From Patescibacteria group bacterium (GTDB lineage: Bacteria; Patescibacteriota; Minisyncoccia; Phycocordibacterales; VMEP01): a stretch of DNA of 38,691 nucleotides. The translations under genes were made by a program, and so were the position numbers. Shown here one piece after another: positions 1-38,691 of this stretch; the stretch's first letter is position 1, and every line of letters begins with the position of its first letter. The notes beneath the pieces were generated by a model. That model was not told where the DNA came from. It saw only the letters and a program-made list of their open reading frames with translations, and did no database searches. The DNA is taken from NCBI GenBank assembly GCA_038065675.1, contig JBBTQM010000025.1, forward strand, positions 1 to 38,691. Reading direction: 5' to 3'.

Positions 1-150
1 CAGAATCCGGATTTTCCGGTTTTATTGATAAAATAATAGAGTTTTTTAAATAAGCTTATCCTGTTAGAAAATCACATCAAATGTGTTAAAAATAACAGAT
101 GATAAAACATTAAAAATATTAGAAAATTTATGCACTAATTTTCTAATAGG

Positions 151-221
151 GCGGGATTGGTTTAGTGGCAGAATGCGACCTTCCCAAGGTTGAGACACGA
201 GTTCGATTCTCGTATCCCGCA
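151..221 (+). tRNA. tRNA-Gly (anticodon CCC)
   Basis: 7-bp acceptor stem GCGGGAT/ATCCCGC. Anticodon stem CGACC/GGTTG with loop TTCCCAA. T-arm ACGAG-TTCGATT-CTCGT. Discriminator A; no encoded CCA. Confidence 0.8.
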
Positions 222-223
222 TC

Positions 224-255
224 AAATGAAATACCCACTAGTGGGTATTTCATTT
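224..255. repeat. Perfect 32-nt palindrome immediately 3' of tRNA-Gly (aaatgaaatacccactagtgggtatttcattt); possible processing or terminator hairpin
   Basis: Exact inverted repeat centred on ACTAGT, read directly from the sequence. Confidence 0.7.
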
Positions 256-357
256 GAATTGCTGGGAGAATACGTAGTATTCGAGAGAATCGAAAGACGG
301 AGGCGCCTGGCGCCGAGTCGGGGTTGCGCAAAAATCAAGTATGATTTTATGCGTGAC

Positions 358-379
358 CGATTCTCGTATCCCGCATCAG
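358..379 (+). repeat. Direct duplicate of the last ~21 nt of tRNA-Gly (cgattctcgtatcccgcatca); att-like scar
   Basis: Identical to positions 203-224, i.e. the tRNA-Gly 3' end plus flank, repeated 137 bp downstream. Confidence 0.65.
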
Positions 380-434
380 TTTGGCACGTGTGCACGTGTG
401 ATATACTGGCTTATTAATAAATAGAAAATAAGTT

Positions 435-668
435 ATGAAGCAAGTAACGATTTACACCACACCGACCTGCACATATTGCAAAATGGCCAAGGAATTTTTT
501 AAAGAGAAAAATATCCAATATCAGGAGTATGACGTAGTGAGTAATCTTGAGAAAAGGAAAGAAATGGTTGAAAAAAGCGGACAAATGGGCGTACCGGTTA
601 TATACGTAGGCGATGAGATGGTAGTCGGTTTTGACCGCGGAAAATTGCAAGAACTTTTGGGGGTGTAA
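435..668 (+). CDS. Glutaredoxin-like protein (NrdH/Grx family thiol-disulfide oxidoreductase)
   Basis: 77 aa with CTYC active-site motif near the N-terminus and a thioredoxin-fold pattern (VPVIYVGD..VGF). Followed by a rho-independent terminator. Confidence 0.8.
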   Translation: MKQVTIYTTPTCTYCKMAKEFFKEKNIQYQEYDVVSNLEKRKEMVEKSGQMGVPVIYVGDEMVVGFDRGKLQELLGV

Positions 669-683
669 TAATCTATTAACGTA

Positions 684-715
684 AAAAGCGCTTCCATTAG
701 GGGGCGCTTTTTGTT
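684..715 (+). terminator. Rho-independent terminator after the glutaredoxin gene
   Basis: aaaagcgc-loop-gcgctttt hairpin followed by a T-run. Confidence 0.65.
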
Positions 716-744
716 ATTGTTCGTTGTGAGTTACCGATTGTTTC

Positions 745-816
745 GCCCTTATAGTTCAACGGATAGAACAGCTCCGTCCTAAGGAGTAGATGTAGGTTCA
801 ATTCCTGCTAAGGGCA
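745..816 (+). tRNA. tRNA-Arg (anticodon CCT)
   Basis: Acceptor GCCCTTA/TAAGGGC. D-arm GTTC/GAAC. Anticodon stem GCTCC/GGAGT with loop GTCCTAA. T-arm GTAGG-TTCAATT-CCTGC. Confidence 0.75.
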
Positions 817-1055
817 TATAAGCGAAGTATAATGTTTCGTTAAAGAAAGTAACTGTTTTGCTTCAGAGGACATGAATTGTCCGCAGATTTTATCCAAAAA
901 ACACCCAATTTGACGACACTTGAATCATTTTTGCAATAGGTATACAATTGTAAATTAGGTTAAACAAGCACTCAAAAGGAGGCTTTGTTCTTAATAGATT
1001 CAGGGTGAACGCCTGATTTTATCAATCCCAAGACAAAGATAGGGGGAAGTATCCC

Positions 1056-1391
1056 ATGTGCAAAGTCCCGATTGTGTTCCTGGACGAAACAGGACACGAA
1101 ACAAGGCGCGGCGAGATTGAAGTTTGCGAATTTGCCGAGAAGGAGCATCGTCTGATCGGCAAGGAAGCAAGCGTAATCGTGCAGCGCAGCACTTTCATGA
1201 AAGACGCCTCTGACTGCATCAAGAATTTGATCGGAGGCGCGATGGACCGCTTTTTCGGGTTCAGGGTCAGAGCCATCGACCCGGGGCCCGAATATCCCGT
1301 CGTGCGCATCAATCCCTCGGGGGACCTCTGGTATTGGCTTCCCAAGGGGTTGTGTCAGCAGCTGACGCAGGCGTTACCGGCGGCGGTCTGA
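1056..1391 (+). CDS. Hypothetical protein; GC content clearly above the local average
   Basis: 111-aa ORF preceded by an AGGGGGA SD sequence and followed by a strong terminator. No recognisable motifs. Confidence 0.55.
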   Translation: MCKVPIVFLDETGHETRRGEIEVCEFAEKEHRLIGKEASVIVQRSTFMKDASDCIKNLIGGAMDRFFGFRVRAIDPGPEYPVVRINPSGDLWYWLPKGLCQQLTQALPAAV

Positions 1392-1415
1392 CTCGTTCCC
1401 ATTCCCCCAACCCAA

Positions 1416-1443
1416 GCCTCCGCTCCCACGCGGAGGCTTTTTC
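1416..1443 (+). terminator. Rho-independent terminator
   Basis: gcctccgc-tcccac-gcggaggc hairpin followed by ttttt. Confidence 0.7.
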
Positions 1444-1473
1444 ATTTGTCGTTTAGGGGATATAATTTACAGG

Positions 1474-1788
1474 ATGGATCCGGAAACAAAAAAAGTTCTT
1501 GAAGAAAATTTGCGCCTTTCGCAAGATACAAACGAAATAGTGCACAAGGTATGGGGGGCGCAAAGATGGGCGAGAGTTTTTCGCATTCTTTACTGGGTTT
1601 TTATCGCCGCCGCCGTTACCGGAGTTTTTTATTACATTCAGCCTTACATTCAGCCTTACATTCAAAGCATCCTTGGGGCATACAGCGGAGCCGCTTCCGG
1701 CATACAGGACATTCAAGATCGCGCGCAGGCGCTTCCCGATGCCAAAACAATCTCTAATTTTATCAATAATATAATAGGGTCGCAGTAA
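1474..1788 (+). CDS. Hypothetical small membrane protein with QPYIQPYIQ repeat
   Basis: 104-aa ORF with one predicted TM helix (ILYWVFIAAAVTGVFYYI). No homology recognised. Confidence 0.45.
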   Translation: MDPETKKVLEENLRLSQDTNEIVHKVWGAQRWARVFRILYWVFIAAAVTGVFYYIQPYIQPYIQSILGAYSGAASGIQDIQDRAQALPDAKTISNFINNIIGSQ

Positions 1789-1845
1789 TCTTGCGGCAAC
1801 ACGCAGATTGCGGTAGAGTTCTATTGTTAATTATTTTTTATTTGT

Positions 1846-1921
1846 TTGGATAGCTGTTTTGGTAGATAACATTGGTATGACGCTTGGATAGCTGTTTTGG
1901 TAGATAACATTGGTATGACGC
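1846..1921 (+). repeat. Two tandem 38-bp units that are diverged copies of the tRNA-Phe 5' end (gcttggatagctgttttggtagataacattggtatgac)
   Basis: Units at 1846-1883 and 1884-1921 are identical to each other. The first ~12 nt and the ggtaga block match the tRNA-Phe 5' half (gcttggatagctcagttggtagagca). Confidence 0.7.
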
Positions 1922-1995
1922 TTGGATAGCTCAGTTGGTAGAGCATCGCCCTGAAGAGGCGGGGGTCCCCGGTTCGAGCCCGGGTCCAAGCACCA
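1920..1995 (+). tRNA. tRNA-Phe (anticodon GAA), CCA encoded
   Basis: Acceptor GCTTGGA/TCCAAGC. D-arm GCTC/GAGC. Anticodon stem TCGCC/GGCGG with loop CTGAAGA. T-arm CCCGG-TTCGAGC-CCGGG. ACCA tail. Confidence 0.8.
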
Positions 1996-2016
1996 TAAAA
2001 CCAGTTGATAGTAAGC

Positions 2017-2050
2017 CTGCCTGCCGGAGCTTCGGCGCAGGCAGGTAGTT
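2017..2050 (+). other. GC-rich hairpin (cctgcctgc...gcaggcagg) downstream of tRNA-Phe
   Basis: 9-bp perfect stem around a cggagcttcggc loop. Related CCTGCC/GGCAGG hairpins recur at 11658-11708, 14240-14286 and 19541-19575. Confidence 0.5.
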
Positions 2051-2066
2051 TGTAGAAAAACAAAAG

Positions 2067-2096
2067 AAAATCCCCGCAGAAGCGGGGATTTTCTTA
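2067..2096. terminator. Bidirectional rho-independent terminator (aaaatccccgc-agaa-gcggggatttt)
   Basis: Perfect hairpin flanked by A-run and T-run. Lies at the 3' end of the minus-strand hsp20 gene. Confidence 0.7.
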
Positions 2097-2570
2097 CATA
2101 GACCTTACTTTGAGTTTCGCTTGTCTACTCCTGTCTGTTTTTGGAAGCCTTATTGTTAAAAGCCCGTGTTTTTCCGATGCCTCAGCGGTTTCTATATCAA
2201 CTTCATTCGGTAAAAGTATCGTTCTTGAAAATGCTCCCCAAAATAATTCTTTATGGAAATAATTATCGGTTGAAACGGTATTTATTTCCTGCCTTTTGCC
2301 GCGGATTGTAACCATGTCGCGCGTTATTGATACATTAAGATTGTCCGGCCGTACCCCGGCAATCATCGCTTCTATGATTATTTCGCTCGGTGTCTGGTAA
2401 ACATCAACGGCAAGCTGTCCTTCCTCTTCGGCTTCTTCATCCCATTCTCCTTTCCCGCCATTTTTTCCGTTCCCATCCATTTTTATCGGCAAATCCCGGC
2501 TTTCTTCGTCCTCTTCCCGGGGCAATATATTACCGGCAAGGCGGTCAAAGAATGATAATTTTTTTGGCAT
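2094..2570 (-). CDS. Hsp20/alpha-crystallin family small heat-shock protein
   Basis: 158 aa. Alpha-crystallin-domain pattern (AVDVYQT..IIIEAMIAGV..ITRDMVTIRGKR....FSRTILLPNEVD...HGLLTIRLPK). Confidence 0.8.
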   Translation of the reverse strand: MPKKLSFFDRLAGNILPREEDEESRDLPIKMDGNGKNGGKGEWDEEAEEEGQLAVDVYQTPSEIIIEAMIAGVRPDNLNVSITRDMVTIRGKRQEINTVSTDNYFHKELFWGAFSRTILLPNEVDIETAEASEKHGLLTIRLPKTDRSRQAKLKVRSM

Positions 2571-2576
2571 GTAAGT

Positions 2577-3269
2577 TTAATATGCTGAACTCATCCTTTT
2601 AATTTTTTCGAAAATAAGGAGAAAAATAACCGCGACTACCCAGACGAAACCGAAGACGGTAAAAATATCGATATCTGTTCCCTTTATTATAAAAAAATTA
2701 AAGAGCGTATGCAAGAGAATGGCTGTCGCTATGCCGGCGAAAAGATATAGCTTGCGCGAAAACCATCCGCGATAAAAAGAAATCGCCATAGCTATACCGA
2801 TTGAAGAACTGGCGATGACGTGAAGAAGCGATGCCCCGATGAAGCGCATGTTTTGCGTGGCGAGCATGTCGGCAAGACCGCTTTTTTGGGCGGTGTTCAT
2901 GAGAAAAAGCGCGTTTTCCAGGCCGGCAAAGCCCAGAGCAACGGTAATCATGTAAATGACGTAATCAATAGGTTCATCAAGAAATTTTGTTTTGAGGGCG
3001 ATTAGCAAGGCGGCGCCGAATTTAACAAGCTCCTCGATTGCCGCCCACGCGATAATTACCGGAACTCCGGCCGGGAGATTCGCCAAAGCCAGTTTTTCAA
3101 GAGGGAAAACCAAGGCAACACCGGCCATTCCGGCAAGGAAAGATAAAATTATAAGCCCGCGCGGTTCAGGATGGGCGCGGTCTTCTTTGAGCCAAAACCA
3201 AAGCCAGAGAATGGAGGGAATAATTCCTCCGGCTAGGGCTATGGATATTGTTTGGGTGTTGGCTTCCAC
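2577..3269 (-). CDS. PrsW/CPBP-like intramembrane protease family protein
   Basis: 230 aa with multiple TM helices. Motifs EELVK (EExxK) and HTLFN (HxxxN) are typical of the PrsW/CAAX-protease superfamily. Confidence 0.55.
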   Translation of the reverse strand: MEANTQTISIALAGGIIPSILWLWFWLKEDRAHPEPRGLIILSFLAGMAGVALVFPLEKLALANLPAGVPVIIAWAAIEELVKFGAALLIALKTKFLDEPIDYVIYMITVALGFAGLENALFLMNTAQKSGLADMLATQNMRFIGASLLHVIASSSIGIAMAISFYRGWFSRKLYLFAGIATAILLHTLFNFFIIKGTDIDIFTVFGFVWVVAVIFLLIFEKIKRMSSAY

Positions 3270-3271
3270 TT

Positions 3272-5440
3272 TTATTTAACTGGCCACTCTTCTATTATAA
3301 GCGGTGTTTTTTCGCGCGGCAGGCGCCTCCAGATTGCTTCCGTAACGAAGGGGATAAAAGGATGAAGCGACTTGAGATCAAGCGTAAGCATTTCGTAAAG
3401 AAGCGCCAGCCGCGAAGAGCGCACCGATTCCGCAAACTCTTTTAATATCGGCTTTGATTCTTCTATTATTTTGTCCGCGAAAGTGTGCCAAAGATGGTGA
3501 TAAAGTTTTTCTCCGGCGAGATAGAATTTGAAATCTTCAATATCTTTCGTCACGCCCTTCAATAATTTAAGGAATGAGTTTTTTATTTTCGCGTCTTTGG
3601 CGTTTAATTTGATTTTTTTTGAGCGCGGCATGTTCTCCGTATTTTCAAGGACGAATCTCGCGACGTTCCAAATTTTATTCGCAAAGTGCTTGTACCCGCG
3701 TATTTTATCCTCGGAGAGTTTTGAATCATTCCCCGGCGCGGTGCCGATTATGAGAGAAAGGCGCGTGGCATCGGCGCCGTATTTTTCCGCCATATCCACC
3801 GGGTCTATTATGTTGCCGAGGGATTTTGACATTTTTCTCCCTTGCGCGTCGCGGACGAGTCCGTGAAGATAAACGTTCTTGAACGGCACAACTCCCAAAA
3901 GATAAGTACTCATGAGTATCATGCGCGCAACCCAGAAGAAAAGTATGTCGTAGCCGGTTTCAAGCACGTCGGTCGGGTGATATGTTTTCAAGTCGGCTGT
4001 TTTTTCCGGCCAGCCGAGCGTGGAGAAAGTCCAGAGGCCTGAAGAGAACCATGTGTCCAGCGTGTCGGGGTCTTGTTCCCATCCGTCGCCTGTCGGTTTT
4101 TCGCCGACTTTCGTTTCTTTTCCCATATACCAAACCGGCACACGATGTCCGAACCAAATCTGCCGCGATATGCACCAGTCGCGCAGTTCGTTTATCCAGT
4201 GGAAATATATTTTTTCAAAGCGTTTCGGGACGATTTTTATGGCTCCGCTTTTTACGGCGTGCGACATCAATTTTTTCAAAGTAACCGGCGCGCCTTTTTT
4301 AATTCCCTTAAGGCCGGAGTGGGGGAATTTGAATTCTTTATTTACATTGACGAACCATTGGAGCATTATTTGCGGCTCAATGGCTCCGCCGCCGCGGCTA
4401 TTTATTGCAACGCTATGCGAATAATTTTCATCGATTTTTTCAATAAGCCCTTTTGAGCGGAGTTTTTCCACGATAAGAGGGCGCGCTTTTTTTATGTGCG
4501 TGCCGGCGAATTCTTGGGCTACGGGCAGGAGTTTCCCTTTCAAATCTATGATTTGCTCTTTGTCCAAATTATGCCTTTCGGCGATTTCAAAGTCGGCGGA
4601 ATCGTGCCACGGGGTTATGGTCATAACTCCCGTTCCGAAGTCCATGTCAATCGCGGAGTCTTTTATAATCGTTGCCGTAATTTTTCCGTTTATCCATTCA
4701 ACTTCTATTTTTTCTCCGTGATTCCACTTGGCGTATCGCTTGTCTTTCGGGTGCATGACGACATATTTGTCGCCGAACTTCGTTTCCGGACGCGCCGTGC
4801 CGATGGTGAACGGCCCGTATTTCAGGTAGTAGAACGGCGCTTTTTCTTCGCGGCGCTCTATTTCTATGTCGGAAACGTTTGTTTGAAGTTTCGGGTCCCA
4901 GTTGACGATGCGCGCGCCGCGGTAAATGAGCCCGTCTTCGTACATGCGCGCGAAGGCGGTTCTGACGGCCAGATTGCGCTTTTCATCAAGAGTGTACGCT
5001 TCGCGGCTCCAATCAACCGATGAACCCATGCGCTTTATTTGCCCGACAATTGTGTCGTGGCTTTCTTTGGCGAATTTCTCGACTTGTTTCAAAAATTCTT
5101 CGCGTCCCAAATCGTGGCGGGTTTTGTTTTCTTTTTTGTAAAGAATTTCTTCAACTTTCGTCTGCGTGGCAATGGCGGCGTGGTCCGTGCCGGGGAGCCA
5201 CAGAGTTTTAAATCCACGCATGCGTTTGAATCGTATGAGGATGTCTTCAATCGCAAGCATGGCGGCATGCCCCATGTGAAGCGTTCCGGTAACGTTCGGA
5301 GGCGGGAGAATTATGGAAAACGGTTTTTTATGCCGCGCCGGAAGATTGTCGGGATTTAGAAAACCGGATTTTTCCCAGTATGAGTATATTGATTCCTCCT
5401 CGGCTTTCGGGTCGTAGGGTTTCAGAAATTTATCGTCCAT
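3272..5440 (-). CDS. valS: Valine--tRNA ligase (short form, 722 aa)
   Basis: Class I aaRS. PPPNVTGTLHMGHA (HIGH) and KMSKSLGN (KMSKS) motifs. Editing-domain pattern GTARPETKFGD. No C-terminal coiled-coil extension. Confidence 0.85.
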   Translation of the reverse strand: MDDKFLKPYDPKAEEESIYSYWEKSGFLNPDNLPARHKKPFSIILPPPNVTGTLHMGHAAMLAIEDILIRFKRMRGFKTLWLPGTDHAAIATQTKVEEILYKKENKTRHDLGREEFLKQVEKFAKESHDTIVGQIKRMGSSVDWSREAYTLDEKRNLAVRTAFARMYEDGLIYRGARIVNWDPKLQTNVSDIEIERREEKAPFYYLKYGPFTIGTARPETKFGDKYVVMHPKDKRYAKWNHGEKIEVEWINGKITATIIKDSAIDMDFGTGVMTITPWHDSADFEIAERHNLDKEQIIDLKGKLLPVAQEFAGTHIKKARPLIVEKLRSKGLIEKIDENYSHSVAINSRGGGAIEPQIMLQWFVNVNKEFKFPHSGLKGIKKGAPVTLKKLMSHAVKSGAIKIVPKRFEKIYFHWINELRDWCISRQIWFGHRVPVWYMGKETKVGEKPTGDGWEQDPDTLDTWFSSGLWTFSTLGWPEKTADLKTYHPTDVLETGYDILFFWVARMILMSTYLLGVVPFKNVYLHGLVRDAQGRKMSKSLGNIIDPVDMAEKYGADATRLSLIIGTAPGNDSKLSEDKIRGYKHFANKIWNVARFVLENTENMPRSKKIKLNAKDAKIKNSFLKLLKGVTKDIEDFKFYLAGEKLYHHLWHTFADKIIEESKPILKEFAESVRSSRLALLYEMLTLDLKSLHPFIPFVTEAIWRRLPREKTPLIIEEWPVK

Positions 5441-5616
5441 CCTGTTAGAAGTTTAATGCTAAAAACGTGTTAAATAAAACGGAGCCGTCAGACGAGTTCG
5501 CTCATGCATCTTTACAAGTATCGTACTTTTGTTTGGCGAACTTCTAACAGTATCCACAGTACCGAAATAATACCAAAAATAGGCGCTTTTTTCCACGCGG
5601 AGGCCGAGGAAGCGGC

Positions 5617-6786
5617 CTAAAACGAAAGATTTCCCAAAGCACGCATTTCCGGGAGTTTCGTCTTAGACAACGGTTTCTTGAAATATGCCGCGGCGGCTAT
5701 CATGATGGCGTTGTCGGTGGTTAAACTTTTATTTGGCAAAAGGACGGACGTTTTAGGGAGATTTTTATTTACCGCGAGAGTGATTTCCCGGCGCAGTTTT
5801 TCATTTGCCGAAACTCCTCCTCCTATGACGATTGTTTTTGCTTTGTGAATTTTAGCCGCGCCTATAGTTTTTGAAATAAGCACTTCTATGGCGGCGTTTT
5901 CAAACTCTAAGGCGATATCGGCCTTTTTTTGCGCGGATAATTTACCAAGTTTTTTAATCATATAGAGAACAGCCGTTTTAAGTCCTGAGAATGAAAAATC
6001 AAAATCTTTAGAGCCAATCATGGGACGCGGAAGTTTGATTTCATCGTTAAGGCGGCCTTTTAAAGCCACTCGCGAGATTTCCGGTCCGCCCGGATAAGGC
6101 AGGCCAAGCATCCGCGCCACTTTATCAAACGCTTCTCCGGCGGCATCGTCGCGCGTGGCGCCGATAAGTTTGTAATTTTGCCATTTTTTAGAAAGCACGA
6201 GTTCCGTGTGTCCGCCGGAAACGAGCAGAGCCAACATTGGAAATTTAAAATTTAAAATTAAAAATTTTCTTTCGCCTTTTTTCTCCAAAAGAGACGAAAG
6301 AACGTGCCCCTCCATGTGGTTTACGGGAACCACCGGAATATTCCACGCTTCCGAAAGCGCACGGGCGAAATTAATACCTACCCATAGCGCGGGTTCCAGC
6401 CCGGGGCCTGATGTTACGGCAATTTTATCCAGTTTTGGTTTTTCTATTTTTGAGAGGAGGGGGATGAGTGTTCCGTACAAATCCGTTTCTCTTTCCAATA
6501 TCTTTTTTAATTTTTCTTTAAGTTGTTGGTTGTGGGTTGTAAGTCGTTTGTTTGTATGGTGCATTTCCGCCTCTTTCAGAGTTTGGATAAGTAGGGGAGT
6601 GAGCGCCTTTGCGTGCTCGCGCTTGGCAACCATCGGGAATACTCCGCCGTAATGGGCGTGAATTTTGGTCTGCGAGAGGAGAGTATTGCCGAGGACGGAA
6701 AAAGAAACGGAGCCGCCTTTTTCCCGGGCATCAATAATGCTTACCGCCGTTTCGTCGCAGCTTGTTTCAATAGCCAGTATTTTCAT
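5617..6786 (-). CDS. tsaD: tRNA N6-adenosine threonylcarbamoyltransferase TsaD (Kae1/Gcp family), with C-terminal extension
   Basis: N-terminus MKILAIETSCDETAVS. Glycoprotease-family motifs (VSGGH, GVFPMVA). Confidence 0.85.
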   Translation of the reverse strand: MKILAIETSCDETAVSIIDAREKGGSVSFSVLGNTLLSQTKIHAHYGGVFPMVAKREHAKALTPLLIQTLKEAEMHHTNKRLTTHNQQLKEKLKKILERETDLYGTLIPLLSKIEKPKLDKIAVTSGPGLEPALWVGINFARALSEAWNIPVVPVNHMEGHVLSSLLEKKGERKFLILNFKFPMLALLVSGGHTELVLSKKWQNYKLIGATRDDAAGEAFDKVARMLGLPYPGGPEISRVALKGRLNDEIKLPRPMIGSKDFDFSFSGLKTAVLYMIKKLGKLSAQKKADIALEFENAAIEVLISKTIGAAKIHKAKTIVIGGGVSANEKLRREITLAVNKNLPKTSVLLPNKSLTTDNAIMIAAAAYFKKPLSKTKLPEMRALGNLSF

Positions 6787-6790
6787 GAAA

Positions 6791-6867
6791 TGGTGCGCGC
6801 GCCCTGATTTGAACAGGGGACCTCGTCGATGTCAACGACGCGCTCTAACCATCTGAGCTACGCGCGC
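6791..6867 (-). tRNA. tRNA-Val (anticodon GAC), CCA encoded
   Basis: Reverse complement GCGCGCGTAGCTCAGATGGTTAGAGCGCGTCGTTGACATCGACGAGGTCCCCTGTTCAAATCAGGGCGCGCGCACCA is a canonical cloverleaf. Confidence 0.85.
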
Positions 6868-6872
6868 ATAAT

Positions 6873-7559
6873 TTATTTCGTATTTAAGATACTAGCGCAA
6901 TATAATTTACTTATCCAGACCAACTCTCTTTGTATTGCAACATTACCGCATCGTACTTGGCAAACACCCTTGTAAGAAGGGTAGGTTCTCCCAATTGCCC
7001 GTTTGTCATAAAAAACGTGCATAAACGTAGACAAAGGTAAATTTAATTCTTTTGACCAATAAGCCTTTGTTTTTTCAGCATTTTGGTCCATACGCAAACT
7101 AAGCTGACAGCGAAAATTATTACTCTTAAGCCCGTAGAGTTTACGGAGAGCCTTAATAAAAAAGCGGAGGATAAGAGGGTCGGAACTGCCAAGCCCTGTT
7201 TCCTCTATGCTTTTAAACCCTTCACCCATGTATAAAATTGCAAGCGCAAGCTTCATTACATTGTTTGTTTTTCTAATATGCGATACCAAAATTTTAGCAT
7301 TATGTTTGGCTAAGTTTAACCGCTTTTGTTTTTGTTCATTGTGCCAGATTACAGCTTTTGCTCTGGCTTTTTGCAAAGAAATTATTTTCTTTCTTTTTAT
7401 TTTTGAAAGAGCTTTCGGGGTTAATTCTAAACCGTTTAACCAGTAATCTAGCGTTGACCTTCGAATTCCCAGTTTCTTTTCAATGTAGTTATAGGTTAGC
7501 CCTCTTTTACGTAACCGTATCGCCCGTTGTTTAATAACAACTTTGTCTGATAAATTCAT
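6873..7559 (-). CDS. HTH-domain protein with a single LAGLIDADG-like motif (putative homing-endonuclease-like protein); AT-rich
   Basis: 228 aa. N-terminal HTH-like segment (LTYNYIEKKLGIRRSTLDYWL). Central KLALAILYMGEGFK resembles the LAGLIDADG motif. Lower GC than neighbours and adjacent to tRNA-Val. Confidence 0.4.
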   Translation of the reverse strand: MNLSDKVVIKQRAIRLRKRGLTYNYIEKKLGIRRSTLDYWLNGLELTPKALSKIKRKKIISLQKARAKAVIWHNEQKQKRLNLAKHNAKILVSHIRKTNNVMKLALAILYMGEGFKSIEETGLGSSDPLILRFFIKALRKLYGLKSNNFRCQLSLRMDQNAEKTKAYWSKELNLPLSTFMHVFYDKRAIGRTYPSYKGVCQVRCGNVAIQRELVWISKLYCASILNTK

Positions 7560-7620
7560 TTATACATTATATCACCCAGTAGTACTAAAAGCCAAAGAGC
7601 GCAAGAGCGGTTTCAATGCG

Positions 7621-8181
7621 TTACTTTTCAAATTTTCCTATTACCCACTCAAACTCGGTTTGCCAGTCCCTAGTCGGCGGACATGACCAACCGGGGCTTC
7701 CGGGGTAAGTTCCGTTCGACGTTTCCATGCCGCGTACGCCGAGAACATAATAATTTCCGCGGGTGGTGGGACAACCGGAATTTCCGGCGGGGTAGAGATA
7801 GTACGCGTAGCCGCCGCAACCGCCGGTTGCTATCGGGTCGCTTGGGGTCCTTTGCATGAAATTAGCCGCCTCTATCGGCTGCATGAATAAATCGGAGCTT
7901 CCCGGCCCGCCGTTTCGCCCGCCGTCCCATCCTCCGCATATATCATCGCCGTCGGTATTGCTCGGATACTGGCCGTTTTTATCGTAGTAAAACTCGAGAG
8001 CTATTTGAAGCTGCTTCATGTCGGACAGGCGCTGTGCGTCCCTTGCTTTTTTCTTGGCCGTGTTTAAGCTCGCCAGAACAATACTTGAAATGAGGCTAGT
8101 TATGGCTATTACCACAAGAAGCTCTATTAAAGTAAATCCTCCATTTTTTGCCGTGCTATCCTTTTTGAGCTTATTGGGCAT
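7621..8181 (-). CDS. Type IV pilin / pseudopilin with prepilin N-terminal methylation motif
   Basis: N-terminus KNGGFTLIELLVVIAITSLI is a class III signal peptide (G|FTLIE). 186 aa. Confidence 0.85.
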   Translation of the reverse strand: MPNKLKKDSTAKNGGFTLIELLVVIAITSLISSIVLASLNTAKKKARDAQRLSDMKQLQIALEFYYDKNGQYPSNTDGDDICGGWDGGRNGGPGSSDLFMQPIEAANFMQRTPSDPIATGGCGGYAYYLYPAGNSGCPTTRGNYYVLGVRGMETSNGTYPGSPGWSCPPTRDWQTEFEWVIGKFEK

Positions 8182-8477
8182 TATATTACCGCCGGACGGA
8201 TGATTATACTTTGTTCGCTTACGGTGCCGAAAAAAATATAAAGCGAGACGATAATGGCAAGCGCCGAAAAGGAAACAAGGACGTAATTCGCTTGAGTTCC
8301 GGTTTTAACTAGACCACCGGAATACATGACGACCCATTGGACCATTTTTGGCGAATCTTCAATCGGCGAATGAATTTCCGTCTGGCGCGGTTCTTCGAAC
8401 GAGGGGCGCGACCTGGCGCCTCTCAGTGCATCGCTGAAATCGATAGGTTTGTTGTCGCCATTTGGCATTTCTGTCAT
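8181..8477 (-). CDS. Hypothetical small membrane protein upstream of and overlapping the pilin gene
   Basis: 98-aa ORF with a C-terminal TM helix. Stop overlaps the pilin start. No motif recognised. Confidence 0.35.
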   Translation of the reverse strand: MTEMPNGDNKPIDFSDALRGARSRPSFEEPRQTEIHSPIEDSPKMVQWVVMYSGGLVKTGTQANYVLVSFSALAIIVSLYIFFGTVSEQSIIIRPAVI

Positions 8478-8590
8478 TATACTCCAGCGCCCGATAACCG
8501 ATAAGATAAACCGTCCGTTGTTTGACCTCGCCTCTCTTAATGATATTATTTAATGGCATAGACAATATTTAATAAAATAACAGCAAAAAA

Positions 8591-9547
8591 TTGATAATGA
8601 GCAAAAAATTGATAAAATCGGGAATTTTGGGGGTTTTACTATTGCCTTTCTTCGCTTTTGGCCAAACGGCGCTCCCAAGCGCAGGGCTTACTCCGGAGAG
8701 CAATCTTTATTTCTTCGACAGGCTGGGGGAGACTATCCGCGAACTTTTGACCTTCAGCAAAGAGGGAAAAGCGCGGCTTGAAATTTCTTTCGCCGCCGAG
8801 CGCATTGCCGAAATAAAAGTCGTTCTTGAAGAAAAAGGAGTGTCCGCGCCCGGTCTTGGGGTTGCGCAGGCGCGCCTAAGCGAGCACCTTACGGCCGCAT
8901 CTTCAATCATCAGCAAGAAAAAGGCGGCGGGGGAAGACGTAAGTTCCCTTTCGGGCGACCTTGATGACGAGCTTGAGGACCAAAAAGATGCCCTGGAAAA
9001 AGTTTTTGAAGATAAAAAGCGCGCTCTTGAAAGGAAAGAGGAAGATTTGACTAAAAAATTAAGCGCCGCCAGAAAAGCAGGGGACACGGTGCAGGTTACC
9101 GCCCTTCTTTCCGAGATTGCCGCAGTTAAGGCGGAGAAAAAGAATTTTGAGGGAGACAAAGAAGAGCAGAAAAAAGAATTTGAAAAAGCCAAAAAGAATA
9201 TAGAAAAAGAGGTAAACAAAAAAGAAAGAGCCGAAAAGGCGATTGCGGAAGCGGAAAAGGAAAAACAGGAGGCGATAAGCGAGGCATCTAAAAAGGGAAT
9301 TGTCCTTGCCGCGGATGCGTTCGCGAAATTTGACAGATTATTGGCGCAAGCGAAAGAGCTTTTCGCAAGGGAAAATTACCAGGGAGCGAAACAGCTGGCG
9401 GAGCAGGCGGAGGATTCAATTGAGGAAGAAGACGAAGATGAGACGGAAGATAATGACGAGGGCGACGCGGAAGACGACGACAAAGATGATGATGGCGAAA
9501 AAGACGATTTGGACAAAGCTCTGGACGAAATTGATAATAGGGATTAA
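8591..9547 (+). CDS. Secreted coiled-coil protein, DUF5667-like N-terminal motif, acidic C-terminal tail
   Basis: Signal peptide (LLLPFFAFGQTA). LTPESNLYFFDRLGE resembles the DUF5667 signature. Long KE-rich coiled coil. C-terminal D/E-rich tail. Confidence 0.5.
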   Translation: MIMSKKLIKSGILGVLLLPFFAFGQTALPSAGLTPESNLYFFDRLGETIRELLTFSKEGKARLEISFAAERIAEIKVVLEEKGVSAPGLGVAQARLSEHLTAASSIISKKKAAGEDVSSLSGDLDDELEDQKDALEKVFEDKKRALERKEEDLTKKLSAARKAGDTVQVTALLSEIAAVKAEKKNFEGDKEEQKKEFEKAKKNIEKEVNKKERAEKAIAEAEKEKQEAISEASKKGIVLAADAFAKFDRLLAQAKELFARENYQGAKQLAEQAEDSIEEEDEDETEDNDEGDAEDDDKDDDGEKDDLDKALDEIDNRD

Positions 9548-9575
9548 CCGATAATGTAATCTCCCAAAAATCACC

Positions 9576-9602
9576 CGACAAAGCGGGTGATTTTTGATTT
9601 AA
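9576..9602 (+). terminator. Rho-independent terminator (aaaatcacccg-acaaa-gcgggtgattttt)
   Basis: Perfect hairpin plus T-run just after the 8591-9547 stop. Confidence 0.7.
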
Positions 9603-9618
9603 CTTTTTGACGGTGTAT

Positions 9619-9656
9619 TTTAAAAATAGCTCGAACTGTATTCCCTCGCCGCGCAC
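9619..9656 (+). repeat. 38-bp direct repeat, copy A (ttaaaaatagctcgaactgtattccctcgccgcgcaca)
   Basis: Identical copy at 10599-10636. Flanking ~100 bp is also homologous with indels, including tttggcggcaaattct at 9797-9812 and 10697-10712. Confidence 0.8.
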
Positions 9657-9754
9657 AGCGCGGCTCGGAATGGGCGGGCGGGCAAAATGAATTAAAAAGC
9701 CGAGAGCATTAACAATTTCAAGTTTTTATTGAGTTAAGTATAACTCAATTCAGT

Positions 9755-9794
9755 AGATTTTTCAATTAAAAAGAATTGAAAAATCTACTGGCTT
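9755..9794. repeat. Perfect 17-bp inverted repeat with 6-nt spacer (cagtagatttttcaatt aaaaag aattgaaaaatctactg)
   Basis: Read directly from the sequence. Lies inside the duplicated junction segment upstream of the GC-rich cassette. Confidence 0.7.
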
Positions 9795-9827
9795 TGGCGG
9801 CAAATTCTCGCTCTTTGAATTTATAAA

Positions 9828-9880
9828 AACAAAAAACCTCGCACTCGACGAAGCACGAGGCTTTCTGTCGGTGCGAGGCG
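9828..9880 (-). terminator. Minus-strand terminator for the 9888-10412 gene
   Basis: The reverse complement gives cctcgcac...gtgcgagg hairpins followed by tttttt. Confidence 0.5.
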
Positions 9881-9887
9881 TGGCCGT

Positions 9888-10412
9888 TCAGGCCGGTTCG
9901 AGAGATGGGTACAGCCCGGGCTTTTTCAGATCGATCTGCTCGAGCTCCTCGCGTGTGGCAACGACGAGTGCGGCTTGCCGCGAGTAGTTCTTCTTGGAGA
10001 GCCAGAACGTGTAGCGCAACGGCATACCTTCGAGAATGAGCCCCGGGCGAGTGACCTGGGAACGGTCCCAGCCACCGAACATCCCGTCCGAATTGAACGG
10101 GTCGTCGGTACGAGTCGGATCGAAGTCGCCGTAGTGGATGCTGAAGCTCAGCTCACTTCCCATCACATGGAGAATCTGGTCGAGGTGGGTCGTGCCGTTG
10201 CAGCTCTCCATGCTACCGACACCGTGTCCGGCAGCACTGATCTCGTCAGCGGTGTACCCTTCGCGATCTGCCACGAGTGAGAGACAGACTTCTTTCGTCA
10301 GCTCCTCGGACGACTCGATGAGGAATGCCAGCACTCGCTTTGAGAGTTCGGTTCCGTTCTTGGCATTGAAGATCATGTACCTCAACGCCGATATCTGCTT
10401 GGATGTAAACAT
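9888..10412 (-). CDS. Hypothetical protein; markedly GC-rich, likely horizontally acquired single-gene cassette
   Basis: 174-aa ORF with GC far above surrounding DNA. Own terminator. Bracketed by 38-bp direct repeats and a duplicated fragment of the neighbouring HIT gene 3' end. Confidence 0.55.
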   Translation of the reverse strand: MFTSKQISALRYMIFNAKNGTELSKRVLAFLIESSEELTKEVCLSLVADREGYTADEISAAGHGVGSMESCNGTTHLDQILHVMGSELSFSIHYGDFDPTRTDDPFNSDGMFGGWDRSQVTRPGLILEGMPLRYTFWLSKKNYSRQAALVVATREELEQIDLKKPGLYPSLEPA

Positions 10413-10598
10413 CTGAAGACCTCCCTTTCAATGTGCTATTTAACCAAGACACCATGTCCCAGTTTCATCGAATATCGCACGTCTAACTAAAAAGGTCAAG
10501 AAGCGGCATTTAGCCGCTTCTTGGAAAAAAAATTGATGAAAAAATTTCTTTTGCCCTTACAAGATATGGTTCGAGCAGACGTTTTTGGCGGAGATATA

Positions 10599-10636
10599 TT
10601 AAAAATAGCTCGAACTGTATTCCCTCGCCGCGCACA
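10599..10636 (+). repeat. 38-bp direct repeat, copy B
   Basis: Identical to 9619-9656. Confidence 0.8.
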
Positions 10637-10679
10637 CTGGCAATTTTAAGTTTTTAGCGGGTAAAGCCCGCTAGCGAAA

Positions 10680-11207
10680 TCATAACTGATTTTGTTCTTT
10701 GGCGGCAAATTCTTTCTGAAAATACTTTTTCATTTTTTCCATTGCTTCATCCACTTTTTTCAAATTTTCTGGCGTCTTCATGTGCTCTCGGGCATACTCC
10801 ATAATCGGCCTAACTGATTGGATTTTTCTTCCGAATTTTTCCATAAGCCAATCATGGCGAGGAAACATCCAAATATGAAAGTGGTGCGAGGTGTCTTCCT
10901 CTTGTATTAGATAAATAACTTGAACATTGCACGCGTGTCTCATCGTCTGCCGTAAACGGCACAAAAATTCTATGAAATCAGTTCTCTCGTCTGCCGTAAA
11001 TTCATCTACGCTTTGCAAATGCCGCTTGGAAGCGAGAATAACAAAGCCAGGGATAGGGATTTCATAATCTTGGTGTGCGTCAAAATATTGCGTTGATGCG
11101 ATAGAACCGCCTGGACTTTCTACTTCGCCTTTTTGAATAGCACAACCAAGGCAACCGAGCTGCTTCTTTTTTCCTTTGATATCAATAATTTCTTTTTTCT
11201 CGTCCAT
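10680..11207 (-). CDS. HIT-family (histidine triad) hydrolase
   Basis: CLGCAIQKGE...PGFVILASKRH...IQEEDTSHHFHIWMFPR parallels the HIT pattern (C..C..I..GE...P.H.LViPk.H...HLHLHviPR). Start chosen at the internal Met to avoid overlap with the upstream gene. Confidence 0.7.
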   Translation of the reverse strand: MDEKKEIIDIKGKKKQLGCLGCAIQKGEVESPGGSIASTQYFDAHQDYEIPIPGFVILASKRHLQSVDEFTADERTDFIEFLCRLRQTMRHACNVQVIYLIQEEDTSHHFHIWMFPRHDWLMEKFGRKIQSVRPIMEYAREHMKTPENLKKVDEAMEKMKKYFQKEFAAKEQNQL

Positions 11208-11208
11208 A

Positions 11209-11616
11209 TTATTTTTTCGTTTTGATGATAAGTTCTTTATACCCTGTACTTTCGTCAAACTCCCTACCAAATTCCAAATCCTCTATTTCACCAATAGCAA
11301 TTTCGGCGGTTACGCCGACTATGGAACCATCTTTGAGATGGCCGCCAAAAGTTTTTCCGTCTTCGTCCGAAAGGCAAACGTGAATATGGCTATTACCCGT
11401 TTCAACCGTGCCGACAAGCGATACAATTTCAAAACTTCCTTCCCACGTTTTTATTACCCTTGCGTTTGCCATTCGCAAAATTGCTTTCGTGAGATTACCT
11501 ACGCAAGTAAGAATTATGCCCGCGCGAATGTTGTGCTCACGAACATACTTGTCAATTTCCTCTCTAAAATTTTGGCCCGGACGAAGCCGGAAAACGTGCG
11601 TTTTCATAAAATTCAT
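11209..11616 (-). CDS. PPC/DUF296-domain protein (predicted DNA-binding protein)
   Basis: FEIVSLVGTV....HIHVCLSDEDGKTFGGHLKDGSIVGVTAEIAI matches the PCC-domain consensus (fEIlSlsGt...HlH.sls...G...GGHL..G..V..T.EVvi). Confidence 0.7.
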   Translation of the reverse strand: MNFMKTHVFRLRPGQNFREEIDKYVREHNIRAGIILTCVGNLTKAILRMANARVIKTWEGSFEIVSLVGTVETGNSHIHVCLSDEDGKTFGGHLKDGSIVGVTAEIAIGEIEDLEFGREFDESTGYKELIIKTKK

Positions 11617-11645
11617 CTCAACAATTTTTCAATTTCCTATAACTG

Positions 11646-11708
11646 GCGGAGATGGGAGTCTGCCTGCCGCCTGCCTGTGCGTACACGCAGACAGGGCAGG
11701 CAGGGATT
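11646..11708. repeat. Copy of the tRNA-Ser 3' end core (cggagatggga), followed by a GC-rich CCTGCC/GGCAGG hairpin
   Basis: The 11-mer cggagatggga at 11648-11658 is identical to the 3' end of tRNA-Ser (13879-13889) and to 13722-13732. Confidence 0.5.
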
Positions 11709-11770
11709 CGGTCACGCATAAAATTCTACTGTCTACTGAATTTTTGCGCGACCCCGAGTCGCGCCGCCGC

Positions 11771-11855
11771 GCTCCGTCTTTCGAATCCTCCATCGCCGAC
11801 CACGACGCTTTTCCAAAATACCCATTCAGGATATTTTGAAAAATCGTAACGGAGA
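11771..11855 (+). repeat. 85-bp direct repeat, copy 1
   Basis: 83/85 identical to 13643-13727, covering the core ttcgaatcctccatcgccgaccacgacgcttttccaaaatacccattcaggatattttgaaaaatcgtaacggaga. Confidence 0.85.
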
Positions 11856-11957
11856 GATTATAACCTTTGCGCGAACTTTTTTCGAGGGGCGATGACCCGC
11901 CCCGCCGCGCGTACCACTTTGATGTCAAAGGAATTTAAATCATGGTAAAATAGCAAG

Positions 11958-13484
11958 ATGAAATACAAAAAAGGTTTTGTTGCTAATCTGCTAATTTTAG
12001 TAGTTTCGGGTATAGTAGTTTTAAGTGCAGGTTTCTCCTTTCTATATTATCAGAGTAAAAAAGATTCTATACGCCAAGGAAAAGCTATTGACGAGTTAAT
12101 TGTAAAATTAAATACTGGACAAAAAATAGAAGAAAATCAGATCAATAAGACCAACGAGAACTTGGGTCGTACCCCAGTTTCACCAACAAAAATAATACCC
12201 ACCAATTCAGTTTCAAACTCACAGCAAGGAAAAGTTATTGACAAACCAGTTACAAATCAACCTGTACCAACACCGGTAAAGACTACAAATTTACAAAATC
12301 AGTCAATCACATTTCAGCTACAGAGTGAGTTTTTAAAGAATGAGCCCATAGCTCAACAAATAGCGTCAGGGCAATTGAAGCAATATGATATAAGAAAATA
12401 TAATTTCGTATTTCTATCCATAAATAATGCGAATAATGACGATTTCGCTTATCGTTTTATTAATGCAATAAAAATGACAGGACAAGTCGTAGGCTCGGTC
12501 TCGAGTCACATAAGTGGTCAGTATGTTTCAGAGGATCTGCTCAACAGGTTTCAGTTGTTTTGGGGTTTTTCTGCTTCTCCCTATATAGAGGCTCTTGTCC
12601 TAAAAAAAGTTGATTCTATTCTTGCATCTAGGGAAGCTGAAGAAAAAAATGTTGCTATAAGTTTCCCGCTCTATAAATACTTTATCGAGGCACCAAAAAA
12701 CCAAGAAAGTAAGACGCACATTGCTTATTTACTAGCGCAAACCTTCAGGGAACTTCCTAGTAGTCTAGTTGTATGGAGCGAACAAAATTTTAAGAACTAT
12801 CTCTCACGACAAAGGACAACTGCTTTTTTAGACGATGGTTATGCTAATAATTATAAATTTTGTGAAATTTTTATATATGAAACCATAGGAGATATGTGCA
12901 CAGTGACAACAGCTTCCGAGAAGGTTGTTGATGATTTTATGACAGCAGATGTTAATCTTCATGAGTATGCACATTATCTTGATAGAAATTTACATTCTAG
13001 AAATCCAAACACCTCTCAGGGATTAATTGATACGACCGAATTTTATAGTATCAGTTACGACATCAATCAGAGAGATTTAAGACCAGGAATATGGCCATCG
13101 TATAAATTAAGAAATCCAAATAACAAGAGAAATGAGTTTGTAAGCATATATGCGATGGGGTGGGGTACCGATGACTATGGATACAAAAGCTCGGGTGAGG
13201 ATTTTGCTGAATCATTTGGAATGTACGTAACCCAAGGAAAAGCGTTTAGGGCGTTAACGATAAATAATTCAGTCCTAAAACAAAAATACGACTGGTTAAA
13301 ACAAAATGTTTTTGGTAACGTGGAATATCAGAGTGGTGCCTCAGACGCAATCGAACATACCAAAAATTCTTTTGATGCAATAACAGTTGCAACGGGGGTA
13401 TTTAATGTAAATGGTATTACAGAATCATATCCTAATTTTGTATGGAACTATCAATTTCTGAATGGCTCAATGGTTACAAAATAA
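11958..13484 (+). CDS. Membrane-anchored, secreted HExxH zinc-metallopeptidase-like protein; very AT-rich
   Basis: 508 aa. N-terminal TM/signal anchor. Low-complexity Q/N/T/P linker. HEYAH motif (NLHEYAHYLD). Downstream acidic GEDFAESFGMYV. Confidence 0.55.
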   Translation: MKYKKGFVANLLILVVSGIVVLSAGFSFLYYQSKKDSIRQGKAIDELIVKLNTGQKIEENQINKTNENLGRTPVSPTKIIPTNSVSNSQQGKVIDKPVTNQPVPTPVKTTNLQNQSITFQLQSEFLKNEPIAQQIASGQLKQYDIRKYNFVFLSINNANNDDFAYRFINAIKMTGQVVGSVSSHISGQYVSEDLLNRFQLFWGFSASPYIEALVLKKVDSILASREAEEKNVAISFPLYKYFIEAPKNQESKTHIAYLLAQTFRELPSSLVVWSEQNFKNYLSRQRTTAFLDDGYANNYKFCEIFIYETIGDMCTVTTASEKVVDDFMTADVNLHEYAHYLDRNLHSRNPNTSQGLIDTTEFYSISYDINQRDLRPGIWPSYKLRNPNNKRNEFVSIYAMGWGTDDYGYKSSGEDFAESFGMYVTQGKAFRALTINNSVLKQKYDWLKQNVFGNVEYQSGASDAIEHTKNSFDAITVATGVFNVNGITESYPNFVWNYQFLNGSMVTK

Positions 13485-13642
13485 ATTATCTTAATTTATT
13501 CTAGAATAACTGCATATACCCCATAAGACGGTCAGATTATGTACCGTATAATTATTTATTTTTAATGCGCTAGCGCCAGACAATAAACTTTGCGCGCGTC
13601 CCCTGAAAAAAATTCTAAAAAGGAAAGGGAAATTTCTGCTCG

Positions 13643-13744
13643 GCTCCGCCCTTCGAATCCTCCATCGCCGACCACGACGCTTTTCCAAAATACCCATTCA
13701 GGATATTTTGAAAAATCGTAACGGAGATGGGAGGATTCGAAGCT
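13643..13744 (+). repeat. 85-bp direct repeat, copy 2, extended by a 17-nt copy of the tRNA-Ser 3' end (att-like)
   Basis: Copy 2 runs on into ggagatgggaggattcgaa, which matches the tRNA-Ser 3' end (ggagatgggaggatttgaa) with one mismatch. A third, ~65% identical copy lies at 13808-13878, abutting the tRNA. Confidence 0.8.
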
Positions 13745-13878
13745 TACAGCTTCAGTACAGGTTTTTGATATTTTGCTTCGCAATGCTCGCAAAATATCTA
13801 AAGAACCTTTTCGAATCCTCCCCATTCGCGTAATGATAAATTGCGCAGAAGCCATTCAGGCTTCCTTTCAAATCATTA

Positions 13879-13965
13879 CGGAGATGGGAGGATTTGAACC
13901 TCCGATAAGGTTACCCCTATGCCACATTTCGAGTGTGGTGCCTTCAACCACTCAGCCACATCTCC
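13879..13965 (-). tRNA. tRNA-Ser (anticodon CGA), long variable arm
   Basis: Reverse complement GGAGATGTGGCTGAGTGGTTGAAGGCACCACACTCGAAATGTGGCATAGGGGTAACCTTATCGGAGGTTCAAATCCTCCCATCTCCG. Anticodon loop CTCGAAA. Confidence 0.8.
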
Positions 13966-14167
13966 TCGTTTAACTCGTCGTTGCGGCTGAGTGCCTCCTC
14001 GGCACCCCTATGGCCTGCCTCGCGCGCCGGCATCGGCCATTTCCGCCTCAAGGCGAAATCGGGATGAAATATGAAGCAGTTCATATTTCATAGCCACATC
14101 TCCAATTTAATGCTTAAAATACTAGCATTTTGAGAAAAAAATGCTATATTTCTTACTATTCTTCTTG

Positions 14168-14239
14168 GCCCTATCGTCTAACGGTTAGGACATGAGCTTT
14201 TCAAGCTCAGAATCGGGGTTCGATTCCCCGTAGGGTCAT
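14168..14239 (+). tRNA. tRNA-Glu (anticodon TTC)
   Basis: Acceptor GGCCCTA/TAGGGTC. Anticodon stem TGAGC/GCTCA with loop TTTTCAA. T-arm CGGGG-TTCGATT-CCCCG. Confidence 0.8.
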
Positions 14240-14378
14240 ACGTCGCAGGAAAGCAGGCAAACTGCTTTGCCTGCGGGCGACGTATGAAGCCGCAGACATA
14301 TTTCGCTAGCAAGCGAAATGGCGAGGCGGGGTCGCGAGCACTTACGTTTTCTGGCGTGCAAGAAACGCCAGAAAACTT
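14240..14378 (+). other. Cluster of three consecutive perfect hairpins downstream of tRNA-Glu
   Basis: 14240-14286 is a nested palindrome (tacgtcgc...gcaggcaaa-ctgc-tttgcctgc...gcgacgta). 14301-14321 is atttcgct-agca-agcgaaat. 14345-14375 is gttttctggcgt-gcaagaa-acgccagaaaac. Confidence 0.6.
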
Positions 14379-14424
14379 AGTGACTTGTGACCAGATAAAT
14401 CAGCAGGCGAAGCCCACAAATTAA

Positions 14425-15012
14425 ATGACCACTGACAACCTAAAATTCGAGATTGGATTTTGGCATCCGTTCGGGGATCATGCGGACGAAAAAGCCGAAG
14501 ACATCATAAAAAGAAAACAACAGGAAATAAAAAAAACAGGGTGGACACTTTGGTCTTTCCAACATAGAACCAAAGAAACTTTAGAACGATGGCTTAATGA
14601 AATAAAAGAAAAGGGGCCTTGTAATGTTTTGGTATTTTGCTCCAACGGCAAAGGAAGTAACACCAAGGGGACTCCACGGCACTGTAATTACTATCTTCCA
14701 ATCGGAGAAACAAATCCTAAAGCCATTCCAATAACAATAAAAGTCCCGCATCCCATGAAAAAAGGAACAGCGGGGTCTGCTTTTATCGTTAAAAATATTA
14801 AATACGCGCCTGCCCATGAAGAAATACAGGTGGAATGGTTTTATAGTGGTCAATCAAGGTGGCAAAAAGATAGAAGTTCTACTAGGGGAGAGCACCTTAT
14901 ACGACGGGACAGTTCGGGTAAACCCTTAAGGGAGTTCCGCGCTGTGCTTGAGCTTCAATCTCCTTATCTCGCCGAAGTTGGCGAAACAGAAATAGAAGAT
15001 CGTGACCAATAA
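14425..15012 (+). CDS. Hypothetical protein (no recognisable domain)
   Basis: 195-aa ORF in the accessory region between the tRNA cluster and the KAP NTPase. Confidence 0.5.
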   Translation: MTTDNLKFEIGFWHPFGDHADEKAEDIIKRKQQEIKKTGWTLWSFQHRTKETLERWLNEIKEKGPCNVLVFCSNGKGSNTKGTPRHCNYYLPIGETNPKAIPITIKVPHPMKKGTAGSAFIVKNIKYAPAHEEIQVEWFYSGQSRWQKDRSSTRGEHLIRRDSSGKPLREFRAVLELQSPYLAEVGETEIEDRDQ

Positions 15013-15069
15013 GATTAGAAGGCAAAGCCTACCTTGTGTCAATTTTTGGGAGGGTGTAAAGTTTGGGGT

Positions 15070-15594
15070 ATGAGACTTGTATTTCTCCTCTCAATTTTGT
15101 TTTTAAGCTTTCCCCCTTTGCTTTCGTATGCTCATCCAGGGCGTACCGACGTCTCCGGCTGTCATACATGCAGAACAAATTGTCCGAATTGGGGATTGGA
15201 TTACAGCGAATACCATTGCCATAACGCCAAGGCCTTGCCGCAGCCAATGGAACCAATTCGAAGTCATTATGGAGAAAGTGGAACTGGAACGACTGAACCA
15301 TGGCCGGAATATAAAAATACTCCAGTAGCACCGAAAAAACCTGTTGTTGCCCCAGTTCCCTCGATGACACTTTCCAGCATCACTTACTCTCTAGCAAAGG
15401 GCATGGAGAACAATCAGGTCATAAGGTTACAGCAGATTCTCGCCCGTTATCCTGAAATATACCCAGAGGGTTCAATAACGGGTTACTTTGGTCCTGCAAC
15501 CGAAAGAGCCGTCAAGCGTCTTCAAAAGAAATATAACCTGGAGCAAGTCGGTTCTACGGGGCCAAAAACTAGAGTATTATTAAATTCTTTGTGA
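15070..15594 (+). CDS. Secreted protein with N-terminal Cys/His-rich motif and C-terminal peptidoglycan-binding (PG_binding_1-like) domain
   Basis: Signal peptide MRLVFLLSILFLSFPPLLSYA. HPGRTDVSGCHTCRTNC...YHCH metal-binding-like motif. C-terminus LQQILARYPEIYPEGSITGYFGPATERAVKRLQKKYNLEQVGSTGPKT resembles PG_binding_1. Start set at the internal Met. Confidence 0.55.
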   Translation: MRLVFLLSILFLSFPPLLSYAHPGRTDVSGCHTCRTNCPNWGLDYSEYHCHNAKALPQPMEPIRSHYGESGTGTTEPWPEYKNTPVAPKKPVVAPVPSMTLSSITYSLAKGMENNQVIRLQQILARYPEIYPEGSITGYFGPATERAVKRLQKKYNLEQVGSTGPKTRVLLNSL

Positions 15595-15626
15595 CCACGT
15601 AAATTGAGTCGGAGTAAAATACCTGT

Positions 15627-17318
15627 GTGTCTATAAAACTAGTCAAGGAAGAAATAGGGCGATTTATTTCAGGTACGGAATCAGAAATTTTTTGCATTAG
15701 TGGTAAGTGGGGTGTAGGTAAGACCTACAGTTGGAACTATTTCTTAAAGAGTGCAAAAGATGCTGAAAGGATAGGTTTAAAGCGATATGCCTACGTATCT
15801 CTTTTTGGCCTAAAGTCTCTTAACGAACTGAAGTACGCATTATACGAAGCGACCAAACCAGTTGAAAAAATTGGCGAAGATCCAGAATGGGAAGATTTTG
15901 AATTAAAAAACACGGGCGAGACTTTTCTGAGGCGGACACGTTTAGTGATCTCTCGACTAAGTCAGTTGCCTATTGTTCAAGGCTATATAGGGCTGACTGA
16001 AAGCATTCTTTTTTACTTTGTCGGGAAGCAGCTGATTTGTATAGACGACCTAGAAAGAGCTGGGAATGGTTTGGATGTTATGGATGTTTTTGGTCTAATT
16101 TCTTTTTTGAAGGAGCAGCGCCATTGCAAGGTTGTCCTACTTCTCAACAAAGACGAGATAGATAAAGAACAGAGGGCTGTTTTTGACAAGCAATTTGAGA
16201 AAGTTATAGATGAGGACCTTCAATTTAGTCCAACCCCACAAGAAGCGGCTGATATAGTTTTTCCACAACCTGAGGGAATAAAGAAAGACCTTCACCGCCA
16301 CTGTTTAACTCTGGGGGTAATCAATATTCGCGTAATAAAAAAGATAGAGAAAATCGCCTTTAGGTTAGAGGAGATTCTTAAAGATAAATACGCAGATTTG
16401 CTATATCAAGCCATTCACTCATCAACTCTTTTTGCTTGGTCAAAATATCAAAAAGATAAAGAACCACCACCTTTTGACTTTCTAACAAATATAAGTCGGC
16501 TTCTTGGGCTTTTTCTCGATAAAGAGAAGGCAACCGCCGACGACCAAAGATGGAAAGCCCTAATGGCAGAATATAAATTTGGGAATGTAGATGATTTCGA
16601 TTTAGTTATTTATGACGCTGTTCAAAGTGGTATTTTCGACAAAGATGTTTTACTCGCAGCTGCTGAAAAACAGCGCCAGGGAGTCACGAAAAATAAGCAA
16701 GAACAGGTAATTCATGACACTTGGGATCTATATCACGGCTCTTTCGACGATAATGAAAGTGGCGTAATGGATCAAATTTTTAAAGTATCTTTAGAAAATA
16801 TTAAAGTGATTAGCCCATCTAACTTGGAGGGCACCATCAGTACCTTAAAGGAATTTGACCGAAAAAAAGAAGCGGCGGAACTCATTAAGAAATATATAGA
16901 TGAACGCGGGTCCGAAAAAGAACTTTTCGATCTTAAAAATGATCATTTTAGTCGGAATATTAAAGACCCCGACATTCTCCGTGAGTTCGGAAAGAAGAGA
17001 GCAGAATTCGTAGACAATAGGAACCCCGCAGATGTTCTAGAAACCATGGTGATGAACCGCGGGTGGAGTCTGGAAGACGAGGAACTTATTGATAAGTTAT
17101 CGACGGACGACTTTTATAAGATCTTCAAGGGCGAAAAAGGAGATCGAATGCATCGGGTAATTAGAGGCGCTTTGCAGTTAAATCGAAAAGAGTCAGATGC
17201 CAGCAAAGAACTAGGCTCTATTTCCGAAAGAGCCGTCAAGGCACTAGAGAAAATTGCTGGAGAAAGTCGACTGAACGCACGGAGGGTCGCGGCACAAGGA
17301 ATCAAGCTAAAAGACTAG
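15627..17318 (+). CDS. KAP-family P-loop NTPase
   Basis: N-terminal FCISGKWGVGKTYSWNYFL Walker A in the characteristic KAP context (GeWGsGKT). Walker B-like LICIDDLER. 563 aa. GTG start. Lower GC than core genes. Confidence 0.7.
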   Translation: MSIKLVKEEIGRFISGTESEIFCISGKWGVGKTYSWNYFLKSAKDAERIGLKRYAYVSLFGLKSLNELKYALYEATKPVEKIGEDPEWEDFELKNTGETFLRRTRLVISRLSQLPIVQGYIGLTESILFYFVGKQLICIDDLERAGNGLDVMDVFGLISFLKEQRHCKVVLLLNKDEIDKEQRAVFDKQFEKVIDEDLQFSPTPQEAADIVFPQPEGIKKDLHRHCLTLGVINIRVIKKIEKIAFRLEEILKDKYADLLYQAIHSSTLFAWSKYQKDKEPPPFDFLTNISRLLGLFLDKEKATADDQRWKALMAEYKFGNVDDFDLVIYDAVQSGIFDKDVLLAAAEKQRQGVTKNKQEQVIHDTWDLYHGSFDDNESGVMDQIFKVSLENIKVISPSNLEGTISTLKEFDRKKEAAELIKKYIDERGSEKELFDLKNDHFSRNIKDPDILREFGKKRAEFVDNRNPADVLETMVMNRGWSLEDEELIDKLSTDDFYKIFKGEKGDRMHRVIRGALQLNRKESDASKELGSISERAVKALEKIAGESRLNARRVAAQGIKLKD

Positions 17319-17327
17319 CTGGCCAAA

Positions 17328-17423
17328 ATGGTGCCGAGCGCCCGCACTTATGTCATTATGAGGATACTCGGCGCATTTTTAATGGCTATCGGCTTTCTCG
17401 CCATTACCGGCGTAATAGAATGA
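17328..17423 (+). CDS. Possible 31-aa membrane micro-protein (MVPSARTYVIMRILGAFLMAIGFLAITGVIE)
   Basis: Short ORF below the track cutoff. Single hydrophobic helix. Overlaps the next small ORF by ATGA. Confidence 0.25.
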   Translation: MVPSARTYVIMRILGAFLMAIGFLAITGVIE

Positions 17424-17569
17424 AATTCAATTTACCCAACCTCACCATCTTCCTCCTCTTCTTTGGCCTCGCCCTTATTGAAGCAATTCAAAAAGAAAAC
17501 TGGCTTGAAGCGGCCATTTTCCTCATTCTCGGAATAATGTTTCTCCGCGCCGATTTACTTAAAAAATAA
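17420..17569 (+). CDS. Possible 49-aa two-helix membrane micro-protein (MKFNLPNLTIFLLFFGLALIEAIQKENWLEAAIFLILGIMFLRADLLKK)
   Basis: Short ORF read from the sequence. Hydrophobic. Confidence 0.3.
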   Translation: MKFNLPNLTIFLLFFGLALIEAIQKENWLEAAIFLILGIMFLRADLLKK

Positions 17570-17588
17570 ATTATTTAATAATAAAACC

Positions 17589-18227
17589 ATGTCTAAAAAA
17601 ACATTAGGGGAGATTGAAGAAGAATTTGTACAATCGGCGCGCGTTTCGGGCCAAAAAACCAACAATCCGGTCGTGGTGGCCATAGTTGGCGTAACCGGCG
17701 TGGGCAACAGCACAATCGCCAGCGCTTTGGAGAAAAAACTTGGCTGGAGTGTTATTGAAAACAACAAAATCAGAGTTGCCCTCCGCGAGAAAGGGAGTGG
17801 TTTTACTCCGGAAACCACGGCTAAAATCGGGTATGCCATGCTCGGCAAAATTCTCCGCGCCGGCGGCAACGCCATTCTTGACTCTGACTTTGCCGACAAG
17901 AACAAGCGAAAAAAATTGGAGCGTTTCGCGAAAAATTTTCGGGCGCGGGTTATTTACCTGCGCTTGGTCTGCGACCGCGACACGATGATTGAGCGCATAA
18001 TACACGCCCGCTATAACTCTAAAACCGATATTTTCAAAAACGCCGTTATTGCCGTAAGGGAACACTCGCGCCGCCTGCCGTGGCATTATCGTTGGACCGA
18101 AAAAGGCGGCGGCCAGTTTTTGCTTAAAAAACTACCCGTAAAGTTCCTGGCGGAAATAGACACAACCGACCCGAGAAAATGGCCGAAAAAGCTGGGCGTA
18201 GTAGCTGAAAAACTGAAGAAAAATTAA
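17589..18227 (+). CDS. P-loop kinase-like ATP-binding protein (AAA_33/zeta-toxin-like fold)
   Basis: Walker A VAIVGVTGVGNSTIA near the N-terminus. 212 aa. Confidence 0.55.
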   Translation: MSKKTLGEIEEEFVQSARVSGQKTNNPVVVAIVGVTGVGNSTIASALEKKLGWSVIENNKIRVALREKGSGFTPETTAKIGYAMLGKILRAGGNAILDSDFADKNKRKKLERFAKNFRARVIYLRLVCDRDTMIERIIHARYNSKTDIFKNAVIAVREHSRRLPWHYRWTEKGGGQFLLKKLPVKFLAEIDTTDPRKWPKKLGVVAEKLKKN

Positions 18228-18285
18228 ATTGTGCAGAAATTGTTTGTTTACCTATGACAAAAACCAGCGCCGATTTGCTGAAGAA

Positions 18286-18537
18286 ATGAAATCTTTTTCG
18301 GAAGAAGTTTATTCTGTCGTCCGCAAAATCCCGCGCGGAAAAACTTTAACCTACAAGGAAGTCGCGAAAAAGGCGGGGAGACCCAAGGCCTACCGCGCGG
18401 TGGGAAATATTTTAAATAAAAATCACGACCCGAAAATCCCGTGCCACAGAGTCGTACGTTCCGACGGGAAAATCGGAGATTACAACAGGGGAATGCGCCT
18501 CAAGCTGGAACTATTGAAAAAAGAAGGTGCAGTCTGA
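18286..18537 (+). CDS. MGMT-family protein (methylated-DNA-protein-cysteine methyltransferase DNA-binding domain, stand-alone)
   Basis: Active-site motif PCHRVV and a helix-turn-helix wing (TYKEVAKKAGRPKAYRAVGN). Start set at the Met of MKSFSEEVYS; the upstream in-frame Met would create an atypical extension. Confidence 0.75.
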   Translation: MKSFSEEVYSVVRKIPRGKTLTYKEVAKKAGRPKAYRAVGNILNKNHDPKIPCHRVVRSDGKIGDYNRGMRLKLELLKKEGAV

Positions 18538-18602
18538 GTGTATTCTCTAATTCGCGCGAATAGTGGAATAATATTCATTCCAAGGGATGCCCTTGGAATT
18601 TT

Positions 18603-19526
18603 TTATTTGGCGTGGAGGTAGAGATAAAGGTCTTCAATGGCGCGTACGGCGTCGCCCGAGGCGATGTTGTTCTGGTGGTAACGGACATTTGTTGCGTCTC
18701 CCGCCGCCCAGATTCCGGGAGTGGAAGAGATTTGCGTCCACGGGTCTATTTTTATGCGCCCGTATTCATCAAGCTCTAAAATATCTTTTACGAAATCAGT
18801 GTTCGGAGTTTGTCCGATTTCAACAAAAACTCCGGTTACCGGAAGTTCTTTTTCTTCCCCCGTGCCTTTGTCGCGGTAAACAAGAGAACTTACCATTTTG
18901 TCGCCCTTTATTTCTATTACATCAACATTTTCAAGCGCTTTCATTCGCGGATTTTTCAGAACTTTTTCTACCGATACAGGGTCGGCCTTAAAGCCGCGGC
19001 TGTGATTCAAAAGTATGACGCTTTTGGTGTAGGCAAGAAGTTGAGCGGCGGTTTCAAACGCGGCGTTGCCCCCGCCGATAACGGCGACATCCTGCCCTTC
19101 AAAAATCGGCCCGTCGCAGGAAGCGCAATAAGTTATTCCCTTGTGTTCAAGGCGATTTGCCCCCGGTACGGCGAGTTTTTTTCTTCCCGAGCCCGCGGCA
19201 ACAAGGATTGCTTTCGTCACGTAGGAATTTCCGCTTGAAGTTGAAACGGAAAATCCGCCGCCATCTTTTTTTATTGAAACCACTTTTTCTCCTTCCTCAA
19301 TTGCCACCGAATCGCCGGCATAGGCCTTAAGATGCTCTTTCAATCGGGTTGCCAGATCAATTCCCGAAATGGAAACCGTGCCTATCCAGTTTTGTATGTC
19401 GTCCGATACGACAGACTGGCCGCCGAATTCATTCGCTATAAGGAGGGTTTTTAATTTTTTGCGCGCGGCGTAAATTCCGGCGGACGCGCCCGCGGGACCC
19501 CCGCCGATGATAATCAAATCAAACAT
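18603..19526 (-). CDS. trxB: Thioredoxin-disulfide reductase
   Basis: FAD motif IIIGGGPAGASAGIYAAR. Redox-active CASCDG. NAD(P)H motif AVIGGGNAA. Confidence 0.9.
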   Translation of the reverse strand: MFDLIIIGGGPAGASAGIYAARKKLKTLLIANEFGGQSVVSDDIQNWIGTVSISGIDLATRLKEHLKAYAGDSVAIEEGEKVVSIKKDGGGFSVSTSSGNSYVTKAILVAAGSGRKKLAVPGANRLEHKGITYCASCDGPIFEGQDVAVIGGGNAAFETAAQLLAYTKSVILLNHSRGFKADPVSVEKVLKNPRMKALENVDVIEIKGDKMVSSLVYRDKGTGEEKELPVTGVFVEIGQTPNTDFVKDILELDEYGRIKIDPWTQISSTPGIWAAGDATNVRYHQNNIASGDAVRAIEDLYLYLHAK

Positions 19527-19649
19527 AAGTTTTTAGTTTTTCCTGCCCGCGTGTACGCGCAGGCGGGCAGTTTTTGGTTTTTAGGTAATCGGCAATAAGC
19601 ATGAATCTTACTATATAAACTACTCACTAAAAACTACCAACTACTCATT

Positions 19650-20861
19650 TTATTTTTTGCCGCGTCTAAGAAATGCCGGTATCGCGCTCCATTCGTCGCT
19701 TTCGTCCATCACGCTGTCGTCAATGATTATATCCCTTTTTTCTTTTGTTTTTTCGCCCCTTTCTTTTTCCGCAGTTTTTTTAATTGCTTCAGACGAAGGC
19801 GTCATTACGAACGCCGGTAAAATGTCCCGCCGGTCTTCCTTGCGCTCTTCTTTTTTCTCTTCGCGCTCCTTGCCGAGCCCGAAAAGTGAGTTTTTCTTCG
19901 GGATATTATTCGGGAACCCGGAAGCGATGACGGTAACCTTAATCTCGCCTTTCTTTAATTTATCGTCATGAATGGCGCCAAAAATTACTTTTGCTTCTTT
20001 GTCTATTGATTCGGTGATTGTTTTCGCCGCCTCCTGGACTTCATGCATGGTCATGCTCTCGTCGCCGGCTATGGCGAAAAGAACTCCCTTGGCCCCGTGT
20101 ATTGAGATTTCAAGGAGAGGAGAATTAATGGCCGCCGTCGCCGCTTCAACGGCGCGATTTTCGCCGATTGCGCGTCCTATTCCCATCAAGGCGGGACCGG
20201 TATTGGACATAACGGCGCGGATATCGGCAAAGTCCACATTTATGATGCCGGGGACGGTAATCAGCTCGGAAATGCCTTCAACCGCTTGGCGCAAAACCTC
20301 GTCACAAATGGCAAAAGCGTTCCTTAAACTGGTGTTTTTATCGACTATTGAAAGCAGGCGGTCGTTCGGTATTACGATAAGCGCGTCAACCTCTTTTTCC
20401 AGCTCCTCTATGCCTTTTTCAGCCAGCCTCATGCGCTGTTGGCCCTCAAAAAAGAACGGCTTGGTGACGACTCCGACGGTAAGAATGCCCTGTTCTTTGG
20501 CGATGCGCGCGATAACGGGGGAAGCTCCGGTGCCTGTGCCGCCGCCCATCCCGCAGGTGATGAAGGCCATGTCGGCGCCTTTCAAAACATCCTGGATTTC
20601 TTCTTTGGTTTCTTCGGCGGAGCGTTTGCCTATTTCCGGATCCATTCCCGAACCGAGACCTTTCGTTAAATTTTTTCCAATGTGGATTTTTTTCTGCGCG
20701 AGAGATTTGTGGAGGTCTTGCGTATCGGTGTTCATCGCGATGAATTCAACTCCGCGCACTTTGGAGTTGACCATGTAATTGAGAGCGTTTTTTCCCGAAC
20801 CTCCGACCCCGACAACTTTTATTCTGGCGAATGCTTCTACTTCCGGATTTAGCTTTGGCAT
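19650..20861 (-). CDS. ftsZ: Cell division protein FtsZ
   Basis: Tubulin signature GGGTGTG. N-terminal IKVVGVGGSG. Basic C-terminal tail. Confidence 0.95.
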   Translation of the reverse strand: MPKLNPEVEAFARIKVVGVGGSGKNALNYMVNSKVRGVEFIAMNTDTQDLHKSLAQKKIHIGKNLTKGLGSGMDPEIGKRSAEETKEEIQDVLKGADMAFITCGMGGGTGTGASPVIARIAKEQGILTVGVVTKPFFFEGQQRMRLAEKGIEELEKEVDALIVIPNDRLLSIVDKNTSLRNAFAICDEVLRQAVEGISELITVPGIINVDFADIRAVMSNTGPALMGIGRAIGENRAVEAATAAINSPLLEISIHGAKGVLFAIAGDESMTMHEVQEAAKTITESIDKEAKVIFGAIHDDKLKKGEIKVTVIASGFPNNIPKKNSLFGLGKEREEKKEERKEDRRDILPAFVMTPSSEAIKKTAEKERGEKTKEKRDIIIDDSVMDESDEWSAIPAFLRRGKK

Positions 20862-20928
20862 GACAGTAATTATTGATTAATTTAAATGCATCATAGCAGA
20901 AAAACCAGCTCCGCAAAACACTCCCTTT

Positions 20929-22095
20929 TTACGGCAAAAGTTCCTTTAACGAAGAGCCCAGAATCGCCTTTGTTTTCTTCAAGAATTCGCCCAGTAATCC
21001 GCCGCCGTTATGCGCCGACCGGTCTGAAATCATGAGAAGTCCGTATGCCACCGCCCATGAAGGGTCGCCAACTTTCCCCTTTGAGTTTTCAAGAAGGTCG
21101 GGGGTGGTGATGCGAGCGGGCAGATCCAGAGTTTTTTTAGCGAGCTCTTCAATGAGAGAAATCTGCGCGCCGCCGCCGGTTATGACGATGCCGGCCGGAA
21201 GAAGGCCGCTCCGCCCGATTTTTTTCAGATACGTTTCAACGAGTTCAAAAATATCAATCAAGCGCGCTTCGATTATTTCTTCAAGTTTGCGGCGCGGCCG
21301 ACTCGATGAATCAAGTCCTCCGGTTTTTATTTCCTCCGCCTCTTCTATCGGAATTTTTAATCCCAAGGCGATGTCGTTCGTAATGTCGGTCCCGCCTATC
21401 GGAAAAACGTGCAAAAACACAGGAGTGTCATTTTCAAAGACGACCATGGAAACCGTTTCGGCGCCAATGTTCACAAGAACAGAGCCTGCCGTTTTCTGGC
21501 GCCTGTTTAAGGTGACCAAGCTGGCGGATATGGGGGAGGCGACCACGTCTGCGACCTCAACGCCAGCGTCTTCAATGATTTCAACCAAGTCGTCCAAATG
21601 CTGTTTCAGGCAGGTGACAAACATGGTTTTGACCTCCAGTTTAAGTCCGTGCATGCCAGCCGGGCGCCCCCATATTTCTTTTCCGTCCAACTTCCATTTT
21701 ACGGGGATGGTGTGAAGAATACGGCGGTTTTCCAGCGTCCCCAATGATTTCTCACTGTCGGCTACGGCCTTTTTCATATCCAATTCGGTAACCTCGCCGT
21801 CGCCCTTGGATATAACCGCGGAGCCGGTCCCCATTACCGAATCCAGGCTAATCCCGCCGATTGAGGCGAAAGCGCTCTTGATTTTTATTTTGGAGGCGCG
21901 TTCCGCTTCCCGTACGGCTCTTTCCACGCTTTTTCGCGCTTCTTGGCGATTCATGACGTATCCGTGCCGGAGTCCGCGCGATTCGGCAACGCCCATGCCT
22001 ATAATGGCCGGAAATTTGTGGCCATTTTCGTATTCTCCAACTATGACGCGGCTTGACTGTGTGCCAACATCTATGCCGACAGTGATATTCCTCAT
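20929..22095 (-). CDS. ftsA: Cell division protein FtsA
   Basis: Actin-like ATPase. N-terminal ITVGIDVGTQSSRVIVGE. Adjacent to ftsZ on the same strand. Confidence 0.85.
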   Translation of the reverse strand: MRNITVGIDVGTQSSRVIVGEYENGHKFPAIIGMGVAESRGLRHGYVMNRQEARKSVERAVREAERASKIKIKSAFASIGGISLDSVMGTGSAVISKGDGEVTELDMKKAVADSEKSLGTLENRRILHTIPVKWKLDGKEIWGRPAGMHGLKLEVKTMFVTCLKQHLDDLVEIIEDAGVEVADVVASPISASLVTLNRRQKTAGSVLVNIGAETVSMVVFENDTPVFLHVFPIGGTDITNDIALGLKIPIEEAEEIKTGGLDSSSRPRRKLEEIIEARLIDIFELVETYLKKIGRSGLLPAGIVITGGGAQISLIEELAKKTLDLPARITTPDLLENSKGKVGDPSWAVAYGLLMISDRSAHNGGGLLGEFLKKTKAILGSSLKELLP

Positions 22096-22108
22096 TCTTC
22101 CTTTATAT

Positions 22109-22501
22109 TTATATGTCGAAAACCTTTCTAAATTTTTCTTCAGTTTTTTCCATTGTACTACCGTGTCGGTTTCCTTTCAAATGAACGAGGGCGTGAATAA
22201 AGAAAAAACCGACGAGCCTGCCGCCTTGGCGGTCGAAATCTTTTGCCGACTTTTTTATTTCCGGAACGCAGAGGAAAATTTCCCCGCTGTTTTTTGATAG
22301 GGGAAACGAGAGAACATTGGCCGGCTTATTTTTCCCGCGGTGCGCAAGGTTTAATTTTTTCGCTTTTTCGGGGGAAACGAAAACAACCGAAAGCTCGTAT
22401 TTTTCTCCGAGAATCGCGTTTTTCAGTTTCAAAAAAGGCAAGCGGGGAAGCTTGCCTTTCACAGTATTCGTGATTGAGAGATTGGCAGTAGTCTTGACCA
22501 T
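22109..22501 (-). CDS. ybeY: rRNA maturation RNase YbeY
   Basis: Metal-binding motif HALVHLKGNRHG (HxxxHLxGxxH). Confidence 0.7.
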   Translation of the reverse strand: MVKTTANLSITNTVKGKLPRLPFLKLKNAILGEKYELSVVFVSPEKAKKLNLAHRGKNKPANVLSFPLSKNSGEIFLCVPEIKKSAKDFDRQGGRLVGFFFIHALVHLKGNRHGSTMEKTEEKFRKVFDI

Positions 22502-22508
22502 GCTGGCC

Positions 22509-22757
22509 CTAGCGGCGGCGCCCTTTTTTCGTTTGCGGGAGTTTGCCGAGTTTTCTTAAGCGTTCGTATTCTTTGCGGCGGCCGATGACCTTAAGGGCGC
22601 CTTTTTTGCGCTTGAATTTTGAGAGCGGGCGGTCGCTGTAGCGCATGGAGCGCACACGCGGAAGAACGCCGGATTCCTGGACGCGCCGCGTAAAGCGGCG
22701 CAGGAGCCCCAAAGCATTTTCGTTCCCCGACTTTCTTACTTCTACGTTTACGTTCAT
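22509..22757 (-). CDS. rpsU: 30S ribosomal protein bS21
   Basis: MNVNVEVRKSGNENALGLLRRFTRRVQESGVL...RKKGAL matches the bS21 pattern. The longer ORF in the track is an N-terminal over-extension. Confidence 0.75.
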   Translation of the reverse strand: MNVNVEVRKSGNENALGLLRRFTRRVQESGVLPRVRSMRYSDRPLSKFKRKKGALKVIGRRKEYERLRKLGKLPQTKKGRRR

Positions 22758-22851
22758 AATTGCAACAAACCTTATCACGATAAGGTTTTTTTGGCAAACA
22801 AAAAGCCGCCTGGAATTACAGGCGGCCGGCACTCTTTCTCCATCTTTCACG

Positions 22852-23190
22852 TCACCGAAGGGCATACGGAGATACATCGGACAGCATGACCTTGAGGTGG
22901 CCGTTTCCCGCCCTCTTTTTCAGTTCGGAAAACCGAACGACGTGAAGAAGGCTTTCATTGTGGCCGTATGCGTTCAGTTGTCCAAGATACCCCGTGGCCT
23001 CGAGGAGTTCCGGAGATGGTTCTTTTGGTTCTCCTTTTTCCCCCTGGATCACCAAATCAAGGGGGATATTATTGTTAAGAGCGTTCCCGATGATTTTCTC
23101 TAGGCGCCTTGCCGAAGCAAGTTTAGCCTTTTTGACTCTTCTCTCAAAGGCGGTAAATTCCGCCTCCGTTCTCCCACTTTTAGTGCGCAT
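22852..23190 (-). CDS. Hypothetical protein between hisS and rpsU
   Basis: 112-aa ORF co-oriented with flanking genes. No motif recognised. Confidence 0.35.
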   Translation of the reverse strand: MRTKSGRTEAEFTAFERRVKKAKLASARRLEKIIGNALNNNIPLDLVIQGEKGEPKEPSPELLEATGYLGQLNAYGHNESLLHVVRFSELKKRAGNGHLKVMLSDVSPYALR

Positions 23191-23324
23191 ACCGCTCTCC
23201 TTAAAAGGACTTATACTTTAATATTTAAACTTATATTACTAAAAAAGTCAAGCTTTGAAGATTTAGCCACATAGTAGCCACATAGGAAGTTCCTATGTGG
23301 CTGCGAAGATGCTTTTTGGTTAGC

Positions 23325-24632
23325 TTACTTAAGTTCCTTCAGATATTCCAGCAGGTCTTTTATGGAGACGGTGTCCTGAGAGCGGTTCATCATGTTGCGC
23401 ACTATCACCGTTCCTTCCACCGCTTCTTTCTGCCCGAAAATTATTGAATAGGGAACCCCCATTTTTTCCGCGGTTGCGAGCTGGGCGCCAAGGCTATCTT
23501 TTGAGAGCGACTGGGCGATAGGCACGCGCGCCTTGCGGAGAATTTCTATAATGGCGAGACTTTTTAATTTTGCTTCAAACCCGAGCTGGATAAAACAGAC
23601 TTTCGGTTTTTTCAAAATGCGCGGGGTGAGTTTTTTGTGGTCTGGCGAAAGAATCACACGGTCTACTCCAATCGTGCATCCGACTGCGGGGATATCTTTC
23701 TTGCTCCCGAGAGCGCGCGCCAGATAGTCGTACCTCCCTCCGCCGGCTATGGCGAGCGGCTCTTTTGCTACCTCGCCTTCGGCCGGTTCCTGCAATGTTT
23801 CTTTTATTTCAAACACCGTTCTGGTGTAATAATCAAGGCCGCGGACGAGAGTTTTGTCTATGTGGTACGGAATATGCATTTCTTCCAGATATTCAAGCAC
23901 TTCTTTGAAATGTGATTTACAGGCGGAACATAGATATGCCACGGAATCGGGCGCGCCTTCTTTGAAGGTAACGCATTTTTCGTTTTTACAATCAAGCAGG
24001 CGGAGTGGGTTTTCTTTCAGGCGCTCCTTGCAGTTCGCGCAAATTTCTTCGGTGTGTTTGCGGTAATATCCCTGCAATTCTTTTATGTAACGCGGGCGGC
24101 ATTCTTTATCGCCGATTGAATTTATGACAATGGTTACATTTTTAAATCCGCTTTCCTCAAGTATGGTGACAATCGTTCTTATGATGACGGCATCGGCTAT
24201 GCTTTTCTCGGTGCCCAGCATTTCCAACCCGAATTGCCTGAATTCTCGAAAGCGGCCGCGCTGGGGGTTGTCGTGGCGGAAGAACGGGCCGTAATAATAA
24301 AGAGAAACCGGCTGGGGGAGAGATTGCATCCCATGTTCAATATAAGCGCGCATTATGCCGGCGGTTCCTTCCGGGCGGAGTGCCAGCCTGTCGCCACCCT
24401 TGGTTCTTATTGAATACATTTCTTTTTCCACGATGTCGGTTCCGACCCCTACTCCCGTAGTGAAGACTTCCTCGTGTTCAATTATCGGAAGTTCAATCGG
24501 TTCGAATCCGTAGTAAATCGCTACTTCCTGCGCTTTTTCAAAAATTCCCTGATAGTCGTAATATTCCCCGTCACGAATATCGCGCATTCCTTTCGGTGAC
24601 TGCAGAGCTTCTTTTTTCATTGATTTTTTCAT
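23325..24632 (-). CDS. hisS: Histidine--tRNA ligase with a Cys4 zinc-ribbon-like insertion
   Basis: Class II aaRS motifs (RLALRPEGTAGIMRAY; GGGRYD). Insertion CANCKERLKENPLRLLDCKNEKC...CSACKSH. Confidence 0.9.
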   Translation of the reverse strand: MKKSMKKEALQSPKGMRDIRDGEYYDYQGIFEKAQEVAIYYGFEPIELPIIEHEEVFTTGVGVGTDIVEKEMYSIRTKGGDRLALRPEGTAGIMRAYIEHGMQSLPQPVSLYYYGPFFRHDNPQRGRFREFRQFGLEMLGTEKSIADAVIIRTIVTILEESGFKNVTIVINSIGDKECRPRYIKELQGYYRKHTEEICANCKERLKENPLRLLDCKNEKCVTFKEGAPDSVAYLCSACKSHFKEVLEYLEEMHIPYHIDKTLVRGLDYYTRTVFEIKETLQEPAEGEVAKEPLAIAGGGRYDYLARALGSKKDIPAVGCTIGVDRVILSPDHKKLTPRILKKPKVCFIQLGFEAKLKSLAIIEILRKARVPIAQSLSKDSLGAQLATAEKMGVPYSIIFGQKEAVEGTVIVRNMMNRSQDTVSIKDLLEYLKELK

Positions 24633-24638
24633 GTCGGA

Positions 24639-25235
24639 TTAAAGAGAATAATTATATTTTCCGGGGAAAAGAGATATTTCCGTCACGGGGAAAAGGCGCA
24701 GAAGCGCGCGCCCGACGATGAGTTTGCGGTCAAGCATTCCCCATACTCGCGAATCGGAACTTGAAATCCGGTTGTCGCCCATTACAAAATATTCGCCCTC
24801 TCCCAGCGCGTATGTTCCGTTGTCGTTTGATTTATTTTTTATAAACGGTTCGGTAAGAGCGGCAGATTTATTCTCGCCGGACTTTTCAACCGAGATCGTT
24901 CCATTTTTAACTTCAACCGTTTCGCCCGGAAGCCCCACGACTCTTTTGATGAAAAATTTTGACGGGTCTTTGGGATAGCGGAAAACTATCACATCGCCGC
25001 GTTTCGGTTCCTCAAAACGGTACGAAACCTGGTCTATTATCAGGTATTCTCCGTTTTCAAACGTCGGCACCATTGATGCGCCGGAGACAATAAATGGATT
25101 GACGATGAAAAGGCGGATGGGCAATACAATGAGAAGAGCGAAAAAGGCGAGTTCAAGCGCTTCACGGAACCAATGCTTCCCGCCATTTTTATTTTCTTGC
25201 GGAAACTCTATCGGTTTCTCCGTATTTTCGCTCAT
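24639..25235 (-). CDS. lepB: Signal peptidase I
   Basis: SGASMVPT (catalytic Ser box). GDVIVFRYP. KRVVGLPGETV. GDNRISSSDSRVWG. Confidence 0.9.
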   Translation of the reverse strand: MSENTEKPIEFPQENKNGGKHWFREALELAFFALLIVLPIRLFIVNPFIVSGASMVPTFENGEYLIIDQVSYRFEEPKRGDVIVFRYPKDPSKFFIKRVVGLPGETVEVKNGTISVEKSGENKSAALTEPFIKNKSNDNGTYALGEGEYFVMGDNRISSSDSRVWGMLDRKLIVGRALLRLFPVTEISLFPGKYNYSL

Positions 25236-25329
25236 GGTGCATATATCTTACGGGAAAGAATGGGGCTATGCAAATAATTTCCCCCGTAGTGTATAATTAA
25301 GCATAGATTAACAGCCATAAAAACGCGAA

Positions 25330-25506
25330 AATGTTTGAAAAATTTTTCGGAGAAAAAGACGAAACGGAGAAAAAAATGTCTGGTACCGTAGAAGGCAGAA
25401 ATGAACCCTTAACGGACGAATCAGGAGTTGTTTTAACTCCTAGGGAAGAGGATGAAGAGTTTAAAAGAAGAATGGACGACCCGAATTGGATTAGGGAACA
25501 AAAATA
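25330..25506 (+). CDS. Possible 58-aa acidic small protein upstream of pth
   Basis: ORF MFEKFFGEKDETEKKMSGTVEGRNEPLTDESGVVLTPREEDEEFKRRMDDPNWIREQK read from the sequence. Below the track cutoff. Confidence 0.25.
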
Positions 25507-25571
25507 ATCTTTGGCAAAAACCGGGCGCCGCTCGGTTTTTGCTTTATTAAGAATAATTGCAGGCAGAATTT

Positions 25572-26159
25572 ATGATTACAATAATCGGCCTCGGAAACCC
25601 GGGCGAAGAATACGAAAATACGCGGCATAATACCGGACGCATGATACTGGAGGCGTTTCGCAAAAAATTGTGCTTTTCTGAATGGGAGAGCGACAAAAAA
25701 TCGCGTTCGCTCATCTCCGCCGGCAAAGTTGGCAAGGAGAAGGCAGTTCTCGTTCTTCCGGAGACTTTCATGAACAAGTCCGGCTTAAGCGTGGGAGCAT
25801 TTGTTAAATCAAAAAAAGCCGCCGAATCTCTTATCGTCGTTCACGATGATTTAGACTTGCCTTTGGGCGCGATGAAAATATCTTTTAACCGCGGAAGCGG
25901 CGGGCACAAAGGAATTGAATCAATCAAAAGGGGTATCAAAACGGAAGCGTTTATTCGCGTGCGCATCGGCATTTCACCCGCAACCCCCTCGGGAAAAACA
26001 AAAAAACCGAAAGGGGACAAAGCCGTCGGCGATTTCATTCTGGGTAAATTTAAACCGAAAGAAGCGGAAGTAATTAAGAAATTAAGTAAAAAAGTAATTG
26101 AAGCAATTAAAATACTTATTACCGAGGGCCGCGAAAAAGCAATGAATGCATTAAACTGA
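25572..26159 (+). CDS. pth: Peptidyl-tRNA hydrolase
   Basis: MITIIGLGNPGEEYENTRHNTG N-terminal signature, catalytic His. Start at the internal Met; the track ORF is over-extended. Confidence 0.9.
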   Translation: MITIIGLGNPGEEYENTRHNTGRMILEAFRKKLCFSEWESDKKSRSLISAGKVGKEKAVLVLPETFMNKSGLSVGAFVKSKKAAESLIVVHDDLDLPLGAMKISFNRGSGGHKGIESIKRGIKTEAFIRVRIGISPATPSGKTKKPKGDKAVGDFILGKFKPKEAEVIKKLSKKVIEAIKILITEGREKAMNALN

Positions 26160-26164
26160 CGACC

Positions 26165-26240
26165 CACTACCTACAACTTACAACAAAAACCACCATTGTA
26201 TGGATTTTGTCAATTGTTTGTTGTGAGTTGTTGGTTTTCT
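26165..26240. repeat. GT-rich imperfect hairpin repeat (ctacaacttacaacaaaaaccaccattg ... caattgtttgttgtgagttgttggtt), family member 1
   Basis: Shares the block gttgtgagttgttggtt with 31966-31994. Imperfect inverted repeat structure. Confidence 0.6.
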
Positions 26241-27416
26241 CTATTTCTTTTCTCCGTACGTGAGCGTCATTCTTTGCTCCTTCGGTTCAAAGAAAGTGAT
26301 TTGGAAATCGTAGGTCTTGCCGAGCTCAAGCGCCGCGCGCAATTTTTCGTCGGAACCGAATTCCGAAACATGGACAAGTCCCGCCACTCCTTCCTCTATT
26401 GATACGAGCGCGCCGTGTTTGTTGAATTTTATAACAACACCTTTAACCGTATCGCTTTTCTTGTATTTATTTTCCGCTTCTTTCCACGGATTTTCCTTAA
26501 GCGATTTTATGGAAAGGGAAATCTTGCCGTCTTTTATTTCAATCACTTTGGCGCGCACTTTGTCGCCAACCTTAAATAACGCCCTGGGGTCTTCAACAAG
26601 CCCCCAATCAATTTCGGAAATGTGCACGAGTCCTTCCAACCCCTCCTCGATTTTTAAGAAGATGCCGAAATCAACTATGCCGGTAACGATTCCCTCAACT
26701 TCATCGCCCAGAGAATATTTTTCAATGATTTCGCCGCGGTCTTTCTGGTCCAAATCTTTCTCGGAGAAAATAAGTTTTCCTTCTTTGGGCGAAGCGGAAA
26801 TAATTGATACGGAAAGGCGCTCCCCCACGAGTTTTTTCAATTCTTTTAAAATTTTATCCTTATCGCCGTCGTCTATGCGCGGGTAGTGCTCTGATTTCAA
26901 TTGCGAAGCGGGAAGAAATCCCTGTATGCCTTGCCATTCCATTATCAAACCCCCCTTATTGGCATCTTTCACCAAAACGTCAATGACGCGCTTTTCGCGG
27001 ATTGCTATGTCCGCCTCGCTCCAGATAAGAGCTTGGCGCGCCTCTTTGAGCGACAACTCCACATAACCGTCTTCATTTTCTTTCTCAACTACTTTCGCCT
27101 TGACGATGTCGCCGATGTTTATTTTTTTTATGACATCGCGGGCATTCATGTATTCCATCCCGTAAATTATTCCGACTCCGAAAGGATGAAGGTCAACGTA
27201 AACGGCGCCGCCTTCAACGGCGATGACCGGTCCTTCCACCAAATCTTCAACTTCCGGCGAGCGAGCGCTTTTTTCGAGAATATCTTTCATCGGTCCGTCG
27301 GCCATTACAACTTCCCCCTTTTTTGGTTTCTCGGTTTTCTTGGCGCTTTCTTTCGCGGTTTCTTTTTCATCGGCGATGGAAAGCCCTTTTTTTATTCGTT
27401 TTAGTAAATCTGCCAT
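26241..27416 (-). CDS. rpsA: 30S ribosomal protein S1 (four S1 domains)
   Basis: Repeated S1-domain patterns (GxVxG.V..I..fGaFV). 391 aa. Confidence 0.8.
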   Translation of the reverse strand: MADLLKRIKKGLSIADEKETAKESAKKTEKPKKGEVVMADGPMKDILEKSARSPEVEDLVEGPVIAVEGGAVYVDLHPFGVGIIYGMEYMNARDVIKKINIGDIVKAKVVEKENEDGYVELSLKEARQALIWSEADIAIREKRVIDVLVKDANKGGLIMEWQGIQGFLPASQLKSEHYPRIDDGDKDKILKELKKLVGERLSVSIISASPKEGKLIFSEKDLDQKDRGEIIEKYSLGDEVEGIVTGIVDFGIFLKIEEGLEGLVHISEIDWGLVEDPRALFKVGDKVRAKVIEIKDGKISLSIKSLKENPWKEAENKYKKSDTVKGVVIKFNKHGALVSIEEGVAGLVHVSEFGSDEKLRAALELGKTYDFQITFFEPKEQRMTLTYGEKK

Positions 27417-27910
27417 ATTTTATTCGTGTTGTTTCTTTGGTTTTTCCCCTTAAAAACAAAAATATCCGCCCAAGGCGGATTTGTGTGTGCTCAGGGTTCC
27501 CGCCTTGTCCCGCCGTTGGCGGGATGAAGCGGGAGGTTATCCTAAACATCCGCTGTTAAATATGTGTTCCGAGTATATAGAAATGGGGGAATAAGGTCAA
27601 TGGTAAGGGATTAGTTGGCAGGAGTTAGGAATTAGGTAAAATCTTTATTTAAATTTCACGGGGTCAAATGAAAAAGGCGGCACCGTGTTCTGATTTGGTA
27701 CCGCCTAGGCGTTGGTTAGCTACTTTTATTTAGGAAGGCCACTACCTTTCCCGTTTTCCCCCGCCCGTAGGGAAGTGGCTTTTTATGCTCGGCGCCCGCA
27801 GGCACCTACACGAATCCTTCCCCGCCAAAAGACTGAGCTTTTGATGAGTCGGGATTTTGCGTGGATTCCTCCTTCTTTGTGTTTTCGCGAGTATAGGGGA
27901 GAAAAACACT

Positions 27911-27956
27911 CTCCGGGCGGGGCGGCTGGCTTTTGGCCGCCGCCCCGCCCGCGTAG
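27911..27956 (-). terminator. Strong minus-strand rho-independent terminator (gggcggggcggc-ggccaaaagcca-gccgccccgccc followed by T-run)
   Basis: Perfect 12-bp GC stem. On the minus strand it is followed by gagagtgtttttct. Confidence 0.6.
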
Positions 27957-27990
27957 AGCGCGCCATGTCGAAATGCTCGTCCGAGCGCGC

Positions 27991-28100
27991 TTACTGCCCG
28001 CCATCCCCTCTGGCTGTCCCGTGTTGGGGCGGCGGTTTCCTGCGGCTACTGCCCGCCATCCCCTCTGGCTGTCCCGTGTTGGGGCGGCGGTTTACTGCGG
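27991..28100. repeat. 2 x 55-bp tandem repeat (tactgcccgccatcccctctggctgtcccgtgttggggcggcggtttcctgcggc)
   Basis: Units at 27991-28045 and 28046-28100 differ by 1-2 nt. Located in the GC-rich block between a 44-codon ORF and its terminator. Confidence 0.8.
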
Positions 28101-28110
28101 TTGCTGCCGG

Positions 28111-28245
28111 TCAGGCTGGCGCCGTGGTCATGCCCTGGTAATTGGCGCCGGCGGCGACGGCCGTCTTGCCGAACGTGATGGTGTTGCCCTTGCCGAAGTT
28201 GACATTATTGGTGCACTCGGTGCCGCTGGGTTTCTCTTTCTCCAT
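28111..28245 (-). CDS. Small ORF (44 aa) with canonical SD: MEKEKPSGTECTNNVNFGKGNTITFGKTAVAAGANYQGMTTAPA
   Basis: AAGGAGG lies 5 nt upstream of the ATG on the minus strand. The ORF is followed by the tandem repeats and a strong terminator. No homology recognised. Confidence 0.4.
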   Translation of the reverse strand: MEKEKPSGTECTNNVNFGKGNTITFGKTAVAAGANYQGMTTAPA

Positions 28246-28403
28246 ACACCTCCTTCGCAACGAACAGCGCTCGACTTTTTTAGGACAGCCGAACAGGACC
28301 TTACTTCTATAGGGTATTATACCAAAACCACACTATTTTTGTCAAGTCAACCCCATCATCCGGTGTTTGTTATTAGTTATTTGTTATTGGTATACTGTTC
28401 CCT

Positions 28404-29066
28404 ATGATCATCACTTACTTCGGCAAGGAATTTTTCAAAGTTCAAGTCGGCGACACCGTTTTGGCTTTTAATCCGATCAGCAAGGATTCCAAATTGAAAA
28501 CTTCGCGCTTCGGCGCCGACATCGCGCTTATTACCGTAAACCACGAAGATTACAACGGCGCCGACCAGGTTTCTTTCGGCGAAAAAAATCCGCTGATTCT
28601 TTCCGGCCCGGGAGAATACGAAACAAAAGGAATTTTCATAAGAGGAATTCCCTCGGAATCTTCGGCGGGCGACGGCCTGCCTGCGCCGGGGGTGCCACGG
28701 CAGGCAGGCAAAAAAATAAACACCATTTACACCCTTTCGGTGGACAAAATGAACATTTGTTTTTTGGGAGCGCTTTCTTCAAAAGCCCTGCCGGCGGAGT
28801 CGCGCGAAGCCATAGACGGCGTGGATATTCTTTTTGTGCCTATTGGCGGCGAGGGAGTCCTTAGTCCGGCGGACGCTTACAGTATCGCGGTATCCATAGA
28901 GCCGAAAGTTATTATTCCCATGGATTATGGAGATGAGGCGGTGCTTAAAAAATTCCTGAAAGAAGGCGGCGCGGAAAAGGCGGAGCCGCTTGATAAATTC
29001 ACCGTAAAACAAAAAGACATAGAAGGGATGGAGGGAGAAATAATCGTCCTTACTCCGTCGGCGTGA
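28404..29066 (+). CDS. MBL-fold metal-dependent hydrolase-like protein
   Basis: 220 aa. Beta-lactamase-superfamily-like pattern (ADIALITVNHEDYNGAD ... DILFVPIGGEG ... IIPMDYGD). The HxHxDH motif is degenerate. Confidence 0.45.
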   Translation: MIITYFGKEFFKVQVGDTVLAFNPISKDSKLKTSRFGADIALITVNHEDYNGADQVSFGEKNPLILSGPGEYETKGIFIRGIPSESSAGDGLPAPGVPRQAGKKINTIYTLSVDKMNICFLGALSSKALPAESREAIDGVDILFVPIGGEGVLSPADAYSIAVSIEPKVIIPMDYGDEAVLKKFLKEGGAEKAEPLDKFTVKQKDIEGMEGEIIVLTPSA

Positions 29067-29115
29067 TAATTTTTAATTTTAAATTTTTAATTTTTAAACA
29101 AGGAACATTAATGCC

Positions 29116-29364
29116 ATGAAAAAATATATCGAACATTTGCAAAAAAAACCGGAACACGTGCGCCGGAAAATTCTCATAATTTTGGTTCCTGTTTTTACCA
29201 TAATCATTGCTTCTTCTTGGCTTTCAATTAAAAAATTATCGCCTTCCTCGGGTAACGTTGCCGCCGTAAGGGCCGCGGCGCCGTCGGAAATTTTTGGCGG
29301 CGATTTGAAGTCTATTTGGGGGAGCTTAAAAGAGGGAATAATAAGGGTTTTTCAGGGGAAATAA
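29116..29364 (+). CDS. Hypothetical small membrane protein upstream of gyrA
   Basis: 82 aa. One TM helix (ILIILVPVFTIIIASSWL). Confidence 0.4.
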   Translation: MKKYIEHLQKKPEHVRRKILIILVPVFTIIIASSWLSIKKLSPSSGNVAAVRAAAPSEIFGGDLKSIWGSLKEGIIRVFQGK

Positions 29365-29419
29365 CCTCCTAAAATCGCTTTTAAAATCATAGCCAATGTG
29401 CTAAAATAGGTCTATAAAT

Positions 29420-31888
29420 ATGGCTCAAAAAGAAGACAAGACCCCGCCGGAAACAGGGGATATTGGAAAAAATATCATCGGCGTCAATATAAGCTCCGAA
29501 ATGAAGGTGTCTTATCTTGACTACGCCATGTCGGTTATCACCTCCCGCGCTCTTCCGGACGTCAGAGACGGCTTAAAACCGGTGCACCGGCGAATTCTTT
29601 ACGCCATGCAGGAGTTGGGGCTTACGGCTTCCGCAAAATCAAGGAAGTCGGCGGCGGTTGTCGGTGAAGTTTTGGGTAAATACCATCCGCACGGCGACAC
29701 GGCGGTTTACGATGCCATGGTGAAAATGGCGCAAGATTTTTCGCACCGTTACCCTCTGATTATCGGCCAGGGAAACTTCGGTTCAATAGATGGAGACAAT
29801 GCCGCGGCCATGCGATATACCGAAGCGAAAATGTCGCGCATCGCAAGCGAACTTTTGCGTGACCTTGAAAAGGAGACCGTTGAATGGCGCCCCAACTACG
29901 ATGCCACGCGCAATGAGCCGGTAGTTTTCCCCGCGGCGGTTCCCAATTTGCTTTTAAACGGAACGTTAGGCATCGCCGTCGGCATGGCGACTTCCATCCC
30001 GCCGCACAATTTGGGGGAAGTTTTGGACGCGACCGCGCACCTCATAGACAATCCGGATGCTTCCACTGAAGATTTGACTCAATTCATAGCCGGCCCTGAT
30101 TTCCCGACCGGCGGAATAATTTTCGGCGCCAAGGATTTGCAACATGCGTACGCTTCCGGACGCGGAGGAATCGTCTGCCGCGGCGAAACGGAAATTCTGG
30201 AAAAAAAGAACGGGCAATACGAAATAATCGTTTCCTCCATTCCTTACCGCATTAATAAAAGCGATTTGATTGTCCACATGGCTGATCTTGTTCGCGAGAA
30301 AAGGATTGACGGCATACGCGATATCCGCGACGAATCGACAAAAGACATCCGCATTGTCGTGGAATTGAAACAAGGGGCTGAGCCGCAGAAAGTTTTGAAT
30401 TATTTGTACAAACACACCGAACTTGAATCGGCTTTCCATTTCAACATGCTCGCTCTCGTTGACGGCACGCCGCAGACGCTTTCTCTTAAGGGGATGCTTT
30501 CGGAATTTATAAAGCACCGCGAAAATGTTGTGCGCCGCCGTACAATTTACGACTTGAGAAAGGCGGAAGAGCGCGAACACATATTGCTCGGCCTCAAAAA
30601 AGCTTTAGACCACATAGATAAAATCATAAAGACCATCAAAGCCTCAAAGGATACCGGCGCGGCGCACGTTAACTTGATGAAAGAATTCAAATTCTCGGCG
30701 CTTCAGGCTACGGCGATTTTGGAAATGAAATTGCAAAAACTTGCCGGACTTGAGCGCAAGAAAATTGAAGACGAACTTCATGAAATAGAAGAGTTCATCA
30801 AGAAAATGAAAGACCTTCTTTCAAGCCCCAAGAAAATTTTAAATGTCATCAAAGGCGAACTTCTGGAAATCCGCGGAAAATACGCCGACCCGCGCCGGAC
30901 GAAAATCGTCAAAGGGGGAGTCAAGATTTTATCCGACGAAGACTTGGTGGCGGAAAAGGAGTCGGTTCTTGTTTTCACCGAAGGCGGATACGTCAAGCGC
31001 ACGGACCCATCCGAATATCGCACGCAGAAACGCGGCGGTGTCGGTGTCGTTGATTTGGACACCAAGGACGAAGATTTCGTCCGTATACTTTTTCACACCA
31101 GTACCCATTCCGACCTGCTGTTCTTTACCGACCGCGGGAAAGCTTATCAGATGAAAATGTACGAGATTTCCGAAGCAAGGCGCGCCACGCGCGGAAAATC
31201 AATAATGAATTTTCTCTCTCTTGCCGGTAACGAGCGCGTAACCTCCATTCTTCCGATGACGAAATCAATGAAGGGAATAAAATGCTCGTTAGTAATGGTC
31301 ACGAAGAAAGGGATTATAAAAAAAGTGGCGGCGGACGCTTTCAAGGATGTGCGCCGTAGCGGCCTTATCGCCATAAAGCTGAAAGACGGGGATGAACTTT
31401 TGTCGGCTCTTTTCACCGAGCGAGGCGACGAGATAATTTTAACCACCGAAAACGGGCAATCCATAAGATTTAAAGAATCCGACGCTCGCGAGATGGGGCG
31501 TGGCGCTTCCGGTGTCAGAGCCATGTCGCTTCGCAAGGGAGACGGCATAGTCGGTGCCGACGTGGTTAAGGGAGGAAATAAAAATGGAGTTCTTTTGGTC
31601 ATGTCGTCTCACGGATACGGCAAGAAAACTCCCCTTAAAGAATATAAAGTTCAGCGCCGCGGCGGTTCCGGCATAAAAACCATGAAAATTACGCCGAAGA
31701 CGGGCAAGCTTGTGGTGAGCAAGGTCGTTATGGATGAAGAGATAAAAGAAGTTATTTCCATGTCAAAGAAAAGCCAGGTGGTGCGCGTTACTTTCGACAG
31801 TATCCCGTCGCTCAAAAGGCAGTCGCAGGGGGTGCGCATCATGAAGCTCCGCGAAGGCGATGCCATAGCATCTCTCACTTGCCTTTAA
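29420..31888 (+). CDS. gyrA: DNA gyrase subunit A
   Basis: N-terminal [32 protein letters not shown] with catalytic Tyr context. 822 aa. C-terminal beta-pinwheel repeats. Confidence 0.95.
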
Positions 31889-31894
31889 GAAACC

Positions 31895-31995
31895 AACAAC
31901 CGATGACTGACAACCCACAACTAACAATGAAAATTAGTAAAATAAGGTATCATATTATTGTAGGTCATTGGTTGTGAGTTGTTGGTTGTAGGTTA
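31895..31995. repeat. GT-rich imperfect hairpin repeat, family member 2 (…caacaaccgatgactgacaacccacaactaacaatg … cattggttgtgagttgttggttgtaggtt)
   Basis: Long imperfect inverted repeat after gyrA. Shares gttgtgagttgttggtt with 26214-26238. Confidence 0.6.
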
Positions 31996-32006
31996 TTTAT
32001 ATTTAT

Positions 32007-32534
32007 ATGGCGTTCGTACTTCCCGAAGAAATAATAAAAAATCTCTTTTTGAATGAAGGCATGCATGTTGCCGATTTCGGCGCCGGAACAGGAGCTTTCT
32101 CTATCGCGGCGGGAAAACTTATCGGTTCGGGGCATGTATACGCCATAGAGGTGGTGTCCGACCTTCTCCCGAAAATAAAATCCGACGCGGCGGCGCGCGG
32201 GGTTTTTAATGTGGAAGTTATACGCGGAGACATAGAAACCGTGGGCGGGACTACTCTTTCCGCGAAGTCGGTTGACCGCGTAATCATTTCAAACGTTCTT
32301 TTCCAGGCGGAAGACAAGGAGGGCGTGGCGAAAGAAGCGGCGCGGGTGTTGAAGCCAAATGGCCTGGCGCTTGTCGTGGACTGGTCGGCGTCTTACGGCG
32401 GACTGGGGCCTGCGGATAAAGATGTTTTTCCTAAAGATAAAGCCGTAGCCCTTTTTTTGAATAACGGGTTTGCTTTGGCAAACGAAATTTCCGCCGGAGA
32501 TTTCCATTATGGGTTCGTCGTGCGCCGGCTTTAA
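32007..32534 (+). CDS. Class I SAM-dependent methyltransferase
   Basis: Motif I VADFGAGTGAFS. Motif post-I YAIEV. LKPNGLALVVDW. Confidence 0.75.
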   Translation: MAFVLPEEIIKNLFLNEGMHVADFGAGTGAFSIAAGKLIGSGHVYAIEVVSDLLPKIKSDAAARGVFNVEVIRGDIETVGGTTLSAKSVDRVIISNVLFQAEDKEGVAKEAARVLKPNGLALVVDWSASYGGLGPADKDVFPKDKAVALFLNNGFALANEISAGDFHYGFVVRRL

Positions 32535-32537
32535 ATT

Positions 32538-33845
32538 ATGAAACAAACAACATTTCAACTTATTGTTCTCGTAGTTTTCGGGTTTTTGGCCGCCGCGTCT
32601 ATTTTTGTATTTTCCGGAATTATCCCGATTTTTAAATCAAGCGATAAAATATCCGGCGAGGTTGTGATTTGGGGAACAATTCCCCAAACGAAAATTTTAA
32701 AACTTATAGAGGAAGTTGGCAGGCAAAACAGCGGGCTTCAGATTTTTTATGTTGAAAAATCAGAGGCGAATTTCGACAAAGATTTTATAGAAGCCCTTGC
32801 CGCGGGGAAAGGCCCGGACGCATTCTTTTTTTCTCAGGATTTTGCTTTCAAATACGCCGACAAATTATTCGTGATTCCTTACAGCTCGCTTTCGGAGCGG
32901 GATTTCAGGAATACTTACGTTGACGAGGCTGAACTTTTTTTGTCCAAAAACGGGGTTTTAGGGCTTCCGATTTATGTTGACCCGATGGTTATGTATTGGA
33001 ACAGAAGCATTTTTTCTTCCTCGGGAATTTCAAAGCCTCCGTCGTATTGGGATGAATTCGCGGCAATGGTTCCCCGCATCGTGAAGCGTGATAAATCCGG
33101 CAATATCACAAGTTCCGCCGTTGCGCTCGGGGAATGGAAAAATATTTCTCACGCCAAAGATATTTTGGCCACTCTTATTATTCAGGCTGGGGCGGGGATT
33201 GTGGAACGCGCTTCAGGTTACGGCGAAGAAAAGGCTAAAGTTTCAATTTTAACCACTCAAAATGTATCGGTTCGTCCGGCCGATTCAGCGCTTAGATTTT
33301 TTACGGAATTTTCGGACGCGGTAAAACCGACTTATTCCTGGAACAAATCGCTTTCAAATTCAACCGATAGTTTTGTGGCGGAGCGCTTGGGACTTTATTT
33401 CGGCTATGCGTCGGAATTCTTGCCGATGCGCTCCAAAAATCCCCACTTGAATTTTGACGTTGTTTCTATGCCCCAAGCTCGCGGCTCGGCAACCAAAACA
33501 AATTTTGGCATGGTTTATTCCATAGGAGTAACGCGGGCCGCAAAAAATCCGGAAGCGGCCTTTTTTGCGGCAACTAAAATATCGGCGCCCCAGTTTTCAG
33601 GAAAACTAGCCGAGAATTTATTTTTAGCGCCCGCGCGCCGAGATTTGCTTGCCGTGAAGAACGAAAATTCGTATCTTCAGTTTTTCAATGAATCAGCTCT
33701 TACGGCGCGCGCCTGGCTTGACCCGATGCCGGAATTAACCGATGCTATTTTTAAAGAGATGATTGAAAGCGTGGTATCCGGCAGCGCGCGCGTTTCCGAG
33801 GCGGTTATGACGGCAAATGAGGAACTTTCCAGACTTATAAGATGA
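32538..33845 (+). CDS. Extracellular solute-binding protein-like (ABC-type SBP family 1 fold), membrane-anchored, orphan
   Basis: N-terminal TM anchor. GEVVIWGTIP....FYVEKSE....EALAAGKGPDAFFFSQDF pattern is typical of SBP_bac_1/8. No permease or ATPase genes adjacent. Confidence 0.6.
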   Translation: MKQTTFQLIVLVVFGFLAAASIFVFSGIIPIFKSSDKISGEVVIWGTIPQTKILKLIEEVGRQNSGLQIFYVEKSEANFDKDFIEALAAGKGPDAFFFSQDFAFKYADKLFVIPYSSLSERDFRNTYVDEAELFLSKNGVLGLPIYVDPMVMYWNRSIFSSSGISKPPSYWDEFAAMVPRIVKRDKSGNITSSAVALGEWKNISHAKDILATLIIQAGAGIVERASGYGEEKAKVSILTTQNVSVRPADSALRFFTEFSDAVKPTYSWNKSLSNSTDSFVAERLGLYFGYASEFLPMRSKNPHLNFDVVSMPQARGSATKTNFGMVYSIGVTRAAKNPEAAFFAATKISAPQFSGKLAENLFLAPARRDLLAVKNENSYLQFFNESALTARAWLDPMPELTDAIFKEMIESVVSGSARVSEAVMTANEELSRLIR

Positions 33846-34216
33846 TGAAAAAAATAACTATCGCCATTTTTTCGTTTTTGCCGCTTTTTGCGCTTGCCGC
33901 CGGGCTTGTCCCGTGCGGCGGGGTTGATACCAATGGCGCGCCGGAACCGGCGTGTAATTTTGACCAGCTGGTCATCATGGCTCAGAGGATAATCCGATTC
34001 CTCATTTTAATCGGCGGGTCTTTGGGCGCGGTTGCTTTCGCTTATGCCGGCTGGCTATATCTCACGAGCGGAGGGAACCCGGGGAAAGTTACTTCCGCAA
34101 AAGACATTTTTATCAAAGTTGTTCTCGGATTTATATTCATGCTTGCCGCATGGCTTATTGTGAGCCTTATAGTAAATACGCTGGGGTATCAAGGAGTGAA
34201 TCTTTTGAAAGGTTGA
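33842..34216 (+). CDS. Secreted two-helix pilin-like protein (TrbC/VirB2- or T4SS-pilin-like), paralog 1
   Basis: Signal peptide ending ALA|AG. Then two hydrophobic helices separated by a short charged loop (…AFAYAGWLYLTSGGNPGKV…VVLGFIFMLAAWLIVSLIVNTLG). Confidence 0.55.
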   Translation: MMKKITIAIFSFLPLFALAAGLVPCGGVDTNGAPEPACNFDQLVIMAQRIIRFLILIGGSLGAVAFAYAGWLYLTSGGNPGKVTSAKDIFIKVVLGFIFMLAAWLIVSLIVNTLGYQGVNLLKG

Positions 34217-34248
34217 AAAATTAAATATAATGTTTAGAGACAACCATA

Positions 34249-34629
34249 ATGGCAATAATTAAATCATCAAAAAAGTTTTTAGGGAAAATTACCGCAACTA
34301 TTTTTACATTGTTCGCGCCGATTTTGGCGTTTGCCCAAGGATATGGGGGAACCCCCGGCGCGAAATTACAAAATCCCCTTAAGGATATAAACGACATTCC
34401 TACTCTGATAGTGGCGATTCTTGACGTGGTGGTCAAGGTGGGCGGCTATATTGCCGTACTCGCCCTTATATACGCCGGTTTTATGTTCGTGAAAGCGCGC
34501 GGTAACCGAGAAGAGCTTGAAACGGCTAAGCGTTCATTTTTTTACATAGTCATAGGAGTGGCGGTTCTCCTTGCCGCCAAAGCCATATCTTTGGGGATAA
34601 GCGCCACTATCAGTAATATTGTGAGATAA
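34249..34629 (+). CDS. Secreted two-helix pilin-like protein, paralog 2
   Basis: Signal peptide ending AFAQ|GY. Helix-loop-helix layout parallel to paralog 1 (…LALIYAGFMFVKARGNREELETAKRSFFYIVIGVAVLLAAKAISLG). Confidence 0.55.
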   Translation: MAIIKSSKKFLGKITATIFTLFAPILAFAQGYGGTPGAKLQNPLKDINDIPTLIVAILDVVVKVGGYIAVLALIYAGFMFVKARGNREELETAKRSFFYIVIGVAVLLAAKAISLGISATISNIVR

Positions 34630-34636
34630 TAAAAGT

Positions 34637-35020
34637 ATGAAGAGAATATCATTGTATTTTGTAACTCTTGGAGTTCTTATCCCTCAGGTCGCTCACGCCC
34701 AGGTGTGCTCTCTTTCAACCATTACTTCTTTTATAAATTGCATCACCGATATCATCTCCGGCTCAATTATCCGTCTTCTGGTCGCCCTTGCCGTCGTATT
34801 TTTTCTTTGGGGCGCGGCAAAATTTCTCAGAAATGCCGAGGATCCCGGGAAACGCGAGGAGGGAAGAATGTTTATGCTTTACGGGGTTATCGCCCTTTTT
34901 GTCATTGTTGCCGTTTGGGGATTAGTGGGGATTCTTGCCAATACATTCGGTATTGATGTCCGCCAGCCGCAGTTTCCCGGAGGAGGCGGCAAGAGTGGCT
35001 ACTGGTCCGACGTATTATAA
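34637..35020 (+). CDS. Secreted two-helix pilin-like protein, paralog 3
   Basis: Signal peptide ending AHAQ|V. Core LVALAVVFFLWGAAKFL-RNAEDPGKREEGR-MFMLYGVIALFVIVAVWGLVGILANTFGI. Gly-rich C-terminal tail. Confidence 0.55.
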   Translation: MKRISLYFVTLGVLIPQVAHAQVCSLSTITSFINCITDIISGSIIRLLVALAVVFFLWGAAKFLRNAEDPGKREEGRMFMLYGVIALFVIVAVWGLVGILANTFGIDVRQPQFPGGGGKSGYWSDVL

Positions 35021-35177
35021 TTTCAACAGGGGAGGAATCCACAGCTTCATTAGCTTAAGAAAGCCGTAATGTAGTATAATAAATGGAGGTATTGGGGAGT
35101 TTTTGCGGCAGGCGCGGCTTCGTTCCGATGTCCGGCAAAATTGTTTATAATTATTATCATTAATAAATTATTGTAGT

Positions 35178-35510
35178 ATGAAAAAAGTATTTGCAGTAGG
35201 TTCATCATTTATACTTCCGGCCATCGCGCTCGCGCAAGATGCCGGTTCGGTTCTCCAGACGGTTAGCAACATTTTCGGTTATTTGGTTCCGATTCTTATT
35301 TCTCTCGCCGTCCTATGGTTTTTCTGGGGACTTGTAGAATATCTCCGCGGAGGTGGCGAAGATAAAGAAAAAGGCAAGCAGACCATGATTTACGGCATTA
35401 TCGCGCTTTTCGTCATGGTATCCGTATGGGGATTGGTTGGGCTTATCGGCAATACGTTCGGTATACAGCCAGGCGGCGGAGCTATAATCCCGAACATCCC
35501 AAGGATTTAA
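35178..35510 (+). CDS. Secreted two-helix pilin-like protein, paralog 4
   Basis: Signal peptide ending ALAQ|D. Core ISLAVLWFFWGLVEYL-RGGGEDKEKGKQ-TMIYGIIALFVMVSVWGLVGLIGNTFGI is near-identical in pattern to paralog 3. Confidence 0.55.
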   Translation: MKKVFAVGSSFILPAIALAQDAGSVLQTVSNIFGYLVPILISLAVLWFFWGLVEYLRGGGEDKEKGKQTMIYGIIALFVMVSVWGLVGLIGNTFGIQPGGGAIIPNIPRI

Positions 35511-35552
35511 TTAAGCGAATAAATAACGCATACAGGCAAGTAGAAAAAATAT

Positions 35553-35852
35553 ATGGGATTTATCTCGATTGCGCACGCGCAGTCTCTTGCTCCGTTTGAT
35601 AGCTTTTTGAGCAGAGTAAGCTATTACATCCTAAATCCGCTGATAGGACTCTTTTTCGCTCTTGCTCTCATGTATTTTATTTGGGGGGTTGTCGTTTTTA
35701 TTAAAAATACTGACAATGAAACTGAAAAAGAGACAGGTAAAAATCACATGATATGGGGGATTATCGGGCTCTTCATAATGATAGGAGTTTACGGAATAAT
35801 CGGGCTTATCACAGGGACATTCGCGCCTGGCGTGCAGGTTCCGAGAGGATAA
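35553..35852 (+). CDS. Secreted two-helix pilin-like protein, paralog 5
   Basis: Short signal peptide ending AHAQ|S. Core FALALMYFIWGVVVFIKNTDNETEKETGKNHMIWGIIGLFIMIGVYGIIGLITGTF. Confidence 0.5.
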   Translation: MGFISIAHAQSLAPFDSFLSRVSYYILNPLIGLFFALALMYFIWGVVVFIKNTDNETEKETGKNHMIWGIIGLFIMIGVYGIIGLITGTFAPGVQVPRG

Positions 35853-35865
35853 ACGAAATTGATTA

Positions 35866-35898
35866 TTAAAAACAAAATCCGGTCTTGAAGGCCGGATT
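35866..35898. terminator. Bidirectional terminator (aaaatccgg-tcttgaagg-ccggatttt plus T-run) between the pilin-like array and the convergent minus-strand operon
   Basis: Hairpin flanked by an A-run upstream and a T-run downstream. Confidence 0.65.
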
Positions 35899-35978
35899 TT
35901 GTTTTTTCCGGACAAAAGAAAAAGGCAAGCTTGCGCCTGCCTCTGTCCATTTCCGCAAATTCTCGGAAACGGGAAGAA

Positions 35979-36674
35979 CTACTTCGGTTCATGATACACC
36001 TTGGTTGGTACCATTTCCCCTTGGTGCTTTGCCTTGAACCTGAAGGCGAAGTTGGCAATGTTGTTGTCGCCGAGCGGGGTTGGTTGTCTCGGGCAGAGCT
36101 CGAAAACTCTCTCCCTGACGTTTTTCACCAGGATGCACTTTTCCGGCTCTATGCGGAGCCAGCTAGATGGCGGGGTGATTACTTGTTCCGACCATCTTTC
36201 GAACACCGCTACGACAGGGATTACCGTGACGCGGCTTGCCGCCTTTGATTTTTCCCCATGGTCGGTTGTCGGCATTTTGCCAACCAGGAAGAGGGCAAGC
36301 GGTGCGATTAGAAGCACCCCAACCCAGAACGCTTTTTCTCCGGAACCGAACTTCCAAGTGAGCGCGACGGCGATGATTGCCGCCTGGCTCGCGAGGAAGA
36401 GATTCCGGTTGCCGGCCCACTCCTTCCAGAGAGGAACGTCGTCCTGAAACAACCACAGCATCCACAGGAAGAGGAGGTAGATGGCGAGAAATGTGAATAA
36501 GCCACTAATCCCCTTGAGGGAGCCAAACAAGTTCCACTTGTCTTTGCCGGCCTTGTCTCCCTCCTTTCCTTTAGGCAAATATTCCATCAGGCGTTGCACA
36601 GAGACCGTGGATGACGCTTGCCAGATAAGTATTGCCGCAAGAAGAACGAGGAAACCTATATAGAGGATACTCAT
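35979..36674 (-). CDS. Membrane protein co-transcribed with the SPFH gene (possible NfeD-like partner)
   Basis: 231 aa. About 4 N-terminal TM helices plus a soluble C-terminal domain. Start overlaps the stop of the upstream SPFH gene (36671-36674). The NfeD assignment rests on gene context only. Confidence 0.35.
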   Translation of the reverse strand: MSILYIGFLVLLAAILIWQASSTVSVQRLMEYLPKGKEGDKAGKDKWNLFGSLKGISGLFTFLAIYLLFLWMLWLFQDDVPLWKEWAGNRNLFLASQAAIIAVALTWKFGSGEKAFWVGVLLIAPLALFLVGKMPTTDHGEKSKAASRVTVIPVVAVFERWSEQVITPPSSWLRIEPEKCILVKNVRERVFELCPRQPTPLGDNNIANFAFRFKAKHQGEMVPTKVYHEPK

Positions 36675-37915
36675 GATTTCCTCCCTGTGCTACCGCCATC
36701 CGGCTGTTGCTTGAGAGATTCGCCGAGCGATGTACCAATACCAAGCAAGTCTGCGAAGCCACCCGAGCCGGCAATGATTGTTTTTTGGCCAGGGTTCAAA
36801 GTAATCGCTCGTGCTGCTTCTGTGCCGATTACTGCTTCAGCGCTTACCTCAAGCGACCCCTTAATCTTCGCAAGACCATCTGCTCTGTTAGTTAGAACAG
36901 CAAGTTCAGCCGCCGCGTCGCCCCTGCCGTGAAGTTCACGTTTTTGTCTTTCTGCGTCTCCCCCTATCACGGTGGCTTTCGCTTCGAGGGTGGCTATTGG
37001 TACTTTCCCGATGGCTGTGTTCAGGTCACGGTGGAAATTGATGAGCTTTATCTGTGCATCATGAATGGTTAAACCCCAGTCGTTTCCCTCCTCGACATCA
37101 GATTCTCCCACCATTTCTCCTACCAAGCGCTGAATTTCTTTTTTCAACATCTGATTGTAGTACTGAAGATTTCTTAGCACTATTGCCGGTGTAACTTGGG
37201 CAAATTCACGCAAAGCCATTGCTACTGCGGTATCTTGGATTTGCCGAATTGCTTCCACCATACTGCCTACTCTGGTCAGAAACGTTATATATCTTCCTTT
37301 TTTTATCCGTATGCGGATGATAATAACAGTTTCTGCTGTGACGCGGACATTGAGAGGGTCGTCTTCTTCGGCTGGTAGAAAATCCGTCGGCAAACCTTTT
37401 GGAAGTTTTTTACTGGGATGCCCAAAAGGGATCCTTATTGGAGGGAAGAACCCTTTAGGTACTTCTTTCTTGTCTTCTTCACGGAATATGTGTTCCGGAT
37501 CGGCGGGGAGTTCTTTTTGCATTACCAGCGCGGTTTCTTTTTGGAGCTGGCATATGAACAACGGAACAAACACAAGACCAGAACGGACTTCGGCGACAGG
37601 CCGGTTGAACAAAAGAATTGCCCCGAGTTCAGTCGGCTTGACGGTCCGGAAACTGGCGAATGTGTATAGAACTTGTGCGAGGAAAAGTACCTCGCCCCGG
37701 TTCCATTTTTCTCCGAAGACTTCCACAAAGTGTCCGCCGAGCCAAAGCACGGCTTCCAGTGCAAAAAGCACTCCATAGGTAATCCCAACTACCAGCCAAA
37801 ACCGCGAAGTTTTCGATTTTTCAGCCACAGGCGTCTCCTTTGCCTTTTTGCAGGCGAGAATAATCGTACTCCAAAATCCTGAAAGTTTTGATTTCCAAAT
37901 CTTCCACCAAGCCAT
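36671..37915 (-). CDS. SPFH/band-7 (stomatin-prohibitin-flotillin-HflK/C) domain membrane protein
   Basis: N-terminal TM helices. SPFH-like core with a flotillin/HflK-type C-terminal coiled region (…EAKATVIGGDAERQKRELHGRGDAAAELAVL…TEAARAITLNPGQKTIIAGSGG). GC higher than the window average. Confidence 0.55.
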   Translation of the reverse strand: MAWWKIWKSKLSGFWSTIILACKKAKETPVAEKSKTSRFWLVVGITYGVLFALEAVLWLGGHFVEVFGEKWNRGEVLFLAQVLYTFASFRTVKPTELGAILLFNRPVAEVRSGLVFVPLFICQLQKETALVMQKELPADPEHIFREEDKKEVPKGFFPPIRIPFGHPSKKLPKGLPTDFLPAEEDDPLNVRVTAETVIIIRIRIKKGRYITFLTRVGSMVEAIRQIQDTAVAMALREFAQVTPAIVLRNLQYYNQMLKKEIQRLVGEMVGESDVEEGNDWGLTIHDAQIKLINFHRDLNTAIGKVPIATLEAKATVIGGDAERQKRELHGRGDAAAELAVLTNRADGLAKIKGSLEVSAEAVIGTEAARAITLNPGQKTIIAGSGGFADLLGIGTSLGESLKQQPDGGSTGRKS

Positions 37916-38067
37916 TGTTGGCTCCTTGAGGACGGGTTGTCAAAGAAAAACTAATCCGGAGAAACTTAATCACAAAAATAGTAAAAAGTCAAGAAGTAGT
38001 ATATATTATTTTGCAGGCTTGCAAAATGAATTTATACCGCTATGTTAGGATATATTAATTGTTCTAT

Positions 38068-38139
38068 GGCGTAGTGGCGAAGTGGTAACGCTTCGGTCTG
38101 CAAAACCGACACGCGCGGGTTCGATTCCCGCCTACGCCT
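38068..38139 (+). tRNA. tRNA-Cys (anticodon GCA), U discriminator
   Basis: Acceptor GGCGTAG/CTACGCC. Anticodon stem TCGGT/ACCGA with loop CTGCAAA. T-arm GCGGG-TTCGATT-CCCGC. Confidence 0.8.
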
Positions 38140-38143
38140 CCGG

Positions 38144-38563
38144 ATGCAAAAAAATCAAAATTTTCACGTCGGTTTAAAGGCTTTCATAAACAAAAACGAT
38201 AAGCTTCTTATTCTTCGCGAGCCGGACCGCGGCAATGATTTTGGCAAATGGGGTCTGCCTGGCGGGCGCATACAGGAAGCCGAATCAAACACACCGCTTG
38301 ATAATGTTCTTAAAAGAGAAATATTTGAGGAATGTGGGAGGATAACCGTAAAAATAGGAGACATAGAAGGAGTGTGGAGGAGTCGTTCTCGCGGCGGTGT
38401 TTCCGTCTTCTTAATAGGGTTTAAATGCAATTATGTAAATGGTGATGTTATCCTTAACGAAGAACACGTTGAACACAAATGGATTGCAAAAGACGAGGCG
38501 GGGAAATATACTTTCGCGAGTGGTTATAAAGAAGCGATTGACAGTTATTTTTTAAAAAAATAA
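38144..38563 (+). CDS. NUDIX hydrolase
   Basis: Nudix box GLPGGRIQEAESNTPLDNVLKREIFEECG (Gx5Ex7REUxEExGU). Confidence 0.8.
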   Translation: MQKNQNFHVGLKAFINKNDKLLILREPDRGNDFGKWGLPGGRIQEAESNTPLDNVLKREIFEECGRITVKIGDIEGVWRSRSRGGVSVFLIGFKCNYVNGDVILNEEHVEHKWIAKDEAGKYTFASGYKEAIDSYFLKK

Positions 38564-38566
38564 TAC

Positions 38567-38648
38567 GCTCGGGTGGCGGAATGGTATACGCGGAAGACTT
38601 AAAATCTTCTGCCGATAAGGCTTGTGGGTTCGAGTCCCACCCCGAGCA
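38567..38648 (+). tRNA. tRNA-Leu (anticodon TAA), long variable arm
   Basis: Acceptor GCTCGGG/CCCGAGC. Anticodon stem GAAGA/TCTTC with loop CTTAAAA. T-arm GTGGG-TTCGAGT-CCCAC. Confidence 0.8.
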
Positions 38649-38691
38649 CAAGCAAAATATTTTTAAAATAAAAATATTTTGTTATAGTGCT

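Follow-up and report, generated by a model that had tools for sequence, protein, structure and literature searches.

A putative family of structured repeats behind tRNA genes of Patescibacteria and a peptidase-like gene probably lodged in one of its units

The DNA analysed here (the window) is a stretch of 38,691 nucleotides from a Patescibacteria group bacterium. On its minus strand lies an intact tRNA-Ser(CGA) gene, the 3' end of which falls at position 13879 and is followed in the genomic sequence by no CCA. Read outwards from the tRNA, the locus contains three tandem units (C, B and A) and a gene cassette of the opposite strand, arranged as follows.

13879–13965, minus strand: intact tRNA-Ser(CGA) (ARAGORN; Rfam tRNA model, 59.7 bits)
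13745–13878, minus strand: unit C, 134 nt in the sense of the tRNA
about 13832–13878, minus strand: trailer hairpin of unit C
13809–13831, minus strand: segment of unit C antisense to the tRNA T-loop and T-stem
13745–13808, minus strand: type-2 module of unit C (helix GGTTCTTT/AAAAACC around a hairpin, then TGTACTG and a hairpin with the loop TGTAA)
13722–13744, minus strand: displaced copy of the tRNA-Ser 3' end, GCTTCGAATCCTCCCATCTCCG, at the boundary of units C and B (20/22 identity to the tRNA tail)
13643–13727: copy B of an 85-nt repeat, 83/85 identical to copy A
13566–13642, minus strand: degenerate rest of the unit B module (CGAGCAG...GGGGACGCGCGCAAAGTTTATTGTCT...), as read from the sequence
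11915–13565, plus strand: AT-rich gene cassette with a promoter-like site (11922–11951), an open reading frame (11958–13484) and a weak hairpin (13528–13547) before a run rich in T
11856–11914, minus strand: remnant, rich in GC and resembling a module, that separates the cassette from repeat A, assigned tentatively to the family
11771–11855: copy A of the 85-nt repeat, with the same content as copy B
11712–11849, minus strand: unit A, 138 nt, comprising a trailer hairpin, an antisense segment and an intact type-1 module
11647–11711, minus strand: outermost copy of the tRNA-Ser 3' segment (CGAATCC at 11705–11711 and TCCCATCTCCG at 11647–11657)

Outside the last of these lie the native flank and a gene for a PCC-domain protein (11209–11616). 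Much of what an earlier note had reported from the letters of this locus stands. The 85-bp direct repeat (11771–11855 and 13643–13727) is present at the identity claimed, with an exact stretch of 76 nt (11780–11855 = 13652–13727) and a different base after each copy (G at 11856 versus T at 13728). The recurrence of the tRNA-Ser end at 13722–13744 is likewise real, the last 22 nt recurring at 13722–13743 with two mismatches, and the short recurrence that had been placed at 11648–11658 extends to an 18-nt copy, from T-loop C56 to the 3' end, that is interrupted by a GC-rich palindrome of 46 nt (11659–11704), relatives of which occur at other sites in the window. Three occurrences of the 12-mer CGGAGATGGGAG in the window contrast with none in 100 shuffles. 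What had been described as a third copy, about 65% identical and abutting the tRNA, corresponds to unit C, in which the same blocks are found at about 13801–13884 with 62% identity to repeat B (shuffle mean 48%, maximum 58%).

The ends of the 85-nt repeat do not fall on the unit boundaries. In the sense of the tRNA, the repeat consists of the final 6 nt of the tRNA (CGGAGA, 11850–11855, at the end of repeat A), the trailer hairpin CAAAATATCC-TGAAT-GGGTATTTTG, a sub-piece GAAAAGCGTCGTGGTC that is also present in loci L040 and L033, the antisense segment GGAGGATTCGAA and the first 12 nt of the module, GGGCGGAGC. Given that it reaches 6 nt into the tRNA end on one side and 12 nt into the module on the other, we regard it as a segment shared by two neighbouring units and not as a core site. 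At the start of each 85-nt unit, the tRNA 3' segment is present in inverted and diverged form, which the earlier note had missed.

The units are not equally well preserved. The module of unit A scores 79.1 and 79.4 bits with two covariance models (R1 and R2, respectively) at 11703–11789, and its minimum-free-energy fold (z = -7.7) is a three-way junction that the antisense/sense pair closes. Unit C carries the motif GTACWGNNNCTGTAA, which recurs in L002, L033, L038, L040 and L044 and lies in a tRNA trailer in every case. Neither R1 nor R2 matches the remainder of the unit B module (13566–13642), so the placement of the cassette inside a unit depends on our reading of the letters; the remnant on the other side of the cassette (11856–11914) has CGCGCAAAG(G/T)TTAT in common with 13578–13596 (16/19).

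Two further tRNA genes of the window are followed by related sequences, bringing the covariance-model matches to the type-1 module in the window to three.

151–378, plus strand: tRNA-Gly(CCC) (151–221) and a 133-nt unit with an intact type-1 module
14166–14399, plus strand: tRNA-Glu(TTC) (14166–14239), a long hairpin (14241–14284) and a variant type-1 module (14279–14399)

At the tRNA-Gly locus, the unit (222–378) includes the tRNA 3' end a second time, as an exact copy of 21 nt (358–378), scores 79.7 bits with R1 and 80.7 bits with R2, and folds with z = -8.1; sequence comparison identifies unit A as a homologue of this trailer. The module after tRNA-Glu has a last hairpin with a different distal part (R2, 27.4 bits; E 4e-5), which recurs in L029, L033 and L039, and no duplicate of the tRNA end occurs within 14166–14399.

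The same arrangement extends well beyond this genome. A scan with a 22-base pattern matched 40 genome loci, 38 of them from many lineages of Patescibacteria, and covariance models of the type-1 module gave 60 matches in 40 loci (345 kb). Units A, B and C belong to this one family, for which we use the name 'tRNA-trailer elements'. A unit measures 133–138 nt and runs, in the sense of the tRNA, from a tRNA copy (C56 to the 3' end) through a trailer hairpin and an antisense segment to the conserved module. The type-1 module comprises roughly 65 nt and forms a three-way junction that includes a 35-nt terminal hairpin with a fixed GTGAC end. Covariation supports this structure: 92% of cells pair, versus 80% in shuffles and 29–46% in slid controls, double-sided changes in the helices number 78 versus 30 in shuffles, and a 3-bp helix of the form GNC/GN'C varies as GCC/GGC (12), GGC/GCC (8), GAC/GTC (4) and TGC/GCG (2).

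The modules are associated with positions 3' of tRNA and tmRNA genes, and they also adjoin 5S rRNA genes. Most pattern matches lie 10–150 nt downstream of a same-strand tRNA, and 32 of the 60 covariance-model matches have a tRNA or tmRNA on their own strand no more than 400 nt away; a nearby upstream tRNA is always on the strand of the module, tmRNA also precedes modules, and the module adjacent to 5S rRNA is on the opposite strand. One conserved module is found at more than ten different tRNA species. In about 17 tRNA-adjacent copies the duplicate begins exactly at C56, and it ends 0 to +6 nt past the tRNA; its length is 18–26 nt, and it is absent in what we call class E (for example, after tRNA-Glu in the window). 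Arrays are mosaics that combine modules of types 1 and 2 with the GAAAAGCGT piece and an isolated 32-nt hairpin, and decayed copies occur.

The family seems to be undescribed. Rfam 15 at the gathering threshold reported only tRNAs in the whole window, and at E values of up to 10 only tRNA and microRNA noise in 140–420; no copy of the module was found in viral contigs, JGI metagenomes gave no exact match to a 32-nt core taken from the 85-nt repeat, and we found no description of such an element in the literature. Several familiar identities were considered and set aside. The plus-strand '...GCCGACCA' might be taken for a CCA-ending tRNA fragment or the complement of a primer-binding site, but it belongs to the conserved sub-piece GAAAAGCGT...GGTC (also in L040 and L033), and at other loci the pairing partner of the antisense segment is the genomic trailer rather than CCA. 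A group I or other tRNA intron does not agree with the intact upstream tRNA; the one relevant paper (PMC13011429) deals with anticodon-loop position 35/36. Nor do the junction strands (AAA, GGG, none) and nested helices fit a hammerhead, HDV-like, twister, hatchet or pistol ribozyme, a K-turn or a retron non-coding RNA, and no Rfam 15 family matched, ribozymes and riboswitches included. As for integron attC sites, the repeat ends show no R''/R' core (GTTRRRY), and no integrase was found.

The gene between the near-identical repeats is as AT-rich as the earlier note had stated (GC 0.349, GC3 0.283), and its base composition is foreign to its surroundings (GC3 0.28 versus 0.46–0.58 for the housekeeping genes of the window). 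Its product of 508 amino acids is predicted to comprise an N-terminal helix, a peptidoglycan (PG)-binding-like domain and an HExxH zincin resembling lethal factor and MtfA. The HExxH protein of the earlier note is recovered, with a hydrophobic N terminus (residues 4–53 helical in the model) and with H335, E336, H339, E414, D415, F416, A417 and E418 invariant or nearly so in 33 sequences, the three HExxH residues invariant; the family carries both HExxH and a downstream acidic ligand motif. Compared with the lethal-factor, MtfA (M90), PPEP and 'Peptidase_Mx' zincins, the product passed the Pfam threshold of no metallopeptidase family, the profile of its family matched no PDB sequence and Foldseek found nothing significant in the PDB. 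The NCBI label (class I SAM-dependent methyltransferase) is not supported, as no Rossmann-fold methyltransferase domain was found.

With 53 relatives, the family of this protein is a small one, and its members come from Patescibacteria and DPANN archaea only. In eight contexts a gene of the family has a tRNA no more than about 500 nt away, and in seven of them it lies on the 3' side of that tRNA; a search of 48 loci (224 kb) around relatives found no tRNA-end repeats and no module (0 matches). The gene therefore does not resemble the cargo of a dedicated tRNA-integrating satellite, and the decayed or satellite-like islet proposed in the earlier note is not supported. In L002, a 39%-identical homologue stands beside a matching ftsZ-ftsA-ybeY-hisS block, which suggests that the gene family may be old in this neighbourhood. 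Among distant relatives, L033 has a pilin gene, one element and tRNA-Ser-Glu-Val without the peptidase gene, and its one unit carries the only type-1 module seen after tRNA-Ser(CGA) there and in L002, L037, L044 and L014.

Taking these observations together, we consider it reasonably likely that the three tandem units represent a modular non-coding repeat family that is peculiar to Patescibacteria and occupies the region behind their tRNA genes, with a foreign gene lodged in the middle unit. Pairing of the next tRNA 3' piece with the antisense segment places the module in the loop of a helix that resembles the acceptor and T-stem. Units may have been added by duplicative insertion or copying at the T-loop and 3' end of the functional tRNA, in which case the outermost copy (11647–11711) would be the oldest. 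The structure would act in a single-stranded nucleic acid, most simply a co-transcript with the tRNA, in which the distal tRNA copy might prevent the antisense segment from invading the tRNA itself. The 85 nt that units A and B have in common may reflect recent duplication or gene conversion. The gene probably sits in a degenerate unit B, into which a 1.65-kb AT-rich cassette would have been captured by recombination; for example, a 1,872-nt circle might have integrated by a Campbell-type event at the 85-nt homology, a step that the same repeats could reverse. The foreign composition of the gene and the Logan contig L001, which runs from repeat A to repeat B, agree with this. Several observations count against the explanation as a whole: among the loci compared, no empty and filled pair with identical flanks was found; the antisense segment is specific to each tRNA, for which ordinary transposition gives no account; class E copies have no tRNA duplicate; and the L002 homologue may point to an old gene family in this neighbourhood. 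The repeated integration at the tRNA 3' end that had been proposed previously survives in part: stacked, insert-like units are each bounded by a copy of the tRNA end, but the repeats are phylum-wide structured units of about 135 nt and do not indicate regeneration of att sites.

A reading without mobility is, in our judgement, rather unlikely. The elements would then have a conserved function within transcription units for stable RNAs (in processing, in termination or as a decoy RNA with a closing helix like the acceptor/T-stem), inherited vertically and expanded locally only by tandem duplication, unequal crossing-over and gene conversion, with the peptidase gene having arrived through illegitimate recombination. 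The strand relations to tRNA, tmRNA and 5S rRNA genes described above agree with this, as do the strong covariation and the presence of a module after most tRNAs in L021 and L029. Orthologous copies are retained and, in L017, L026 and L045, are more alike than paralogues within one genome; between L017 and L026 the antisense segments and distal copies track a T-stem swap, and subfamily signatures follow taxonomy. Old, vertically kept and possibly functional elements would fit this likeness of orthologues and these signatures as well as mobility does. Against immobility stand the patchy presence of elements at orthologous tRNAs, a copy after the protein gene rplL in L019, the decayed copies and mosaics, and exact duplicates of 18–37 nt that extend into unconstrained trailer sequence. 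Sub-modules also turn over at orthologous sites (L038 versus L039, in which the tRNAs are identical), and L039 has a 32-nt hairpin between 15-nt direct repeats. Taken together, these features resemble insertions or duplications more than a fixed functional layout.

A bolder proposal, which we regard as improbable, is that the modules are new classes of functional RNA for which the target-derived antisense/sense pair serves as a programmable address. Such an RNA, either a small ribozyme or a substrate of tRNA-processing enzymes, would home to, or be excised from, the T-loop and 3' end of tRNA, tmRNA and 5S rRNA without a dedicated element-encoded protein, and once excised it might form small RNAs that resemble tRNA minihelices. 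If so, the arrays would constitute a previously unseen RNA-guided or RNA-templated element of the Candidate Phyla Radiation, and would double as portable homology for gene capture.

Site-specific integration of an islet into the tRNA-Ser 3' end by a tyrosine or serine recombinase, since lost or acting in trans, is in our judgement very unlikely. The T-loop is a classic sublocation for tRNA-targeting integrases, and the direct repeats of the tRNA 3' end do begin there; the foreign composition of the gene and the position of its relatives 3' of tRNAs also speak for an islet. Against it, the window lacks an integrase, as the earlier note had observed (no recombinase, transposase or reverse transcriptase domain in 29 larger open reading frames searched with Pfam), and in 38 loci of at most 8 kb the module has no recurrent protein gene as a neighbour; units measure only about 135 nt and bring one structured module to a wide variety of tRNAs, the tRNA copy and the 85-nt repeat do not coincide, and the loci of the relatives carry neither tRNA-tail repeats nor the module.

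It is hardly credible that the arrangement reflects no more than a local tandem duplication of ancient date or a faulty assembly: 85-nt repeats could produce collapsed or chimeric joins, and Logan unitigs do break in or close to repeated sequence (contig L001 is exactly 11826–13643, from inside repeat A to the first base of repeat B), but the same architecture occurs in 38 independent genomes and at two further tRNAs of the window, and the protein is on record in NCBI, ENA and Logan, the longest contig measuring 247,637 nt. To recover strain variants, exact-protein look-ups were made; those for the PCC gene (with two start codons) and the open reading frame at 9888–10412 returned none on record, and that of the 195-amino-acid open reading frame returned only short unitigs, which break inside tRNA-Glu or its element.

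The genomes of Patescibacteria are tiny and are considered poor in mobile DNA, and little non-coding RNA is known from these bacteria. A structured element of about 65 nt, shared by a wide range of their lineages and copying a tRNA 3' segment in both orientations, would, given its location at tRNA, tmRNA and 5S rRNA genes, point to either an unrecognised step in the processing of stable RNAs or a new mode of homing. In the latter case, small selfish elements would be able to reach tRNA genes without destroying them. The locus also suggests that single genes may be gained at tRNA flanks without an integrase, the homology being supplied by the repeated units, which would help to account for the variable regions of reduced genomes. 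In practical terms, the elements break assemblies (as seen in the unitig ends) and, as they mimic att sites, would be misread by tools that predict genomic islands.

Among known systems, tRNA-targeting integrative elements and the CIMEs found beside ICEs resemble the family in that they stack in tandem at one tRNA, that a tRNA copy starting in the T-loop bounds each and that the intact tRNA is kept. They differ in that the units described here measure only about 135 nt, have no integrase gene inside or beside them, are conserved in structure rather than in protein-binding arm sites and place one module at more than ten tRNA species, a range that no sequence-specific att core can serve. Derivatives of IS200/IS605 (PATEs) and the guide RNAs of TnpB and IscB likewise have hairpin-rich ends and a scaffold followed by a target-derived stretch, but IS200/IS605 elements make no target duplication and need a target motif of 4–5 nt, and here no TnpA or TnpB gene lies nearby and no Rfam family of the IS605-orfB or HEARO type matched.

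MITEs are similarly small, non-coding, multi-copy and non-autonomous, yet they have terminal inverted repeats of their own and a fixed short target duplication, whereas the inverted pair here is target-derived and differs from tRNA to tRNA. With BOX, Correia/NEMIS and RPE elements the family has in common a length of 100–150 nt, modularity (compare boxA-B-C), a stable predicted RNA structure and, presumably, co-transcription with neighbours, RPE also inserting into RNA genes; it departs from them in lacking element-borne terminal inverted repeats, in a target copy of 18–26 nt instead of a short fixed one (for example, TA) and in a strict preference for the 3' part of tRNA and tmRNA. REP, BIME and REPIN sequences of Proteobacteria are mobilised by RAYT, a Y1 transposase like that of IS200/IS605. 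They too are short, structured, multi-copy, extragenic imperfect palindromes in mosaics 3' of transcription units, largely inherited vertically and without a gene of their own, and the terminal hairpin of the type-1 module with its GTGAC end resembles REP. REP copies no target, however, whereas the elements described here copy the tRNA 3' segment in direct and inverted form with a junction at T-loop C56, and their module is a three-way junction in place of a single palindrome.

The array on the 3' side of tRNA-Ser(CGA) belongs to a small family of structured repeats that appears to be undescribed so far. The features reported there by the earlier note are real and far beyond chance, given the repeat identity, the recurrence of the tRNA end, and the shuffle and GC3 results: the 85-nt direct repeat (repeat A, 11771-11855; repeat B, 13643-13727) has 83/85 identity, a copy of the final 22 nt of the tRNA, differing at two positions, lies at 13722-13743, the window contains the 12-mer CGGAGATGGGAG three times (0 in 100 shuffles), and the third copy abutting the tRNA (about 13801-13884) contains the same blocks, its 62% identity to the repeat exceeding all shuffles. 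The bracketed gene is AT-rich as claimed (ORF 11958-13484, GC3 0.28 versus 0.46-0.58 in housekeeping genes of the window). The leftmost tRNA-end copy, taken to be an 11-mer, does exist and is longer, an 18-nt copy from T-loop C56 to the 3' end that is completed by CGAATCC at 11705-11711 and interrupted by a 46-nt GC-rich palindrome (11659-11704). The observation is confirmed; its interpretation as repeated integration is partly supported.

Both repeats open with an inverted, diverged tRNA 3' segment (TTCGAATCCTCC... on the plus strand), which had been overlooked. Behind tRNA-Gly(CCC), a 133-nt insert (225-357) separates the tRNA 3' end from a perfect 21-nt repeat of it, and the left flank (11705-11850) shows homology to the reverse complement of this insert; 134 nt separate tRNA-Ser from its first duplicate. 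The tRNA-Gly insert, the left flank and the tRNA-Ser interval are units of one family; it was the tRNA-Gly locus (151-378) that supplied the key to recognising it. Family elements follow three of the window's eight tRNAs, and three units (C, B and A) are stacked behind tRNA-Ser.

Family elements in the window (type-1, the conserved structured part of about 65 nt; type-2, a different module; bit scores from the covariance model)
13879-13965, minus strand: tRNA-Ser(CGA)
13878-13745: unit C, first leftward from tRNA-Ser, with a type-2 module
13744-13722: tRNA copy between units C and B
13643-13727 (repeat B): tRNA-proximal part of unit B, trailer hairpin and antisense segment
13650-13566: decayed module of unit B
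13565-11915: AT-rich cassette inside unit B
11914-11856: module-like remnant of unit B
11855-11850: 6-nt tRNA-end piece
11849-11712: unit A, intact type-1 module (79 bits)
11711-11647: outermost tRNA copy, split by a palindrome; beyond it, native flank and a PCC-domain gene
151-378: tRNA-Gly(CCC) locus, 133-nt unit with an intact type-1 module (285-365, 80 bits), then the exact 21-nt 3'-end duplicate (358-378)
14279-14399: variant type-1 module at tRNA-Glu(TTC) (27 bits, E 4e-5)

In the sense of the tRNA, the shared layout consists of the tRNA, a terminator-like hairpin, an antisense segment complementary to the T-loop, T-stem and often the acceptor strand of the local tRNA, AAA, the conserved module and a direct tRNA copy from C56 onward. 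The type-1 module folds as a three-way junction closed by a helix of 6-17 bp in which the antisense segment pairs with the distal copy of the tRNA; within it lie a helix of 3 bp (GNC/GN'C), the internal loop GGAG / CGA, a GC hairpin of 3-4 bp (loop GACG), GGG, and a 15-bp hairpin, GTCGCGCAAAAATTC-AGCA-GAATTTT(A)TGCGTGAC, the invariance of which is partly inflated by the search pattern used to collect the copies. The structure covaries strongly: the 3-bp helix is found as GCC/GGC (n=12), GGC/GCC (n=8), GAC/GTC (n=4) and TGC/GCG (n=2), and in a gap-free alignment of 19 sequences 92% of cells are paired (80% in shuffles, 29-46% with slid partners), with 78 double-sided changes against 30. Folding two window units as single sequences recovered the structure (z = -8.1 and -7.7). 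The distal duplicate starts exactly at C56 in about 17 tRNA-adjacent copies and ends 0 to +6 nt beyond the tRNA 3' end (18-26 nt in all, and more in tandem arrays); copies of a second class have almost no duplicate, and their module simply comes after the post-tRNA hairpin. Behind tRNA-Glu(TTC), a long nested hairpin precedes the variant module (14241-14399), the last hairpin of which differs in its distal part; the hairpin core AAAGCAGGCAAACTGCTTT recurs behind a tRNA-Glu element at another locus, L048.

A 22-base pattern from two window copies, scanned against one genome per species (185,579 species), matched 40 loci, 38 of them in Patescibacteria (Saccharibacteria, Nomura-, Kaiser-, Zambryski- and Peregrinibacteria, Paceibacterota, Minisyncoccia); the remaining two appear to be chance matches, and none of the viral contigs scanned carries the pattern. 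Within 345 kb of pattern-matched loci, the covariance model found 60 copies (E < 2e-5), and these prefer stable RNA genes: 32 have a tRNA or tmRNA on the same strand at most 400 nt upstream. Behind tmRNA (L016 535-870, L022 2960-3200), the antisense segment can pair with the 3' end of the tmRNA, at L016 including its encoded CCA; L016 carries two modules in tandem. Other copies follow the rplL terminator or adjoin 5S rRNA beside a partial 5S duplicate; in the latter (L013 385-726, L024 2129-2440, L025 2028-2398), the type-1 module lies on the strand opposite the 5S gene and the duplicate covers about its 3' two-thirds, so that the logic of an intact gene plus a displaced 3' part may hold as at tRNAs, in the other orientation. 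The L013 genome, from Nomurabacteria, also has a group I intron in its 23S rRNA gene (2921-3269; Rfam Intron_gpI, 52 bits), in agreement with published reports of introns in patescibacterial rRNA and tRNA genes. The element lacks a linked protein; among its neighbours in 38 loci no protein family recurs. Rfam 15 holds no family matching the module, and full-text literature searches found no description of such an element.

The type-2 module of unit C, a helix enclosing a hairpin, then TGTACTG, then a hairpin with a TGTAA loop and covarying stem, also occurs in tRNA trailers of L002, L033, L038, L040 and L044, and a sub-piece of the 85-nt repeat (GAAAAGCGT..GGTC) reappears in L040 and L033. At orthologous sites the sub-modules turn over: the tRNA-Thr genes of L038 and L039 are identical, as are the first halves of their elements, but different sub-modules follow, and the arrays are therefore mosaics. 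An isolated 32-nt copy of the type-1 terminal hairpin between 15-nt direct repeats (GATTCCTCGTGCTAA; L039 4087-4250) suggests that this hairpin, with its GTGAC end, may be a duplication unit of its own. GC-rich palindromes (CCTGCC...GGCAGG, in some cases looped by GCGTGTACGC) form a distinct family, present at 2015-2047, 11659-11704, 19544-19572 and 28673-28711 (18 matches to CTGCCTGCC with at most one mismatch, 5 expected); one lies behind tRNA-Phe, two resemble intrinsic terminators, and one splits the outermost tRNA-Ser copy, leaving its pairing to the antisense segment intact. At L007 (5840-6046; also L051), a truncated tRNA-like sequence, made up of an anticodon arm with CGT, the T-arm and the acceptor strand, lies downstream of tRNA-Thr(CGT) and faces the 3' end of a peptidase homologue; a palindrome of this type comes after it.

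Orthologous copies resemble each other more than paralogues within one genome do, and most copies are therefore old. The antisense segment and distal copy track the local tRNA, which requires either target copying at insertion or gene conversion with compensatory selection. Both do so even where the whole 5-bp T-stem is swapped, the sole difference among orthologous tRNA-Thr(GGT) genes (L017 7085-7272, L026 5060-5247, L045 3605-3838): the distal copy repeats the swap, the antisense segment follows it partly, and the intervening trailer hairpin and the rest of the L017 and L026 trailers are unchanged. Such a pattern indicates concerted evolution or re-copying between a tRNA and its element. The reading that we prefer is a long-resident, proliferating, REP/BIME-like family, whose structure would work in the tRNA co-transcript or in single-stranded DNA and whose new units would join at the T-loop/3' end of a functional tRNA. 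The main rival, which we consider unlikely, sees in the elements a purely functional motif of the trailer that has expanded through local duplication.

The integration model of the earlier note, in which the repeats are att sites flanking an islet, is very improbable. The 85-nt repeat is the portion common to units A and B, offset from the tRNA copy and reaching 6 nt into the tRNA end on one side and 12 nt into the module on the other; it is therefore not a core site. Three observations speak for the gene as mobile cargo. It is foreign to the window in composition, whereas its homologues fit their own lower-GC hosts. L033, a relative that has the pilin gene, tRNA-Ser-Glu-Val and the TsaD/aaRS block in common with the window, carries a single element between the pilin gene and tRNA-Ser and lacks a peptidase gene there; the interval is 5.7 kb in the window. 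Eight distinct contexts place a relative of the gene no more than about 500 nt from a tRNA (Thr-CGT, Thr-TGT, Tyr, Ile, Lys, Ser-TGA, Ser-CGA, Arg), in seven of them on its 3' side; at a density of about 45 tRNAs per Mb, chance would give roughly 4-5%. Two findings count against a dedicated element: 48 loci with relatives (224 kb) contain neither a type-1 module nor tRNA-tail repeats, and L002 has a homologue of 39% identity next to the same ftsZ-ftsA-ybeY-hisS block, with a single gene between it and ftsZ. We conclude that these genomes have hotspots of gene gain at their tRNA flanks and that here the array captured the cassette within it, and infer that the 85-nt repeats are the footprint of a recombination event and a possible route of loss. 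The surrounding 8181-18227, around the tRNA-Ser/Glu pair, looks like a variable gene-gain zone, with patchy composition (GC3 0.74 for ORF 9888-10412; 0.36-0.40 for 10680-11616 and 14425-17318) and accessory-looking genes (a KAP-family NTPase-like gene at 15627-17318, a PG-binding protein, unknowns). A Logan contig, L001, equals window 11826-13643 exactly, from within repeat A to the first base of repeat B, an extent that the repeat at its left end would produce in an assembly graph and that fits a linear as well as a circular arrangement; its end, nine bases ahead of the start of the exact repeat, could mark a strain variant at that junction. The unitigs L001, L049 and L050 (samples ERR3858116 and ERR3858118) end within repeats or modules or within tRNA-Glu.

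Patescibacteria and DPANN archaea contain 53 relatives of the gene product, and the label metallopeptidase-like is reasonable because H335, E336, H339 and E414-D-F-A-E418 are invariant or nearly invariant in 33 sequences. Conserved motifs and the predicted fold point to a putative lethal-factor/MtfA-like zinc peptidase with a peptidoglycan-binding-like domain. The NCBI name for 11958-13484, class I SAM-dependent methyltransferase, is based on a 73-residue Ubie match and is unsupported.

An artefact or bare duplication can scarcely account for the array. The family is also rather unlikely to be of an entirely new kind, an RNA element for which a tRNA-derived antisense/sense pair would serve as the address. 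REP/BIME, BOX and MITE-like elements and att-site accretion arrays come closest to it, but it differs from each of them in defining features.

What the first reader, a model, noticed from the sequence alone, without database searches (positions are those of the whole stretch)
14425..18537. Low-GC accessory block next to the tRNA cluster: KAP-family NTPase plus uncharacterised neighbours
A 563-aa KAP-family P-loop NTPase (Walker A GKWGVGKTY at the extreme N-terminus) sits just downstream of tRNA-Ser, tRNA-Glu and a stack of hairpins. The KAP family includes the phage-exclusion protein PifA. It is flanked upstream by a 195-aa protein with no recognisable domain and by a secreted Cys/His-motif protein with a peptidoglycan-binding domain. 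Downstream lie two possible membrane micro-ORFs, a P-loop kinase-like protein and a stand-alone MGMT-like protein. The KAP gene is AT-richer than the core genes in the window. The composition and the tRNA-proximal position fit a defence or accessory islet whose components are not a described system.
Basis: partly seen in the sequence, partly recalled or inferred. Interest (0 to 1): 0.62.

Follow-up and report, generated by a model that had tools for sequence, protein, structure and literature searches.

The report
Lone KAP-like ATPase in variable slot
The block is not one defence system but a mixed set of unrelated genes in a changeable slot next to a tRNA gene of a groundwater Patescibacteria genome; only the 563-aa KAP-like ATPase looks like a mobile, stand-alone candidate anti-phage gene, and it belongs to a widespread family that is already catalogued but untested.

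Summary
The low-GC claim holds only for the YHYH/PG-binding gene, the KAP gene and the micro-ORFs. The 195-aa gene has low GC3 but ordinary codon usage. The kinase-like and MGMT genes are core-like.

FtsZ-anchored relatives keep the synteny GyrA…FtsA-FtsZ-TrxB. The stretch between TrxB and tRNA-Glu is empty in one relative and holds other genes in two. In a fourth genome with the same tRNA pair, a serine-recombinase island with restriction-type genes follows tRNA-Glu. So this is a real variable slot. MGMT recurs there at core-like identity and looks vertically inherited.

The KAP-like protein has intact Walker A and B motifs, an ORC/Cdc6/STAND-like fold and an all-helical C-terminal half, with no transmembrane insert. 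It matches phrog_4740 over its full length and PADLOC candidate PDC-S49 over the ATPase core only. It resembles PifA only at the P-loop. Homologues are patchy across phyla and occur on plasmids, phage-plasmids and temperate phages. None of 80 homologue loci carries the window's neighbours or any conserved partner.

Best reading: a solitary, horizontally acquired candidate defence NTPase, function inferred. It is a new member of a known kind and of modest interest.

The parts
13879..13965 (-). tRNA-Ser(cga). With tRNA-Glu it forms the conserved tRNA pair that marks one edge of the variable slot.
   Evidence: ARAGORN and Rfam tRNA at 59.7 bits. The same pair is present in relatives L169, L170 and L103/L175.
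14166..14239 (+). tRNA-Glu(ttc). Its 3' end faces the cargo block.
   Evidence: No second copy of its 3' end occurs in the window, so there is no att-like repeat.
14240..14424 (+). It is conserved in relative L170 as two diverged tandem copies and ends right at the first cargo gene.
   Evidence: Inverted repeats I15 (14236-14287) and I4 (14330-14392). Alignment with L170 and L169.
14425..15012 (+). 195-aa protein of a conserved family of unknown function. The sources that name an organism all say Patescibacteria. It is not linked to the KAP gene.
15034..15594 (+). Predicted secreted or membrane-anchored envelope protein with an N-terminal hydrophobic segment, a Cys/His-rich YHYH domain and a C-terminal PG_binding_1 domain.
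   Evidence: Hydropathy 2.03 at residues 15-33. Codon usage z -2.9.
15627..17318 (+). 563-aa soluble KAP-like P-loop NTPase. The N-terminal half is an ORC/Cdc6/STAND-like ATPase core (about residues 1-200). The C-terminal half is all-helical (about 204-556). It is a stand-alone candidate defence gene.
17328..17423 (+). 31-aa hydrophobic micro-ORF whose stop overlaps the start of the next ORF (ATGA).
   Evidence: Gene call in L001, sequence, hydropathy 2.23. It is not found beside any KAP homologue outside the same population.
17420..17569 (+). 49-aa micro-ORF with two hydrophobic segments.
   Evidence: Weak DUF6358 hit below cut-off. tblastn finds it only in L001-L003, the same population.
17589..18227 (+). 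212-aa AAA_33 / zeta-toxin-like P-loop kinase fold protein. Its Walker A reads GVTGVGNST, with Asn in place of the catalytic Lys. Its composition is core-like.
   Evidence: Pfam AAA_33 E 2e-12 and Zeta_toxin 22.6 bits. Sequence. GC3 0.563 and codon z +0.1. Absent from relatives L169-L171.
18229..18537 (+). Short stand-alone MGMT/Ogt C-terminal domain protein with a PCHRV active site. The true start is probably internal, because relatives have 82-86 aa. It is a vertically inherited neighbour of trxB, not cargo.
   Evidence: DNA_binding_1 E 2.5e-30 and TIGR00589. 69% identity in L169 and 75% in L171 beside TrxB.
18577..18599 (.). Bidirectional terminator-like hairpin between MGMT (+) and trxB (-). 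It closes the co-directional gene run.
18603..19526 (-). Thioredoxin reductase (TrxB). It is the first gene of the conserved syntenic block TrxB-FtsZ-FtsA-YbeY…HisRS…GyrA and marks the other edge of the slot.

Best explanation
**What the block is.** Coordinates 14425-18537 are the current content of a variable slot between tRNA-Glu and trxB. The genome is a groundwater Patescibacteria MAG (Hainich aquifer). The genes are co-directional and closely spaced, and a single terminator follows them. They are nevertheless evolutionarily independent.

**The one defence-type gene.** The 563-aa KAP-like NTPase is the only gene with a defence signature. It is a horizontally mobile, stand-alone gene of a widespread family (phrog_4740), which is a distant relative of the PADLOC candidate PDC-S49.

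**Proposed mechanism (inferred).** The protein most likely acts as a single-protein, nucleotide-driven switch.
- The N-terminal ORC/Cdc6/STAND-like ATPase binds and hydrolyses ATP through Walker A K32 and Walker B D140/D141.
- The conserved all-helical C-terminal half senses an invader cue, or carries out the block to invader replication.

**The neighbours are unrelated.**
- A 195-aa protein of a Patescibacteria-associated family with no known fold relative.
- A secreted YHYH plus peptidoglycan-binding envelope protein.
- Two coupled membrane micro-ORFs.
- A kinase-fold protein that lacks the P-loop lysine.
- A vertically inherited short MGMT.

**Shown:** gene anatomy, motifs, fold class, distribution, absence of a partner gene and variability of the slot.

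**Inferred:** the anti-phage or anti-MGE role and the sensor/switch mechanism.
For: **The slot is variable.**
- Relatives anchored on FtsZ (76-90% identity) keep GyrA…HisRS-YbeY-FtsA-FtsZ-TrxB.
- L170 goes from TrxB through 332 nt of hairpin modules straight to tRNA-Glu and tRNA-Ser.
- L169 has EVE, RarA, MGMT, DUF1428, a 147-aa gene and an HI0933-like gene in the slot.
- L171 has MGMT, an Asp protease, a 64-aa gene and another gene.
- L175 has a serine recombinase, EcoRI-type methylase, GmrSD/HNH, DUF2726 and SNase after the same tRNA pair.

**KAP motifs and fold.**
- Walker A and B are invariant in 30 homologues.

**Family placement.**
- The phrog_4740 match is full length at E 1e-59.
- All 30 family members hit PDC-S49, best E 2.5e-28.

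**Mobility and patchiness.**
- The scan confirmed relatives at 223 places in a collection of 185,579 species genomes; the 80 listed span Patescibacteria, Alpha- and Gammaproteobacteria, Acidobacteriota, Bacteroidota, Myxococcota, Cyanobacteria and others.
- Patescibacteria members fall in at least two clades of a rough NJ tree.
- 128 plasmid records carry a homologue.
- In E. coli it occurs in 28 of 5,426 complete genomes, always on plasmids of about 110 kb, one of which carries tail-fibre genes.
- In Burkholderia temperate phages it lies beside a RelE-like toxin gene and an HNH gene.
- Two of the four closest homologues lie within 7 kb of serine recombinase genes.

**Solitary gene.** No conserved neighbour appears in 80 loci, and none among the four closest homologues.

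**Composition.** KAP codon usage deviates by about 2 sd from the syntenic core.

[quoted passage not shown] Protection needs the Walker B motif and the C-terminal region (PMC13552941).
Against: - No member of this particular family has been tested. PDCs are candidates from a guilt-by-embedding screen, and most lack validation (PMC12988326).
- The PDC-S49 match covers only about a fifth of the profile, the ATPase core. The Pfam KAP match is marginal. Similarity to PifA is limited to 27 columns around the P-loop.
- The experimentally tested EF_KAP protein has transmembrane helices. This protein has none.
- No recognisable effector domain is present.
- The best fold matches are replication initiators and loaders. 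In the E. coli plasmid and the Burkholderia phage the gene lies near ParA-like, DnaB-like and replication genes. That also fits a replication or maintenance role for mobile elements.
- The window slot has no integrase and no att-like repeat.
- The compositional deviation is moderate.
Confidence: 0.55

Rival explanations
1. The KAP-like protein is a replication or maintenance accessory factor of mobile elements: an ORC/Cdc6-, TnsC- or MuB-like ATP-dependent DNA-binding switch. The chromosomal copy would be a remnant or domesticated copy, not an immune gene.
Confidence: 0.2
2. One reading: the 195-aa protein, the YHYH/PG-binding protein, KAP, the micro-ORFs, the kinase-like protein and MGMT form one undescribed multi-gene defence system or operon.
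For: The genes are co-directional with short gaps of 19-101 nt, with no strong internal terminator and a single terminator at 18577-18599. One 48%-identical KAP homologue (L027/L167) also has a PG_binding_1 protein directly upstream.
Against: None of 80 KAP loci has the 195-aa, kinase, MGMT or 49-aa genes. None of 80 loci of the 195-aa family has KAP, kinase or MGMT. The four closest KAP homologues (56-66% identity) all have different neighbours. MGMT is syntenic with TrxB in relatives that lack KAP. Composition splits the block. The shared PG-binding neighbour matches only over the generic domain, and the protein is otherwise different at 537 aa.
Confidence: 0.04
3. Nothing here is defence. 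The slot holds lineage-specific housekeeping or envelope genes shuffled by rearrangement in a fast-evolving reduced genome, and the KAP-like NTPase has an unknown cellular role.
For: The 195-aa gene has core-like codon usage (z -0.8) and the kinase-like gene is core-like in GC3 and codon usage. The 195-aa family is conserved across Patescibacteria, and in L143 it lies near homologues of window genes 22109-26159. No integrase or att site is present. No other PADLOC hit occurs in the variable region.
Against: The KAP family is very patchy across phyla, is present on plasmids and phages, and is absent from the three closest relatives at this site. A fourth genome with the same tRNA pair has a recombinase-borne island of restriction-type genes after tRNA-Glu.
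Confidence: 0.15

Closest known systems
phrog_4740 (PHROGs v4, unknown function) and its plasmid and phage members, e.g. E. coli p09EL50 WP_014962310.1 and Burkholderia phage vB_E253 XRX05814.1
   Same: The match is colinear and full length (residues 4-555 against profile 4-621 of 627, E 1e-59). Size is similar, about 560-580 aa. Identity to the phage and plasmid members is 27-28% over 98% of the length.
   Different: The family has no assigned function. The window copy is chromosomal in a Patescibacteria genome, with no phage or plasmid genes around it.
PADLOC-DB v2 candidate PDC-S49 (single-gene phage defence candidate)
   Same: All 30 family members match, with best E 2.5e-28 and window E 7e-18. 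Matches are colinear over the ATPase core (residues 24-79 and 132-210 against profile 29-80 and 139-220). Profile length is similar, about 620-630. Both are stand-alone genes.
   Different: Only about one fifth of the profile aligns, and the C-terminal helical half does not match. The window protein is therefore a distant relative, and PADLOC's own coverage filters might not call it (inference). PDC-S49 is unvalidated. The name occurs in none of the searchable papers, and most PDCs lack experimental support.
KAP P-loop NTPase defence proteins of Enterococcus and gut metagenomes (EF_KAP and three others; PMC13552941)
   Same: A KAP-type P-loop domain is followed by a C-terminal region of about 320-350 aa with no known domain. 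They are single genes, and related contexts lie near serine recombinases.
   Different: EF_KAP has two transmembrane helices, one of them inside the NTPase domain. The window protein has none, and its Walker A-B insert is short and variable.
PifA of plasmid F (T7 exclusion; archetypal prokaryotic KAP NTPase)
   Same: Both carry the G-x-W-G-x-GKT P-loop signature.
   Different: PifA scores 148.5 bits over the whole Pfam KAP_NTPase model, against 23.5 bits and 29 aligned residues here. A profile-sequence comparison aligns only 27 columns at 43% probability. PifA is 741 aa and is encoded directly downstream of the pifC repressor gene.
tRNA-linked genomic (defence) islands
   Same: The block abuts the 3' end of a tRNA gene and is absent or different in close relatives. 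A fourth genome with the same tRNA pair carries a serine-recombinase island with methylase, GmrSD/HNH, DUF2726 and SNase genes after tRNA-Glu.
   Different: The window has no integrase or recombinase and no duplicated tRNA 3' end flanking the block. The content is heterogeneous in composition and includes a vertically inherited gene, MGMT.

Membership tests
KAP family P-loop NTPase (Pfam PF07693; Aravind et al. 2004, cited from memory) | Walker A GxxGxGK[ST] and Walker B hhhhDD(L)xR | tested here: met
   GKWGVGKT at residues 26-33 and ICIDDLER at 137-144. G26, W28, G29, G31, K32, T33, D140, D141 and R144 are invariant in 30 homologues.
KAP family P-loop NTPase (Pfam PF07693) | Profile match over the NTPase domain above the gathering score | tested here: inconclusive
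   The whole-protein score is 23.5 bits against a cut-off of 20, but no stretch passes on its own and only residues 19-47 align. The E. coli member aligns over 12-254 at 25.3 bits, and the Burkholderia phage member falls below cut-off at 19.2 bits. Many homologues carry a precomputed PF07693 hit.
KAP family P-loop NTPase (Pfam PF07693) | Transmembrane helices inserted between Walker A and B (typical of many members, including EF_KAP) | tested here: not met
   The maximum 19-residue Kyte-Doolittle hydropathy is 1.43. The insert at residues 85-123 is short, variable and of low confidence in the model.
PifA-like phage exclusion proteins | Homology to PifA beyond the P-loop | tested here: not met
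   hhalign of the family profile against PifA aligns 27 columns at probability 43%.
PADLOC PDC-S49 | Significant match to the PDC-S49 HMMs with good coverage | tested here: inconclusive
   E is 7e-18, 3e-10 and 2e-7 for the three models, and 30 of 30 family members match. Only the ATPase core aligns, about 20% of the profile. PADLOC's own thresholds could not be applied.
PADLOC PDC-S49 | Single-gene organisation | tested here: met
   No conserved neighbour in 80 loci.
phrog_4740 | Full-length profile match | tested here: met
   E 9.7e-60, residues 4-555 against profile 4-621 of 627.
AAA+/STAND-class ATPase fold (ORC/Cdc6-like) | Structural similarity of the predicted core | tested here: met
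Anti-phage defence system (functional class) | Protection against phage when expressed | not testable with these tools
   Only a class-level precedent exists (PMC13552941). No data exist for this family.
tRNA-integrated genomic island | Adjacent to a tRNA 3' end and absent from close relatives | tested here: met
   The slot is empty in L170 and has different content in L169, L171 and L175.
tRNA-integrated genomic island | Integrase or recombinase, and a direct repeat of the tRNA 3' end | tested here: not met
   The tRNA-Glu 3' end has no second copy. No recombinase family appears among the window proteins scanned.
O6-alkylguanine-DNA alkyltransferase (MGMT/Ogt) | DNA_binding_1 domain with the PCHR active-site cysteine | tested here: met
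   E 2.5e-30, TIGR00589 at 85 bits, and the sequence IPCHRVV. The N-terminal Ogt domain is absent, as it is in the 82-86 aa orthologues of relatives.
Zeta-toxin / AAA_33 P-loop kinases | Intact Walker A lysine | tested here: not met
   Walker A reads GVTGVGNST, with Asn in place of Lys. The fold-family match is AAA_33 E 2e-12 and Zeta_toxin 22.6 bits. Conservation of the Asn in homologues was not tested.
PUA-like modified-base readers (YTH/EVE/ASCH), considered for the 195-aa protein | Significant fold or profile similarity | tested here: inconclusive

The most novel reading that the evidence does not exclude
The soluble KAP-like family (phrog_4740, distantly PDC-S49-like) could be a true single-protein immune sensor that works without any recognisable effector domain. 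For example, it might assemble on invader DNA in an ATP-dependent way, as ORC, TnsC and MuB do on their DNA targets, and so block replication. It would be shared between ultra-small Patescibacteria, free-living bacteria, plasmids and temperate phages. Separately, the 195-aa Patescibacteria-associated family has a confident model but no PDB fold relative, and it has invariant His, Cys and Glu residues. It could be a new enzyme that recurs in tRNA-adjacent accessory regions, beside Mrr-type, zeta-toxin-like and RelE-like genes in some genomes.
Probability: 0.2. Interest if true: 0.6.

Novelty: new member of a known kind. Interest (0 to 1): 0.35.

Why it matters
Few defence genes are known in Patescibacteria (CPR), which have tiny genomes and depend on host cells. 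A compact one-gene NTPase shared with phage-plasmids and temperate phages would add to that short list. It also offers a soluble member of the KAP class, without transmembrane segments, for mechanistic work.

The comparative result may be more useful. The tRNA-Ser/tRNA-Glu to trxB interval is a recurrent gain-and-loss site in this lineage. It can therefore serve as an anchor for finding further accessory or defence genes in CPR metagenomes.

The finding also shows that neighbours in a tight co-directional cluster need not form a system.

Tried and rejected
- **Multi-gene system.** Rejected by two reciprocal context surveys. 80 species loci with KAP and 80 metagenome loci with the 195-aa family were checked by tblastn for every window gene, and neighbours were clustered. 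No co-occurrence was found.
- **att-type repeat for the block.** The tRNA-Glu 3' end has no second copy in the window.
- **PDB sequence relatives.** None were found for the KAP family profile or the 195-aa family profile.
- **Longer members of the 195-aa family (258-673 aa).** No Pfam domain was found in the extra regions, so they gave no functional lead.
- **Literature.** 'PDC-S49' occurs in no searchable paper. The supplements of the KAP defence paper are not held, so EF_KAP could not be compared.
- **PifA kinship.** Tested directly and found to be limited to the P-loop.
- **Rfam.** Only the two tRNAs reach threshold in 11000-19000, and the hairpin module matches no family.
- **The PG-binding neighbour shared with L027/L167.** Judged coincidental, because only the generic domain matches and the protein is otherwise different.

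Full report
**1. Observation**

The window encodes a co-directional run of ORFs on the + strand:
- 14425-15012, 195 aa
- 15034-15594, 186 aa
- 15627-17318, 563 aa
- 17420-17569, 49 aa
- 17589-18227, 212 aa
- 18229-18537, 102 aa

A 31-aa hydrophobic ORF at 17328-17423 overlaps the start of the 49-aa ORF by ATGA.

Upstream lie tRNA-Ser(cga) at 13879-13965 (-) and tRNA-Glu(ttc) at 14166-14239 (+). Two hairpins follow at 14236-14287 and 14330-14392. A bidirectional terminator-like hairpin at 18577-18599 separates the run from the convergent trxB gene.

- PG_binding_1 plus a YHYH domain, and an N-terminal hydrophobic segment, in the 186-aa protein.
- An AAA_33 / zeta-toxin-like kinase fold in the 212-aa protein.
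- The MGMT DNA_binding_1 domain with a PCHRV active site in the last ORF.
- No Pfam, NCBIfam, PADLOC or PHROG hit for the 195-aa protein.

The source is a Patescibacteria MAG from the Hainich groundwater wells. The NCBI name of the protein is 'MAG: hypothetical protein AAB355_02575 [Patescibacteria group bacterium]', and an ENA contig name begins Hain_H43.

**2. Composition**

The 'low-GC block' is only partly real. Gene GC3 in the window averages 0.493 (sd 0.092).

| Gene | GC3 | Codon-usage z vs syntenic core |
|---|---|---|
| 195 aa | 0.357 | -0.8 |
| YHYH/PG-binding | 0.396 | -2.9 |
| KAP-like | 0.374 | -2.0 |
| micro-ORFs | not computed | -2.0 |
| kinase-like | 0.563 | +0.1 |
| MGMT | 0.515 | -0.2 |

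The strongest outlier in the window lies outside the finding. It is the 508-aa ORF at 11958-13484, with GC 0.349 and tetranucleotide z 3.3.

**3. The slot is variable**

FtsZ was used as an anchor, and three relatives were fetched.

| Locus | FtsZ identity | Content between TrxB and tRNA-Glu |
|---|---|---|
| L171 | 90% | MGMT (75% identity), Asp protease, a 64-aa gene and another gene; the contig ends before any tRNA |
| L169 | 77% | EVE, RarA/MgsA, MGMT (69% identity), DUF1428, a 147-aa gene, an HI0933-like flavoprotein |
| L170 | 76% | Nothing: 332 nt of hairpin modules lead straight to tRNA-Glu and tRNA-Ser, all inside the contig |

All three keep the order GyrA … HisRS-YbeY-FtsA-FtsZ-TrxB at 53-90% protein identity.

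A further Paceibacterota contig, L175, was found through the 195-aa family. It has the same tRNA-Ser/tRNA-Glu pair, followed by these genes:
- a large serine recombinase
- an EcoRI-type methylase
- a GmrSD_N/HNH protein
- DUF2726
- SNase
- YceG
- a 195-family gene, and further on a PG_binding_1 protein

The interval next to tRNA-Glu is therefore a recurrent gain-and-loss site that can hold restriction-type genes.

Three points count against a classical island:
- The window slot has no recombinase.
- The block is not flanked by a copy of the tRNA-Glu 3' end.
- MGMT recurs next to TrxB at an identity typical of core genes, so it looks resident rather than acquired.

The hairpin module after tRNA-Glu is itself conserved in L170, as two diverged tandem copies, and it ends exactly where the first cargo gene starts.

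**4. The genes are not a system**

- A scan of one genome per species found 223 places that encode a KAP-like homologue. In the 80 best loci, tblastn finds none of the 195-aa, kinase-like, MGMT or 49-aa genes nearby.
- Clustering of all flanking ORFs gives no recurring partner. The largest family is a generic short-chain dehydrogenase in 7 loci, and an integrase occurs in 3.
- Conversely, 80 metagenome loci with the 195-aa family contain no KAP, kinase or MGMT gene.
- Even the four closest KAP homologues (56-66% identity) have unrelated neighbours. P0010 (Adlerbacteria) has a resolvase and a LexA/UmuC-like pair. P0005 has a large serine recombinase and an SDH-type protease. P0008 has an unknown 367-aa gene and lipase and acyltransferase genes.
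- A 48%-identical homologue sits between a PG-binding surface protein gene and a NifU gene, after a run of Suf-type genes.

**5. The KAP-like protein**

*Motifs and structure.*
- Walker A (GKWGVGKT, residues 26-33) and Walker B (ICIDDLER, 137-144) are invariant across 30 homologues.
- The C-terminal half also has invariant residues: D322, D325, W366, F373, P397 and W480.
- The AF2 model has pLDDT 83.7.
- It shows an alpha/beta ATPase core, a low-confidence insert at 85-123 and an all-helical region at 204-556.
- The insert is variable and not hydrophobic enough for a membrane helix.

*Family placement.*
- The Pfam KAP_NTPase match is marginal, at 23.5 bits with only 29 residues aligned.
- PifA scores 148.5 bits over the full model.
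- A profile comparison with PifA aligns only 27 columns around the P-loop.
- The family matches phrog_4740 over its full length at E 1e-59.
- All 30 members match the PADLOC candidate PDC-S49 over the ATPase core, with best E 2.5e-28.
- No relative has a solved structure.

*Distribution.*
- At least 1040 proteins are homologous, at 37-71% identity over the full length.
- The species loci span Patescibacteria, many Alphaproteobacteria, Gammaproteobacteria, Acidobacteriota, Bacteroidota, Myxococcota, Cyanobacteria, Desulfobacterota, Nitrospinota and Latescibacterota.
- Patescibacteria members fall in at least two separate clades of a rough NJ tree.
- 128 plasmid records carry a homologue. The organism names are Klebsiella for 73, Escherichia for 21, and Legionella, Rhizobium and others for the rest.
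- In E. coli it occurs in 28 of 5,426 complete genomes, always on plasmids of about 110 kb. One of these carries tail-fibre genes, with a GNAT/DUF1778 pair next to the gene.
- Burkholderia temperate phages carry it beside a RelE-like toxin gene and an HNH gene.

**6. Interpretation**

The pattern has four parts: a stand-alone gene, patchy distribution across phyla, presence on mobile elements and a position in a variable slot. This is the usual signature of a single-gene defence or exclusion function.

[quoted passage not shown] Protection needs the Walker B motif and the C-terminal region, and it holds at high MOI (PMC13552941).

I therefore favour a nucleotide-driven switch in which the helical C-terminal half senses the invader or executes the block. 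This is inferred, not shown:
- PDCs are candidates from a guilt-by-embedding screen, and most are unvalidated (PMC12988326).
- 'PDC-S49' appears in no searchable paper.
- The tested EF_KAP protein has transmembrane helices, unlike this one.
- No effector domain is visible.

The main rival is a replication or maintenance role on mobile elements. The initiator/loader-like fold suggests it, as does proximity to ParA-like, DnaB-like and replication genes in the phage and the plasmid.

**7. The neighbours**

*195-aa family.*
- It has 94 close hits, and every source that names an organism says Patescibacteria. There are 335 representatives at 50% clustering.
- It has invariant His, Glu, Arg, Lys and Cys residues and a confident model with pLDDT 89.5.
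- Its surroundings vary. They include Mrr-like genes in 4 loci, and zeta-toxin-like, RelE-like and LexA-methylase-like genes in others. These labels are read from the sequences and were not profile-tested.
- In five of the closer loci it lies within about 1.3 kb downstream of tRNA-Ser genes.
- Its function remains open.

*Kinase-fold protein.* It has Asn where the P-loop lysine should be.

*MGMT.* It is a short, vertically inherited alkyltransferase domain.

**8. Verdict**

- The 'defence/accessory islet' reading is partly supported: the slot is variable, and one gene is a mobile candidate defence gene.
- The 'system' reading is not supported.
- The KAP-like gene is a new member of an already catalogued but uncharacterised family.
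- Interest is modest. It lies mainly in the soluble KAP-like architecture in a CPR genome and in the tRNA-Glu/trxB hot spot as an anchor for discovery.

Noticed in passing
window 11771-11855 and 13643-13727, bracketing ORF 11958-13484: An 85-nt direct repeat (98% identical) brackets the most AT-rich gene of the window. That gene encodes 508 aa, with GC 0.349 and GC3 0.283, an N-terminal membrane anchor and a HEYAH zinc-protease-like motif. At least the second repeat copy contains an imperfect inverted copy of the tRNA-Ser 3' end, and another copy of that end plus its flank lies at 13713-13744. This looks more like an att-flanked insertion than the block in the finding does, but no recombinase is present.
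   Followed up: partly
window 14240-14424; L170 12508-12839: The hairpin module downstream of tRNA-Glu is conserved in a relative with 76% FtsZ identity, as two diverged tandem copies. It shares the motifs AACTGCTT, GGGGTC and CTTGTGACCA. It matches no Rfam family.
   Followed up: partly
window 38144-38563 (+): A 139-aa NUDIX protein (GC3 0.371) fills the space between tRNA-Cys (38068-38141) and tRNA-Leu (38567-38649). It matches the PADLOC candidate PDC-S07 over nearly the whole profile, E 1.5e-14.
   Followed up: partly
window 17589-18227: The AAA_33 / zeta-toxin-like kinase-fold protein has Walker A GVTGVGNST, with Asn replacing the catalytic Lys. It may be a pseudo-kinase or a nucleotide-binding-only protein. 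Conservation in homologues was not checked.
   Followed up: no
L175 2941-8999 (Paceibacterota contig Ga0172379_10000841): Downstream of the same tRNA-Ser(cga)/tRNA-Glu(ttc) pair this genome carries a large serine recombinase, an EcoRI-type methylase, a GmrSD_N/HNH protein, DUF2726 and SNase genes. This looks like a recombinase-borne defence island in a CPR genome.
   Followed up: partly
L117, L119, L156, L162; L088, L090, L091; L087, L089, L100: Genes of the 195-aa family lie next to Mrr-like restriction genes in four metagenome loci. In three other loci they lie next to zeta-toxin-like and RelE-like genes. In five of the closer loci they lie within about 1.3 kb downstream of tRNA-Ser genes. 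The gene labels are read from the sequences and were not profile-tested.
   Followed up: partly
window 6873-13484: The region between tRNA-Ser and tRNA-Val/TsaD is also not shared with relative L169. There it is 1.7 kb, with a 172-aa gene, DUF1761 and MscL. In the window it is about 7 kb and includes a low-GC HTH protein (6873-7559), a pilin-like gene, a DUF5667 protein, a PCC-domain protein and a HIT-like protein.
   Followed up: partly
L169 13034-13471: In relative L169 the slot contains a stand-alone EVE (PUA-like) domain protein next to RarA and MGMT genes. The weak fold hints for the window's 195-aa protein point to the same superfamily, but no sequence similarity was detected.
   Followed up: no

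Follow-up and report, generated by a model that had tools for sequence, protein, structure and literature searches.

The window, a 38,691-nucleotide stretch of a groundwater Patescibacteria genome, carries at positions 33842-35852 an array of five genes, P1-P5, whose products are non-redundant and all belong to the VirB2/TrbC-like T4SS pilin family (PF18895). The array is part of a core-genome block composed of gyrA, a SAM-methyltransferase, a solute-binding protein (SBP) and the pilins, and its translation is coupled to that of the SBP gene just before it. The locus is an ancient, vertically inherited operon of Paceibacteria ("Parcubacteria": Nomura-, Lloyd-, Niyogi- and Kaiserbacteria-type). 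We favour, with some confidence, a heteromeric T4SS-type pilus or conduit built from five non-redundant subunits, served by a distal VirB4 machine and with the SBP as a partner, as the best explanation of the whole.

Gene organization of the locus

A first-pass annotation of this DNA had described five consecutive same-strand genes of 99-127 codons; an ORF scan finds them at exactly the same coordinates, with lengths (124, 126, 127, 110 and 99 aa) well above chance expectation. The features of the locus are the following.

32007-32534, + strand: class I SAM-dependent methyltransferase, 175 aa (Pfam Methyltransf_31/25/11)
32538-33845, + strand: membrane-anchored SBP, sugar/MalE type, 435 aa (Pfam SBP_bac_1, 64.8 bits)
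33842-34216, + strand: P1, VirB2-like pilin paralog, 124 aa (PF18895, 32.9 bits)
34249-34629, + strand: P2, VirB2/TrbC-like pilin paralog, 126 aa (PF04956 TrbC, 40.2 bits; PF18895, 32.0 bits)
34637-35020, + strand: P3, pilin paralog, 127 aa (PF18895, 45.9 bits)
35021-35177, + strand: AT-rich P3-P4 spacer, GC 0.38, probable internal promoter (conserved gap and TATAAT)
35178-35510, + strand: P4, pilin paralog, 110 aa (PF18895, 43.6 bits)
35553-35852, + strand: P5, pilin paralog, 99 aa, with a mini-leader (PF18895, 35.3 bits)
35868-35906, no strand assigned: bidirectional intrinsic terminator (RNA fold z = -4.1)
35921-35944, - strand: second terminator-like hairpin, for the convergent 231-aa/SPFH-like operon (terminator scan)

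The methyltransferase stop lies 3 nt before the SBP start, and the SBP stop overlaps the P1 start in an ATGA (33842-33845), a coupling which the first-pass annotation did not contain. A promoter-like site precedes the methyltransferase (31907-31934), which is probably the first gene of the operon; the order is methyltransferase, SBP, P1, P2, P3, a probable internal promoter, P4, P5. Within the array every ORF begins with a start codon and a leader of its own, and neighbouring ORFs are kept apart by stops and by intergenic gaps of 7-157 nt.

The solved structures nearest to the SBP are carbohydrate-binding SBPs of the MalE type (4r9f, 1.4e-9). The protein has an N-terminal TM helix without a lipobox, and its anchor end, FVFSGIIPIF (residues 23-32), is among its two most conserved 10-mers (0.86, compared to a mean of 0.65).

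The 35868-35906 hairpin fits the bidirectional terminator proposed to follow the array: its 18-bp stem is perfect, its loop measures 3 nt, and it is flanked by an A-run 5' and a U-run 3'. The region 35853-35978 folds with an MFE of -43.6 kcal/mol (z = -4.1), a stability that not one of 200 shuffled sequences reached. The hairpin at 35921-35944 is made of 10 base pairs, including 5 G-C pairs, and a T-run follows it on the - strand. The convergent genes beyond it had been read as a GC-richer SPFH/NfeD-like pair. The SPFH part holds weakly (Band_7, 24.8 bits for a cut-off of 23.6) but the NfeD part does not, the 231-aa protein having no NfeD or other significant Pfam match. The higher GC content is mainly that of the 231-aa gene (0.533, GC3 0.668), whereas the SPFH gene is at 0.484 compared to 0.446 for the array.

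Family assignment and protein architecture

The proposed kinship with TrbC/VirB2-type and CPR T4SS pilins is right: all five proteins exceed the Pfam gathering cut-off of PF18895 (T4SS_pilin, 26.6 bits), and P2 also passes that of PF04956 (TrbC/VirB2, 27.9 bits). P5 is above the cut-off of NCBIfam NF045849, a family of Mycoplasma ICE pilin-like conjugal transfer proteins, which P3 nearly reaches. The NCBI annotation of the contig already names P3 "pilin" and P2 "TrbC/VirB2 family protein". The best PDB sequence-profile match, to the pKM101 pilin TraM (8cw4), is weak (E 0.089).

Hydropathy and AlphaFold2 models agree with the two long hydrophobic helices and the short charged loop described before. 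The models of P3 (pLDDT 78) and P5 (pLDDT 85) are both helical hairpins, with helices in P3 at residues 4-21 (the signal peptide), 29-41, 44-65 and 70-103. The motifs FLWG/FFWG/FIWG and YG(V/I)IALFV..VWGLVG..NTFGI, which had been attributed to the whole array, occur in P3-P5; P1 and P2 have AYAGW/IYAGF instead. The same two groups appear in the identities, which are 31% for P1-P2, 45% for P3-P4 and for P4-P5, 36% for P3-P5, and 22-32% between the groups.

The paralogs also differ in their signal peptides and cysteine patterns. Cleavage sites, assigned by reading the sequences, are predicted after A19 in P1 (ALA/A), A29 in P2 (AFA/Q), A21 in P3 (AHA/Q) and A19 in P4 (ALA/Q). The Sec-type signal peptide with an AxA site claimed for every paralog is therefore found in P1-P4, with the classical n/h/c organization, but not in P5, which has a mini-leader of about 9-11 residues (MGFISIAHA/Q) and no Sec signal peptide. 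An in-frame TAG 9 nt 5' of the P5 ATG rules out a longer leader. The predicted mature proteins are of about 90-106 aa, and not ~70-90 aa as first estimated. P1 has a Cys25/Cys38 pair in its mature N-terminus; P3 has a Cys24/Cys35 pair and a Gly-rich C-terminal tail.

A fixed positional set in a conserved module

SBP orthologs were taken from 70 GTDB species representatives, which gave 69 informative loci. In all 69 Paceibacteria species loci, 3-7 pilin domains follow the SBP. In 69 of 73 loci the methyltransferase is the gene immediately 5' of the SBP, a linkage that suggests a role for it in the system. Family clustering recovered the synteny S1, LacB_3, gyrA, methyltransferase, SBP, pilins, and the same block was found in eight further contexts. 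The array is embedded between gyrA and housekeeping genes of the rbfA/infB type. The median identities to the window are 37-48% for the pilins; the SBP has 41% and the methyltransferase 43%.

A position-class matrix was built from 371 pilin domains of 64 arrays, in which the best cross-species match was scored for each domain. For 367 of the 371 domains this match occupies the same array position, and 363 of the 371 are closer to a relative in another species than to any paralog of their own array. P1 and P2 are the position-1 and position-2 orthogroups in 64/64 arrays each, P4 is the penultimate-position orthogroup in 62/64, and the pattern 1-2-3-4-5 is the same in 21 species. Compared to a relative with 77-88% identity, the dN/dS of the pilins is 0.07-0.15, values which are approximate since dS is near saturation (0.8-1.4). 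P4, with 87% amino acid identity and a dN/dS of 0.07 against one relative (L008), is among the most conserved genes. The duplication is therefore old rather than recent, as had been proposed. The family is not a diversifying one, however: it consists of fixed positional orthologs in about 70 species.

These data bear on the idea that the array holds a repertoire of major pilins, each able to replace another, by which antigens or host range would be varied. The paralogs are indeed strongly diverged (22-45% identity, which fits the average of 25% published for such arrays, PMC12102498), and species differ in how many copies lie mid-array, with totals of 3 to 7 domains. But across species each paralog keeps its place and its identity, no homogenisation is seen, the genes change at the rate of their housekeeping-linked neighbours under the low dN/dS given above, paralogs are fused in single polypeptides in relatives, and signal peptides and cysteines differ from one paralog to the next. 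We consider such a repertoire improbable, and the earlier suggestion of variable adhesion subunits is contradicted by the fixed orthology and by an evolution no faster than that of the neighbouring genes.

The P3 position is occupied by a fused two-domain protein in many relatives, adjacent paralogs are likewise fused into two-domain proteins, and polyproteins of 3-17 repeats exist. In some relatives the P1 ortholog has an N-terminal extracellular extension of ~250 aa (356 aa in total in L021). The fusions and polyproteins were counted in favour of co-assembly. Covalent polyproteins of up to 17 repeats are hard to square with the extraction of individual subunits into a dynamic pilus.

Two other readings are opposed by the same conservation. 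Secreted membrane-active peptides (bacteriocin-, holin- or toxin-like) directed against a host cell would also be small, hydrophobic and equipped with signal peptides, and the organism is probably episymbiotic. This reading is very improbable: immunity, processing and export genes are absent, the deep conservation, purifying selection and fixed order are unlike those of toxin loci, and the significant family matches are to pilins, with none to bacteriocin or holin families. The five ORFs could also have arisen by chance or be remnants of a single larger gene that has decayed, and single polypeptides of 2-17 domain repeats do occur elsewhere. Here the separate starts and leaders, the stops and gaps between ORFs, the recurrence of five separate genes in independent assemblies (1-2-3-4-5 in 21 species) and purifying selection refute this, and we give it practically no credence.

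Two probable transcription units

Across loci, the gap ahead of the penultimate pilin gene has a median of 108 nt (IQR 91-129), compared to medians of 4-11 nt at the other junctions. In the window it contains a -10 box, TATAAT, at 35075-35080, inside TAGTATAAT, and a second TATAAT at 35146-35151. The pattern TTGC..N~17..TATAAT is conserved, TATAAT being present in 42 of 53 spacers, and no stable RNA fold was found in the P3-P4 spacer of the window (z = +0.6). The conserved gap and motif point to a probable internal promoter for P4-P5, which would divide the operon into two transcription units.

Distance from the T4SS motor and proposed mechanism

The first-pass annotation noted that VirB4, VirB6, VirD4 and pilus ATPase genes are missing from the window, and Pfam scans of the large ORFs agree. 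The window (38.7 kb), the 10 kb past its left end and the ±10 kb around more than 70 related loci yielded no VirB4, VirB6 or VirD4. Homology and other genomes are consequently the basis for linking the array to a T4SS motor. The positions of T4SS core genes in relatives with the same module are given in Table S3 of PMC12102498: VirB2/VirB4/TrsD/VirB3 are at CDS 352-356 in GCA_000989515.1, VirB3/TrsD are at 634-635 and array-like matches at 126-129 in GCA_000999465.1, and VirB4 is at 643 and a VirB2 match at 606 in GCA_001000035.1. For three related genomes, the table lists the corresponding array only in part or not at all. As related genomes have a single pilin gene adjoining VirB4, the distal array could serve another purpose.

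This purpose might be a T4SS-independent membrane complex of five hairpins (10 TM helices) and the anchored SBP, a host-glycan receptor or uptake system in which the VirB2 fold would be a scaffold and not a pilus. In the loci examined the SBP always accompanies the array, and VirB4 never does; the translational coupling, the conserved transmembrane anchor of the SBP, the polyproteins with up to 17 concatenated hairpins, the separate pilin retained beside VirB4 and the location of the module in the core genome all speak for it. We nevertheless regard it as unlikely, if clearly the most serious of the alternatives. The operon has no ABC permease, ATPase or other energiser, and we know of no precedent for a transporter made of hairpin pilins and an SBP. 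The homologs have their only known role in pili or T4SS, and the essential pilin series of Saccharibacteria sits inside a T4SS cluster (PMC10633639).

In the heteromeric pilus or conduit that we prefer, each pilin would enter the cytoplasmic membrane as a helical hairpin with both termini outside (N-out/C-out). P1-P4 would use their Sec signal peptides, cut by signal peptidase I at AxA, while the short acidic N-tail of P5 would be translocated and its 9-11-residue leader removed or kept. The five paralogs would then co-assemble in a single T4SS-type pilus or cell-envelope conduit, rather than form interchangeable alternative filaments. P4 and P5, which have their own probable promoter and the highest conservation, are likely the major subunits. 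P1-P3, co-translated with the SBP, and P1 with its large extracellular extensions in some species, are likely minor, tip or base subunits. The driving force for assembly would come from the VirB4-TrsD-VirB3 machine, whose genes lie elsewhere on the chromosome in related genomes. The SBP has an unusually conserved membrane-anchor end and may dock to the assembly as a glycan-binding receptor/adhesin or as an uptake component.

Comparison with known systems

Tandem arrays of 2-11 divergent VirB2-like pilins have already been published in Patescibacteria (Wang 2023, PMC10633639; Quinonero-Coronel 2025, PMC12102498), which the first-pass annotation missed, as it did the NCBI annotation of the contig. 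Wang et al. described an essential pilin series in the T4SS cluster SEML1_0006-0019 of Southlakia epibionticum ML1 (PMC10633639), and Quinonero-Coronel et al. found 441 arrays of 2-11 VirB2-like genes with an average identity of 25% (PMC12102498). The present array resembles them in its phylum, its families (PF18895/PF04956), its tandem same-strand genes for small two-helix proteins with signal peptides, and identities of about 25-45%. As described, however, the published arrays are found inside the virB4 cluster or close to it, with their greatest abundance in Microgenomatia and Saccharimonadia, whereas this one belongs to a Paceibacteria-type genome, is coupled to an SBP, and has no VirB4 in the window or, in relatives, within ±10 kb. 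The suggestion that paralogs could help the cells to adapt to different strains of host, made by analogy with the antigenic variation of Bartonella and Anaplasma (PMC12102498), contrasts with the fixed set under purifying selection seen here. The VirB2 arrays of Bartonella and Anaplasma phagocytophilum are likewise tandem amplifications of virB2-like genes. They are regarded as a means of antigenic variation or host adaptation, a mode against which the positional orthology and low dN/dS argue here.

The Gram-negative VirB2/TrbC/TraA pilins (Agrobacterium T-pilus, RP4 TrbC, F TraA, pKM101 TraM, R388 TrwL) share the signal peptide, the two hydrophobic helices and the short charged loop; P2 is above the TrbC Pfam threshold, and the TrwL and TraM structures are among the structural or sequence matches. 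Their major pilin is encoded by one gene, which lies with VirB3-B11 in a virB/tra operon, unlike the five distinct paralogs, with no adjacent T4SS, of this monoderm-type organism. The archaeal Ced/Ted pili (Pyrobaculum calidifontis, 8dft; Aeropyrum pernix, 8dfu) consist of a single pilin, of merely 11-13% identity to the present ones, and function in DNA import; we know of no SBP linkage described for them. The small two-TM proteins of MPF-FATA elements in monoderms (the Mycoplasma ICE Mbov_0395 family, NF045849; pCF10 PrgF) are related in that P5 passes NF045849, and in GCA_000999465.1 a CDS between two VirB2 matches is called FATA_PrgF (PMC12102498, Table S3). They are single genes of mobile conjugative elements, whereas the present set of five is chromosomal and vertically inherited.

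The array is thus of a known kind, in an SBP-coupled, VirB4-distal variant that seems not to have been described. What is added here is the conserved SBP-linked module, the fixed and non-diversifying set of paralogs, their probable organization in two transcription units, and the divergent leader of P5.

Genes of the array and architecture of their products

The array consists of five consecutive + strand genes (P1 to P5, window 33842-35852) that code for pilin-like paralogs and are present as open reading frames where the first-pass annotation had placed them.

Genes of the array (window positions, strand, product; lengths from the ORF listing)
33842-34216, + strand, P1, pilin-like protein of 124 aa
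34249-34629, + strand, P2, pilin-like protein of 126 aa
34637-35020, + strand, P3, pilin-like protein of 127 aa
35178-35510, + strand, P4, pilin-like protein of 110 aa
35553-35852, + strand, P5, pilin-like protein of 99 aa

The start codon of P1 and the stop codon of the gene directly upstream overlap (ATGA). This 435-aa gene product is a membrane-anchored, sugar-type solute-binding protein (SBP). An alignment and a hydropathy scan show that P1-P5 share one layout: a leader that ends in AxA, at a cleavage site predicted from hydropathy and sequence, and two long hydrophobic segments with a loop rich in D, E, K, R and G between them. The combination of a cleavable signal peptide, two hydrophobic helices and a short polar loop, which is that of VirB2-type pilins, is found in all of them except P5. 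Indeed, the Sec-type signal peptide with AxA that had been assigned to all five proteins is present in P1-P4, while P5 has only a nine-residue leader before its AxA (MGFISIAHA; N-terminus at window 35553-35582), a longer one being ruled out by an in-frame TAG at 35541-35543. The orthologs found at the fifth position of related arrays (loci L008-L083) have a conserved mini-leader of 10-15 residues, MDLFSTK[VI]AYA, which has neither a basic n-region nor a hydrophobic core and which in-frame stops prevent from being longer; in a few species it is absent and the protein starts at the mature N-terminus. These features suggest that P5-type proteins are inserted by their N-tail independently of a Sec signal, and that cleavage is optional.

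The paralogs form two groups, P1-P2 (31% identity) and P3-P5 (P3-P4 45%, P4-P5 45%, P3-P5 36%), with 22-32% identity between the groups. The AlphaFold2 models of P3 (pLDDT 78) and P5 (pLDDT 85, helices 13-51 and 56-90) are helical hairpins. A Foldseek search of the PDB with the P3 model gave no significant match (best E 0.84, to ATP synthase c and channels), which is uninformative because a helical hairpin with a signal-peptide helix is generic. The predicted fold of P1-P5 is compatible with the VirB2/TrbC family without being diagnostic of it, and membership is assigned from sequence profiles.

Membership of the VirB2/TrbC family

All five proteins pass the gathering cut-off (26.6 bits) of the Pfam profile PF18895, T4SS_pilin, with 32.9 (P1), 32.0 (P2), 45.9 (P3), 43.6 (P4) and 35.3 bits (P5), in agreement with the precomputed Pfam matches on the source contigs. 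The other profile proposed at first, PF04956 (TrbC/VirB2, cut-off 27.9 bits), recognizes P2 (40.2 bits, E 4e-10) and the P2 orthologs of relatives (30.1 bits in L021), but P3 (16.8 bits) and P5 (15.7 bits) fall short of its cut-off and it does not match P1 or P4. P5 also passes NCBIfam NF045849 (44.9 bits for a cut-off of 40), the "pilin-like conjugal transfer protein" family of the Mycoplasma ICE (Mbov_0395); P3 is just below this threshold (37.3 bits), P2 (23.1 bits) and P4 (22.5 bits) are further below, and P1 has no match. When the pilin alignment profile is compared to PDB sequences, the top match is the pilin TraM of pKM101, with a weak score (E 0.089). The feature is thus real and its family had been named correctly.

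The readings of P1-P5 as toxins, or as a degraded single gene or pseudogenes, were rejected. P1-P5 have no N_methyl match, and thus no prepilin motif of the type IV pilins (class III signal peptide). A type IV pilin-like protein with a genuine N_methyl motif is encoded elsewhere in the window (7621-8181, - strand), near a DUF5667 protein (8591-9547, + strand); they are separate T4P-type surface components, unrelated to the array.

NCBI annotation (locus tags AAB355_02680-02700) already calls P3 "pilin" and P2 "TrbC/VirB2 family protein". Wang et al. (2023, PMC10633639) have described essential predicted pilins in series inside the T4SS cluster of S. epibionticum. Quinonero-Coronel et al. (2025, PMC12102498) reported 441 arrays of 2-11 VirB2-like genes, with a mean identity of 25% and a maximum of 54%. 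As defined in that study, a Patescibacteria VirB2 array comprises at least two VirB2-like genes of low identity, in tandem or one non-pilin gene apart; P1-P5 are five adjacent genes with pairwise identities of 22-45%. According to a 2025 review, VirB2 is absent from monoderm T4SSs, with arrays of this kind as the sole exception. The kind is therefore already known, and since the locus is annotated as such, the finding by itself brings nothing new. Four traits set the locus apart as a variant for which we found no description in the literature: its conserved coupling to SBP, its distance from VirB4, orthologs that keep their positions, and a split operon. In particular, no paper linking an SBP to VirB2 in Patescibacteria was found in a search of partial coverage.

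A conserved SBP-pilin module

The window is a MAG contig at NCBI. Its region also occurs in assemblies from Hainich groundwater and in GCA_964361895.1, where it is part of a contig of 247,637 bp. Outside the array, the window carries housekeeping genes (class I aminoacyl-tRNA synthetase, TsaD, FtsZ/FtsA, HisRS, signal peptidase I, Pth, S1, GyrA). Close and distant homologs of the pilins share one block, which comprises Lactamase_B_3, gyrA, a SAM-dependent methyltransferase of 175 aa, SBP_bac_1 and the pilin array. Searching GTDB species representatives with an alignment of SBP gave 70 loci (SBP identity 31-45%), in genomes titled Nomurabacteria, Paceibacterota, Minisyncoccia or Kaiserbacteria. 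A purpose-built pilin HMM detects 3-7 same-strand pilin domains directly downstream of SBP in 69/69 informative loci, the seventieth being uninformative because it ends at the SBP stop. ORF clustering of 73 loci gives the conserved order S1 (- strand), Lactamase_B_3, an 82-aa transmembrane protein, gyrA, methyltransferase, SBP and pilins, followed by 1-3 convergent genes, a TIG-domain surface protein, RbfA, IF-2 and DUF4446. Since the block and its order are the same across loci, the SBP-pilin module is a vertically inherited feature of the core genome of this class.

The convergent genes (window 35979-37915, - strand, and the equivalent spot in L008-L089) belong to families that differ between species (families 15, 20, 21, 25-28, 33 and 35) and form a variable islet beside the conserved array. 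In the window they had been described as an SPFH/NfeD-like pair. The 414-aa protein barely passes Band_7/SPFH (24.8 vs 23.6 bits), so that this half of the description just stands; the NfeD reading of the 231-aa protein was abandoned, as this membrane protein has no family match in Pfam or NCBIfam. The GC content is 0.446 in the array, 0.484 in the SPFH-like gene and 0.533 in the 231-aa gene, whose GC3 is 0.668 vs 0.45-0.52 for the pilins.

Some other features of the window and its relatives are worth recording. The class I aminoacyl-tRNA synthetase (3272-5440, - strand) has just 722 aa and a faint trace of a LeuRS editing domain. The GyrA of L085 (2760-6395), which is of the Niyogibacteria type, contains an intein (1211 aa, Intein_splicing match). 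There are seven tRNA genes (151-221, 745-816, 1920-1992, 13879-13965 on the - strand, 14167-14238, 38068-38139 and 38567-38648); the ORF 38454-38651 (- strand) overlaps the last of them and is an artefact.

SBP matches Pfam SBP_bac_1 with 64.8 bits (cut-off 26), and its nearest solved relatives, among PDB sequences, bind sugars and oligosaccharides. The matches listed in a search for distant homologs were orthologs with identities of 41% or more. Neither its operon nor the conserved neighbourhood encodes an ABC permease or ATPase, which by context makes SBP an "orphan" SBP. The protein is anchored by a transmembrane segment and has no lipobox. The end of this anchor, FVFSGIIPIF (residues 23-32, window 32604-32633), is among the two most conserved 10-residue windows in 71 orthologs, on a par with the best-conserved stretches of the binding domain. 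Such conservation is unusual for a passive anchor, which suggests that it makes a specific contact within the membrane.

The paralogs as a fixed set

The pilin domains were labelled solely by their rank in the array before the species were compared. For 367 of 371 domains, the best match in another species belongs to the rank class of the query, and for 363 of the 371 it outscores every paralog of the domain's own array. Relative to the window, the five pilin orthogroups have median identities of 37-48%; the corresponding values are 41% (SBP), 43% (methyltransferase) and 68% (GyrA). The pilins are under purifying selection: Nei-Gojobori dN/dS ratios against L008, whose proteins are 77-88% identical and for which dS is near saturation, are 0.15 (P1), 0.09 (P2), 0.15 (P3), 0.07 (P4) and 0.08 (P5), and 0.12 for SBP. 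The array had initially been taken for a diversifying family; the dN/dS values of 0.07-0.15 and the fixed positional orthologs argue against this. The orthogroups also differ in fixed ways: positions 1, 3 and 4 typically have a pair of cysteines in the N-terminal part of the mature protein, which position 5 lacks.

In PMC12102498 it is proposed that VirB2 paralogs may help adaptation to different host strains. The idea that P1-P5 are such a repertoire of variants is disfavoured by the rank-fixed orthologs, the low dN/dS, identities similar to those of the neighbouring genes and the fixed differences between orthogroups.

In many species, two middle domains are joined in one four-helix protein. 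This fusion argues that the paralogs are neighbours within a single assembly. When 1.84 billion representatives were searched with a profile, 55,949 family members were found. Among them are single polypeptides that carry 3-17 tandem VirB2-like hairpin repeats, with up to about 34 transmembrane helices and one signal peptide: P0281 (1775 aa), P0310, P0371, P0359, P0257 and P0241. No mention of such poly-pilin polyproteins was found in the searched text of the T4SS paper.

The position-1 pilin reaches 300-360 aa in some species (L021:11286-12356, and the genes of families 30 and 39 in L015-L017, L020 and L068), where, in L021, about 250 extracellular residues are added at the N-terminus. These long proteins, with a large N-terminal extracellular domain and a C-terminal pilin hairpin, resemble a minor pilin of the tip or one that bears an adhesin.

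Transcription of the module

The SBP-P1 junction is tight across loci (median gap 4 nt, often a 4-nt overlap), and so are the junctions as far as the P3-type gene and the last junction. The penultimate, P4-type gene is always preceded by a gap (median 108 nt), which contains a conserved promoter motif, TTGC..N~17..TATAAT (TATAAT in 42/53 spacers), and an AU-rich leader whose core reads (A)GGTCG(C) (46/53 spacers). The window retains the TAGTATAAT box at 35072-35080, and a GC-rich stretch replaces the GGTCGC core both here (within 35081-35177) and in L008. We infer two transcription units, one from the methyltransferase gene through SBP to P3, the other P4-P5. Among the pilins, conservation is highest in P4 and P5, which are likely the major subunits.

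The internal promoter motif is followed by this leader, ATTATTA..(A)GGTCG(C)..TTATTA (e.g., in L046 and L066), which may be a translation enhancer or an operator; AGGTCG has an overall frequency of just 0.135 per kb. The P3-P4 spacer of the window has no RNA structure (fold z = +0.6), and an Rfam search of the window and five related loci returned tRNAs only.

Five loci have an insert of about 110 nt in the P4 leader (L015:13351-13483, L016:3792-3921, L031:7916-8046, L062:12863-12992 and L081:12892-13020), which can form alternative pairings including the start codon and has no Rfam match. A riboswitch was considered and rejected: the core of the insert, CCCGTTAGAAAT, is found again elsewhere in those loci on both strands, so the insert is probably a small dispersed repeat.

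The bidirectional terminator proposed after P5 stands, on the basis of a perfect 18-bp hairpin between an A-run and a U-run (35868-35906, z = -4.1) and a second hairpin, for the - strand, beyond it.

Relation to the T4SS core

Pfam scans confirm that the window contains no VirB4, VirB6, VirD4 or pilus ATPase gene, as had been noted, and VirB4, VirB6 and VirD4 are also absent from the 10 kb to its left. In over 70 related loci, ORF clustering and look-ups detected none of these three genes, and no VirB4-like family, up to 10 kb on either side. The published arrays were mapped near virB4, within 20 CDS (PMC12102498, Fig. S9, ring 5). Here, virB4 is absent from about 40 CDS upstream and 3 CDS downstream in the window, and from about 10 kb downstream in the relatives, a view which reaches roughly 12 CDS downstream; the linkage to VirB4 expected of a VirB2-type pilin is thus not seen at the array locus. 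The window does encode a 563-aa P-loop protein (15627-17318, + strand), after a peptidoglycan-binding-domain protein; its sole match is a weak one to the Walker A of KAP_NTPase, and by Pfam it is neither VirB4 nor T4CP.

Table S3 of PMC12102498, in its accessible part, places VirB2/VirB4/TrsD/VirB3 at CDS 352-356 of GCA_000989515.1 (L021), VirB3/TrsD at CDS 634-635 of GCA_000999465.1 (L059), with isolated "VirB2 (T_virB2)" and "PrgF" matches at CDS 126-129 of the same genome, and VirB4 at CDS 643 of GCA_001000035.1 (L038), with a distal VirB2 match at 606. The five array proteins of L021 all pass PF18895, and none was found in that part of the table; the SBP-linked arrays of the three genomes are absent from it or partly listed. 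The table seems to report PF18895 matches near virB4 only. From these positions and the missing L021 array we conclude, with caution, that in this lineage the T4SS core comes with one pilin of its own, and that the SBP-linked array forms a further pilin locus at a distance, which the published census, as far as its accessible tables go, captures at best partly. In the same table, a CDS between two VirB2 matches is called FATA_PrgF, which hints at a kinship between PrgF of pCF10 and the array pilins.

Possible function and comparison with known systems

By analogy with what is established for VirB2/TrbC, the pilins would insert into the membrane with both termini outside (N-out/C-out), be processed by signal peptidase I at AxA and be assembled by a VirB4-type ATPase. 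The five paralogs probably build one heteromeric pilus or conduit, with P4 and P5 as major and P1-P3 as minor subunits, on which SBP could dock as a glycan receptor or an uptake component. The main rival holds that SBP and the hairpins form a membrane complex independent of any T4SS; we regard this as rather unlikely. A broader proposal, to which we give little credence at this stage, is that a fixed set of 5-7 distinct VirB2-like hairpins and a membrane-anchored, glycan-binding SBP form a dedicated heteromeric organelle on the surface of Paceibacteria, genetically apart from the VirB4 cluster and perhaps functionally independent of it, for the recognition of host glycans or the uptake of nutrients. 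Such an organelle would belong to the ancient core of the class and would not be a variable accessory of secretion; the poly-pilins of up to 17 repeats would be its covalent versions. Should all of this prove wrong, the locus remains a correctly annotated and ordinary member of a known family.

Few envelope systems have been shown to be essential to the epibiosis of Patescibacteria, and T4SS-type pilins are one of them. Multi-gene pilin arrays are currently regarded as variation repertoires tied to the virB4 cluster. The array of Paceibacteria, the largest class, is instead conserved in order, under purifying selection, part of the core genome, linked in the genome to a sugar-type SBP and far from virB4, which suggests that published censuses centred on virB4 under-count such arrays. 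The paralogs would thereby be recast as distinct parts of one structure, with a probable split between major (P4, P5) and minor (P1-P3) subunits and with SBP as a concrete candidate partner.
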